A program made the position numbers and the translations under genes. DNA of 64,000 bases from Takakia lepidozioides (taxonomy: Eukaryota; Plantae; Bryophyta), in contig CM060733.1 in NCBI GenBank assembly GCA_030704615.1, positions 14,508,001 through 14,572,000 of the forward strand, given 5' to 3'. The first letter of the stretch is position 1, and each line of letters starts with the position of its first letter. Under the pieces are notes generated by a model. That model searched no databases and was not told where the DNA came from. It was given only the letters and a program-made list of their open reading frames with translations. This document shows, in pieces, positions 1 to 64,000 of the stretch.

Positions 1-135
1 CAAATTCAAATGTTCTCACCTAAATTCAAATGTATCCCCTTAAATTGCGACGTCCGGGCGTCGCACTTTGTGACCCCCGGACGTTGCTAATTCGACATTG
101 CACCCTCCCCCGAATTAAAACAAATAAAGCCTGGA

Positions 136-1745
136 TTGGGGCACTGCCGCGCCTCCCTAGGCCACATCAACAACCCCCTTCCTCCCATCCCCTCATTATA
201 TTTGCAATCCTATACCCTCAAGTACCACCCCGCGAACTCTCATTACACTGATGGATCCCTTACTAAATCTAATGCAGACTATGGTATCTTCCACGCAGGA
301 ACATTGAGAGGGGTTGCCCTTAGTCTCCCTGGCCCTGTAACCATTCTCAGGGCCGAACTTATGGCCATGTACGACGCTCTCCTCCTATTTGACACCTTTC
401 CCCCACCATACTTCATCTTCACCGACAGCCTTACCTCCTTATTCCTCATCCGCAACCACATTGCTCGCCCCTCCTCCCACCATCATCATCCTGAGCGTAA
501 CCTCATTTCAGCCATTGTCAACACTGCCATTTTAAAAAAACACCCAGTCCACCTACTCAAAGTACGCTCGCATACTGGCATTCAAGGGAATGAGGAGGCC
601 GACCTCCTAGCTCAACTTGGTGCTACCAAACCCAAAACTAATCCCACGAACGAACCTATTCACATCGCCTACACCCACCCTTTCTGGTTTATACACCCAG
701 TTCCGGACTTTACTGCACCACGACCCATACGCAATCTCTTGCCCCCCTCACCCGTGAAGCAAACAAACAAGTCGTAGCCTCTATCGGTCATACCAAAGTA
801 CATATTAAAAAATGGACCCAATCCGAAGTATTACACCACAAACTTTCGAACCACTTTTGGCAAACCAAAGCTACCGCTGACGCACAAATCCGCCAAACAC
901 TCATATTTAGATACGCCCAATACATGGGTCACCGACGCAAACACATTTTCTGGCCACATCTTTTCTCATCACCTTACTGCCCACTGTGCACCACAACCCA
1001 CAATGCACGTGAGACCTGGCCGCACCTCCTAAGCCAATGCACACACCCGGTCATCCATGGTCTTCATATCACTCGCCACAACCAAGCAGTCTGACATCTC
1101 TACAAACTATTCACAAAACGCGCCGAAACCCGATGGTTCACACTCATTAATGTCGGTACCTTCCAGGGGAAGCCACCAGACCACACAGTACTGTCATGGC
1201 TTTTACCATGCACATACCATTCTCACAGTTCATCATCCACGAGTTTACATTCTGCCACGATCGAGACTCCAACGATTCAATCTTATAAAAAACGACAAAA
1301 ATACGCCCCACTCATTCTTGCAATTCGTCAACAGGGATGGAAAAATGGCCCACTCACAGTCATCACTGCTGGAACCCGGGGCGGCATACACAACGCCAGT
1401 ATCAATGATTTACATGACAACTTCAAAATACCCATCCTCTCAATCCATCAATGCTTCAAAGCAATCCACCTCACAACACTCCGCTCCCTTACAGCCATTA
1501 TCATCAACAAACGCCAACTGGAAGCTAGCCCTTCTAGTGCACCCTGGGTCCCCTGGGCCGGGTTCCCCTGGAAACCCAGGGGGTTTATAGCAGCCCCCCC
1601 CCCTCTCTCTCTCTCCCCGCGGTTACCTAATGTCCCACAATAAACCCTTCATTTTATAGGGCCTACCCCCAAAAGGGGGCAGTAGCCGTTAGGTGAAGTG
1701 GCTCTTAGTTACGCCGGCTACGGCCAGAGTCTTCTATCTCTCTTC
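136..1745 (+). mobile_element. 3' part of a degenerate non-LTR retrotransposon (Dualen/RandI-like): RNase H + CCHC Zn finger + restriction-like endonuclease
   Basis: ORF 136-777 has RNase H motifs YTDGS, RAEL, FTDS, KVRSHTGIQGNEEAD. Manual translation gives YCPLC..ETWPHLLSQC (~975-1040) and IIHEFTFCHD...KRQKYAPL....GW...VITAGTRG (~1230-1385), a REL-type pattern. Stops and frameshifts present; ends in a CT-rich tail near 1740. Confidence 0.7.
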
Positions 1746-1787
1746 GACATTGCAGAGTAGGTTTTTTTTTTTTTTTTTTTTTTTTTT

Positions 1788-1985
1788 CGACGCCCGGGCG
1801 TCGCAAGACACTTCGGCTTCGCAAGTCGCGGTGGCGCAAAATTGCGACCCCCTTCGGTCGCAAAATTGCGACGTTTTTTTTGGCGACGCCTTTGCGACGC
1901 CTGGACGTCGCAAAATTGGCCCCTCCCCCCTGGCCGAAAAGGGCTGTTTTGCGACGCCGCGGCATGGCCGGGGCGTCGTAAACCC
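1788..1985. repeat. cluster of GC-rich palindromes (GCGACG..CGTCGC), TE subterminal-like; related copy at 46-100
   Basis: cgacgcccgggcgtcgc, ttgcgacgcctggacgtcgcaa and gcgacccccttcggtcgc follow a poly-T run at 1762-1787. Confidence 0.6.
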
Positions 1986-2009
1986 CTCATTTTCCTGTAG
2001 TGCCAAGGT

Positions 2010-2210
2010 TGGCCTGGGTAAGGGCATTATGGCGCCCCCGGCGGTCCCCCCCCCCCCCTACCTAATACCTGAACCCGTGCCCCCGCTATGCACCAGATTA
2101 TGCCCCTCAAATATCCCCTATCTAACTCACATTATACCGACGGCTCCCTCACCGGATCTAGAGCTAGCTATGGTATTTACCATGCCGCTTGGTGTAGCAT
2201 CATCAACCGG
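2010..2210 (+). pseudogene. second, diverged fragment of the same LINE RNase H N-terminus
   Basis: LKYPLSNSHYTDGSLTGSRASYGIYHA matches LKYHPANSHYTDGSLTKSNADYGIFHA in ORF 136-777. Confidence 0.7.
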
Positions 2211-3654
2211 ATCTGCCCGGCCCATCAAAATCTGAACTGGTATATAGTTCACGATTTAAATCCTACACAAATATGATAGAAAGAAAGGAATTTATTGTGC
2301 CACTTGGATCCTAAGAGATAAAAAGTTTCAACCAAAAAGACGAGACTTGAGCTCATAACAACAAGGCGTAAGATACACGGAGGCCTTACCATTGTTTTAT
2401 TGATATGAAGTTTTATGGAATTATGTTATGACTAATAATAATGTATTTTAATTTTGAAGTGATTTTTTAATTATTTAAAGGAAAGGGACAGAAGCCCTGT
2501 TGATCAAATTAAATAAGAAGGAGGGGTGGAAAAGATAACCACCCGGGGGGGGGGGCTGCTGTGAGGCTTATTGAGGGGGAACTTCCCCGGAACCAAAGCG
2601 AACATGCTAAGTGAAAGGAGCAAGGAAACCCAAAGGGATGTCTTTGAGAAGGACGGGTCGAGAGAGTGGTGTGGGGGGCCTAGAGAGATGTGGTAGGGAT
2701 GGGGGGGGATTAGTAGCAGGATTCGAAGTGATTATGAAGTGACGTTCTATTTTTAAAATGAAATGTTGTGTGTGTAGATATGACGGACGTATAGTTATCA
2801 CGAAAGATAAAGTGTTGACAAAGTCGGGGATCCTGATTTGCATGGAGATATTATTGCATTTGTACAAGTATGATCTAATTGAGATTGATAATCGGTTGTG
2901 TGTTCCGAGAATATTAATTGAAATTTGTGGACAAAGAAAACACAAAGAAACATAGAATCGAAAACTTTGGTACCTGATGACCCAAGTAGTAATATCGCAA
3001 GGGAAGTGATTCTCAAAGTTGGACAGCTTTGTTTAAAGAGAAATTTTAAGAAGGCCTGTGTTAGCCCTCATCAAAAAGACTCAGACAAGTAAGAGGTACC
3101 CAAGATCTATGTTTAGGTGGTGTTTGCATGCAGGCGAAAGAAGGAGCAGAGATCCGCTCTGGCAGGAGTTCTACAGATTCTTCAGAGTGGTGGGACACGA
3201 AATGTGAGGAGGTCAGGCTGTCTTCATTTAGGACATGAAGAGTTTGTCTAGGAGGGCTTGTCACTGAAACTGGCGGCATGATGATGTTTTGTGGACAGGA
3301 TTGTTCCCAATTGCTTACATTGGTGACATTGTTGCTTTTTCTCTCAAAAGAGCAGAAAAAAAGAGCTTCTTACTTTTGCTGGTCTTTGGTTGTTCTTGCT
3401 TGCGAGAAGGCCATAAAAGCAGGTCACTCAAGGTTGTTCCCTGTTGTTTGAAAGATGCTTGGAGCTTTCCGGGTTTGTGCGAGGCTGTAGTCGAAGCTCC
3501 GGTTACTCAACCTCCACTTATTGTCTCTACAGAGAAGTCCCAGTTCACCAGACTTCAGACATAAACGCAAAAAGGACGACCTTTGGGTTGAGGGTTGGTC
3601 TAACCCTCCATGGGTGAAAGCTAAGCTAGCTGCCATAGTTCAAGGTCAAGCACA

Positions 3655-6177
3655 ATGTGTTATGTGAGGACACTATGTATGGCAGGACGAGTGAAAGAAG
3701 CCCTGCATGTTTTGAACCAGCAGGATATTTCAGCAGACACCAAAACTTACGTCTGTCTCTTGCGTGAGTGCATTCACATGCAAGACCTAGCAAAGGGAAA
3801 GCAGGTGCATGCCCACATTATCTACAGTGGATACAAGCCAAACATCTTTGTACTGAACACCCTTGCCAATATGTATGTGAAGTGCGGCAGCCTAGTGAAT
3901 GCACGCCTTGTGTTTGACAAAATGCCTGAACGAGATATGTGTACATGGAATATAATGATGGCAGGATATGCCAAGCATGGGTGTAGTAGAGAGGCTGTTG
4001 AGATGTATGAGCAAATGATACAGGAAGTGGTGACACCCAACAGGGTCACTTTCATTTGTGTTCTCAAGGCTTGTGCCAGCCTGGCAGCCCTGGAAAAGGG
4101 CATAAAGGTACATGCTGATGTTATCAAAGCTGAAATTGGGCCAGATGTGGTTCTGGAGACTGCCCTTGTTGACATGTATTCCAAATGCGGAAGCATGAGG
4201 GATGCACGTCAAATGTTTGACAATATGTCTGGACGAAGTGTGGTCTCATGGAACGCCATGATCGCAGGGTATGCTCAGAATGGGTGTGGTATGGAGGCTT
4301 TCGAGATCTATGAACAAATGGTAGTGGATGGGGTGATGCCTGACAGGGTCACGTTCGTTTCCGTCCTCAAGGCATGTGCGAGCCTGGAAGCCCTGGAAAA
4401 GGGCATAGAAGTGCATTCTGACATCATCAAAGCTGGAATTCCACAAGATGTTATTCTGGAAACGGCCCTTGTCAATATGTATGCCAAATGTGGGAACTTA
4501 AAGGATGCACGTCAATTGTTCAACAGTATGGCTGAAAGAAATGTGATCTCATGGAACGGGATGATCGCAGGATATGCTCAGCATGGTTGTGGTCGGGAGG
4601 CTTTCGAGATGTATGAGCAAATGATACTGGAAGGCGTGACACCTAACAAGGTCACCTTCATTTGCATTCTCAATGCATGTGCCAGCCTGTCGGCCCTGGA
4701 CAAGGGCACACAGGTCCATGGTCATGTGATTCAAACTGGAATTGCGCCAAATATTATTCTGGAGAATTCGCTTGTCGACATGTATGCCAAATGTGGGAGC
4801 ATAAAGGAAGCGCGTCGAGTCTTCGACAATATGGCTAAAAGAGATGTGGTTTCATGGAATGCAATGATAGCAGGATATTCTCAGCATGGGTGTGGTAAGG
4901 AGGCCCTCCAATTATTCGGAAAAATGCAACAGGACAATATAGAGCCGAATGTGGTCTCTTGGAGCGTGATGATTGGAGCATTTGCTCAATGTGGGCGGGC
5001 TATGGAGGCTTTCAAGATGTATGATCAAATGATACAAAAAGGGGTGGCTCCCAACAAGGTCACTTTCACATGTGTTCTCAATGCGTGTGCCAGTGTGGCA
5101 GCCTTGGAGAAGGGCAAACAGGTCCATGGCGACATCATTGAAGCTGGATTTGTACCGGATATCAATTTGGGGAGTACTCTTGTCGACATGTATGCCAAAT
5201 GTGGGAGCCTAAAGGATGCACGGCAAGTATTTGACGATATGACTGAACGAGATTTGGTCTCTTGGAGTGCAATGATCGCAGCATATGGTCAACATGGGTT
5301 TGGTAAGGAGGCCCTGAAACTATTTGAACAAATGCAACAGGAAGGCTTGAAGCCGGACAATATCACCTTTGTTTGTGTTCTCTCTGCCTGTAGCCATGTG
5401 GGCTTAGTGCATGAAGGCCGTCACTACTTTGGTTCCATGAGTCAAGATCATGACCTCACTCCTGCAGTGGAGCATTTTGGGTGCATGGTGGACCTGCTTG
5501 GCCGTGCTGGGCGATTGCATGAGGCTGAGGACTTCGTTAACCAAATGCCACTTCAACCAGATGCTGGGGTTTGGGGGGCCTTGCTGGGTGCCTGTAGAAT
5601 TCATGGTGATGTGCACATAGCAGAACAAGCAGCAAAATGCCTTCTCAAGTTGGATCCATTGGACGCCGCAACTTATGTGCTGCTTTCGAACATCTATGCT
5701 GCTGCTGGCAGGTGGGACGATTTAGTGCATGTTAGAAAATTGATGCAGGACAGAGGTGTGAGAAAGGAACCAGGGCGGAGCTGCATTGAGGTAGACAATC
5801 AAGTGCATACATTCCTTGTGGATGACAGATGCCATGGACAAATTGAAGAAATCCTTGCTGAGCTGAAGAGATTGTTTGGGCAGATGAAGGAGGCCGGGTA
5901 TGTGCCTGACACACGCTTTGCATTGCACGATGTGGAAGAGGAGGTAAAGGAATCTTCTCTTTGCCACCACAGTGAGAAGCTGGCCATTGCTTTTGGGCTG
6001 ATCAGTACACCCCCAAGGACACCTATCCGCATCGTCAAGAACCTTCGGGTTTGTGGTGACTGCCACACTGCCTCCAAGTTCATCTCAAAGATTGTCGACC
6101 GAGCCATTGTTCTCCGGGATACTAACCGCTTTCATCATTTCCAAGACGGGGTGTGTTCTTGTGGGGATTACTGGTGA
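3655..6177 (+). CDS. PLS-class pentatricopeptide repeat protein with E1/E2 and DYW cytidine deaminase domain (organellar C-to-U editing factor)
   Basis: 840 aa uninterrupted ORF with 18 P/L/S motifs, E1/E2, PG box (KEPGRSCIE), HSEKLA, CGDCH and terminal CSCGDYW. The true start or an upstream transit-peptide exon is uncertain. Confidence 0.96.
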   Translation: MCYVRTLCMAGRVKEALHVLNQQDISADTKTYVCLLRECIHMQDLAKGKQVHAHIIYSGYKPNIFVLNTLANMYVKCGSLVNARLVFDKMPERDMCTWNIMMAGYAKHGCSREAVEMYEQMIQEVVTPNRVTFICVLKACASLAALEKGIKVHADVIKAEIGPDVVLETALVDMYSKCGSMRDARQMFDNMSGRSVVSWNAMIAGYAQNGCGMEAFEIYEQMVVDGVMPDRVTFVSVLKACASLEALEKGIEVHSDIIKAGIPQDVILETALVNMYAKCGNLKDARQLFNSMAERNVISWNGMIAGYAQHGCGREAFEMYEQMILEGVTPNKVTFICILNACASLSALDKGTQVHGHVIQTGIAPNIILENSLVDMYAKCGSIKEARRVFDNMAKRDVVSWNAMIAGYSQHGCGKEALQLFGKMQQDNIEPNVVSWSVMIGAFAQCGRAMEAFKMYDQMIQKGVAPNKVTFTCVLNACASVAALEKGKQVHGDIIEAGFVPDINLGSTLVDMYAKCGSLKDARQVFDDMTERDLVSWSAMIAAYGQHGFGKEALKLFEQMQQEGLKPDNITFVCVLSACSHVGLVHEGRHYFGSMSQDHDLTPAVEHFGCMVDLLGRAGRLHEAEDFVNQMPLQPDAGVWGALLGACRIHGDVHIAEQAAKCLLKLDPLDAATYVLLSNIYAAAGRWDDLVHVRKLMQDRGVRKEPGRSCIEVDNQVHTFLVDDRCHGQIEEILAELKRLFGQMKEAGYVPDTRFALHDVEEEVKESSLCHHSEKLAIAFGLISTPPRTPIRIVKNLRVCGDCHTASKFISKIVDRAIVLRDTNRFHHFQDGVCSCGDYW

Positions 6178-7233
6178 AGCTAGCAACATACATCAAGTGT
6201 GTCCCCTCAAACAATGTGGAAAGGTGATAGTCTACCATTATTTCAGTGAGCAAATAGTATGTTGCAATCATTGAATGCGACAGTGACCGTTGGTAATCAT
6301 CATTGAACAGAAAAAGTTTGTGGACAACCTTCTGGCAAAGTTGTTGACAGATGGGATAGAACTATACATATGGAGATCCGGGAATCAAAAGTTTGAATCA
6401 TCAGACATCCCAATGCTTATGGACACCTATTCCTTTTGCTGGCCTGATGGATCCCGGCTGTCCATTGATAGGAAGTGTTGTCCCCAACATCGCTGCCTGT
6501 GGTGAGATTTAATTCTTCATTCTGATGAATTTCCTGCTCTTAAAAGCAGCTGTTCTTGGACACTTCAAGCTAGAAAGAGGAGTGAGGATTGGAAAGTCAA
6601 AGAGTCGGGGCAAGTGTGCTAATCCCGTCTCTTAGATGTGGAACAGAAAGGCGGATCAATTACTTTGAGATGCGAGTGTGGAATTAGTGGGGTTGCAATT
6701 ATAATGATGAGGTTGGCAATACCTCACCCAAGTATTTTGCCTCTGGGATTAAGGGAGGTGACCGCATATATTGAAGTCCATGGTGGTCACCATTGAAGTC
6801 CATGAAACCCCTGAAACCCATTTCATATAATTAGACTGTTACTTCACCAATAGCACTGTGAATCATAGAAAACCAGGCTGCACCACCTTTTGGAATTTTA
6901 GCTCCAAATGCAGGATTCACATGGTTCGAAAAGGGAAACACCCTGTCACAAATCAGGCCCCCTAATTATAGTGACAGGAGAAAATAATCTCTTTCAAAGT
7001 AACCTTGCCATGAGGCTCCGAGCGCAAGGCTGAGGAAGTAATGTACCCAGAATCACCTGTAGTGTTATAACTTAATCGCGATTTCTCACTTACACCCACA
7101 TTTAGGGGTTAGGGAAAAAGTGGATCCGTGAAATTAATAACTCTGCTCGATTTAAAACAAGCCTAAAACGGTGATGGGCTCTCTTTGGTTTGGCAAAACA
7201 TAAGAGGAGGTGAGAGTAAGGGGCATGACGAAG

Positions 7234-7557
7234 TACAACACAATAGGAGCCTTGACACGGTGTAAGGTCCTTTGACCACATTTTCTCCATTGACTTGAAC
7301 ATGTTGCAAAGTCTCTCTACAAGAGAGACTAAGGTCCTTTGACCACATTTTGGACTACTAGGAATAATGGAGGGCATAGGAACAATTCCTGCTCCTACAA
7401 CACAATAGGAGCCTTGACACGGTGTAAGGTCCTTTGACCACATTTTCTCCATTGACTTGAACATGTTGCAAAGTCTCTCTACAAGAGAGACTAAGGTCCT
7501 TTGACCACATTTTGGACTACTAGGAATAATGGAGGGCATAGGAACAATTCCTGCTCC
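7234..7557. repeat. 2 x 162 bp tandem duplication overlapping the tRNA 3' end
   Basis: Units 7234-7395 and 7396-7557 look identical. Each holds two copies of aaggtcctttgaccacatttt and the hairpin agtctctct-aca-agagagact. Confidence 0.93.
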
Positions 7558-7625
7558 CGGCGGGGTTCGAACCCGCGACCTTCGGCTCATAAGACCGATG
7601 CTCTAACCAACTGAGCTACGGGAGC
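7552..7625 (-). tRNA. tRNA-Ile (anticodon UAU)
   Basis: Reverse complement GCTCCCGTAGCTCAGTTGGTTAGAGCATCGGTCTTATGAGCCGAAGGTCGCGGGTTCGAACCCCGCCGGGAGCA folds to a cloverleaf with intact A/B boxes; TATATA lies ~30 nt upstream (7654-7659). Confidence 0.93.
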
Positions 7626-9449
7626 TCACAAACTTTCATTTCGGAGTTAGGACTATATACTGACTCTTATGTCAGGATCAGCCCCCCTCCTTGGCAGTGG
7701 ACACCAATTGCTATGTTTGTTTGCTTGGATTATTTTCCACAGCCACCAACTATGTATAGGCACCCCTGTTCCAGAGGCCGTTTCCCACGTAGGATCGGGC
7801 CTGTCCTACGTGGGGCTCACCTTTTATGCCAGACCATGCGTGTGTGTGTGGAGGTGTTGAAGGAGAGCAAGCATGGCAGCCTCCTCTCTGCTTCACTCTG
7901 CGCAGCTGCCCACCTTTTCGTTCTGCAGAGCTGCAGAAATCACAAAAGAATCGAGCCACAGCTTCACCCAGCTTGCCACTAGCCATGCCATGAATTCAGC
8001 CAGGAATTCACCTTCTTTCCACACTCCAGAATATTGCTCCGGGATTGCGGTGGCTACTAGAGACGGGTGGGACGATTTTGTGCATTTACGAGACCTACAG
8101 AGTTTCCTTCTGCGACGAAGAGGTTACAAGCGAGAGTTTCAGAAATTTTCCCCGTGCCAGGTTCAGATTTTCGTTGTGGATGTTTGAATTCCCCAGGGAA
8201 GTTTTGGAGGGTAAGGATGCGGGGAGGCCGGCAAAGAGAGAGGCGCATCTGCAAGGCGCGAGGAGGATTTGAACAAGATGAGAAAGGCGAGGTCGAATCG
8301 GGCGCACATATTTGCATGTTTCCACTGCAGTAGGTTTTCTTCTCTCTATGTACGAAGGTGTAAAAGTAATACGTATCATTTGCGGTCCTCATCACCTCAG
8401 TCCCTTCCCACTTTCGACTCCCGATTCCTCTACAGATCCTCCTCCTCTATCCCGTTTTATTACTTTATGTTGTGTGTATGTGTTGTTGACCCTCTCCATG
8501 TATCTATGGATTGCCGATTGTGAGAACTTGGCAATTTTCATGGTTTATCTAGATCCCTCCGGCTGGTGTCCAATCAGAGAGGGAGAAAGTAAGGGAAGAA
8601 GCGACAGGTTGAGTGTATGAATTACTTTTGCAGAGAGAACAGACGATGGTTCTCCTGAGTCTCTCTTTGGAGCGATCACTTTGTGTCCTCCCCACGTCGC
8701 ATATCCTCTGCATTATCTCTCCATATTATCTTGAATCTCTCTAGCTCACCTCCCACTCACCTTGCTTGAAGAAATGAATAATTAACCATGGACAATAAGC
8801 TTTTTGAATCTGCTTGGCAAGCTTCTAAATGAGTGGTATGCACTTGCCAATGTCCACTTTACATTCAGGGGTCAGTTTTGAAGCTACATATGCATGAAGT
8901 ATTGTGTCAGGGAAATAGACACATGCACTTTCAAGTGTTGGTCTATTCATGTAGCTTGCGGAAGTCGACTGTTTAATCTGAATTTCACTACTGCAGGAGC
9001 TCGTGTTTCCCGACAGAAACTGGCCAACTCCATGTGAGCTTTTCTTCTAACCCTAACACCTTTTGAGTGTGTTGGCACGGAGTTGTAAGGTCCTGAAATC
9101 TACCCTTAGCTTCTTCAAGGCCAGAGGCTTTCTGCTTCTTCACCTTTGAGCAATGTAATTGTTGTGGCTTGGTATCTTAGCCTCAATCTCCTCCACTGCC
9201 CTTGAGGGCATAGTCTCTACTGAACCCTCCTGGAGCTGGTTGTGGAGTTTCTATCCACCAAAGCATGGAAGCCCAGCCTGAAGTTGCCATTGCCTCACAC
9301 ACGACAAGTTTTTATGCATAACTAGTGTAGATATCACGCCACAGAACTCTTGAATGTTTATTTCCTCGAGCCCCAAGTGTGGCCACAGATCAAACACTTC
9401 AATCATAAGGAAAAGTGCACAGAATGCAAAGAACAGTGGACGAAAGAGA

Positions 9450-12400
9450 ATGTACTCATAAGACGTTGTTTGCCGTAGCCTTGTGGCCATTGACCCCGCG
9501 CCCAGTTTGAGCGGGAACAAAAGGGACAGAACCTACCTCTGTCAGGGGCTGACGTTGGTAGTAAGACTTACCTTCATATATAGAATTACTCCGGGTTTTC
9601 CAGATATCCTCTAGAAATCCCTTCACACAAGCATCAATCTGCTGTGTGTGATTTGCCCAAAAACTAGGCCTCAGGAGGGCCTGGGCTTTTGGCTCAGCCT
9701 CGAGACTTTCAAAGTTGGTAAACAGGGGTACAGGCACAATTCCCTTGATAGATTTGAAGAGAGCGTCTCTTTGGTGAGAGAACCCCGGACAGTGTATCAG
9801 AAAATGAATACTGTCTTCGCCCACACAACGGGCAATTGCACTCTCCCTTTCCTCTCTGCTTCTGTTTGCTGTTCAAAGGTAGGCTTCCTGCCCTGAGTTT
9901 AAATTTCAGTCTAGTGCCGAGAGTGGGTAGACCCTTGAGGTCATCCAAGATGTCCTCCCCCATGTCACAGACTGGAAACAAGTTCAGGGAAGTTTTCTGC
10001 CTAACTTCATTTTCATCAGACAATCTCATGGCAACAGACATGGCTGAGGACGCTACAGCCTCTAAGTCAGATTTATCCAGCAGGGTCAAGACTTGCGGAT
10101 CCAGGTCCAGGACCTTGAGGATCTCTTCTACTCTCTTCTGCCAGGACCTAGCCTGTTTGACAGGGCGGTCCTGTTTCCAAGATATAGAGTCGATTAACTT
10201 AGGATATCTGGTGTTGGGCATATGTTGCAGCTGACCCCACCATCTGACCTTGAATTCATCTCGTCGGGAGCTTAAGGACGGAATGCCAAACTCACCCGAA
10301 CAGCCACATTGGCTGTTTTGGAGCATGCTGACATACACTCCTTAAGCACCCCCACTTGAATGGATTCTAGAGACTTAGCCTGGTTGGAGTTATCAACCCA
10401 AATTGCAGATCCGTACTCCAAGGCAGGTCTAATAACGCGACAAAGCATGGTTTTCTTAACCTCAGAGTTGACCCCTCTGCAGTGGAAAAATTTAGTGAGC
10501 CCCAGAGCTTTGCCCTTGCCAGTTTGAACAACTTTCCGGATATGTGCATCCCAATTACAATTGGAGGAGAACTCAACGCCCAGGTAAGTGTAGGAAGGGA
10601 GGACCGGGATCTCTTGGCTACCCCACTGCCACTTAAGATCACTTCCTCCCTCTCCTCTGTCGTTGAATGCTACCACTGCACATTTGCTGACATTAGCCTC
10701 TAACCCCCAAAGATCAAAGTATCTCTTCGCGCAATCAATCAACTCCTGGAGATTGGTTGGAGTCTCCCCTATGCCTGCGAAGTCATCCGCAAACATAAGG
10801 GCTGGTATGGTGGTATCACCCACCCTTAACCCAAATCCCTCACTTTCCACATCCTCGAGGAGTTGATTGATGAAAACATTGAGGAGCAGAGGGGAGAGAG
10901 TACATCCTTGAGCTACACCTTGGTCTATGTCAAAGAAGTTGGACTTCTGTCCGTTAACAGTGACACAGCTTTTGGTGTGAGCATACAAGTTGTGGACAAC
11001 TCTCCACATCTTTCCCTTGATCCCACAAGACCAGAGGCGGAACCATAGGCCATCTCTCCACACTGTGTCATAAGCCGTTTTGACATCCAGGAAAAAGACA
11101 TAAGTGGGTTTCCCTTCTTTTTTCCTTCCCTGGAAGAGTGAAGATATGATCCACACAGCCCCTGTTTCGCCGAAAGCCAGCTTGGCCTTCGTGGAAACAA
11201 CCTCTAGACTCCAGATCAACCTCGAGACGAGTACTTATAGCTCTGCAGAATGTCTTGCCAACAGCATTGAGGAGCGTGATGCCACGGTAGTTCCCCGGTT
11301 CTTCTCTGTCACCCTTCTTGTATAGATTGACAATGACCCCCTGTCGCCAGCGAAAGGGGATCATTTCAGTCTTCCAGATAAGGTTAAAGAGGAGAACTAG
11401 GGCCTCTATCATGGGATCGCCACCGTGCTTGATAAGCTCGTTGACAATACCATCAGGTCCACCGGCTTTATATCCATTTAAATGTTCAATTGCTTCCACA
11501 ATCTCAGAAGAACTAATGGGAGCGTTATAAGCCATTGAAATATACTCCAGTTCATCAGGGCTGTTTTGAATCATAGGAACAGTTTTTCCAACTGTGTCCC
11601 TCCATTCAGCAGAAGACCCCTCACTGTTAGACCTAGAAGTTCTGCCAAGGATACTGTAGTGAGTTTCAAAGGTTTTGACAATGTCAACCGATGAAGTCAC
11701 CACTGCACCTTTAGTAGTCTTCAGCGCTTGTACTTGCTGACCGTTTTTCGGCTTGTACAAACGTTGAAGGGCCAACCAGAATTTCTTGTCATTACCACCA
11801 TGGTGGTTTGAGTTTATTTCACTGTATAACTTGTCCCAGTATAATTTCTTCTGAGACCTAACAAGCTGATTGATATCTTTACGGAGCTGGTAGTACCTCG
11901 CCCACAATTCTCTGTTGGTTTTCAAATTGCAGCACTCTTTATAGAGGGCTCGTCTCTCAGCTATCTTGAGTTTAATCTCATTGGTCCACCAATTAACTGC
12001 TCTACCGCAGACAATTAGTTTCCTCCCAATGATCTTGTCAGCCACGGAGGAAACGAAACTCTCCCAAGAGTCCACTGCTCTTTCGACTTCATTTCTTGCG
12101 TTAACAGAGCGTGACTGAAGTTCTTGGAGCGATTGGACAAAATGAGGGAGAGCCTCTTGCAAGGCCTGGACGTACTCAGCCTTGACCTCCTCATTGTGGA
12201 ATTTTTCTATGCGCCACTTCCGAATCGAACGTTTCACAGATCTCTTGGTGGTGGGAAAACACCTTTTGATCTCAGTCCAAACCAGGAAGTGGTCAGAGGT
12301 ACCAATATCAGTTCTGTCGATCAACACATTGGCACACTGGGGGAACAAAATTTTGTCCATTATGATATAGTCCACAATGGAACGTTCCCCAGTTTGGGAT

Positions 12401-14304
12401 TTCTTACGAGTCCACTGCACTTGGTCACCTCTTGTCCTGTTATTCAAGGTCAAAAGCTGAAGCTCTTCTAGACAGTTAATTAACCGTCTGCCATTAGAAT
12501 TCAGCTAGTCCTCACCAAAAGGTCCAATGATATCGTCCTGATGGATCCCTTTGCCCACCCGGGCATTGAAGTCCCCCAATAGTACCACCTGACCTTTGGC
12601 AAGGAACGAAGCACAGTCCAGCTTTACATCTTCGAAGGCCTTGTCTGCGTCAGCACTAAGGGTCCCCTCTGTGGGCATGTAAACACAACCAACAAAGAGG
12701 TCCTTTGTACTCATGCCGCCCTTCAAATTCAGTTTTATCCAGATACTATGCTCGTACCTCAAACCCTTGTTGATAATTTCACAATTGTCAAACAAGAAAT
12801 CACGGACAAAGAATCCGACCCCTTTTTGACCGCGTTTGGCAGAGGCTGCCTTGAGAGTACACATCTTACCTGCCCATTTATAACCAATGACATCTCCAAC
12901 CAGTTTATCCGACGTTTCCCATGTTTCTTGCCCAGCACAGATATGAATATCATTAGTCCGAAGAACTTGTCCCACTTCAAGTTGTTTCCTTTGGTTGGTC
13001 AACCCTGAGAAGTTGAAAGTGGCCAGCCGCAAGCCAGCCCTTTGCGTGAATTGTTTGTCGTCTAGGTAGCTTGTGATTGCTCCTGTACGGCCAACCGTTC
13101 TGCAAAGGGGGGACAGTTACCCCATGTGTAGATTTTGCTCGTCTTGTGTAAACTTTGAGAATTGGTAAACCATTCAGGGTACCAAATCTTTCAGTTACAC
13201 GACGCACAGGCTCCGCACACATAGGGGCAGATTGTCCATCAGACTGCTTGGGGACAATTACCCCGTGTATAGATTTTGCTCGTCTTGTGTAGACTTTGAG
13301 GATTGGTAAACCATTTAGAGTACCAAATCCTTCAGTTACACGACGTTCAGGCTCTGCACACTTAGGGACAGATTGTCCATCTGACGGCTTGGGGACAATT
13401 ACCCCGTGTATAGAATTTGTTCGTCTTGTGTAAACCTTGAGGATTGGTAAACCATTCAGAGTACCAAATCCGTCAGATTCAGGACGTTCAGGTTCCGTAC
13501 ACTTAGGTGCATCTTGTCCTTCTGGCTGTTTGGATTCAACCTCATCCAGAGCATCAAACCGATTAGAAACTCTCAAGTTGAAGTTGTTGCCCTTGGTTGT
13601 CTTCCTAGAGCGCCCCATTGAATCACCAATGTCTAAGACCGCTCTCCAGCCAGTCAAGGGACGAACTTCTTTGAGATTGAATTGATGCGGGACTCTATTA
13701 GAAGCACTTTTGGTCATTGCAACCTTCAACGTACCCCTGTTATCAAGTCTCGAGATGGTACCATTAGCCATGAAATCCAAGCCTAAGCTAGAGCATGTAG
13801 TTTTAAAGGACACATCGTCCATCCTGGGATTCACCCCAAAAACTACACATGAAGCCCTAGATTTGGCATAAGTAACCAATTCCCAGGGATCACCCCGAGG
13901 AGTGTTGATGTTGATAGGAGCTAAATTTTTTATTGTTTTCGCAGGCCATAAGTTTAAGCACAGGAACCAACCCGAGCCCAAGTGCCGAGTATGCTAGACA
14001 GAGCATACAACTGCCCAATTTGGGCGGAGGGGCTGCCCCCAAGCGGTAGGAGTCCGCTTGTTACCATTCAGAGATCACACTCCAGGGAGTTGCAGGGAAT
14101 GGCCCGTGTAGGCATATTCTAAAGAGGGAAAGGCCCCAAGCTTTCCAACTAAATCCAATGCACTACCTTACCTGAAGCAAAGCGCTTCAGGTCGAAACAA
14201 ACAAGGACACGAGGTCACAAGGCCGGCATTTAGTCACAGAGACATTAATGTACTCCCGTTTCAAGTCCACCCAATGTCAATAGGCTTCCTAGAGGACAGG
14301 GAGA
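9450..14304 (-). mobile_element. near full-length APE-type LINE (RTEX/RTE-like; clade uncertain), frameshifted
   Basis: ORF1 12977-13981. APE 12505-13032 and 11068-12453 (ATFNFSG, QETW, GDFNA, VDYI, SDH). RT 10272-12453 (QAGFR, AYDTV, QGCTLSP, FADD). C-terminal CPLC..H..C at 9709-10338 and 9456-9824. Flanked by tggacgaaagaga at 9437 and 14305. Confidence 0.9.
13110..13520 (-). repeat. ~3.3 x 120 bp coding tandem repeat (40 aa) in LINE ORF1
   Basis: PKCAEPERRVTEGFGTLNGLPILKVYTRRAKSIHGVIVPKxSDGQS unit repeated three times in ORF 12977-13981. Confidence 0.9.
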
Positions 14305-14317
14305 TGGACGAAAGAGA

Positions 14318-14360
14318 TTGTACTCATAAGACGGTGTTTGCCGTAGCCTTGTGGCCATTG
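14318..14360 (-). mobile_element. ~43 bp extreme 3' fragment of the same LINE, between two copies of the target duplication
   Basis: tgtactcataagacg.tgtttgccgtagccttgtggccattg matches 9451-9492; flanked by atggacgaaagaga on both sides. Confidence 0.8.
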
Positions 14361-14807
14361 ATGGACGAAAGAGAGAGGAAGAGACAGAAACAGAGACAGA
14401 GAACCAGGGGGTGGGTTGCTGATTCCTCTGTATGTCTTAGTTGTACCTTCCCTTAAGCATCTTGTTCTCCACTGTGGTGAGCCAGTCATGGGTGATAACC
14501 AGGTGACACTTATTGTCAAATTGCTACACTTACTCACAGTCAATCACAATCTGTTTGCAGGGATTTGAGTGTTGGTTGAAGAGACTCAGTGCCAATACTG
14601 ATGGTATTTGCCTGAACATGCATATCCTATGAACTTATTTTTTCGCGACTGCCAACACGCTCACAGAGGCACTTGTCTGCGTGCAAACTCGACAGCCCGG
14701 TTGCAGGTTTATTTATTTTAGTTTGTATAGACCTACGTATACCACAAATTACATGTATAGGGAAGGCATCCGCCCCTCACTCTGGGTTGTGTGCAAAAGT
14801 AGAGAGA

Positions 14808-15985
14808 GAATGTATTCAAAAGACTTTGTTTGCTGTAGCCTTGCGTCCATAGACCCTGCACCCTGTTTGGACGGAAATTTCATAGGGAAAATAGGCACTA
14901 CCTTTGTGAGGGGCTCACTCGAGTAGTCTGACTTACCTTGGTATAAACAATTAGTTTGGGCTTTCCAGATATCCTCTAGAAAGCCTTTCACACACGCATC
15001 AATCTGCTGTGTGTCAGCAGCCCAAAAGTTAGACCCCACAGGGCCAGGCCTTTAGGCTCAGCCTTGAGATTTTCAAAGTTGGTGAACAGAGGTGCAGGAA
15101 CCATATTCATGATGTTCTCGAAGAGGGCCACTCTCTGGTGAGAATACCCCGAACAATGTATCAGAAAATGAAAATTGTCTTCAGGTTCCCCGCACATCAG
15201 GCATCCTTTTCCTCTCTGCATCTGTTGATTGTTCGAAGGTAGGCTTCCCAACGGCCTGGGCTTTTGGCTCAGCCTCAAGATTTTCAAAGTCGGTAAACAG
15301 AGGTTCAAGAACAAATCCCTTGAGGGATGTGAAAAGGGTGTCTCTCTGGTGAGAGTACCTAGGACAATGAATCAGAAAGTGGACATTGTCTTCAGGTTGC
15401 ACACACAATGGGCATTTGCAATCCCCCTTTCCTCTCTGCATCTGTTTGCTGTTCAAAGGTAGGCTTCCTGCCCTGAGTTTAAAATTCAGAGTGGGTAAAC
15501 CCCTGAGGTCATCCATGAGGGCCTCACCCATGTCACAGACTGGAAACAAGTTCAGGGAAGTTTTCTGCCTAACTTCATGTTCATCAGACAATTTCCTGGC
15601 AACAGACATGGCTTTGGACACTACATCCTGTAAGTCAGATTTATCCAGCAGGGTCAAGACTTGGGGACTTCGATTCAGATCCTTGAAAGTCTCTTCTACC
15701 CTCTTCCTCCAGGACTTGCCTGTTTTTCAGGGCGATCCTGCTTCCAAGTTATAGAGTCAATTAACTTAGGATATCTGATATTAGTCATACGTTGCAGCGG
15801 ATCCCACCATCTGACCTTGAATTCATTTCGTCTGGGAGGTTAAGGGAGGAATGTCGAGAATGTACTCATAAGACGTTGTTTGCCGTAGCCATGTGGCCAT
15901 TGACCCCGCACTCAGTTTGAGCGGAACACAAGGGACAGAAACTACCTTTGTCAGAGGCTGACGCCGGTAGTATGAGTTACCATTG
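14808..15985 (-). mobile_element. two further 5'-truncated copies of the LINE 3' end (14808-15835 with an internal duplication of the Zn-finger segment; 15856-15985)
   Basis: ORFs 14749-15039, 14988-15314, 15181-15657 and 15823-16014 parallel ORFs 9456-10338; same 3' terminus gagaatgta(c/t)tca. Confidence 0.88.
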
Positions 15986-15990
15986 AGGAG

Positions 15991-17889
15991 AGAGAGAGAA
16001 GATATACATGTCATGTCAAGACATGGACAAGACCACTAAAGTCATTGTCATTGAAAGACAAAGCAACCCTTTACAGGGCATCATCTAACAACCCCTTTTA
16101 CCAACTCATTTGAACATCTTATAACTTTTCAGGGTATCTGAAAAAACAGGGTGGGAGGGCGGGATTCCTGGTCATTCATATCCTGAAAGCCCTATAAGTT
16201 GACATAAAGCATTCATTTTTTGTTGTTGACATGGGTCAAGCCTTACATAATCTAGTTCTTGAGCCATTCATCTTCCTAAAACAACATCCTGTGTAGGCGT
16301 GAAACTGATCTGTCAGTGCCAAGACACATGCAAGATTCATAAAGTAGAAGCGGGGCTAAGTTTTTATCAAGTATATGTAAGCCTGGATAATCATTCCAGG
16401 ACTTCAAGATCAAAACTCTGCCATAGTATAAGGTAGGAAGCGCACAACATCTACCAGCAAGCAGTTCTTGAAAACCAAAATACTGATGGGGTCAGGTCTG
16501 AAGGTGCTTCAGTGCCAAGTCATAAGCCAGATTTCTAACAAAACAAAACATAGGGCTGAGTACCCTTAAGTAGATATGGGCCTGAAGTGGTATTCCAGGG
16601 CCTCATAACAAGCTCTGCTAGTTAAAGAAATGAACTCAGAAACCATTGTCCCCTATCATGCAATGAAATAGTGGTGATATAAGAGCCTTGAAGAATGTTT
16701 GTTATCACAAGGTCTATCTTCTGATCCATCAGAGCCAGGCCATGGTGTTTCATTTCAGAGCTTAGTTTCCATGCTGCCAAGCTATAGTCGCAGCCATGTA
16801 CCTTTGTTAAAAACATCCAGAGCTTTCAACAGAGATTTTGTTTTCTATGAAGTCCCTTGTGTGTCTTAACTCCAAAATGTATAAAAGTGGTTATCAAGAA
16901 CCAAAAACAGGGATAAGGAGTAAGAAGGTGATCCTCATTAGAGCAGACTTGAAGCCGATTTGAGGCAGCAAGATGGCAGATTTGAAACAACAGTTGGTAT
17001 CAGCAACTTCAGGCGGTAGCAGCAATCCCTTATGCATGAATCAGACTCTGCAAGCTTCAATAATTCAAGACAAGTGAAGACCCTCACCTGTGCCCGTCCC
17101 AAAAACCACCACATAGAGATGTGTGTTAGTGAGGATGCATCAGGTGAGTGGCAGGTTTTCACAGTTGCTATCCATGTCAGTGTTGAATTCCAAAGCATGT
17201 ACAAATCGTAATCCAAGCAAGGGTACACTCAAAAGAAACCTTGAGCGTTTGCGGTATGCCCTGCGCCATGGCATCCAGTAGATGTCTCCAGCAGAACGCA
17301 ATCAAAGTAGATAGAGATCAGCTCATACAGAAAGAGAGCAACATGTAATCTGTGGCTAAGTAGGGGTGGAGTACTTCCCAACGAGGAGTAAGAGCGCCGC
17401 TGCGAATTTAACAGAATCATAAATTTCTGAGCAGAGCGATCACTGCAATGTCGACTGCCAGAGAAGAATCTGTCTATCTGCCATTGCGCATCCCAAAAGC
17501 CAGCCATCACGAGTACCATGTAGCCGCAAGGGAGCAGGTTTACACGGCGCATCATCAAGGATCATAGAAGCACGAGTTCAGTGCTGTGAAATATGTCGGC
17601 CCGTTTAGGGCATATCTTCCCGATTTTTCATCCAGGGTGGATGAAAAATCACATTTTTAAGAGATGCACTTTGTTAATGGATGATATCCCATAAAAAGGT
17701 ATCTTAGGGTTACGGTATAGGCTTAGGTTTAGTAACTGCCATCATTAATGATGGTACAGATTACTACCTCTTGGATTTTTAGAATAGGTCACCAGTATTC
17801 ATGTATTTCATCCAGTTTAGATGAAAGAAGCAAATAGTAAATATCAGGGCCAAATGAAATCCAAAAAGTTATAGAGGGAGAGGGAGAGA
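15991..17889. repeat. direct repeat copy A (downstream pseudo-LTR)
   Basis: Matches 22132-24031 with offset 6141/6142; only one 1-nt indel seen by eye (ccaagc ~16780 vs ccaaagc ~22920). Confidence 0.95.
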
Positions 17890-17931
17890 GGGAGAGAGAG
17901 GGACCCACCAGCCAATCCCCTGGCATGGCAT

Positions 17932-18003
17932 AACCTTACGGAATGAGTGTGGTATGCACTCACCCCGTAAGGGAGTGCATACCAGACCTCTTCTCATAAG
18001 GTT
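17932..18003 (-). other. long stem-loop in the element's 3' UTR
   Basis: tggtatgcactc / gagtgcatacca 12-bp stem (17950-17984) enclosed by aacctta / taaggtt. Confidence 0.7.
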
Positions 18004-18164
18004 TCCCTCTTCCATGTAGTTCTATCATCGGATTATATTATCCAAGGGAGTAGAATCCTACATCCTCATTTCCTCGGCTCATGAATGAAACATTAGTATA
18101 AAAATGTGACATAGCAAAACTAGTATAGTATTACTAGCAAAGAACATAGAGTTCAATGGTATAC

Positions 18165-20387
18165 TTAGCTCTGGATAGGTTTTTGGAAAATACCTTTCAG
18201 TTTCTCAATAAGCTCATGTACAGGGAAGAACAAGCCAGGGAATGAGCCTTGTTCAAGGAACCTTGTCAAGATACGAGCAAGTTTCCTGGTCTTAAAACCA
18301 TTCCTCCCAAGAGTGTTAATCAGAATGCTGCATTCCTTCCAAGCCAAAACAGCATTGCTGGAAATGTATAGAATAGGCACAGCTTGTGAAATCACAATGT
18401 TGTAGGATTGATTCACAGGCCTATTGGATAAGAACTGGATATATTGAGTGTAAGAGAAAGGAAGTAGTCTTCTCTTGTCATATTTCTGGAAATAGAACTC
18501 ACCTGTGTCACTGTTTGAGACTGTAATCTGGATATTCATGAAACAAGCTTCCAACCCCACGTATTGGGAATCGGTTTTGGTACGTAGTAGCTCAGGTTTG
18601 ATCTCCACTACATTGAGTGGGTAGATCCACCAAGGGTTGTTGTTGCTTCTGTCTGCCTTTGGGTCCAGGAACAGCATTGCATCACCCACATTCAGCCAGC
18701 ATATATCATCAATGTATCTGAAGGCAGATTTAAACAAAGGCATGAGCTGGAATTGTCCCAAAGCTGCAAGCCTTAAGATGAATTTGATCTCGTAAGAAAG
18801 GAAGTACATGTTGGACCATAATGGTGAGCATGAAAAACCCATAGGTATTCCAGAAATCTGCTGCCACACACGGTCCCCTAAGGCAACAAAACAGTGTGAC
18901 ATAAGCCATTTGTGGAGCATAAGTAACTTGGCTTCAGAAAGCTCAATCCAAGTACCTGATTTCGGGGAGGACGTGCCCCACCTACTTTTCCGGAAAGTAC
19001 CGTTTTTGGCTGGAATCCATAGAGTATGACGTGCCCGGGGGTGAGACATATGGTGTTGCTGGAATGCAATCTTCACCACGTATTCAATGGCGTCCCCTAG
19101 GTTATCCTGACCTGTCAAAGGTATGTTCTCATAGCATTGTGTAATGTCAGCCACAAAGATGTTATGGACTTTTGCAGGCAGGTTTAGTGTAAAGTCAGTG
19201 ATGGAATCAATAATCCAATACATAGCAGTAGATACTTTGAAAAATTGCTCATAAGTATCCAGCCTTGTTTTGGTCCATTCTTTTACCAATGGTAGAAGAT
19301 CCATGGTAGCTCTTGTAAGGAGGCTAGCTAGTTCACTGAAAACACATTTGTGGGCATTGGTAATCCATCTGTATTTTTTCTTATGTAGCTTGTAGATTCC
19401 CATAATGTAAGGTAGTCTACAGGAGGGAACAGGTATCTCCGGAATCAAACTCTGTATTTCCACGGAAATGTTTCCTAGAACAAGGTCAGGTGGCAGCCAT
19501 ACCTCATCTTGCTTGCATGGTGTAAAGTCTTTACCCATCAATCTGTGGAATGCTTGGATTCTTACGTGCTTCACACACATAAAACATACATTGTTGTTAG
19601 CCTTGTCAAGACCAGAGAAATACAGGTGATTGAGAAGCCATGAAAGTTCGTCTTTTGCCTCTTTTACAGTAAGAGGATTGCGCTCATGGTGAGTGAAGTC
19701 ATACCTTCTTCTGCCGGCTTTTTGTTTCAGTCTATCCCAGCATGTGTTTTTTACCCATTGGTTGCAGGTTGCAGCCCAAGATTCACATGGGTCTATATGC
19801 AAAATTTCACAGGTTCTGTGGAAAGCCAAAGACACTTGTTCAACAACGTCTTTTAGTAAAGTACGTTTGAGAGGGATGTGATTCATACCTAGGCTGAATA
19901 ATTCTTTCAGCTTTGCGTGTTTAATAATGTTCAGGTCCATGGTACGTACGTGTTGCGTAGGTGTAGAACCAGACAGATGGAATTCTGATTTTGTATCCAC
20001 ATCCCGAAAATCATGAAACCTCTTGGCACTGTCACATAGACAATCTGGTGAGTGAATCAAGTCTTGCATAAAGCAAAAATCACGGAAAACAACAGCAGGC
20101 TGATAGTATTCAGAACTGCTTTGTTTATGATATGTCCATCCAAAAACTATCTCATCGATGAGAATAGCTAAGTCATTTTGCCCAAATTCCAGAAAGGCTT
20201 CTTTTATCAGGTTCTTAGGGTGTATCCACTCCATACCACGGTTTGGGTATAACATATGAATGAATCCCAAAGGAGCAGGTTTTGCTGCCTGTTTTATGAA
20301 TTTCCTGCCATGGGCATGAGTTTCAATTTGTTTGCAACCATCCTCAAAGACATATAACGCATCTGCACATACAGAGTAGAGGAACAT
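18165..20387 (-). CDS. Penelope-like reverse transcriptase (Naiad/Chlamys-like N-terminal CxC..H region), no GIY-YIG
   Basis: 740 aa. CLC...HVRTMDLNIIKHAKLKELFSLG, DKANN, ADITQCYENIP, QISGIPMGFSCSP, FRYIDD, YDKR, SNRP thumb; protein ends shortly after NGF. Confidence 0.88.
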   Translation of the reverse strand: MFLYSVCADALYVFEDGCKQIETHAHGRKFIKQAAKPAPLGFIHMLYPNRGMEWIHPKNLIKEAFLEFGQNDLAILIDEIVFGWTYHKQSSSEYYQPAVVFRDFCFMQDLIHSPDCLCDSAKRFHDFRDVDTKSEFHLSGSTPTQHVRTMDLNIIKHAKLKELFSLGMNHIPLKRTLLKDVVEQVSLAFHRTCEILHIDPCESWAATCNQWVKNTCWDRLKQKAGRRRYDFTHHERNPLTVKEAKDELSWLLNHLYFSGLDKANNNVCFMCVKHVRIQAFHRLMGKDFTPCKQDEVWLPPDLVLGNISVEIQSLIPEIPVPSCRLPYIMGIYKLHKKKYRWITNAHKCVFSELASLLTRATMDLLPLVKEWTKTRLDTYEQFFKVSTAMYWIIDSITDFTLNLPAKVHNIFVADITQCYENIPLTGQDNLGDAIEYVVKIAFQQHHMSHPRARHTLWIPAKNGTFRKSRWGTSSPKSGTWIELSEAKLLMLHKWLMSHCFVALGDRVWQQISGIPMGFSCSPLWSNMYFLSYEIKFILRLAALGQFQLMPLFKSAFRYIDDICWLNVGDAMLFLDPKADRSNNNPWWIYPLNVVEIKPELLRTKTDSQYVGLEACFMNIQITVSNSDTGEFYFQKYDKRRLLPFSYTQYIQFLSNRPVNQSYNIVISQAVPILYISSNAVLAWKECSILINTLGRNGFKTRKLARILTRFLEQGSFPGLFFPVHELIEKLKGIFQKPIQS

Positions 20388-20404
20388 ACCAAAAAATGAG
20401 ATTT

Positions 20405-22120
20405 TTACAGATCATTCCAAGATCCAAAGTCTCGTTTGTGTATTGGGGAGAACTCGTCAGTGATACGACGAGTCTTGTATGACTCCTGGCTGGCGATGTT
20501 GATGGTGGTACTGGAATTAGCACCCGAACCCCCAGTTGAGGACCGATTCGTTGCTCTTGAATTCTCAGAGGTGTTGGTAGAGTAATGTCCCCTGCCAGAG
20601 CGTCCTCCTCTTTGGTAGAGACCTCTTCCACGACCAGGGGTACCTCTTCCCCGGGCAGTGCTGCTCTTGCCTTGTTGAGGAGGCATCTGCCCCTCCATAC
20701 GCTGCCGTTTGTAGCTATTGAATTGTGGCCTGGGAAGGCTGTCTGAAAAAGACCCAGGTTTCACGAGTTTCTCAATGTATCTGGCCCCCTTGGATTCTCC
20801 TAACTTCGCAAGCAGCTTGGCTTGTGGGTCATTTGAGAATTCACAGGCTGCTTCCATTATGAACCCTCGGGTCATCTGGAAAGTAATTTGTGCCAGTACA
20901 GCAGATCTGGCAGCCCGCATGATCCATACCAGAAAATTGTAATACTTGGTTTGCACCGAAGGATAGGTATCATCAGGGAAGAACACAATCAGATTGTTCA
21001 GCATATACCAAACCATATGGTCAAACCAAGCAACACTCCCAATGCAAGAAGAAGGTGCCCCTCCTTGTCCACAGTTGCATCTTATGTAGGGACGATGCCA
21101 ATTGAAGAGTTGACTCTTATGGTTCTTGGATCTGGCTGATCCAGTCGGCAAATCATTTTTGGTCCTCAAGGTAAGGTTCTCACCTTTGTCACAGAGCTTG
21201 TAGTAGAAGGTCCTTAGTGGCCACGCCACGGCAATAGGTTCCTTTTTTATTCTCTGAAGACCCTCCTTAGCATCCTGTGCACATCTACTGCGTTCAGCAG
21301 GAGTTATGTTGCCCCATTTGACCCACATTTCAATGGAAATGGGTGCCAATAGGTTGATATTAGCATGTGGATGCCACATCATATGATCGTTATTGGCAAC
21401 CTCTAATTCAACTGCACGGGGAGGCAACCAAGGGACAAATTGCAGATTTCCAGGAGTGGCACCTGCTGCTCTTTCTTGTTCCACTTGTGAGAGTTCTACT
21501 TGTTCACAGAATTCTCTCACTGCCTCTTTTTCTTCATCCGGTAAAATCATGTGCCCAAGGATTGGGTGATTACTTACAGAAGGGATGAAGTCTTTTTCAG
21601 AGGTGTTTGCAGATTTCTGCGTGGAGACAGTCTGGTCATCTTCCGGGTTCGCCATTCTAAGAGCAGCCTCAATGGCTGATCCCTTCTTTTCCCATTGTAT
21701 CAGCTCCTCGGCATCATCTTCCAGTACCTCAATCATTTTAGTATTGAACTCCTGGAGCTTCTCCAGGTACCTGCCATTCTTATTTGCCATGATGCCAAGT
21801 GCAACCCAATTTTCCAAAGCCAAAGTCTCAAGTAGTAATACGGGATTTTCATCACCTGAATTTTCCAAGGCCTCAGTGTCCATCTTTTGTAATGTAGCAT
21901 GGAAGTCACTTGGTGTGACTTGTGCGAGGGTTGCTTGTACAGCAGGAATTGGAGGAGGTAGAGGGGACTGATACCCCAGAGCTACGAGGTCCTCATTCCA
22001 TCTAGGGTCTCCTTTGGTGACCTTCTGTCAAAGTCCCCCCGAAAAAACTTGTCAGTGCATCATAATGAGAAGGTGAAAAGGAGATGGGTAGATGATGTGT
22101 ACAAATACCACTAAGTACAT
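20405..22120 (-). CDS. ORF1 of the PLE-like element, unknown function (~543 aa if spliced; predicted intron 22025-22108)
   Basis: The 492 aa ORF frame stays open upstream to TGACAG at 22025-22030 (acceptor). ATG TAC TTA GTG|gtattt at 22120-22103 gives an in-frame donor. Helical N-terminus, CNC-x8-C-x8-H motif, RGG-rich C-terminus. Confidence 0.75.
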
Positions 22121-22131
22121 TGGTCAAATAA

Positions 22132-24031
22132 AGAGAGAGAAGATATACATGTCATGTCAAGACATGGACAAGACCACTAAAGTCATTGTCATTGAAAGAC
22201 AAAGCAACCCTTTACAGGGCATCATCTAACAACCCCTTTTACCAACTCATTTGAACATCTTATAACTTTTCAGGGTATCTGAAAAAACAGGGTGGGAGGG
22301 CGGGATTCCTGGTCATTCATATCCTGAAAGCCCTATAAGTTGACATAAAGCATTCATTTTTTGTTGTTGACATGGGTCAAGCCTTACATAATCTAGTTCT
22401 TGAGCCATTCATCTTCCTAAAACAACATCCTGTGTAGGCGTGAAACTGATCTGTCAGTGCCAAGACACATGCAAGATTCATAAAGTAGAAGCGGGGCTAA
22501 GTTTTTATCAAGTATATGTAAGCCTGGATAATCATTCCAGGACTTCAAGATCAAAACTCTGCCATAGTATAAGGTAGGAAGCGCACAACATCTACCAGCA
22601 AGCAGTTCTTGAAAACCAAAATACTGATGGGGTCAGGTCTGAAGGTGCTTCAGTGCCAAGTCATAAGCCAGATTTCTAACAAAACAAAACATAGGGCTGA
22701 GTACCCTTAAGTAGATATGGGCCTGAAGTGGTATTCCAGGGCCTCATAACAAGCTCTGCTAGTTAAAGAAATGAACTCAGAAACCATTGTCCCCTATCAT
22801 GCAATGAAATAGTGGTGATATAAGAGCCTTGAAGAATGTTTGTTATCACAAGGTCTATCTTCTGATCCATCAGAGCCAGGCCATGGTGTTTCATTTCAGA
22901 GCTTAGTTTCCATGCTGCCAAAGCTATAGTCGCAGCCATGTACCTTTGTTAAAAACATCCAGAGCTTTCAACAGAGATTTTGTTTTCTATGAAGTCCCTT
23001 GTGTGTCTTAACTCCAAAATGTATAAAAGTGGTTATCAAGAACCAAAAACAGGGATAAGGAGTAAGAAGGTGATCCTCATTAGAGCAGACTTGAAGCCGA
23101 TTTGAGGCAGCAAGATGGCAGATTTGAAACAACAGTTGGTATCAGCAACTTCAGGCGGTAGCAGCAATCCCTTATGCATGAATCAGACTCTGCAAGCTTC
23201 AATAATTCAAGACAAGTGAAGACCCTCACCTGTGCCCGTCCCAAAAACCACCACATAGAGATGTGTGTTAGTGAGGATGCATCAGGTGAGTGGCAGGTTT
23301 TCACAGTTGCTATCCATGTCAGTGTTGAATTCCAAAGCATGTACAAATCGTAATCCAAGCAAGGGTACACTCAAAAGAAACCTTGAGCGTTTGCGGTATG
23401 CCCTGCGCCATGGCATCCAGTAGATGTCTCCAGCAGAACGCAATCAAAGTAGATAGAGATCAGCTCATACAGAAAGAGAGCAACATGTAATCTGTGGCTA
23501 AGTAGGGGTGGAGTACTTCCCAACGAGGAGTAAGAGCGCCGCTGCGAATTTAACAGAATCATAAATTTCTGAGCAGAGCGATCACTGCAATGTCGACTGC
23601 CAGAGAAGAATCTGTCTATCTGCCATTGCGCATCCCAAAAGCCAGCCATCACGAGTACCATGTAGCCGCAAGGGAGCAGGTTTACACGGCGCATCATCAA
23701 GGATCATAGAAGCACGAGTTCAGTGCTGTGAAATATGTCGGCCCGTTTAGGGCATATCTTCCCGATTTTTCATCCAGGGTGGATGAAAAATCACATTTTT
23801 AAGAGATGCACTTTGTTAATGGATGATATCCCATAAAAAGGTATCTTAGGGTTACGGTATAGGCTTAGGTTTAGTAACTGCCATCATTAATGATGGTACA
23901 GATTACTACCTCTTGGATTTTTAGAATAGGTCACCAGTATTCATGTATTTCATCCAGTTTAGATGAAAGAAGCAAATAGTAAATATCAGGGCCAAATGAA
24001 ATCCAAAAAGTTATAGAGGGAGAGGGAGAGA
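22132..24031. repeat. direct repeat copy A' (upstream pseudo-LTR)
   Basis: Duplicate ORFs 23080-23370 and 23371-23700 are identical to 16938-17228 and 17229-17558. Confidence 0.95.
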
Positions 24032-25862
24032 TGGAGAGAGAGGGAGGGATTATCGTTTACAAAGTTGGATCGGGGGTGCATCTTCCCATATCCTTGCTCC
24101 AAAAGAGAAATGAAATGAAATGAAATGAAATGGTGCTCCAAAAGAGAGAAAGAGAGAGGGGTGCCAACCAGAGTGCTTCTTCATTGTCCAAGTGAATAGA
24201 AATGTTACTGTGTTGGATGCAGGTGCATGAACCGCAATATTTGCAAATGGTTGAAGTGATTATGGAGGTAGCGAGAGCGGAATCAGCAGTGCCCAGATTC
24301 GGAATGATTTCAGACTTGAAATCACTCGAAGAATTCACACAAGATCCGCAGGCAGAGGGGCTTCAATCCAATGACTCCCGCATTGGTTCCTGTTGCCTTG
24401 TATGTTCCTCTATATATTCTCCTCTGCTAAACTTCCTTTCTCAGCTCCTTTCTCTAAGTTGGGTGCACAGTTGATAGCCGTAATGTATTTCATCCGTTTG
24501 GTGTCACGAGGTTTTTTCTATCCTTCGCAGTCAATTTTCCCCCATGTCATCCATTGAAGCCACATCTCACTGTGACAGATGCTCCTCGATCACTTATGTG
24601 ATGAAAGTCAAGGGATGCAAAGCCTACACATTGGCATAAGCTTTCTACTTACAGATACCTGGGCAGGTTGTCTGTACATTATTTCACACAATGAGGGGTT
24701 TCTTTCCCCGGCATCACAGCTTAGGTCCATGTGCCCTAACAAGGGGCAAATGGTTTTCCATTCAACTGCATATCTGCTGACATTGAGAAACAACCTTGAC
24801 AGCTTGAGTGTATGGCAATGCACACAGGTGGAGAGCATTACTGATACTGTAGGTGGTGGTCTTTTGGTAAACTACAATTGCGCTGGCCGGTTTATTTTGT
24901 GTGATGTAAAGCGCACTGTCCCCTTCCATGTGGCCCAGGTGGTCTGGGTTACAGATTATCCACCTGACATGCCAGGCAGCAGTAGTGGGGCCTCCAGAGA
25001 CAGGCTAGAACGGGAGGTGTGGCAAGCCCTTAATGCTATCGAGCTTGAATCTGCTGGCAAGCAGTCAGAGGTTCCAAGCCTTAGATCATTATCAGAGGAG
25101 TGGTTGCCGGCAGCAGTCAGGCAATGACTGCAGGTGGGCAACATCCCTCTCTCTCTCTCTCTCTCTCTCTCACCTCTTCCTTCGGATTTGTTATTTTTCA
25201 TTCTCTCACTTCTTTTGCTGTGTTTGTTATGTTTGTTGTCCCATAAGCTCATTGGGCTTCCTGAGGACGCTATAGAGTTCTCTCTTTCTGACAATCTTCC
25301 TTTTCCACGAATGTGTGACTCTCTGTCCAACCACACCCATGCATGAGGCCCCTGTTTTCAGATAGAATGCAACATAAGCAGTTATACACCATGTTCTCCA
25401 GTAAAATGTAAAATCCATCTTTACATTAACACCAAATCAACTATGTAGCTGAAATGGCACTGTCAAGCTGATTTTTGTGCTTTGGTAGGTCGAATTTCAA
25501 AGCCTTCTTCGATTGGGAACGTCTTAACCCTCATTGCCTTCACAAGGGTCATTTCTCACGGGGAGCGTCCTCAAGGGGACTAAAATACAAAATCAAACCT
25601 GCTGGATTTTCTTTTTGATACTTCTTAACAGGCTGCAAGTCTCTGTTCGTTCTTTGTTATTGTTCTACTGTGTCCCATGGATCCTCAGGCCTCCTGTAGA
25701 AAATGACCAGAAATTTATTATAACTTGCAGTAGGGGAAGTGGATCATTATCAGACGAATTTACCATGCTAGAGAGACAATCAATCAAAGTCTCTGTCTAG
25801 AGACTACATTTAACACCATCTCAGTTGGGATACCTCTCCACAATGAAACCAAATTAAAAGAA

Positions 25863-25912
25863 AGGTGAAGTGGCTCTTAGTTACGCCAGTTACGGCTGGA
25901 ATCTTCTCTCTT
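25863..25912 (+). mobile_element. isolated ~50 bp 3' terminus of the Dualen-like LINE
   Basis: aggtgaagtggctcttagttacgcc.g.tacggc plus CT tail matches 1691-1742. Confidence 0.6.
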
Positions 25913-28885
25913 AAATGGGAAACTGACAAATGATGGATTTGCTGGCAAAGATATTGTGACATGGAGGCGAAGCAGTCTAAGTGGTAGTCGCTGTGAGTCA
26001 TTGACATCAGTGCGATCTAGTGATGAGGAACGAAATCCATATTGGTGTGCCAGGGAGAAGCTAGTAAAACCACTCCGGCAAGAGGCTTTTTCTTTTGCAG
26101 CAGCCAGTATTGTGAGCTCTTTCTCCCCTCTCCCTCTGCCCCCCAACCCCCCGCTTCTTTTGCTCTTCTGCTTCTCTCTTTGCGTGGGCATGAGGCCAAC
26201 TGGCCAGATGGCTCACAGGCCTAGCATCTGAGTAGGTATATACTTCATTTGTTGACATACATATCGTTTCTTGGTATGCACTTTGAATGGAAATTAGTAG
26301 CAGATTCGCTTTGACTAGCTTGTTGTGGTTCTGTGCTTGCATATTGCAGTCCAAATCTCATTTGTATCAGAGTGTGTGACAGGTTGAAGCAGGTGCCCAA
26401 CACGTGACACATCAACTCGTCTGTCTTGGGTAGGCTTCTTGCAAAGTCACTGCATCCATTCCTGCTGCTTTTCCTTGTAAGGTGATATGAAGCGGTCAAC
26501 TACTGTTGGTGTGCATCTCTTTCTCTTGGGTTTTCAGGGATCCTGTGCCCATCGAAAGTACAGATTTTGTTTATTTTCTTTCTTTCTTCATTTAAATTCA
26601 GGTTGGGAGTAAGGGCCAAGATTTCTCCATTTGTATATACTACTCACTATATGTAACCAGCAGTGCAATCATGACTAAGTGTATCTCATCTGTAATAGGG
26701 TAGAGATTTGCAGTAAGGGGGCTTTGATTGACACGATCATTTTTAGTGACATCAACACTTGCCCGAAGTAGATTTCAATTGACGTAACGACATTATCTTC
26801 CGCTGCGCTTGAAAGATATGGCACTTTGAGCAGAGTAGCATAGCCTGGTCGGTTGAATGGTTCGTTTGGGAGAGTTTATATCTTTTCGGGAATATGCCCT
26901 CATGGTATGTCCTCCAACATTCACAGAAGTGCAAGACTCTCCCTTTCTCCCCCTCTCTTATGCACTAAAACTGGGTAGGGCTAAACCGGGAAGGCTGATA
27001 CCTTCTTATGGGGATTCAATAATCTAGGGTTCTCTTCTTCTCTGTTGCAATAGAACTTAATTGCAGTAGCCAATTAAATTCTGGTTATGGAGGCAGGTGT
27101 TGGATGCTGTAGGGCCACATTTGGCCAGGCTACAAGCTCAGAACTCCCTCTTGGAGGCCATGGGAAGCACGCAATGAGGCAAGCTGAGCACCATTGACGT
27201 GCCAAATCTGCAGCAAGGTGAAAACATCCCATATGTTCCTTTGACGCACACCATCCACATATGCACAACCTTGAACTTATCTGAGTGCTATGTGGAAGGT
27301 GACCAGTGACAACGTTGCTATGGGTCATCTTTTTAGTCACAACCAGCGGCATCAACAATGTCTACTTGGGTGTTACTTTCTTATCCTTGATCTTGTGCAT
27401 AAATGATAGCAAACATATAATGTGGTAATGTAATGCAGCCAAATGTACATAAGTTCAACCTTCAAAACTACAAAGAGTTGGTGGAAAAATTGAAAGTTTA
27501 TTGAGACAAAGATCAAAGTTGATTAAAGATCTGGAAACATGTACTTAGTTTGTACAAACAATTGTGAACCCCTGTCATGACTAGCTGTGGGGAGTGTTGA
27601 GGGCATTCCTTCCATGTATTTGGATTCCCTGCTTGAAACTTCTAATAGTTGTATGAATATCACTCAAAACCGACAAGACTGTCTAGCTTGGAACGGCCTT
27701 GACAGAGTTGTATCAATGACAATGAGTGTAGTATTTCATGATTGTTATCTGTTTTGGGAGGTTTCTGTTGATATATTACTCACTAAATCATGAATGTGTT
27801 TGCCGTGAATGCGTAGTTTGAGTGAAATTGTAGTCTCTGTTATTACTCTCTCTCTACTTCCATCAGGCCAAAAGAGAGAGTCAGCTGAAAGTTTGCTTGG
27901 CCATCCTCAAATGGGCCAAAATGCAGGGTGTGGTTAATGCATCCCTGCGCCGCATTGTCTGCTTCATTTATGGAAATCACACTGACAACCCAGTGAAGAA
28001 GCATGACTACCTATACCCATATGGCCATACCTATATCCGTACCTATATACCATACCATTCCCTTACCTGTATACCTACATACCTATACTTGACCCCTGGT
28101 AAGGGACCAACGCCATGTTTACGTTTCTTGGCCAAACACGTCTCCAGTTTACTAAGGGCCTTACCATTTTTAGGTCAAGTTTAGTATACTAAACTTTAGC
28201 TATACCAACACCATATCTCTGCCTTCACAAATTATTTGGAAAAGATTATAATGCTTTTGCAGTGCCACAAAACTTCTTCCAAATTCTCCGAATTTGTGAA
28301 CACGAACGAAGAGGAAAAGTTTTACACCCCACAGATTTTTTTCTTTATTACATAAGGTATTTGGAAGTAGGTGCCTATCACAGTTAATCACAGGTAGCAT
28401 GCTATAATCTATCCTGAAATTTTGTAGGGCAAATAGTCTGAGAGGATCTATAACAACTGGAAATAATAATAATAATAATAATAAAACCCAAACCAAAAAA
28501 ACAACTGACACACACAGGACCGATTAAGCACCGAGGCACATTCATCCAAGGTGCATTCATCCTGATCGATATCTTTACGAACGATCAGGATCAAAGCACC
28601 TTTCAATTTTGTGAGGTTTATAGACACGTCATCTGAGTGACATCTAGCATTCGCCATCTGGAATACTGAACTATAATTAGCCGTGATAGAGAAGGAGGGC
28701 TTAGCTCTTGTCTTCGTCTCTTAATTCTCGCCCTCGCTGTATTCTACTCATGAGATAGGGGCCATCGTCATGACGCGCAAGAGCTCTTGCATTGCATTGG
28801 CTTGCGCCCGGTGTGTTTTTCGCGCAAACTACTACTAATGTTGTGTGCTACAGGGCTTTGTGAGGCAATTATACAAGCGTGCAGC

Positions 28886-29400
28886 ATGGCCGAATACTAT
28901 GAGTCAGCCACGTTTGTGACTAATCCTCGTTTTGATGTTTATGTTCCTGATGAAGGTGAATATGAATCCTACACAGATACAGATTGGACGCAGTTTGGTC
29001 TTGATCTCATGACATCATGATGGTGAAGTGGGGCCAATGGAGTCCTTTTTTGTGACTACTCTTGTTTCTGATGATGTTTTTACTTCTAATGTCTCTAATG
29101 TTTGTGATGGGGGTGAGAATGAATCCTACAGTGAGAAAGATTGGACACAATTTCTCGATCTCGATGAAACACATTAATGTGATGAAGGTGACAATTTGAA
29201 ATGGGGCCAATCGAGTCCACTTTTTTTACTACTATTTTTTGTAATCTTCCTATTTCTGATCATGATGAGGATGAATCCTACAACGAGACATATTGGATGG
29301 AGTGTCTCGAATATATACTTACACATCATGATGAAGGTGAAATGGGGCCAATCGATCTTGTTTGTAATTCTCTTGCTATAAAGTCTTTTCAAAACACATT
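28886..29400 (+). repeat. ~3 degenerate ~150 bp repeats encoding acidic peptides (frameshifted ORF)
   Basis: gaatcctaca..ga.a.attgga at ~28963, 29121 and 29272; tggggccaat at ~29028, 29203 and 29343. Peptide ESYxExxW...HxDEGEMGPIE. Confidence 0.6.
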
Positions 29401-30399
29401 GTGTTATTGTTACATGTTATGTGTAGTTTTTCAATGTATGGTTTTCAGATTCCAAGCATAGACTTTGTGTAATCTATGTGTTATGCAAAGATGTAGAACA
29501 TTTTCGGAACCAAGAACTTCAGCATTTCCTGAACATCAATATTAAATCATGTCATTTGTGGACTTCTTTTGTAGCCAGTAATTTTCAATTGGGCCCTACT
29601 TTTCACATCTTCTACCCGTGGTAAGAGGCCCTCTGTAGCTATGGTGTCCGCGGATATAGGGCCCCTACTTTGAAGGTCAGTCTGGGAACGTGAGCAGTTT
29701 TTTGCTCACGGAATTTTTTGCTCACGTGAGCTGTTCACGGTCTAGCATTTCCCACTTTAGAGCCGGTAGGATATGCAATTAAGATACAGATTTGATGCGA
29801 TATTCGGTGTGTGCTTTGGTGTTGATTGAAGAAAAGCTTCAAAAATAAGCCCCAGCAGTAGTAAAGCATGACTATGATTGGAAGATATGATGCAAGTTTG
29901 CATTCATGACTAGGTAGGGCTAGGCATTGAGGATCATCATGGCTTGCAAAGATAAATATCTATACCTTGTCATTGAGTTATGTGCATTTCTGAGTAGTGG
30001 AATTTGTGATCTTCAAGCTATAACTCAAGTGTCATTACTTTCTTAAGCAAGTGTTGCAATAGTGATCAATCTTTTCTTTGCTTCTGATCATCTTGCTTCT
30101 ATCAACTTGTTGGTCAAAGTTAGATCTATGAAAATGGACCATCATATGAAACCACCAAGTAATTTCAAACACAAATATTTTTTTTCCATGATTATCTCAT
30201 TCACCGAGGTCGAATGCATCCCACAATAGTTCAGCTTGTGCAGGTATATCGCACAATGGGTATCAAACTTTTTCACGCAATGAACCCTTTGAGATGGTAG
30301 AACATCTAATCAATTCAAGCACTCACTCATATTGTTGGTAAATCTAGCTTTGATCTCTTGAATTTGTCCACAGATGAGGCCTCTCCTAGCACTAACAAG

Positions 30400-31090
30400 C
30401 GCCGGAAATAAGCCCAATATGACCTAAATAGAAAATTCAAAGATGTATGGGTTGTTAAGTTTACATGGGCAGAAAATGTTGTTGGGAAGATGACATGATT
30501 CATGTTGTAAAGCGCTAGGTGTGCTCCAAAATTGATGGGAAAGACAAAATCTTTGTGCTTGAGTTAGACTCCTTAATCAAGCATGTTAGTAAAAGGAAGA
30601 CAACAGTTGTCATGCCTAGAATACCTGTGGAGAAGTCTTATTACAACAAAGAGAGCCAACTTTGCAAGAATGAAGCCTTGTATGCAACTTACTTGAGGGA
30701 TTCAATGATTGAGATGCAAATTACTAGAGAGGTGGTCCAAGATAAGAGGAAGTTGGTCAATTCATCATAACATAGAGAAATTGGACGAAAATCTTGTATC
30801 ATTTGGCACAGATGGTGTAAGTGTCTTTTAAGGCTTGTGCACAGGCGTCACTCTGCAATAATAACAGAAAGATGCTTCTCACATAGTGGGGGTCCATTGT
30901 ATGGCACATTACACCAATTTGGTAGTCCAAATTTTGAGTGACAGCAGCTTGGTGAATTGGTTGGAATTTGTTTCAATCTTTGCACTCTTATTGTGTGCAC
31001 AATCCAAACCGTCACCTTGAGTTCCAAAAGCTAGCCGAGTTGATGCAGACCAAGGGTAACAAAATTTTCTACGAAATACGAATGATGGAT
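30400..31090 (+). pseudogene. degraded hAT transposase (ZNF862/ZBED-like)
   Basis: RKFKDVW..KFTWAE, VCSKIDGKDK..LDSLIKH, FGTDGVSVF.G, GVHCMAHYTNL; many stops and deletions. Confidence 0.72.
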
Positions 31091-32039
31091 GTATGCAATC
31101 TGCCTCACATCCATACAATTTTTCCAATATAATTACAACCATGTAACTCGCATCGTCAAAATTGCTACAAAAGTCAACAATAGCGCCTACAACTATTTGA
31201 CACAAGAAAATTCATAATTATGAAAAAGAACTAAAAAAAAAACATTACAATTTATACCCCAATAGATGCACAACAAACTTTAACTGTGACAATGATGTTA
31301 CAATCGTCAAATGCATGGAATGGCACATACTAAAATGTCTTCCGGTGACGCTTGCCTGGAGGTCACGTCTGGGTCGTCGCCTACCACAGCTTGGACGTGA
31401 GAGCAATCCATTGATGATTTGGTTGCATGATTAGGTCTTTTTCATTGCCTCGAAGTAGAGTTGGAGCTCGAAGCACAGCTTGTAGAGGCCCGCAGTATCA
31501 TCTTTGAACAGGTGTGCTAACATGTATACCTTCACTTAGACTCTATAACTTTTAAGTTGCCCAAAATCCGGACAAGCTGCACATGTCACTTCCAGAATGA
31601 CAAAATGGAAGGATCGAAGAAAAGATAATCCTTTCAGCTTGGAACTTTCGACTGGGACGCGTTGAATGAAAGAAGTTAAATTGTTCAATTAGAAATTGCC
31701 CTCGACTTCCCAAGTTTCTTAGTATTCTAGGAAGCTCTTTTGTCAACCACATGGCCGTCTGGGATCGGTGCAAGTAATGAAGGAAACTGCATGCCTCCGG
31801 AAGAGCCAAATTAATTGTACAGAGTCGGGGAGGCCAAAGATGACAAAACAGGTCAGAAGTGTGTGGCAGGGCCGAGGCAGCTTTACTAGCATGCATGGGT
31901 GGATTCCAGCTTATGCTCACAAGGAGCTTTTGGCACATTCCCTAAAGGAAAAATAACATTTTTCCCCTTTTAGAGTGCTTGAAAAGAACAAGTCACATGG
32001 AACTGTGCAACGGAGGGAATTTGGTGAGCTTTCCCTTGC

Positions 32040-32310
32040 ATCCTTTTGGGAAAAAAGCCCCGCGGATTTTCCTTCGGTTTCCCCCCCCCCTGTGTTTTTT
32101 TCCCTTATGTGGTTTTTCTTTGGTGGGTTTCCCTGTGGGATTTTCCCCTCTGTGGTTTTTTTCCCTTCTGTAGTTTTCTTTGGTGGGTTCCCCCTGTTGT
32201 TTTTCCCCCTGTGGTTTTTCTTTGGTGGGTTTTTTCTTCTGTTTTTCCCCTTTGAGGTTTTCCCATGCGTTTTAACCCATTCCTCTTGGTCGGTTGGTGT
32301 TTTCCCCTGG
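32040..32310. repeat. low-complexity T/C/G tandem repeat (ttttcccc..gtggtttttctttggtggg)
   Basis: Repeated units of ~30-60 bp; they generate spurious Phe/Pro/Gly-rich ORFs. Confidence 0.8.
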
Positions 32311-33752
32311 GAATTAGCCCCCCTTGTGTGTCTGCAAAGAATACCTCATTGCATACAAGCTAGGTCATTGACGCTTTTGGAAGGAGACAAGGCTCTTAAC
32401 ACTAAAGCCCCAACACCACATTTAGGCTCAAAAGGCCACTAGACTATTGGTGTTAAAAGTCATAGGGAAAAAGCCACAGAAAAGCATTCATGTTGCACGC
32501 ACTCCTCACAGGTAGAGCACTCACCGTATCCAATTCCTTAAAGGAGAGCTAGCAAGAGACGATCTTATTACTTTACATTTCAAAATTAAGACTCTTATGT
32601 GTGAGGATGCTGCAAAGGCCTCAATCATTAGAAATACTTCTCCCATGGCATTGTTGCATCAACTCAAATATTCAATAATGAATAAAGGGAGCTTTGCATA
32701 GTCCACACAAAGTGCCCAGAAGAGGTTATAGGACGGTATCACATAACCGAAAAAATAACTAAACTTGGACAAAAATGGAGCTCGTAAAGCTAATGGCCAA
32801 GCATTTCCAGTCTGTGAAACGAAAGAGGCAAAAAATTTACTGCTAATTGTAAATAGAAGAAGAAGAAGAAGAAGAAGAAGAGTGTTTGCAGACATAGGAA
32901 GCTTAGGTCAGATTTCAAAGCAAAGCAAAATAAGACTAAAATCCCAGCTGGACTCACCAGCATTCGATTTCCCAGAAATACACTGGTTCACCATTCCCTC
33001 CAGGTTTCAGGGCCTACTAGCCTGCATTCTTTGGAGGAGAACGAATGCCAATAACTCAGGCATACCTGAGCATCCTGTACCTCATTCAAATATAAATGGG
33101 CAAACAAGGGATCAAATTCCTCCCAACATTCAGGCTTTAACTCGTAGAATCCTAACTCCTCAACCTGCCACCAAAAGATGCGTCAGAGAGCTGTCCTTGA
33201 CAATATCTAACAAACTTGAAGGCAAAACTTGAATACTCCCAGGCGCTCTAGGTGTGTAAAAGGCCCAAAAGAAATCGAGACTACTGGAACATTGACACAA
33301 ACCAGAGTCTACTGTCTATTCCCCACAATGAGGAAATCTAGCCCGTCCTGAAACTTAGTTAAGGGTAGTTCAGTGTCGCGGCCCTTTGCCTTGAGGGCAG
33401 GGGGTCGGGACACATAAGGGGCTGCCCCTGTGGTGGGGGCAGCGGCAGCGATAGGTATGGGGGGCTGAAGCACTTGGGCACTCAAAGAGGCGGAGGCGCT
33501 CACTAGGTGGAGCCCCACACACCGGGTTGCGGTGGGGGTGGCTCCACAAGGGGTGGGGGTAGCTTAGCGGGACTTAGTGGGGGTGGCATAGGACTCACCA
33601 TGGGGGCGGAGACCTCGTGGTGGGAGTCGTGGGGAGTCTTGGGACTCATCACGGTCCATAGGGGCCGTGGTGAGTGGGCCAAGACTCACCGCGACTCATC
33701 ACCGGGAGTCGAGGGTTTTCGTGGTGGTTCGCCATAAAATGGCATGGCTGGT

Positions 33753-34089
33753 TGTGAAACCCCCGCGGACAGCTACAGAAGTATATATAGAGAGTAGTAA
33801 CCCCGAGAACGGTGCAAGCCCGTTGGTGACCAAAAACTAGTGAGTAAGCGAGCGAGCCGGAAAGCGATCAAAGAGTGGGGAGCTGTTCCGGACTGCCAAC
33901 TACCAAAGGGAATTCCCGCTAGTTCCAAATCGGTGGAGGGTTCTTTGGGAGAACAAAGGGGGACCGTTATGCCCCGGTGAGCAGCCGAAGCTCCAAGTTG
34001 GCCCAGCGGCCAGGTTGGGAGTCAGGCGCGCGCATCAAAGCGAGTAACTATGACTTGAGGGGGAGATTACCGAAGTGAGGTGCGTGACA
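33753..34089 (-). mobile_element. putative LTR (TGTCAC...TTCACA) followed by a degenerate Pro-rich ORF (33300-33735)
   Basis: TG..CA termini with imperfect inverted repeat and an internal TATATA; no second LTR or PBS confirmed. Confidence 0.4.
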
Positions 34090-35586
34090 TTCAGGGTAGT
34101 ATCAACATAAAGATAGCATGTTCCATATTATCCCTAGCAATAGCACAAAATTGCAGTAGAAATATATCCATGTCCATTGACCTGTAGTTAACAGCAAAGT
34201 GGCTCAAAGAACGACATAAATGAAATGAAATGAAATGGTACTTTATAACCTAGGAATGATATAAAGAAAGAAAATATGTCCACAGAAGGCTCCAAGGACA
34301 TATGGGACACATGGGAAAAAAATGAGTTACTCACACAACCAAGCTTCATTGCATAGCCAGCCTGAGACTTACACTTTCTGCATCTGGCAACAAATGCACA
34401 AACTGTTGTCTGCACCTTACCTGCATCTGACATTACTGTTAAAATGCAGTAAACACAGCAACAGTGTGGCAGAAGACAAGACAGTTTAAATGAAGAGGAA
34501 AAAGCGTGAAAAGTCTGCAAACGGATCAGCTTCCATTGAACCTGATGGTGCAACTCTGCAGGTAGTGTTGCATTCTTGACTGCAGAAGCATTCTCCTTAT
34601 TGTAATGGTCTGTTGATTGGGTCATGTTTCTGTCAAGATCTATATCTTTCTTTTTCTGCGAACCATACAGCTGCTACCCTCAATGCTAAGGGACATGACA
34701 TATTGAATGGAACTAAATTTCTCTGCCATGCAAAGCAAATTCTTGTTGGACTGGCTGCATGTCTCGAGGAGGACTTCCCAGCAGAGCCCTAGTTTAGTGA
34801 ACATATCAGCAGTCTTCTTCAAAACTAGAATCGTTGAGGTTGTTAATGAATTTCATGACTTCACAATTAAATCAAAGGTGCTAAATCAGCAACCTATTGA
34901 CATGAAATTATAAGCCAACCAACTGCAATGATCTCTTCAGTGGGAAAAGGCCCACCGACACCGTTCAAGTCCCTATATTACACTGCTCAGTCTGTGCCCA
35001 AGGAAAACCTGTAGTGTTTGCTGTGTCCTATATGTGCATCTGTGTGCACAACACTCGATATCTAAGAAGAACCCAACAGCCCCGACAACAGATGAACAAC
35101 AACAAACCTTCATATCCAAAGTAGTAGTGAACATGACTGCACAAACATTTTGAGAGGAGTGTACTGAGAACCACAACAACAACCTCTTACAGAAACTGGC
35201 TCAAATGCATGGACATTGACCTCACCTCCTACGCCGAACTCAAGCACAGTAGGAAACTGGCACATTCAGCACCAGAGGAAACCTTATGTGCGACATTTGT
35301 GCTCACTTGTAACTGAGGAATAGGATAAAACAACAAGATGAGGCAGCAGGGCAAATTCATGAAGCAACAGGGATGCAAGGTAATTGATTCATTTGAGTTA
35401 TTTCTGATGGATAGGGAAGAATGGTAGGGTCAGAGAAAAAAATCAGGCCTTCTGTTGAGTCATTGCATCCACTTTTCAGGTCTTTGTAGTTCAAGTCACC
35501 TAACCCTCATACAAGTCCTAGATGTTATCTAGAGAGAAATCATTGATCTCTCCACCTTTGAATTTCGGGAGATTGACCAACCTCAC

Positions 35587-38088
35587 CTTCTCTACCAAAG
35601 CCCACTCTACAACAATTTCTAAAGCATCTAGACGTTGATGGAAAGTTGATTTCAACCTCTTCAATTTCAGCCCTATGGTCTGAGTAACGAACTCCACTAT
35701 GCGAGGCATCACATCATGGAGGTTAGTGACACCCATGACGTACTTGGCAATTGTTTTCTTTGCTGTGAAAGACAGCTGCTTCATTAGCTTGTGATGTTCT
35801 TCTGTCACAACCCGTCTTACTGGTGGTGGTGGTGGTGGTGGTACATTCTCCTCATCACCGTCAAATCTTCTCTTTTTGGGAATCCTAACACTCTTTCGAG
35901 AGCTGTCATGTTCCTGGAACCCGACTTGGAGGCCTTAACTCCTTTGCTGCTATCATCAAGGGCATCATTTCTCATAAGCTTATACAGTGTGTTTATTACC
36001 TTGGTGACGGTGGTTGAGGCGCTAAGTGGAGGAGGGAGGGAGGGTGCCGCATCCAAACATGGCTGTCCAGCAGCTATGAGACTCTTACCTCATCTACCTC
36101 CAGTGTTGGTGCCCTGTCCCACAAGTCATAGAATGCCAGAAATTGGACCACAATGAAAAGCCAAGAGATATTCACATACGGTACAACCAGACATGTTACA
36201 ACCAGTGACTGAATCTCAGGCATAGCATACAAAGTTCTTTTAAGCATCACAAGTAGTCTGATAGTACCTTGGTGATGGTGGTTGAGGCGCTAAGTGGAGG
36301 AGGGAGGGAGGGTGCCGCATCCAAACACGGTTGTCCAGCAGCTATGAGACTCTTACCTCCTCTACCTCCAGTGTTGGTGCCCTGTCCCACAAGTCATAGA
36401 ATGCCATAAATTGGACCACAATGAAAAACAAAGAGATATTCACATATGGTACAACCAGACATGTTACAATTAGAGTGCTCAGTTAATGACTGAGCCCCAG
36501 CTCTTACATGCCTGAAACCAACAATTAACAGCTCTCATGACAACAATCCTCGAAAGAAGATTCAAACTTCAACTTCATAGAAAACACTGCTCCCCTGGAT
36601 TACTATCAAAAAGCATGCTGAACATCTGCTCACACTTAAAAGCTTGTCAGCTCACAGAGATGCCCCTAGAGCCAATACTGCTACTCCTTCAGACTAATAA
36701 TATTTTTCCAAAACACACTAAAGTACTCTTTTACTAATTTTTTGTTGACAACTTTCCAATCATAGCAACCTGAATATGGGTACACTTTAGGGTCTATTAC
36801 GAACGTCTTCTCTGTATATACACACATCACATAACATTTTCCCAAGCTCTCACTTTTCAGGCATAGCAGACAGGGTTCATTTAAACATCACAAGTACTGT
36901 GTTTACTACCTTGGTGACGGTGGTTGAGGCGCTAAGTGGAGGAGGGAGGGAGGGTGCCGCATCCAAACATGGCTGTCCAGCAGCTATGAGACTCTTACCT
37001 CCTCTACCTCCAGTGTTGGTGCCCTGTCCCACAAGTCATAGAATGCCATAAATTGGACCACAATGAAAAACAAAGAGATATTCACATATGGTACAACCAG
37101 ACATGTTACAACCAGTGACTGAATCTCAGGCATAGCATACAAAGTTCTTTTAAACATCACAAGTAGTGTGTTTACTACCTTGGTGATGGTGGTACTTGAG
37201 GCGCTAAGTGGAGGAGGGAGGGAGGGCGCCACATCCAAACATGGCTATCCAGCAGCTATGAGACTCTTACCTCCTCTACCTCCAGTGTTGGTGCCTTGTC
37301 CCGCAAGTCATAGAATGCCAGAAATTGGACCACAATGAAAAACAAAGAGATTCACATATGGTACAACCAGACATGTTACAATTAGAGTGCTTAGTTAATG
37401 ACTGAATCTCAGGCATAGCATACAGGGTTCTTTTAAGCATTTTTAGTACCTTGGTGATGGTGGATGAGGCGCCAACGCTTTTACAATTGGGAATTTTGTT
37501 CTTGGAGTGTTTAAACTCCTTGAACTTTTGGAAGATGTCTTCCGTCTTCCAACGCATCTGTATTGTGGTCCCTTCATGATCAAAGATGAGAGCAGCTAGA
37601 GACATTTCTTTTTCTTGAATGTACTTTTTGACCTCTTCCTGACATTTTTCATCATGTCGCAGGTTGGTAGTGAAGAAACCCTGAAGTCTGGGGTTTTCTC
37701 GATCACTAAACCATTCCCTAATCAGTCTCATGTTATTGTTATATGTCCTCCACTGTGCAGGATAGTATTTTCTCAAGTAAGCCTTTCTATGCAACACATT
37801 GACATTCTTCATGGACTTCTTAAAAATGCGCTCATAAGTTGGAACTGGATTCTCTTGATCAAGCTCTTTGCAACTGGTGCTTTGTGGCTCAGTAACAATG
37901 CTATCATTGTTATCTTCACATAATCTCTGATTTTCAACAAATTGCGATTGCTTGGTTGATTGCTTGATGCTGCTTGCCAGATGGCTAGACTCTACAACTC
38001 TTTTCGTGCCACAATGGCAACAAAACAATGTTGCTGTCAAATGAAAAAACTCTCCACAATTCTCACAAAATGCTCCAAGCATCTCCAT
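35587..38088 (-). CDS. spliced orphan gene or pseudogene: N-terminal CxxC..CxxC Zn ribbon, four duplicated 114-117 nt exons, basic NLS/poly-Pro exon
   Basis: Predicted phase-0 exons 37450-38088, 37179-37295, 36910-37023, 36268-36381, 36000-36113 (contains TGA) and 35587-35913, all with AG/GT borders. Telo-box AAACCCTAG at ~38277-38285. Further 3' exons unresolved. Confidence 0.55.
35985..37470. repeat. four ~270 bp tandem exon+intron duplications
   Basis: accttggtga.ggtggttgaggcgctaagtggaggagggaggg...cagacatgttaca recurs at ~35998, 36266, 36908 and 37177. Confidence 0.92.
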
Positions 38089-40061
38089 GTCTCTCTTTCT
38101 ACTTCAAGCAAGCCTTAAAATGCTGCTGACTTAAGACATAATACTTTGTTTGAGCAGGTAAAAGGAAAGAGCATATAACCTGCAGCGCGGCGCCATTGTT
38201 GAACGCCATCTCCACGCACCTGCCACCTCCACGCACCCGCCATCTTCACCCCGCCATCTACATCGTCGTCTGCACACTAGGGTTTCACTGCTTAGCAGCT
38301 GCCAGGGGACTCATCAGCGCACAATCTCGTCCTTACGATCCTCCGAATCTGACGGTGAGTAATAATAGCTAACATAATAGAGAGACCACTTGCCATCCAT
38401 GTCATTCATCCAGTTCATGCCATTTTCTGTTGATTGGTGACACCTGCAATGTCTCATTTTCCTCTTCCATCATAAGGATCCATCGTTTGACAGTCTCTAC
38501 ACTCTGTGAATGCAAGTTTGTGATGATCAAAGGATTGTAACAAATGTTGAAGATGGTGCTCATGACAGTGTGGGCTGTAGCCACATTCTCTCTTTAAAGG
38601 TAGTACTGTGGCACCTCTACGCACTATCTACATAGGGACAATGTTAAGAAAAGATTTAAAAATGTGATTGCCACCCATTTTGCCATCAGTCTCTAGGATT
38701 TACAATGATTACATGGAATATTATGGCCATCAAGGTATTTAAGTGGGTGAGGTAAGAGAGGACGAAAGTGCATTTCTCTCTGTTTCTTGTAGACTTAAAA
38801 TTCATGAAAACAAGGAAAGTTCAAGTCTTTTAGTGGGCATGCATGGAACTTGGTCATTTTGTGCTGTGTAGATGCATTTGTCCATCATTTAATATTCCAT
38901 GTTGCATACGGCCAGTTGGGCAGTGAACTCCTTGCCTGGTTTCCATAAGGCAGACGAAGGGGAAAACAAATATCTGGGAGACAGGTTGTCTTGGGAGACA
39001 GCTTGCCCCAGACAGCAATGCCCCCAGATAGTCAATTTCTTAGTTCACTTCATAACTCCATTCCAACGGAGGGGGGAGGAGGAAGACAAAGTGTATGTTA
39101 CTTCCACTGAAAGCCAATTGGCCAATGAGAGATAAAGAATTATGAGGGAGAGACTGACGAGAATTAGCCAAGTCACACGCAGGCTAAAATGATGAAGGCT
39201 GGGATTGGGAGCCAAGTAGCTGCCTCGTGCTCAGGAGGCCAGTACATGCTTACAGGGAATATTACGATCATTGGGGTATTTATGTGGTAGAGAGAGCTGA
39301 GGGAGGCAACATTTGTCTCTGTTTCATGTAGTCTGAGTATTCCCTAGTGCACACTTGTTTTCTCCATTGTAATCTCACAAACTTACTCCAGGATTCTGCC
39401 TCCGACTATCCAACAGCCACTTGTACTCTGTCATGTATGCAAGTTGCAGACTGGGAATTTTGAAGGTAAAATATACCAACCACATATGTGATTAACCTTT
39501 CTGAAAAGGTCCTTTCACACCTTCTCTATCTATCAAGACTATCAACTAGTTAGGGAAGATGGTGAACGTGTCCACCCAAAACTCTTATGTGGTCCTTTAC
39601 ACATTGGGGTTGAAATGAATTTTTTTTTGTCATAAGGTCCATAACATGATGAAAACCCACCATGTTTCGATAGAGATAAAGGATTCACACTGCAGTTGTG
39701 CTGTAAAACTTGCTCATGAGCAGATGAACCAAGCTAATTTGCACTAAAAAGCAAACAGTTCTGATTGCAGCAGTTTTTAGGTCAGGTTTTGGGGTTTTGG
39801 TCACCTAGCCCACAGGGAAAGTGATTGATAGAAAGTGTATGTGGTTTATCGTGTATGTGGTTGGCTATGGCAGGTGAGGGAGGGTGCAACAGCAATGAAG
39901 TCACTCAAGGACTGAGAAGTAGTTTAATAGGTAATATTTTGTAAGTGAAAGAATTTTGTAGATGTTGATTCTGTTGATTCTGTTGATGGGGAGTTGAGGT
40001 TCAGTTCTGATCTTATCTCTATTTTTCTGACCTGCATGGTTGACAGGTCTGATACCTCAAC

Positions 40062-43000
40062 ATGGATAATGAAGGGAAATTACAGTGTTTTTGTTCATAC
40101 AAGTGCAAATATGCTGCACTAGGATATGATTGGGTTAAAAGAAGGACCTGGTATTTTCATGAGAAGAAATCTCTGGCTGGGGAAGTCCATCACACTGTGA
40201 AGCAATTGAGACAAGATAATCCACCTATAGCAGAGGGTGAGCTTTCAACTTCTAGTGGACATACCAGAGTACAAGAGGTCACCGACAGAGGCTCACGGGT
40301 GAGACAATGTTTCTGTCATGTGTGCTGCAAGGGTGTATTTATGTGGTCAGAAGCAACAATAAGGAGGCACTTGAGGTACGACGCAATGGGAGCTCAACTG
40401 ATGTTTGTTGCACCGTTGATGGATTCACCAAATGTTGAAGTTCCTGCACAGAATGTGGACACATCTGATGTGTGTATTGTTGGAAGTACTTTGGGACATC
40501 CACCACAAGAAGCAAGATTTGAAAGTCGAGCACTTGACCCACATGCAGCTCTTATGGCGCGGATCATCAACCTACAGATTCTTCTTGATAAGTCTCAAAT
40601 GTCAATCGAGGCGCAAGGCGAAATCTTCAAGACTTTATTTGGGTCTTTGTCTGAGCAACCCCATAGGACAGAGTCAGGTTTATTGGATCACAAAGATCTT
40701 CCATTGGGGAGGTTGCTATCACTTGCGGGTCCACATTGGAGTGGGGACCTAAACGGATTTCAAGCACCCACGTCATGGAAACAACTCGAAAGTATTTACA
40801 AGGGTCTTGGTATGGTGGAGACCCAGAAATGGCGGCTTTGCACAGGTGACAAGGATGGAGGCCATTCTCCCATGGTGATGAAGCCTCATGATGAAGATCG
40901 CCTTGAGTTGAAGCTGGATTGTGTGTGTGTTCCCAAAAGACCCGTTAACCATAGACGGGATTGCCCTGATTGTTGTCAGAAGTGCCCAGTGTGTTTCAAG
41001 ATGAGAAAGGATGTCCTATCTTTCGAGTATCTGCCTGTAAGTGGTATAATAACCAATATGTGTTTGAGCCGCACCTTATGCCATGACTTTTTGGCCTTGT
41101 GGAGGAATAGAGAGGCATGGAGGGGACTGCCGAAAGATTTCTCGCCTTATACTGTGAAAGAATTTTGGGATGGTGAGAAGTTCCGGGAATATCAAGCATT
41201 CTTGGATCCTTTGTCAGATTGGGAGGTTCCTGTTATTTGCACCAATGACACCTGCAAACGCAATTTTAGAGCATTTCCTGAAGCTTTAAAATGTAAAGAA
41301 CTACTACGTGGTTGGATTGAAGAGCGTGGACTGTACTCATTTCCATGTCCAGAATGTGCAGCTCTTGTGGAGGCACCACGACAACTGCAAAAGGTTTGTT
41401 GTACTCCACATAATGTCAGGTGACCTAGAATCCGTATCTTTAGTACCTCAGATAGGCTTAGCTCCTCAAACTGGTAGGCCAGCGTACACATATGCAATTT
41501 GAGAGGTTCTTTAAGCGTTAGGTGTCAACTTAGGGGCTGGAAGAGGAAGGATCTCTTGATTGTGTGTCATGTTAATTAGACCGCATGTCTCAAGGTTGAA
41601 GTTTTAGAGACTAATCAACATGATTGCCATGTCTTGAATTTGTAGGGTGATCCTCGTAACTTTGCTCTTCTAGGCCATTGGGATGGCTTTCAAAGTGCAA
41701 GGACAAGGCAAAGAGATTGCTGGACATTGGAGATCGTTTTGTTAAATACTGGGAAGGTCTCGGAGTTGGGTCCAATCCCAATTCTTTTCATACCTGCCAG
41801 CTCAGACAAGATAATCAGAATTGTTGATACAAATGTCCTATCTGCCTTTTTGGAGCCTTTCATCCAAGAGTTATAAGAAGACTTTATCAAGGGGTTTCCT
41901 GTATCATATGCTTACCCAGGAAGCCTCATAAGTGAAGAACTATCGCGAGATATGGCTGGTGAGTCCATCATACTACGCACCATCCTGATGATGTTTACAG
42001 GGGATTACCCTGCCCAATGCAAGGTTGGGGGATTAAAGGACGGGGGACATTCTGGCTGTAGACGCCATTTTACAAACATAGAACAACAAAGAGGAGGATT
42101 GTGTACTCGAAAAGAAGCCCGCCATCCATTATCACTTCGAAGTTGTGAGAGCATGCTAGCTGCAGTGATTGAGTGGCGACAACTAGTTCAGGCGCAGGGA
42201 AAGAGATGAGGTGGAGAGAAGAGGAGGCATATCAGGTTACTCCATCTTGTGGCGGTTGTACCACCTCTAGGGGTTTGACATTTCGCTAGATCTAGTACAT
42301 GATGTGATGCACATCTTGTCTCTAAATGTATTGAAGAAGTATGTTGCCTTGCTAGTGGCAACTATGGAGAAGTCAGGTCAGATGCCAGAGCTTGAAAAAG
42401 CTTTGACAATCGTAACACGATAGAGGCCTAAAGGATTGGGGGGGCGTTGGCCACGAAAACTCAAGTCTTTGGGGTACTACAAAGCAGAGGAGTACCAAGT
42501 ATTTGTCATGTGGTGTCTGCCATACATTTTGGACCACCTAAATTTAGGAAGGTCTACCACCTTGGGGGGTTACTGATTGAGATCAGTCGATTATTCCACT
42601 CCCACTCACGACGATATGGGTGGAGCAAGGAGGCCATGGAGATTGCTCGGAAACTATTGGCTGCTTGGAGAGTGCGGGTGGAAAAGAGCCTGGGCTCTAA
42701 TTCCTCCCCTCTAGAGCATGTGGCAGGTGTGTAGTCTAACTTCTTTTCTAGCCAAGGAATTATAACAGGCAAGATCCTTGCCTGATGGATCTTGCAACCT
42801 TCTATGTTTTCTAATGTCAATAACCTGAGCACGTCTACATTGCAGCCACAAACAATAGGGATTCTTAATTTTTAGGGTGTGGAAAAAATGGGGAAAAAAA
42901 GAATCTTCTATTGAAGCAGCAATGCCTGATTTTGTACCAGGCATAGAGTATCAAAAACTGGTTATAAAGAACCTCCATGAATGACTAAGGTGTCCATTCA

Positions 43001-43300
43001 TTTTTGCAGTCTTAATGTCACAAATGTGCATTCTGCAATCTTGGTTATTAGGGCTATGTGGGGTTGCCTCAAGTACAGAGGAATTTCAGATTGAATGAAT
43101 GATGGTTGGGGTAGGATGCAGGTGCTGATGGATTTTCATAAAGTTACATACATGCTGATGTTTTGCATTATATTTCAAGGGTCTCAACTCTCTGTCACTG
43201 TAATATTTCCTCTTGATCAGAATGGTCAATATTCTGTGGATGTGCATTTCGTTGATGCAGGAAGCGGGGAGCTTCTAGATGATACAGTACTCCATAGACT
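40062..43300 (+). pseudogene. CACTA/EnSpm-superfamily DDE transposase, inactivated
   Basis: Exon 1 40062-41393 (EFWDGEKF), intron to 41645. Exon 2 GDPRNFALLGHWDGF, FLEPFIQEL, TGDYPAQ, HDVMH, YKAEEY with in-frame stops. Exon 3 stub at 43261. Confidence 0.85.
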
Positions 43301-43899
43301 GGCCCGTTAATTTGCTCTTTGGAGGTATGCCGGCCCAAGACCTCGCAATATCTGGTTCTGGTCTCCCAGCCTCTGGAATCCCAATAAATGGCAAATCGGG
43401 TGTGTCTCTACCTTACGCATTATTGGTATGTCAGTTCGTATGAGAGACTATAATTACAAATGGGGACCTCCGAGAAATGTGGGACCAAATTGCTTTGAAA
43501 AGCTACAAAGCTCTTCTCAAGCAATCAGAAATTGACAAAAGTCTCATATTTTTGCTTGCAGGTCAAGCAATGAGCACAGAGCAGCTCTGGCAAGAGCTCT
43601 GCCCATATCTTCCATAGTGGTGGGACATAAGCTGTGAGCAGGTAGGCCAATTTTACGATAACATGGATAGAGTCTCAAAGAGGGTTTGAGACTGAAACTG
43701 TCATTAGGGTATGAAAGCAAGGTACTTATGGTATTTCCCTGTCGTTTCAACCTTGACTGGAGTTTGGGTCTATGTAACCTGGTCTATTCAAGATTGGGGT
43801 AAGAGTTGTGGCTGCTTAGCTGCCCATTTATATCTTCACAGAACTGTCTAATGTTGCCAGACTTAAAATATAACTATACAGCAGGTGGTCCTAAAAAAT

Positions 43900-46800
43900 G
43901 AGAGTTGGCCTACGTCATATTGGTTTTGCGGATATGTTAGTAAAAAAAAATTGAAGGTAAAAAGGTGTCACTTCAGCAGCCACGTCGCAGACGCAGCACT
44001 TTATTTGTTTTTATACCGTCAATATCGACGGTCGCATCACTTTTTTCAAACAAATATATGCGACCACTAATATTGGTAGTCGCAAAATTTATTTTATTTA
44101 TAAATACATGCGATCGTCAATATTTGCGGTTGCATGTTATTCCTATAATTTTTTAGATGCGTGCGATCGCCAATATTGGCGGTCGCATGTTTTTTCTCTC
44201 ATTAAGAATGATTAGCGGTCGCATGCTTTTTCAAAATAAAAAAATAAAAAAATGCGTGCAACCGTCAATATTGACGTTTTTTCCTTTTAAGAAAATACTT
44301 ACGATCGTCAAAATTGGCGGTCACACGCATTATTATTATTCTTAATACGTGCGGCCACCACTGCGACCGCCAAAATTTGCCAGTAAGAGCATCTCCACGG
44401 TCAGCACGGCACGTCAAAGGCTATATGCCCTGGTTACAAGGGCGACGGTAATTTTTGCAATGACGGGTTGGTTAAAACTTCACGGTTGGGACGGTACGAG
44501 ACACGGCAGAGATAGCCCGGGGGCAGGCCCGCCGCTAGATCACAATCCAGGCGCGTTGACCGAGGACAGCATACCGCATTAACTCCCAAATAACTCACAA
44601 GTTTAATGTAGCGTGGTTGGCGGAGTCCCGGTATAATTGGAAAAAGTGTCGGACAACAGGCAGGATTAAGGCGGGGCCGGCATAAATCTGCCGGACTGAG
44701 CCAACCATGGAGCACTTTTTTGGACCCCGCGCCGGTAGATTGCCGTTTTGGGGCAAGTACCGTGGCACCGTGGAGATGCTCTAACATGGTCGGATTTACC
44801 TAAGGTACGAAGCACTATTTTGTCGTTCGGTCATTTTTTAGATTACATAGTCTAGATGTAAAAATCTTAGAAAATAAAAGGATCCGTATATAGCTATTAA
44901 AAAAAATTAACTATATGCGACCTCCAAATATTGGTGGTCGTTTGAACATTCAGTATTTTTGATAAGCTAAGGTAGTTTTGATTTTTTTGTATTTTTAAGA
45001 AATCGACGCGACCACCAAATCTTGTAGTTGTATGTAATTTATTAGTTTTAATAGATATAACAGCCAATTATGGCGGTGTCATGTATTTCTTTATATATTT
45101 TTAATATGTACGACCGCCCTAATTGGTCGTCGTATGTATTTTTCAGTTTTTAAATAGGTGCAACAACCAATTATGGGGGTCGTGTGTATTTTTTATATTC
45201 TTAATATGTGCGATCTTCATAATTGGCGGTCGTGCCCAATTTCAAGGATATATATATATGGGTGCGACTGCCATAATTGGTGATCGCACCTATTTTCAGC
45301 AAAAGTTTTTTAAAAACATTTGTTCAAAAATTGGTGTGACCGTCATAATCGACGGTCACATGTAGTTTTTTGTTTATTTGATATGTGCGATCGCCAGAAT
45401 TGGCCGACCCAAATTATTTTAAAACATTACCAAAAATAAGAACCACTAAGCCATTCTTGGCTGACGATCCGTTGACGGCCCTGATTGTTTTTTTTTTGTA
45501 ACTAAAAATAGATCGGAACTGCCATTGTGACAATCCTGAATTATTTCTAAGAAAATTTAAAACTTGTTTCTCTCAAACAAGCTCCTAAGAAACTACTTAA
45601 CAAAGAACTAACAAGAAAAAAACTAGAAGTGAAGCTCACCTTCTAAGCCCTATATACTAGAAATATTATTAAAAAAGATTGGATGGTATATCCCAAATCC
45701 TTGGATGAAGAACACTTCTTGGTTGGTAGGTGTCATATTTCATCCAACCAGCTGTCCTAGGGCGCTTTTAAATTTTTTAGGCCCAAAAATCCACTCCATT
45801 TGAATTTTTATGGCCACGAGCGCTCGAAAACTCCAAAAATAGTGATTTGTTGCAAATCTCCTTCAAAATTCTTGAAACTTGGCCATAAATTTCCTTGGTG
45901 TATCCTTGTAATCCCTACCAAACTTCAGCTCCATCAACCATGGAAAATCACCAAGCCACAAATTCACGTGAAAACAAAGTTGTCTACGCGTAGCATATTT
46001 TTTGGTAGTGGACAAATCCATGTTTGGGGCTAAAACTCCTCCACATCATCTTTTACCACTATTAGACATACACAAAAAATTCCTCCCCAACAGCGCTCGA
46101 TTCCAGCTTCGTCCTGTTTGTTGGAGGTACTTCGCATAGCAAAATCCCAGCCGGCAAGTAGCGCAGGGAAACACCTTTTTGGATTTTTAATAAGAGACCA
46201 AGACTCCTTGGAAGCTCCTTGAATTGAATTCACACACAAAAACTTAAATGTCCTCCTGGGAAAAAAAGATACATTGCAGGCAGTTTATATCTTGCAATAT
46301 TGCAGCATCTCTTTGGCTTTGATGAACTAACATACACAGGGACCCATTGTGAATCTCTGTCAATAGCGTGTTTGAGCGTGAAACACAAAACAATCTGCGC
46401 GATAATTTATGCACCTACAGACCGCCAATGCTAGCGGTCCTGATATCATCCATAAGAACAAATTAAAAAACAGTAAAGACAATCGACTCCGCCAAACTAG
46501 CGGTCCCAATTTCATCATTTTTTCTCTTAAATCAGGAGCGCCAAAGCAAGCACTCCCGATTCAATTTTAAGTGTTCGATTACGTAGAGGTGACGAGGGAA
46601 AGGGGCTGATGTGGCTGCTATAAATCGAGCGTGGCTCCCGCGCTATGCATTCTAGTGCCCCATAGTAAGGTGGTTGTGGCTCGATATTAAGTAGCAAGTG
46701 AAAACCGAGCGAAGAAAACTGTAACCAGTTGATACATTGGTGGTCTTTATCGCGGTAAGTGTGCTTCCCACACTAGTTAATTATGTTCATTGACCCTTCA

Positions 46801-47228
46801 AATTATTTATTTAGTACTCTTCCGTTGGCGGTCCCGATTTTGAATTAAAATTTTAGAAAAAAAAAATTTGGTGGTTTGGCAGTCCCGATTTTAGGCATTA
46901 TTATTATTATTAATAGGACCACTACCTCTGGCGGTCCCGATTTCATCTCAAAAGTTTAAAAATAAAGATCCAAAAAATCCAAAAAAAACTAAAAAATTAA
47001 AAAAATCTATTTTTTAAAAAAAAATGTTAGCTATGATGGTCTCGATGTTCTCAAAAATAAATATAGAAATAAAAATCGGGACCACCAACTATGGCGGAGC
47101 TGGTGGTCCCGATTGTATAAAGTTTTATATTTTTTTCTTCTAAATATTTAGTAAATCAGGACCGCCAACAGCTAGCGGATCTTATCTTATAGATAATTAT
47201 TTTTTGAAAAAAATCGCGACCGCCAGTA
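43900..47228. mobile_element. degenerate DNA-TE arm(s) rich in GGCGGTC(G/C)C palindromic subterminal repeats; resumes at 53030-53250
   Basis: cactt.agcagccacgtcgc at ~43969 is shared with ~60514; many gcgaccgcc/ggcggtcgc and ggcggtcccgat motifs with AT-rich spacers. Confidence 0.65.
44387..44781. mobile_element. Tourist-like (PIF/Harbinger) MITE, 395 bp
   Basis: 15-bp TIR gagcatctccacggt / accgtggagatgctc; TAA target duplication at 44384-44386 and 44782-44784. Confidence 0.92.
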
Positions 47229-48535
47229 AGATACCGTGTGTGCGTGCTGCCTGCTGGGAATGCTTTATGCTTTATACTCCAATAGGTTATGGGTCCTAGC
47301 ACGTCTTCCTTACTGCGCCTCAGCTTATTCTATCTTTATTTGCTTCAAGCGTGTAAACTGCAGAGGTCGTTTCTGCTGTTAAGTATATTCTTTGTTCAAA
47401 AGTTGTCTTGCTGTCGTATCTCCAGAGACTCTCTTTGATGTCCTAACTGCAGACGGTCGTTTCTGCTCTTAGATCCTACGTCATGGGTGACAATGCTAGG
47501 GATCTGGGAAACATAGAAAGATATAACGATGAGAACTTTTATATGTGGAAGTTCCAAATGCGTGCGGTATTTTACGGGAAAGATTTGATGAGCATAGTCG
47601 ATGGCTCTGAGTCAAATCCACCCGCCATTGCTGAAGCTGCTCAACGAGCAGACTGGAAGAAACGTGACAAGCAGACTATTAACCTGTTATGTTCCTCTTT
47701 AGATAAGGCATATCTAAAGAATATCATGTCTTACAATACTTCCAAGGCAATCTGGGATCAGTTGACGCTCATGCATGAGCAAAACTTGTCTGAGAACATT
47801 CACTCCCTACAGCAGAGTTTCTTTAAGTGTGAGCTTCAAGACAATGAGGGTATTGTTGGTTTTATTGGTCAGCTAGAGGTCTTTACTACTAAGTTAGCAG
47901 CTCATGGTAACACTACTTTTAATGACGATGCGGTCATAGCTAAGATTCTAGCTGCTAAGTTGCCTTCTGGCTATAATCCAGGGATGTACCTCAGATCTTT
48001 CCCCTCGTGGCTGATCTTCTTCCTGTCAAGATGATTCCCCTATGTCTATTTGGCCTGGGAAGTCACTCCCGTAGCAGAAAGAACCCTTGACACCCTCACA
48101 ATGAGATTGTTGACAGTTGAATTTAGACTCAAGTAACGAAACACCGTGAAAATCTTCTCCACAGCTGCATACTTAGCTAGCGGCAGCTTCATCCAGTTCT
48201 GGTAGTAACCGAGACTCCTCTTCTACATTGGATGGGGCATTCAAGTATATCAAAGAGGAGAGAGCCCGACGTCGTAAAGAAATTAACGACAAGAAGAAGA
48301 ACACTAAGTGTTGGAAGTGCGGCAAGACTGGCCATTGGGGCAAGGAGTGTCAGACTGATCCAGCGGAGCAAGAAGCCTACCAAGCAGCTCAGAGGGAGCT
48401 CAAGACTGCTTCAGAACTACCCAAGGCGTCCAAGAATCAGTTCGGAGCATACAGAGCGTTCATGGCCAGTTCTTCCGAGACTTCCACAGCACACTCTTAC
48501 TGGTATGTCGATAGTGGCAGTACTGATCACATGTC
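47229..48535 (+). mobile_element. Ty1/Copia 5' part: LTR tail, PBS, gag, Zn knuckle, protease start
   Basis: ...CAATA then ggttatgggtcctag (47285); gag NFYMWKFQMRAV; CWKCGKTGHWGKEC; WYVDSGSTDHM. Confidence 0.88.
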
Positions 48536-51500
48536 CACATATGGAGGTTCTCACTGTTATATTTTTCTATGTTTCCCAGATCCCTAGCATTGTCACCCAT
48601 GACGTAGGACCTAATAAAGAACGCAGAAACGACCGTTGCAGTTAGGACATCAAATAGAGTCTCTGGAGATACGGCAGCAGGGACAACTTTTGAGCAAAGA
48701 ATATACTTAACCGCAGAAACGACCTCTGTAGTTTACACGCTTGAAACAAATGAAGATAGAATAAGCTGAGGCGCAGTAAGGAAGACGTGCTAGGACCCAT
48801 AACCTATTGGAGTATAAAGCATAAAGCATTCCTAGCAGGCAGCACCCACACATGGTATCTTTAGCAAGCAAGCATACTGTATTACAACGAAACACTTCTC
48901 ACAACGTACCAGACATTGGTACCATGAAGTGCAACAAATCCTAGACACGGAGCTCTCCTAAGCTCTGATAGAGGCCCTAAAACACACTGCACAAGTATGA
49001 GAGACTGACGTCTTAGCCTGAGTATAAGCTAGGTGCTACTGGGGTTCTTGCTTGCCCCGACGGTTAGGATTCTTGAGCGGTTGCACACAACTTGGTCCTC
49101 TTTCAAACAGCATAGTGCTGCGCTGACATTTCCCACCAACTGGAAATGCTACAATACTCCCACTCAGCATTGTGCTGAACAATTTGAAAGTTAGGAACGA
49201 TACCACTCTCCCACTTCAGCACATGTGCTGGTGCTCTAGCCACTTGCAGAAGTGATTCCCATGAGTGCACGAAGTCGTTGGAAACGATCCCGAGACAAAA
49301 GTTTGGTGAGGATGTCCGCTGCTTGGTCATCTGTTGGGATGTAGATCATAGCTAGCGTCACATCTGTCTGTCTCTCCCGAATGATTATGAAACTTGAGGC
49401 TGATATGCTTGGTAATGTTATGAAAAACCAGATTCATGACCAAACGAATGGCCGACTGATTGTTGCAGTATAGTGGTGTTGGAGCTAGCTGTGGATATCC
49501 AAGGTCGTCAAGAAGGCCACGAAGCCATCGTAGCTCGCTGCTAGCCAGACGTGCTGCTACATACTCGGATTCGGTAGTACTTGCAGCGGTGCAAGTTTGC
49601 TTCCTACTTCCCCATGCAACAGCTCCACCATTAAGCATAAGTAGAAATCATGACCTTGATTTTCTATCATCGGGGTCCGCTGCAAAATCAACATCGCAGT
49701 ATACTGAGAGTAAGTTCGGTTTTCTTGTCGAACCATAGGTGAGTCGGAGATCGAGAGTGCCCTTGAGATATTTGATGAATATCCGCTTGACTGCTGAAAC
49801 ATGCGGTGGTCGAGGCTGGTTGCTGAATCTTGAGATGCTGCTGACTGAGTATGAAATATCAGCTTGTGTGCCAAGGCTGGCAAATTGCAATGATCCAACT
49901 GCTTCTTTATAGGGGAAGACCGGTAGTGAGTCCGTGCTATCGGACATACAGTGAGCTGAACTGCGCTGCTGGGATCGGATGGAACGGCCACGGGGTTGCA
50001 ATTCTCGTGGTTAAAACGCTTCAACACCCTTTCGATGTACCGCTGTTGATCAAGGTGGATTAGCCTGCGATCACAATCCCTGACTATGTGGAGGCCAACA
50101 TAGATTTTAGCTGTTCCTCAGGTGATGTTGAAACCTCCCTCCATATAATCCAGGACATCTTCGATCTTTGATATCTTTGGGCTGCAAGCTATGTCATCGT
50201 CGACCCAGATTGACATGAGGAGCCGCGGGTTCGCGTTGCTGACATATACGCAGCAATCATGCGATGATTGTAGAAAGTAGTGTTGCTTGAGAAAAGAATT
50301 GAACTTTTGGTTCCAAATTCTTGATGATTGCTTTAAACCGTATATGGCCTTCTTGAGACAGCAAACCTTGTCTGACTATAGCGGGTCTTTGAAACCGATA
50401 GGCTGGTCCATAAATATCACCTCATCGATTTCCCCGTATAAGAATGCGGTGGTGTGATCTCCATATCCTCGGCTGCAGCAATAGACAGTATGGTGCGGAT
50501 CGAGTCAAATTTGACTACAGGACTAAAGGTCTTGTCTTAGTCTATTCCCTCACGCTGGGTAAATCCCTTAGCCACCAACCTGGCTTTAAAACGGTTGAAT
50601 GCAAGCTTAAGCTTGTAGATCCATTCACACTTTACTGTCTTCCTGCCAAGGGGTAGAGATTCTAGTTCCCACGTGTCATTGCTCATCAAGGAATCATATT
50701 CCGCTCTCATGGCTAGCTGCCAATCTTCCTTCTCAGGTGAGCTCATGGCTTGGTCAAAGGAGCTGGGCTCGTCTGTTGTATACTGCTCCTCGATGTATGT
50801 CATGCAGGCATACAAGTTGTGATTCACTGGATAAATCCAGTCTCCATATCGTGTCGGAGGATTGCGGGCTTGAGCTTGTCGCTGTGGTAGCTGTTGGTCG
50901 CCATCGGGCTGCTGATATGGTATGGGCTATTCTTCCTCTTGCAACGGAGAATAAACCTCTGGCTTATGTAGTAGGTCGATCTGTACGTCCTCCCACTCTC
51001 CTAGATCAGCCTCATGTGAATCACTACCTTTGCGTCCTGAACTGTTGTGGTCAGAAGACTGGGTTCCACCAATGTTTCCTTCGCCAAAGCCACTCTCTGG
51101 TAAGCTTGGGATTAGGGGGCTGCTTACCACCTCTTGAGATTCTACAAGGTTCAATGCAACTGCTGGTTGGGCCTGTGCTTGAGGTACAAGTACTCCCACT
51201 GGCTGAATGCCTGGGGCAACTTGTGCGGCTCCCACTAGCCGTGGAGGCGCTTGCAGAAGAGCTATGTTGCCAAGTGGTTGCGTAAGCTCTTCTAACCAGA
51301 TCGATTCCCCTCTGGTTTGTGCTTCTGTTGAAAGGCCTGCAAGATCTTCGTCAAACAAAACGTCTCGACTCTCCTCAATCCGTCTGGTATCATTGAACTA
51401 GATGTGATATGCTTTACTCGTACTAGAGTAACCCATGAACAGCCCCTTCTTCGACTTAGGAGATAGCTTGTGTCGCAATTCCTTCGGCGTGTGTACATAA

Positions 51501-53030
51501 ACATCGGATCCAAATATTCGAACATGTGAAACTGATGGCTTTATGCCAAACCATGCCTCATAAGGAGTTCGCCCAACAAGTGTCCTTATTCCAGTTCAGT
51601 TGAGAATGTAGACTCTATGCACTGTTTCTCCCCAAAAACGAACGTGGACATTAGCCGCATACAACATGCTTCTGGCCGCTTCTATGATCATGCGATTATC
51701 ACGCTCTGAAACACCATTTTGTTCAGGCGTGTAGACAGCAGTGAGCTCCTGCTTGATCTCTTGCTGGTCGAGATAATATGTGAAAGCTCGACTGGTATAC
51801 TCTGTTCCGCAGTCGTTGTGGACAATCTGTACTGTGTGATCTGTTTCTCTTCGCAGTTGTGAGACAAATCGCTTGAAACTCGCAAGAGAATCGGGTTTGT
51901 GCTTGATGCATTCAATTACTCAAAATCTAGTACAGTCATCTTTGAAGAGAACGAAGTAGAGTGAACCGCCGACAAGAATGCAATATTGAGCAGCCCGCAG
52001 AGATCTGTGTGGATGAGATCACCTGGGGGCTGGGGCTGTCGTCTTCTGTCAAGGATCGTCCCAGTGGAATGTTGTTCGGTGCTGCTTGCCATAGGCGCAG
52101 CCTTCACAAAACTTGTGATCGTTGGTCTAAAGAATGAGACCATGTACTAGGCTCTGCGACGCCATTGCTCGGATGGTTGCATGGTTGACATGTGCAAGCC
52201 GATGATGCCATACGTCGATGGTCTGGGTACTTTCCTTCGTCGTTACAAGATTAAATGAGGCTGTGGCTAGAGCTTGGCAAGCTGAAGCTGGTTGGATTGT
52301 AGGCACAATATGTACTTCTGATGAAGCTAGTGACACAGCTTTGAAAAATAACCGATACATTCTTCGATGGATGACGTCAGTCATAACAACCTGCCCTGCT
52401 TCTAAAACTTGGCAGCCATTTTGCATCAACAGGGTGTACATTTTCTTTGAGCAGCAACATAGGACGAGAATAGGTTGCGACCAAGGCCTGGTAGATGGAC
52501 GACTCCTTTGAGTACTCCAAATGTGTAACTGCCCTTGCACCAAATCTTGATTACAATATCCTCTATGTCTGCTACATACAATGTGACTCCACCGATATCC
52601 ATGACAGGCCGTTTCTCTACAGAGATGTCTCGGTAGGTAGAAAAGAAAGAACGCTCTTGGCACATGTGATCAGTACTACCACTATCGACATACCAGTAAG
52701 AGTGTGCTGTGGAAGTCTCAGAAGAGCTAGTCATGAACGCTTTGTATGCTCCGAACTGATTCTTGGACGCCTTGGGTAGTTCTGAAGCGGTCTTGAGCTC
52801 CATCTGAGCTGCTTGGTAGGCTTCTTGCTCCCTGGATCAATCTGATACTCCTTGCCCCAATGGCCGGTCTTGCCACACTTCCAACACTTAGTGTTCTTCT
52901 TCTTGTCGTTAATTTCTTTACGACGTCGGGCTCTCTCTCTTTGGTATACTTGAATGCCCATCCGATATAGAAGAGGAGTCTTGGTTACTACCAGAACCGG
53001 ATGAAGCTGCCGCTGCTAAGTATGCAGCTC
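48536..53030 (-). mobile_element. Ty1/Copia degenerate copy: gag C-half, protease, integrase, RT, RNase H, LTR, then PBS + gag start
   Basis: VDSGSTDHM, WHHRLAH, LIHTDLCG, KARLVAKGFTQ, YKEAVGSL, SRKQTCTAASTTESEY; many frameshifts. Confidence 0.92.
48805..49156 (-). repeat. Copia LTR with TATTG...CAATA termini
   Basis: On the minus strand PPT gagtgggag precedes TATTG; ends CAATA immediately before PBS ggttatgggtcc. The last ~55 bp match 47229-47284. Confidence 0.75.
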
Positions 53031-53249
53031 TAGCGGTCTAGATGTCATCCCAAAAAAATCAAAAATCAAAATATATAAAATTGGGACCGCTAGTTCTGGC
53101 CATCCCGATTTATCAAAAAATAAAAATAAAGACTGCCAACTCTAGCAATCTCGATTATATCTAATTAGTTTTTTAGTTTTTGTATAAATCGGGACCCTCG
53201 ATTTTGTCCAATCAAAAAATAAAAATGCGAACCATCCCTAGGTGGCGGT

Positions 53250-53720
53250 TCTGTTCAAGGTCGGAGATCGTGTATGGCTCCTTCGACGGAACATACAAAC
53301 CTCGTGACCATCAAGGAAGTTGTCCATTATCAACGCCTGGGATCATTCAAAATTAATCGTCAAATTAATCCAGTCAGTTTTCAGCTTGAACTTCCACGAA
53401 GTATGTGCCTCCACCCAGTCTTACATGTCCTATTATTAGAGTTCTATCATCACTCAAGTATCTATGTGAGAGTTTTTGTACCACCTCCACCAATTGAAGT
53501 CAATCATGAAATCGAGTATGAAGTCGACGAAGTCCTAGACTCTCGCATCAAGTATGGACGTCTTGAGTATTTCGGACATTGAAAATGCTACAACATTAGC
53601 GAAAATACGTGGGAACCATCATCCAACCTCGCCAATGCATCTGACAAAGTCCAAGAGTTTTCAATCACATATCCAACTAAAGCCTCGAGCCATACGTTAA
53701 TAAGTCGTCACAGCGATGGT
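53250..53720 (+). mobile_element. Ty3/Gypsy chromovirus integrase C-terminus with chromodomain (remnant)
   Basis: [24 protein letters not shown], then [11 protein letters not shown]...LEY..*..Y..SENTWEPSSNLAN. Confidence 0.85.
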
Positions 53721-54669
53721 GTCAGTCAAGTTAGCTTCAAGGTGAAGACTCCACATTCAGTGTACCTAATACACGCTAAGGAAAGGGGAGCACCACACAT
53801 CAGTATATATAGCTACACTTCAATGCATCTTGTATTGACAGCATGGGGTCATAGGAATTGGGTACATTGGAGCTGTCGCTTACCCAACTTCTAGGCCAGC
53901 CGTTCCGACTCTTGCAACCTTCACGACGACGTTCTCGGGACAACGGGCTATCAATGCGACGCGTGCTTCCTCGTCTAGATCTTGTGCGACGGCAAGTGGA
54001 GGATATTCGAAGCCTAATAATTTTGTTGGAGATTAAGGATTCGGATCCTGAGGGCAACGGAATCATATTTGAAGGCAGATTCGAAAATCAGAATGCTCAA
54101 ATCACTGCGGGACACTATCGATGGTTGCAGGACCCTATAAATCATTTGAGTCAAGAACGAAAAGCCGAGTATTTGGCAAGTACAATTCGCCGAATTTTGG
54201 ATTTCCTTCAACTCCAAGCAAACCCAAGATTTTACCGCTCCTCGAGGAACTCGACGCTAAATAAAGGGGTGATGTTTCTCAAGACACTTCCCTTGGCAGG
54301 GGAAGCTTCTCAGGAGACTTCCCTTAGTTATGGAAGCTTATTAAGAAACTTCCTAATAGCCAGTATATATAGGAGGTTTTTATTTTTATTTTTATTTTTT
54401 AGGAGGCGAGATTGAACACTCTTCAGTCTCGCCAACACAAGTTCAAGCTACTCTTGTTCCCAGTTCCAGTACTCTAGTCTAGTTTCCAGTATTCCAAGAT
54501 TCAAGCCCAGTTCCAGTATCTTGTACCCGTCCTTGTTATAAAGTTCATGTTGATTCCTATTTACCCATCATGTATTCGGCCACGCCGACCTTGGCTTCTT
54601 GTCTAGTCCTGTACCTCTAGTCCGATCTCTTGTTTGTGCTCAGTCATGTTCTTGTCCCTGAAAATGAAC

Positions 54670-55100
54670 ATCTTCAAAACCTTGCTTTACTAATTGAAGC
54701 CCCTCAATATCATGCCATTTTAAATGGTGATGACCTCGACTATCAACGCCTTCGTAAATCGCCACATAATTTTGAGGGCAGTAAAGTCACTCGCCCCAAA
54801 CATCTCACCCACATTCAATAGTGAATCTCCAGTTGTCTGTCTCCAAAGCCCTAGTATCACCTGCTTGGCTACACTCGAATGTTTGTCTTTAATCTCTCGA
54901 AGTCCATGAGGTGGTTTTATCAACAAATCAGGAGTGAGTAGATCACGAATATACTGAAAAATTGGAACAAATACCCTAAACAATCTTCAAAAGCGCTCCT
55001 CATCATCTCTCATGACAATGCCGACGAATTGATCCCACCAATGGATTGAGCGAGGTTTTACATACCATGGTCCATAATCCATTCCTAGTAATGTTAATTT
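54670..55100 (-). pseudogene. PIF/Harbinger transposase N-terminal fragment
   Basis: RSIHWWDQF...DEERF*RLFRV..IF..I..LL...SVAKQVILGLWRQTTGDSLLNVGEMFG.S..TA..I.WRF..AL, a HARBI1-like HTH region. Confidence 0.75.
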
Positions 55101-57989
55101 TTGTGAGCAATTCTTCAAATGTGAACGTAACAATTGCCTCTTCATCTTCTTGGAGTGATAGCCGGAAGTAAATTGACAGTAAATCGATTCTTTGATGTCC
55201 TAACCATGCCCAATCCTTGTTGTGCAGTAAAATGCAAACTCGTAACCACAGCTGTAGAAGCGCCTACACGCTAAGACGAGACTTGGGCGCACGCGGCCAA
55301 GGTGACGACATACTAGCTAGGGGAGGGGTTGTGGTGAGTCGCGGTATAGGGAGAGGAAAGACAGATCGCAACCCGTCTTATTGTCGCCCTTACAGTACAG
55401 TTCAAACATTTCCAAGTTACCGCTAGTTATACCGAATTGGTAGCCTACTATGTTGTCTTTGCAGCTTCATACTGTCATTTTGACACCAGAGTCCCACTCA
55501 ATGCTCGTCTCAGACTTAATCTAATTCATAAGTGCTTCACCAGCGATTCCCCAATTAACTAACAACATGTTATGTTTTGGCAGTACAATGCCGAAACTGT
55601 CTGGCTAAAGATAAAAAGACGATCCGAAAATAAAATTTTACCCATTTATGCATCTACATATATGGCGACCAATGGGGAACACTCGTCCCGAGTGCAAAGA
55701 AATCCAGGATCTCTGGTTCGTAAATCCCCCTACTAGGGTATCCCTGATATCCCTTGGAGTCAACGACTCTCTTGAAAAGATGGAAAAATAAAAGTTTCCC
55801 ATGGGCTCTTCCTCTGCGGAGAGAGTTCGTCTTCCGGGAGAGAAGTGGAAAATAAAAATAAATAGACAAAAAATACTTCAAAGCCACCCGACTCGCCCTC
55901 TTCGGAGAGAGTTTGAGTTCCCAGATAAAAACATTTCAAAACCGCCATTCTCCCCCACCGGACTGGGTTCGAATCCCCTAGATGATGAATGAAGATATGC
56001 ACGGTACAAATTGATGGTCCTCCTTTAAAATAGCCTTGGAAGGACTTTTGGTTCCTATGCTAAAATGAAAAACGATTAGATACTCGAGGACCCTACTCCC
56101 ATGGGTGCCCCAGATTTCCTTCGGGTGCCCCAAACTAAGACCTAATCAGAGGGATGCTCCTGTCAGGATGCTCCAGGGAGGCCGTCTGCTCCTACCATCC
56201 GAAAAAGATTGGATACTCAAGGACCCTACTCATAGTAAACGCACCAAAATATAAGGACCATGGTACAATACTTGACTATCCGTGACTGGATACTTGCGGA
56301 CCCTACCCTGGAGTACGCACCATTTCTAAATTCCTACACAGATGTCACAGGCCCTTCTGCGTTTCCTGTGCCTGATCTCCCTCAATTCTGTGAGGGGAGC
56401 AACAACCACTGCTCTGAAGCTCACATTTTACCCCCTCACTGATTTTCTGACTTTTCTTTCTCTACGAGGAATGCTGCATCGGGATAAGGTGACAATGACA
56501 AAAAGGTCTAAAGTTAGAATCCATGTACGGGTTGTCGCAGTGCTCCATACAGGGAGCATCGGTATTGCAGAATGCTTGATACAACAAGCATTTACTTTTT
56601 CCTTGACACATGCACTAGCAAACACAGATTTATTCTATGATATAGAAAGACAAGTAATGATCGACAGTATGCATTGAACAAGAGTGCATATATTAGCCAA
56701 CTCATTGTAATTCCCATTCCTGCACCTATGGTTCATCACTTGGTGAAGAAGAAAAGAAACTCACAACGAGTGATTAACAACGAAGATGTAGAAGTCTTCT
56801 ACCTTGGCAAATGAATGGTCATAGCTTTCCTAGCTTACGCCATATCAAACAAATCATACTTCCTATAAAGTTGGGTTAGATTACCGCACTCTATGTGCCC
56901 CGTATCCCAAGGTCTGTCCTTGTAGACTCCAATAACTACCCGAAAATCAAACTGGAGAATAAAACACCTCTTCAATGCAACTTAGTTGCCCCACATCCCA
57001 AGGTCTACTTTGGAACTTCAAGAAAGGGTGTACAACAACCTAATGGATAAGAGTCCTATTGACTGCTGCCCAGCGGAGGAGTTTCATTGGATTATTGCAA
57101 CTTAGTTGCCCCACACTCCATCTTGTTATGGAGCTCCAATAACCAATGAGTCAATGGATAGGAAATACTAACATTTCCTTCCGACAACCAGGATAAAATT
57201 CTATAGATTTTTCCCGACAGGCTCAATGGCCCAGATCAATAGGAGGACGAAGGCATGTCATCACTATGTTCCATGATGAGTTGAGACACAAAGCAGATGG
57301 CAGGAAAGAGGGATGGCTATGGATGTCCTGGCGGGCGGACATGGCAGGGACCCCTGACCACCCCACATGCCCCTTCCGGCAGCCATGCATGGTACTCACA
57401 TATAAGGACGCCACGTTGCAGGTCAACCGACGTGGCGTCCCTCTAGCCATGCGATTCATGCAACCCCATGCATGCCAAAAAACATTCGGGCGGCGCATTT
57501 ATTCAATCTGCATGCTCTAAAGCCCGTTAAAAAACTATTTTCAAGCGACATATTTCATCTTTAGGATGCAGGTTCATCCGACTTCATCTGCGACAATGGT
57601 GGGCCCCGAAAAACTCAAGCGACCCGATTTGGGTCGCTTGAGCATTTAGGGGTTAAAGGACATTTTCATCTATGGAGGGCAAAGTTCTTAACGGATTTCA
57701 TCCATTCAAAGTTCATAACAAAGCTGACAAGATGGGCTTTAAAATGTTTGTAAGCAAATTGTATTTGGACAAGATTAGCGAATTATCCATCTATGTGTAG
57801 GAGGAGGGGTCCAACATAGAGCTTGTAAGGTCAATAGGTCATCTAAGCATCCATAATTGTTGCAACCTTACTGATATCACAGGGTTTGATACGTTACATG
57901 AGCATGGTTGAGTTCCATCATTACACACGAAAGTGGTCAATGTGGTCATATTTTAAGGTAAACAAGCATTAGCTTCTTGCCATGTGCAG

Positions 57990-58080
57990 TCCACCTAATA
58001 CCATGCAATGGTGTGCTTTAAACAAATCTGCTTGATTTGGAAGACCGTGCAGGGACAACTGTAGACATGAAGATACCTAT
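57990..58080 (-). pseudogene. possible SWIM-like Zn finger of a decayed MULE transposase
   Basis: YSCPCTVFQIKQICLKHTIAW; flanks are too degraded to confirm. Confidence 0.3.
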
Positions 58081-60379
58081 AGTTGTTCGAAGCTTTACGA
58101 TAGTCAATCCTTAGTCAATTGTGCAGCCATAGGTGACAAGACATCAAGTAATATCACATGTGTTGATTATTCATCAGTGGTGATCATTATGTTCGGTCAT
58201 AGGTCTGTGTCCAGTGATAGGCCTCAGTGCCCTACTTATAGAGTTCCACGGATAAATTCTGATGCCATCGCCGATGAAAGATGAAGATCATATGTGGGTG
58301 AAGGTCGTCGTAGATGATGAGATGTGTCTGTGATGGTGCATGTTCTCCTGGCCTGACTTTTAGCTTATTCATTACTGTCTGACAGGTTCATCCCATGCCA
58401 TTAGTATTTACGGCGGGAGGCCGTTGCACAGCCTGACCCATGCTTGTTTGAGGTTATCCTAGAGCTTTGTGGCTGCATCTGGACCCTTCATTGATCTATG
58501 GGCCAGATCTGTTTGTAATATGGGCACCCCGTGCATGCTGCCAGGTGGGGGTATTGCCTCGCCCTAGGTTTGGGGTACATAAGCTTGTTCCTGACCTTAA
58601 GTCAGGGCCCTTCTTCTTGTATGTACAACATGGTGTACGGGCTTTTGGACGTGCTCTGAGAGCTTTGGATGTGTGTATATTGGCTCTACATATGTTATAC
58701 GTGATATCCTCTACATGTTCATCTCTCTTCTCGTGCTGTAGAGCTTGCTCCTTCCGAGCTCTTACACCCCGAGTTTAACGTGCCCTTGTGAGGACGGGAG
58801 AATCTCATTCAAGCACAAAGTATGGTGGAGTCTTGTGGGTAGTGGTGGCTCTACACGTACAGTGATTTTGCGCGGTTACCTCGGGTTCAATCTGGTTTTT
58901 GGAAGAAAGTTTTTAGCTCAAGAGGAAGTTACGATGGCGCACAACTCACTCTTCGCGTAGTGCAATTGCATCTGTTTGTCTTGCTTGTTCTTTGTGTGTT
59001 GCAATGGCTTTTGCAGTTTTCTGTAGCTTGACGGGGAATGCTTCCGCGAGAGCCTAGGAGCACATGAGCCCAGCCAGGCTCACGCCACGTCAGCAATGTT
59101 TCTCACGTAGAGGACCTAATTCCGCCGAAGTCACCTATTTCCGCGGAATGTAAGCCGATTGTCACACCCTAGGTTTTCCAACTTTATTTTGCGAAAAGTC
59201 TCCTCCCTCTTCAAAATTTTGTTTGTAGAGAAATCACGGGAGGTCTGTGAATGGTATTCGAGCACGGGTGCAGGCAATTTCACAGAGTATAATGTCCGAT
59301 TGCGTAATGAACACGAACGAGAATGACTTAGTTTCAACGAAGTTCCTTCCCCCTAATTCACATCCATTTTTTTAATGATTGACGATTTCCAGACATACAC
59401 TAGGAAATTCCTAAAGCTGCTCTGCGATATGTGTAAAAACATGATAGTAGAACAGGGTGTCAACACTTGTAATGCAAAACACCATTTATTAAGCCAGTCT
59501 TCATCAACCCCCTCAAAAACCCGAGGTTCCAAAGGAACTACTTCCAGACATGGTAGCAATGTCATCTACATATATGCTAGCCTGACTGCCACGTTTTTTT
59601 TTCTGCCAAGGCCCCCATAGAGAGGAGAACAGGCCGATTGCTGGGACAACACACGTGCAAATGCCTCCGCGTAAACAGGCAAGTAGAAACCACGGCGGAC
59701 TTGGAGTCAAGTTGTATCCTTGAAAACTGAAGGATGTCGCCGGTGATTGGTGCCGCACTTTGAAACGAACCAACCCGAATCGTGTCAAGAGTCACAATTG
59801 CGAGATTTCTAATTGAAGGAATCATTGGAATCACGGTTGGGAAATAAGCAAGGGAATGCCTTATCCGACCGCACGACAACAAACACAACTTACTCACACT
59901 TAAAATCAGAGTCCACGTCCAGATCTTCGTTAGGAACATCCGCCTCCTCGAGAACTGCCTCCTAGCGGGGGGCTGATGTTGAGCCCGAGATAAGCTGTTC
60001 AAGCTCGCTATCGAACTCTATTATATCGAAAGAGACGAATGAAATCCATAGCATAATCAAGGTTGCATTAAGACAACCTTGATTATGTACAACAAAACGA
60101 AGAACAACATGGCCAGCAATCATACAAAATGCAAAAAACATTCTTCAAGAAATGATGCTTTCATTTCTCAATTCAAGGTTGCGTCAATGCAAGGGTGATT
60201 TGCATCACCATCTTTATAAAATAAAGTAAAATAAAATGCTTTCATTTCTCAAATCAAGGTTGCATCAACGCGAGGTTGACTTGCATCACCCTCCCTAACC
60301 AAAAAAAAAAAAAAAACTTGTCAAACCTAGAGCGTGCTGTCGGTGGTGAGACTGGGGTGATGACTAGCCAACCATAAGA

Positions 60380-62180
60380 GTGTTTGCGGCCCGGTTATCA
60401 GCGTCACGTTCGTCAGTCAGCGTCAGGTCACGTCAGACCTGACGCTGACGGGACCTCCGTCACGTCAGGTTCGAGAAATATTCTGGTAAAAACAATACCA
60501 GGTAAAATACTACCACTTAAGCAGCCACGTCGCCGACACGGTGTCGGTGGCAAATACATTTTGAAAATTAACAAAATGAACACGACCGCCTATTCGCTTT
60601 ATTTTTCGAAATTAAAAAAAAATAGCGACCACCGTATTGGCGGTCGCTTCAATATTTATTTTCTTAAAAGCAAGATTGGCGGTCAAACTGGCGGTTGCCT
60701 TATTTTTTGAAATAGAAAAAGAAATAGCGACCGCCATATTGGGGATCGCTTCAAATGTTTTTTTTTAAAAGCAAGATTGGCGGTCGCACTGGCGGTCGTC
60801 TTATTTTTCGAATTAAAAAAATAAATAACGACCTCTATGCTGGCGGTCGCTTCAATTTATTGTCTTAAAAAAACAAGATTGGCAGTCGTATTGGCGGTCG
60901 CACGGTGGCAAATACATTTTTGAAAATTAACAAAATGAACGCGACCGCCAATTATGGCGGTCGCTTTATTTTTAAAAATTAAAAAATAAATAGCGACGCC
61001 GTATTGGCGGTCGCTTCAATTTTTATTTTTTTAAATGCAAGATTGGCGGTCGGACTGGCGGTCGCCTTATTTTTTGAAATAGAAAAAGAAATAGCGACCG
61101 CCATATTGGCGGTCGCTTCAAATGTTTTTTTTTTAAAAGCAAGATTGGCGGTCGCACTGGCAGTCGTCTTATTTTTCGAATTAAAAAAATAAATAGCGAC
61201 CGCTATGCTAGCGATCGCTTCAATTTATTGTCTTAAAAAAACAAGATTGGCAGTCGTATTGGCGGTCGCCTAATTTAAAAAAGAAAACAAGCGATTGCCG
61301 TATTGGCGGTCGCACGGTGGCAAATACATTTTTGAAAATTAACAAAATGAATGCGACCGCCAATTATGGCGGTCGCTTTATTTTTTTGAAATTAAAAAAT
61401 AAATAGCAACCGCCGTATTGCGGTTGCTTCATTTTTTTTTATGAAAGCAAGATTGGCAGTGGCACTCGCGGTCGCCTTATTTTTTGAAATAGAAAAAAAA
61501 ATAGCGACCGCCATATTGGCGGTCGCTTCAAATGTTTTTTTTTTTTAAAAGCAAGATTGGCGGTCGCACTGGCGGTCGCCTTATTTTTCGAATTAAAAAA
61601 ACAAATGGCGACTGCTATGCTGGCGGTCGCTTCAATTTATTGTTTAAAAATAATAATATTGGCGGTCGTATTGGCGGTCGCCTAATTTAAAAAAGAAAAC
61701 AAACGACCGCCGTATTGGCGGTCGCACGGTGGCAAATACATTTTTGAAAATTAACAAAATGAACGCGACCGCCAATTATGGCGGTCGCTTTGTTTTTCGA
61801 AACTAAAAAATAAATAGCGACCGCCGTATTGGCGGTCGCTTCAATTTTATTTTTTTAAAGCTAGATTGGCGGTCGCACTGGCGGTCGCCTTATTTTTCAA
61901 AATAGAAAAAGAAATAGCAACCGCCGTATTGGCGGTCGCTTCAATTGTTTATTTTTAAAGCAAGATTGGCGGTCGCACTAGCGGTCGCTTTATTTTTCGA
62001 ATTAAAAAAAGAAATAGCGACCGCTATCTTTGTAGTCGCTTAAATTTAAAAATATACAAAACAGAAGTTACCGCAATATTGCACAAAATGAAAGGAAATA
62101 AAAACGACCGCAGTAGTGGCGGTCGCTTGTTTTTCATAAAAAATACAAATACGGACCGTAGTATTAGCGGTCGCTTAATT
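60380..62180. repeat. array of GCGACCGCC-N5-GGCGGTCGC palindromes with ~410 bp higher-order period; probable hAT subterminal region
   Basis: ggtggcaaatacatttt recurs at ~60546, 60904, 61316 and 61728; dozens of ggcggtcgc motifs. Confidence 0.88.
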
Positions 62181-62579
62181 TCAAAATTACAACAAATATG
62201 GTTGTACAACCTTTTTTGGGTGGGCGCTATTGGTTCGTCATTTATTCATTTAACTTTCATTTCACTTTCATCTCTCTTGGATTATATATAAGGGAGGAGG
62301 GTCACCAAGCTCCTCACTTCTTTTGGCGCAAATACTTGAGGTTGCTTTGGATGTTCTCTTCTATTGAACGAGAGTGTAGCCCTAGATGAGGGTGCGCACC
62401 TTTTGCCGTTGTGGCTTCCACCAAAGCCACTTCAGCAGATTGTGTATAAGCTCAACACTACAACCCACATCGACCCACTTGGGTTGCTAACAGGTGTAGA
62501 AGTGTTGGGCTATCGCATTGCACTCTACATTCACAACACGTTTATTTATAGGTGACTGTTTTTTGTTGTTTGCATCGCT

Positions 62580-64000
62580 AGGTCCCAGCGGAGTGGATAT
62601 TGGGTGAAGATGAGGGAGGAATGGAGCCCTTGGTATACGACAATCCCGAACACTGTCAGTGCCACTGGTAGTGTTGAGTGCAACCTATGTGAATTAAAAC
62701 TTTCTTATCGTAAGGATCGGTTGCTTGCTCACCTCGGCTATAAAGCTGTGAAGAGCGCTGGGGTGGGTTTATGCCCCAAAGCATCTAGCGGATAAAAAGC
62801 CACTTTGCCTAGTGTGGAGGTAATATTCCAATGTCTTTGGATCTGGACATGACCTCTGAGCAGAACACTCCATCTTCCCGTTAGGATGCCCCGATTAGTA
62901 CCCAGGTGGGCGACTATTGTGAGGCTTCGGGTGTCCTTGGACAAGTGGGTTGTGCCGGAGCAACACCTGCTTCAACATCTCTTTGTGCCCATACACTTCA
63001 ACGGAGTAGAGGATTACGACAGCAATCCATTCAAGAATGTCTTAACTTATCTGCAAAAAGACAGTTGGATAAAAAATGGGCGCAGTTTTTCTTCGAGACC
63101 AACATACCATTTAATGTGGCAAGGTTTCCGGCATTTGCCTCTGCTGTTAGAACAACCTCGGGGTCCAGATCTACGTACGTGCCTCCGACTTATCACAATC
63201 TCCGCACAGGATTGCTAGAAGACGCCATGACCGAGCTTACCCAAAAGGTCAACGATAGGACGGGCGAGTGTATCAAAAAATATGGAAGCACTATATGTGC
63301 CGATGGTTGGAGTTCTGTCACAAACAAACCGTTGTTCAATGTCATGCTCGTATGTCCAGCTGGGGAACAATTCTTGGGATCGGTCGACACTAGCGGCGAG
63401 AAGAAAGATAGACGTTATCAATGCCAACTATTGACGGACTTCATCGAACAGGTCGAAGTGATAGAATCGTGCAAATATGCACAGACAATGCCGCTAACAT
63501 GAGAAACACTGCAGACATGTTGTTGGCACGTTATCCCCATATGTACTATTAAGGTTGTGCTGCTCATATTCTTGACCTCCTTTTGGAAGATTGGGGAAAA
63601 GAACAGTGGGTGAAACAACTTGTCAAGCGAGCGAAGACTGTTGTGTCGTTCATCCACACACACCACATCCCTTTGGCAATATATAAGAGGCATGAACCCA
63701 AATACAGCCTCCGCAATCCAGACGAAACTCGTTTTCCCACTAACTTCTTGATGGTGGATCGGTTGGTGACGGTGAAGAACAGTCTGGAGCACACCATCAT
63801 CGATCCTCAATGAGATGCGTACACACGGACATTGCGAGACTCCAGAAAAACCAAGTCATTGGGCAAAAGTCGAAAAATTCGAAATAACATTCGCAGCGAT
63901 GATTTATGGAAGAAATGTAAAAACTTTGTTTATATGGTTGAGCCGGTGTTAATCGTCTTGCGGGAGTTTGATGGAAAGCAACCAGTAATGGACAAGGCAT
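62580..64000 (+). pseudogene. hAT transposase (BED finger + DUF659-type DDE), frameshifted, runs off the window
   Basis: CNLC..RLLAHL; FFFETNIPFNVA; ICADGWS; ICTDNAANM; CAAHILDLLLED; ETRFPTNF. Confidence 0.9.

Follow-up and report, generated by a model that had tools for sequence, protein, structure and literature searches.

The locus considered here raises the question of how a retrotransposon in which no endonuclease can be recognized comes to lie inside a chromosome, and whether such an element belongs to a type that has already been described. Nuclease-less insertion within chromosomes was posed explicitly as an open question for the PLE-X elements by Craig et al. 2021 (PMC8557442). The window that we analysed is a stretch of 64,000 nucleotides of DNA from Takakia lepidozioides, and the element is encoded on its minus strand. 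We consider it probable that the locus is a single insertion of an endonuclease-less (EN-minus) Penelope-like retrotransposon (PLE), and that within the Naiad/Chlamys group it falls into PLE-X, the branch that is EN-minus. The copy is young and near-intact, and it resides in a land-plant genome; reads from the source organism contain many diverged copies of the element.

We used blastn self-comparison and MAFFT alignment to define the direct repeats that bound the element. These occupy positions 15991-17903 and 22132-24045, measure 1,914 bp and are 99.9% identical; the only differences are a single 1-nt indel at 16778/22920 and a single substitution at 17890/24032. The original prediction had given the element a span of 15991-24031 and its repeats a difference of about one indel; the left end and the indel were correct, but the right end lies at 24045 and the substitution has to be added. 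Read on the plus strand, each repeat opens with AGAGAGAGAAG (15991-16001 and 22132-22142) and closes with a 31-nt GA/GGGA run (17873-17903 and 24015-24045). In the sense of the element, the upstream or 5' copy (22132..24045) begins with the 31-nt TCCC/TC tract (24045 down to 24015) and finishes in a short (TC)n, which runs from 22142 to 22132, and the downstream or 3' copy (15991..17903) begins with the same tract (17903 down to 17873) and finishes with the (TC)n at 16001-15991, which adjoins the host flank. A leader of 248 nt (21884..22131) separates the upstream repeat from the ATG of ORF1, and a 3'UTR of 261 nt (17904..18164) extends from the ORF2 stop to the downstream repeat. All 4 of the GA/GGGA borders that had been predicted are present, and the ends of the element do lie in CT/GA simple repeats. 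The 2 internal borders, however, are element-encoded and occur at the same places in relatives, and the host flanks contribute only about 6 purine-rich bases per side, so that a pre-existing (GA)n target is no more than a possibility.

As had been proposed, these 1.9-kb repeats are pseudo-LTRs and not true LTRs. They are of the kind usual for Penelope elements, in which a partial copy is joined head to tail with a full one. Two 1.9-kb direct repeats with 99.9% identity would also suit other readings, namely true LTRs (of an LTR- or DIRS-like element), segmental duplication at the locus or an error of assembly, but we find these scarcely credible on several grounds. Pfam searches detected no integrase, RNase H, protease or tyrosine recombinase; TG..CA ends are absent, as is any target-site duplication when the flanks are compared; and the reverse transcriptase (RT) fold, described below, is nearest to that of telomerase RT. 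The same repeat layout is also found in unrelated metagenome contigs: L002 has flanking direct repeats and L014 the same pseudo-LTR layout, the short (CT)n forms the pseudo-LTR end in the window element, L002 and L006, and the long (TC)n forms the pseudo-LTR start in the window element and L014. Contig L019 reads, in order, RT end, RNA domain, (TC)n, about 2.4 kb and the ORF1 of a next unit, and is a head-to-tail tandem; its single repeat between 2 internal regions is a tandem arrangement rather than a pair of LTRs.

ORF2 (18165-20387, minus strand) encodes 740 aa without an internal stop and is a Penelope-like RT of the Naiad/Chlamys type. Its landmarks are a CxC pair at residues 116-118 (C116 and C118), HVRTMD at 146-151 within the string HVRTMDLNII, DKA at 261-263 within LDKA, the motif A aspartate D414, the motif B glycine G513, YIDD at 558-561 within FRYIDDI, and a helical thumb at about 658-735. 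The YIDD, the thumb and the CxC..HxxTxDLxII region ahead of the RT had all been predicted, and all are present. DKA (D261, K262, A263) and YIDD were invariant among 42 homologues, and C116 and C118 were invariant or nearly so in sets of 42 and 28 sequences. Motifs A and B are 99 aa apart in ORF2, compared with 86 in a relative that carries an endonuclease (EN+) and 62-72 in canonical-like PLE RTs; the lengthening resembles an IFD and contains helices at 430-448 and 485-497 of the ORF2 model. Pfam recognized in ORF2 only a sub-threshold RVT_1 match (E 0.15). For the AF2 model of ORF2 (pLDDT 80.7), the 15 best Foldseek matches in the PDB were all telomerase RTs, and VIA gave Z values of 12.8, 12.5 and 11.8 to TERTs, the first of these for Tribolium TERT over model residues 89-740. 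The N-terminal region of ORF2 can be superposed on the telomerase RT domain that binds RNA (TRBD). Together with the CxC, the DKA and the long motif A-B spacing, the best fold match to telomerase RT sustains the assignment of the RT to the Naiad/Chlamys type.

Searches for an endonuclease gave the following results. Neither ORF1 nor ORF2 had a Pfam match to GIY-YIG, HNH or AP-endonuclease, and GIY-YIG was not matched on the N-termini even at E<=10; nor did the alignment of homologues contain an invariant catalytic-type R, H, E or N within ORF2 residues 1-115. The relative P0250 has an N-terminal GIY-YIG at residues 64-138 (29 bits in Pfam). Comparison of ORF2 with P0250 by hhalign (99.9% probability, E 1e-35) produced a collinear match over ORF2 residues 39 to 717, which begins after the nuclease domain and pairs the CxC of ORF2 with that of P0250. 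ORF2 is a telomerase-like RT without the N-terminal nuclease domain, and the description of the element as endonuclease-less is borne out at the level of Pfam domains and of this alignment. No confident fold could be assigned to ORF2 residues 1-86 or to the ORF1 central domain, and therefore an unrecognised nuclease could be present in these segments.

The phylogenetic position of ORF2 agrees with these comparisons. In our tree, a group of 4 sequences with an N-terminal endonuclease (SH-aLRT 99) has as its sister a radiation of 33 rows (94), which includes the window ORF2 and gene models from Chara, and no scanned member of this radiation matched GIY-YIG. A nuclease domain was likewise absent from the listed close relatives that were scanned. 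EN+ metagenome examples collinear with the RT of ORF2 are P0250 and L020-L022. The clade of the window element is a separate, well-supported one (SH-aLRT 100) that lies outside the Chara group; the Chara models share its EN-less radiation, but a sister relation was not resolved. A profile search retrieved 5,190 proteins at E<=0.001, and most of these are metagenome sequences without a name. Taken with the absence of a nuclease domain from the scanned relatives, this suggests that the EN-less branch is far larger than the few families described.

ORF1 (20405-21883, minus strand; 492 aa, no internal stop in the ORF call) lies 17 nt upstream of ORF2 in a different reading frame. Its N-terminus forms a helical hairpin or coiled coil, its central domain is conserved, and its tail is disordered and rich in RG. 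The central domain contains the motifs NINLLAPI and RPY.RC.C-X8-C.G..WFDH..W...NL..FF, the latter with the cysteines C269-x-C271-X8-C280. From the coiled coil, the Cys/His motif and the RG-rich tail, we infer that ORF1 is a putative nucleic-acid-binding or chaperone protein. The 2 frames are uninterrupted, as the original prediction of an intact two-ORF element had it, but the start of ORF1 does not conform to that prediction. The ORF1 frame is open for 48 codons to the 5' side of the ATG (22027 down to 21884), and this stretch encodes an N-terminal block that is conserved in ORF1 homologues, with no ATG, GTG or TTG in it. Because a conserved block stands in frame without a start codon, the intactness of ORF1 is uncertain.

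The same prediction had called ORF1 novel, and this we must withdraw. Gene models of Chara braunii possess an N-terminal part that is homologous to ORF1 over more than 230 residues, CxC-X(1-8)-C motif included; aligned with the ORF1 profile, they show RPY.KC.C-X(2-9)-C..W.DH, the motif spacing ranging from X2 to X9. In GBG84735, GBG77882, GBG83558 and GBG87259 from C. braunii, the ORF1-like part occurs together with an RT of the element's type. On our reading, ORF1 is the accessory protein that is seen in the Chara gene models as an 'N-terminal extension' fused to the RT. The order ORF1 then RT recurs in L002, L005, L006 and L014-L017. The locus provides evidence that the pairing of accessory protein and RT is conserved among streptophyte and marine relatives.

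These features correspond to PLE-X, which Craig, Yushenova, Rodriguez and Arkhipova 2021 (PMC8557442, section 9) described as having a CxC RT, no GIY-YIG and an N-terminal extension with CxCX1-8C, with families in Chara and Selaginella and BLAST hits in mosses besides. The window element shares with PLE-X the RT with CxC and DK(A), the lack of GIY-YIG, the CxC-X(1-8)-C accessory part, pseudo-LTRs, interstitial insertion as in the Chara families, and a host in the green lineage. Its layout being that of PLE-X, the suggestion of a possibly undescribed lineage could not be upheld, and the element appears to be a new representative of a known, barely characterised type; for this placement, gene models from Chara whose features agree with the published account stand in for named consensus sequences. 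Differences were also observed. The window ORF1 is separate and in another frame, whereas the PLE-X extension is joined to the RT by an intron; and the element ends in CT/GA repeats, whereas the Selaginella families lie in 28S rDNA. PLE-X families are said to bear canonical hammerhead ribozymes (PMC8557442), and for the window element Rfam detected none at E<=1 in the region 15000-25000, and none in 7 related loci; a CUGANGA core with a downstream GAAA was not found outside the ORFs on either strand.

One could argue from the missing hammerhead, from the separate cistrons (conservation of ORF1 and ORF2 each reaches its own stop codon) and from the separate position of the window clade outside the Chara group that this is a truly undescribed EN-minus lineage, independent of PLE-X, and that ORF1 resembles the Chara proteins through deep shared ancestry only. 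We think this improbable: for each of the 2 proteins, homology to the Chara models extends through most of the sequence, the published defining features of PLE-X (CxC RT, no EN, CxCX1-8C extension) are all present, and the moss hits were already noted by Craig et al. 2021 (PMC8557442). With Chlamys and Naiad elements the PLE-X-type element of the window has in common the CxC linker, DKA, the IFD-like insertion, pseudo-LTRs, the lack of a canonical hammerhead and a bias toward insertion in microsatellites, which is already reported for those elements; it differs in having a separate ORF1 and in missing the N-terminal GIY-YIG that defines them.

The Athena and Coprina elements also have no endonuclease, and Athena has an upstream coiled-coil ORF1. 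It might be supposed, then, that the window harbours a telomere-attaching element of this type that landed at, or was carried to, an interstitial site. The site, as had been predicted, is interstitial: by the positions given for the sequence piece, it is at least 3.3 Mb in and megabases away from either end, and neither telomeric repeat arrays nor CCCTAAA were found at the element. In Athena and Coprina, the repeats complement telomeric repeats and stand beside a hammerhead, and the copies are at chromosome ends; in the window element, (UC)n stands beside a different fold, and telomeric repeats, their complement and a hammerhead are all absent. Moreover, the element bears markers of Naiad/Chlamys (CxC, DKA and the long insertion between motifs A and B), is collinear with relatives that have an N-terminal endonuclease, and has CT-repeat ends. 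An origin of this kind is highly improbable. The 2 systems nevertheless have a principle in common, since a short RNA repeat complementary to a DNA 3' end is the proposed primer-annealing site in Athena and Coprina, as it is in the route that we propose below.

The PLE-X-type element carries a conserved structured RNA domain at 17895..17991 (minus strand), which we identified through minimum free energy (MFE) folding, shuffled controls and comparison with related loci. The domain opens with the purine run AGAGG, which is followed by an outer helix formed by CUGGUAUG and CAUGCCAG, by an inner hairpin of 16 bp and by a G-rich box. This box, CCAGGGG..GGUGGG, directly adjoins the (UCCC/UC)n tract where the repeat begins. 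Its MFE is -48.4 kcal/mol (z -4.23), and 0 of 200 shuffles were as good. The architecture is common to 10 related loci, compensatory changes affect 4 of the 8 outer-helix pairs, and the 3' module is kept in relatives down to 33% RT identity. The microsatellite to the 3' side of the stem-loop and G-box differs by family, being (UC)n, (UUC)n, (UGUU)n or (UGCGA)n. The main text of Craig et al. 2021 (PMC8557442) makes no mention of a module of stem-loop, G-box and microsatellite. The stem-loop and G-box, just upstream of the long tract, are most likely the RNA site that would be held by the N-terminal region of the RT, the part which superposes on the telomerase TRBD. A conserved RNA fold beside a simple repeat may explain insertion without cutting of DNA.

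A nuclease-free route of insertion can be envisaged from junction sequences at this locus and in 2 contigs, and we judge it about equally likely to be right or wrong. The element RNA would bear (UC)n tracts, and a 3' end of DNA lying in GA-rich sequence would anneal to such a tract and prime reverse transcription, so that no nuclease would be needed. The far cDNA end, GA-rich because it copies the long (UCCC/UC)n tract inside the element, would join the target through the same microhomology. Priming and joining by GA/UC microhomology would account for the CT/GA runs at both outer ends and both inner junctions. The locus makes the question of insertion without a nuclease testable, as the copy is very young, its frames are uninterrupted apart from the uncertain start of ORF1, and the accessory protein seems to be a conserved partner. 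The conserved fold and G-box, placed exactly at the repeat tract that forms the junctions, provide both primer-extension substrates and a signature for finding more elements.

A broader proposal, which we put forward as unlikely but worth stating, is that the stem-loop, the CAGGG..GGUGGG box and the microsatellite form the core of nuclease-free insertion in a large radiation of telomerase-related RTs in which no nuclease domain has been detected. The TRBD-like N-terminal region of the RT would hold the fold, and the repeat would act, like that of telomerase RNA, as an alignment or template tract for priming on, or extending, matching simple-repeat DNA ends genome-wide. If true, such elements would stand, in function, between the telomere-attaching retroelements and telomerase. 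A comparable arrangement occurs at the 3' ends of stringent-type LINEs (eel UnaL2 and CR1/L2-like elements), where a conserved stem-loop is followed by a short tandem repeat that the RT uses for template-primer alignment. These LINEs belong to the non-LTR elements and have an endonuclease of the AP type, and their repeat is the very 3' end; in the window element, by contrast, about 1.9 kb of non-coding DNA follows the repeat.

We found that the element, read in its own sense on the minus strand, consists of an upstream direct repeat (22132-24045), a leader of 248 nt, ORF1 (21883 down to 20405; 492 aa), a spacer of 17 nt, ORF2 in a different frame from ORF1 (20387 down to 18165; 740 aa), a 3'UTR of 261 nt, and a downstream direct repeat (15991-17903). 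The repeat borders were placed by blastn self-comparison and alignment. Between the two 1,914-bp repeats there are just two differences, a substitution and an indel of 1 nt. In each repeat, a TCCC/TC tract of 31 nt comes first and a short (TC)n last. By these ORF calls and repeat alignments, the original prediction of an element with two ORFs, flanking repeats and GA-type borders was borne out, as was the extent assigned to it, except that the right end lies at 24045 instead of 24031; what had been observed was thus confirmed, and its interpretation was supported in part. The host DNA outside the repeats adds just ~6 purine-rich bases at either end. The flanks show no target-site duplication, and the window contains no second copy of the element.

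Pfam recognized only RVT_1 in ORF2, and that below threshold (E 0.15). The 54 homologues of ORF2, all of them metagenome proteins of ~700-750 aa at 40-50% identity, have invariant CxC, HVRTMD and DKA motifs and an RT core with RYIDD in common; a third word-indexed protein search, with a diverse alignment as the query, reached barely beyond the first. An AlphaFold model of ORF2 was good (pLDDT 80.7, pTM 0.77), and the best 15 matches to it in a Foldseek search of the PDB were telomerase RTs. VIA, an independent aligner, matched Tribolium TERT to residues 89-740 of the model with a Z of 12.8, a span that, in the predicted structure, takes in the part of ORF2 superposing on the RNA-binding domain of TERT. 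Motifs A and B are separated by 99 residues in ORF2 and by 86 in a relative that has the GIY-YIG endonuclease (EN+); in canonical-like Penelope RTs the distance is 62-72. The spacing in ORF2 matches the IFD-like lengthening that is a trait of Naiad and Chlamys elements (Craig et al. 2021, PMC8557442). We assign ORF2 to the Penelope-like RTs of Naiad/Chlamys type, with the nuclease missing.

The absence of an endonuclease, as originally predicted, held up in each search used. Pfam detected no nuclease domain in ORF1 or ORF2, and a scan relaxed to E<=10 gave no GIY-YIG signal in the N-termini of ten family members. The homologue alignment showed no invariant catalytic-type residue in residues 1-115 of ORF2, and the VIA search with the ORF2 model, in which residues 1-86 were barely tested, returned RTs and RNA polymerases only. 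For comparison there were the protein P0250, in which an N-terminal GIY-YIG scored 29 bits by Pfam, over the cut-off, and three useful EN+ loci (L020-L022) out of just 9 loci from a metagenome locus scan. The ORF2-family profile matched P0250 at 99.9% probability (E 1e-35), collinearly from ORF2 residue 39 to 717; because this match begins past the nuclease domain and linker of P0250, we consider ORF2 to be the same protein minus its endonuclease. In a maximum-likelihood RT tree rooted on canonical-like RTs, four EN+ sequences (SH-aLRT 99) were sister to a 33-row radiation (94) which includes the clade of the window element (support 100), a marine group and Chara braunii sequences, and among whose scanned members there was no GIY-YIG match. 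The EN+ references (L020:142-2958, L021:498-3422, L022:428-3460 and P0250) are Naiad-like metagenome PLEs in which the N-terminal GIY-YIG is accompanied by Cys/His zinc-finger-like motifs. Both L021 and L022 have (TA)n at their borders, and Naiads are reported to prefer such targets.

ORF1 had been thought novel, a view contradicted by 17 homologues of ~34% identity, including one in the liverwort Calypogeia fissa, and by Chara gene models. Neither ORF1 nor ORF2 itself has an entry in the protein collection searched. An ORF1 homologue lies directly 5' of the RT in seven related loci (L002, L005, L006 and L014-L017), and some database proteins combine an ORF1-like part and an RT in one chain; four of these are Chara braunii models (P0178, P0110, P0087 and P0177), whose N-terminal parts aligned with the ORF1 profile over >230 residues, including RPY.KC.C-X(2-9)-C..W.DH. 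A marine sister group, with ~33% RT identity, has its homologue of the ORF1 core 3' of the RT, 4-14 nt past the RT stop codon. The partnership between ORF1 and the RT is thus old, with a gene order that varies. The marine and aquatic loci with the RT first (L009:1-6604, L010, the Tara Oceans scaffold L011, and L012) continue with an ORF of 518-566 aa, which has only the G.M...DH..NL..FFP core in common with ORF1.

Structural searches with ORF1 gave little. The AF2 model was poor (pLDDT 48.8), and the only part of it that VIA matched was a helical hairpin at the N-terminus, which resembled generic coiled coils; a PDB profile search and Pfam returned nothing, and an Atlas structure search scored below 0.9. 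From its sequence, with a coiled coil, a Cys/His motif and an RG-rich tail, ORF1 may act in nucleic-acid binding or as a chaperone. Both ORFs had been described as intact, and both frames are indeed uninterrupted. The conserved N-terminal block of ORF1, however, is open yet has no start codon: the frame is open for 48 codons 5' of the ATG, and this stretch encodes the N-terminal block of the homologues (..W.EDL..GY..PLPPP.P..QAT..) with no ATG, GTG or TTG in it. Relatives have a Met a few codons ahead of the block, at about which position the window has AAG. Possibly, the start codon was lost in this copy; non-AUG initiation and a leader joined by splicing are also possible.

RTs with CxC and without GIY-YIG, together with an N-terminal extension that carries a CxCX1-8C motif, have been described for the PLE-X families of Chara and Selaginella, which have BLAST matches in mosses and are spread genome-wide in Chara (Craig et al. 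2021, PMC8557442). The features of the RT and of ORF1 fit this description, and the element is for that reason placed with PLE-X. As matched by the published description and the Chara gene models, it is a new member of a known, barely characterised type, and the claim of an undescribed lineage or new system is not supported, since the PLE-X layout had already been described briefly (Craig et al. 2021, PMC8557442). A full-text search for later PLE-X literature found only one paper, which reuses the sequences as references. The element nonetheless differs from PLE-X in several respects. ORF1 and ORF2 are separate cistrons, and the layout here requires no intron because conservation among the ORF1 homologues extends as far as the stop codon of each. 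The ends of the element are CT/GA tracts, not rDNA. Also, the canonical hammerhead, a PLE-X feature, is absent from the element and from seven related loci. Rfam (E<=1) returned nothing for the seven loci and, for the element, just one chance snoRNA-like match per repeat, and a search by hand for the CUGANGA...GAAA core in the element found it only within the ORFs. A sequence 5' of the RT in the marine locus L009 (440-545; also L010:567-672) contains helix I, CUGAUGA, GAAA, GGAUCC, UA and a complementary helix I strand. It has two extra hairpins at the position of helix II and was not recognized by Rfam at E<=1, and we make no claim for it as a hammerhead.

Related loci show how the 1,914-bp repeats are to be read. 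L002 has flanking repeats as in the element, and the contig ends overlap in L014 and L009, as expected of tandem or repeat-flanked units. In L019 the order is RT end, RNA module, (TC)n, ~2.4 kb of non-coding sequence, and the ORF1 of the next unit; because a single repeat sits between two internal regions, L019 is a head-to-tail tandem. On the basis of these four loci, the repeats are pseudo-LTRs, not true LTRs. A short (CT)n ends the pseudo-LTR in the window, L002 and L006. The overlap in L009 measures 119 nt, which gives a unit of 6,485 bp, in tandem or circularly assembled.

Outside the RT coding region, the only nucleotide similarity to relatives lies in the ~95 nt that close the 3'UTR (17991 down to 17895, minus strand). 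In order, this segment comprises a purine run (AGRGG), an outer helix, a long inner hairpin and a G-rich box (CCAGGGG .. GGUGG.GGG), immediately 3' of which the pseudo-LTR opens with a long (UC)n tract. The predicted folding energy in the window is -48.4 kcal/mol (z -4.2), and none of 200 shuffles was as stable; z was -4.1 in L006 and -3.3 in L001. The architecture is present in ten related loci. RNAalifold recovered the outer helix, with compensatory double changes in 4 of 8 pairs (for example, CUGGUAUG/CAUACCAG compared with UUGGUGG/CCACCAA), and pairing of the inner hairpin is kept with at least 3 unrelated sequences. The chance expectation of the stem motif is 0.04 per window. An outer helix with one long inner hairpin is the MFE fold in the window, L017, L001 and L016. 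Our initial reading of an H-type pseudoknot, in which the hairpin loop pairs downstream, was set aside, since the same bases give the nested MFE fold and the two folds are mutually exclusive; the pseudoknot is retained as an alternative fold. In more distant relatives the box is again followed by a repeat, of a type specific to each family, 240-400 nt past the last ORF: (TTC)n in L001, CAGGGTGGG then (TGTT)8 in L009, and CAGGGTGGG then (TGCGA)6 in L012. The nested stem-loop and G-box are likely to form an RT-binding site. We found no mention of the module in the Craig et al. 2021 main text (PMC8557442). In another EN-less sub-clade, with a more distant RT, L013 has (CA)56 at 3458-3569, ~220 nt past the RT stop and without a G-box; many Chlamys elements are reported to have (CA)n as their repeat.

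An element with these proteins and no recognisable nuclease, with tandem-type repeats, CT tracts at all junctions and a conserved RNA module, may insert by a repeat-primed, nuclease-free route, a proposal for which we consider the balance to be even. The GA-rich 3' end of a DNA would anneal to the (UC)n tract in the RNA and prime reverse transcription; Athena and Coprina are thought to prime likewise, but from telomeric overhangs. The long internal tract, once copied into cDNA, would then join the target through the same microhomology and so give the partial copy a 5' end fixed at this tract. Stringent-type LINEs have 3' ends composed of a stem-loop plus a tandem repeat, and the resemblance of the module to these would argue that the RNA ends at the long tract and that the apparent 3' pseudo-LTR is the beginning of a read-through unit. 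The standard Penelope model, with a 5'-truncated upstream copy followed by a full copy, fits as well as this read-through reading. The main interest of the locus is a near-intact copy with a conserved 3' module, and the module makes nuclease-free insertion testable.

So few differences (two in 1,914 bp) point to a recent insertion only if one template served both repeats, which is uncertain for pseudo-LTRs. Contigs of DNA runs from the source organism contained many pieces of the element at >=99%, 95-99% and 90-95% identity, and pieces in a plant metagenome from another study were mostly 90-96% identical. We conclude that the family has multiple copies. One run guessed to be RNA gave small pieces only (90-99% identity) and no evidence of expression. 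By contig depth in the source organism's runs, a crude measure, parts of the pseudo-LTR (16459-17400 and its twin in 22600-23340) were at 20-180x the coding region (for example, 1,220 compared with 6.6), and this deep part is probably common to a far more abundant, perhaps non-autonomous, element. Within each pseudo-LTR, an ORF of 109 aa opens at a TTG (17229-17558 and 23371-23700; minus strand, element sense); it is probably not coding. The L002 repeat has a called gene of 108 aa on the opposite strand, without nucleotide similarity to this ORF.

Elsewhere in the window, an intronless gene at 3655-6177 (plus strand) encodes an 840-aa PPR protein with an E motif and a DYW deaminase domain, of the organellar RNA-editing factor type. 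The presence of this gene shows the host to be a land plant. Two overlapping ORFs of 315 and 461 aa at 10272-12453 (minus strand), the first with a strong match to RVT_1 (E 2e-23), represent a fragment of a LINE-like RT that has no relation to the element. At 13109-13533, ~2.5 kb from the element, a unit of 141 bp is present in three tandem copies (87% matches).
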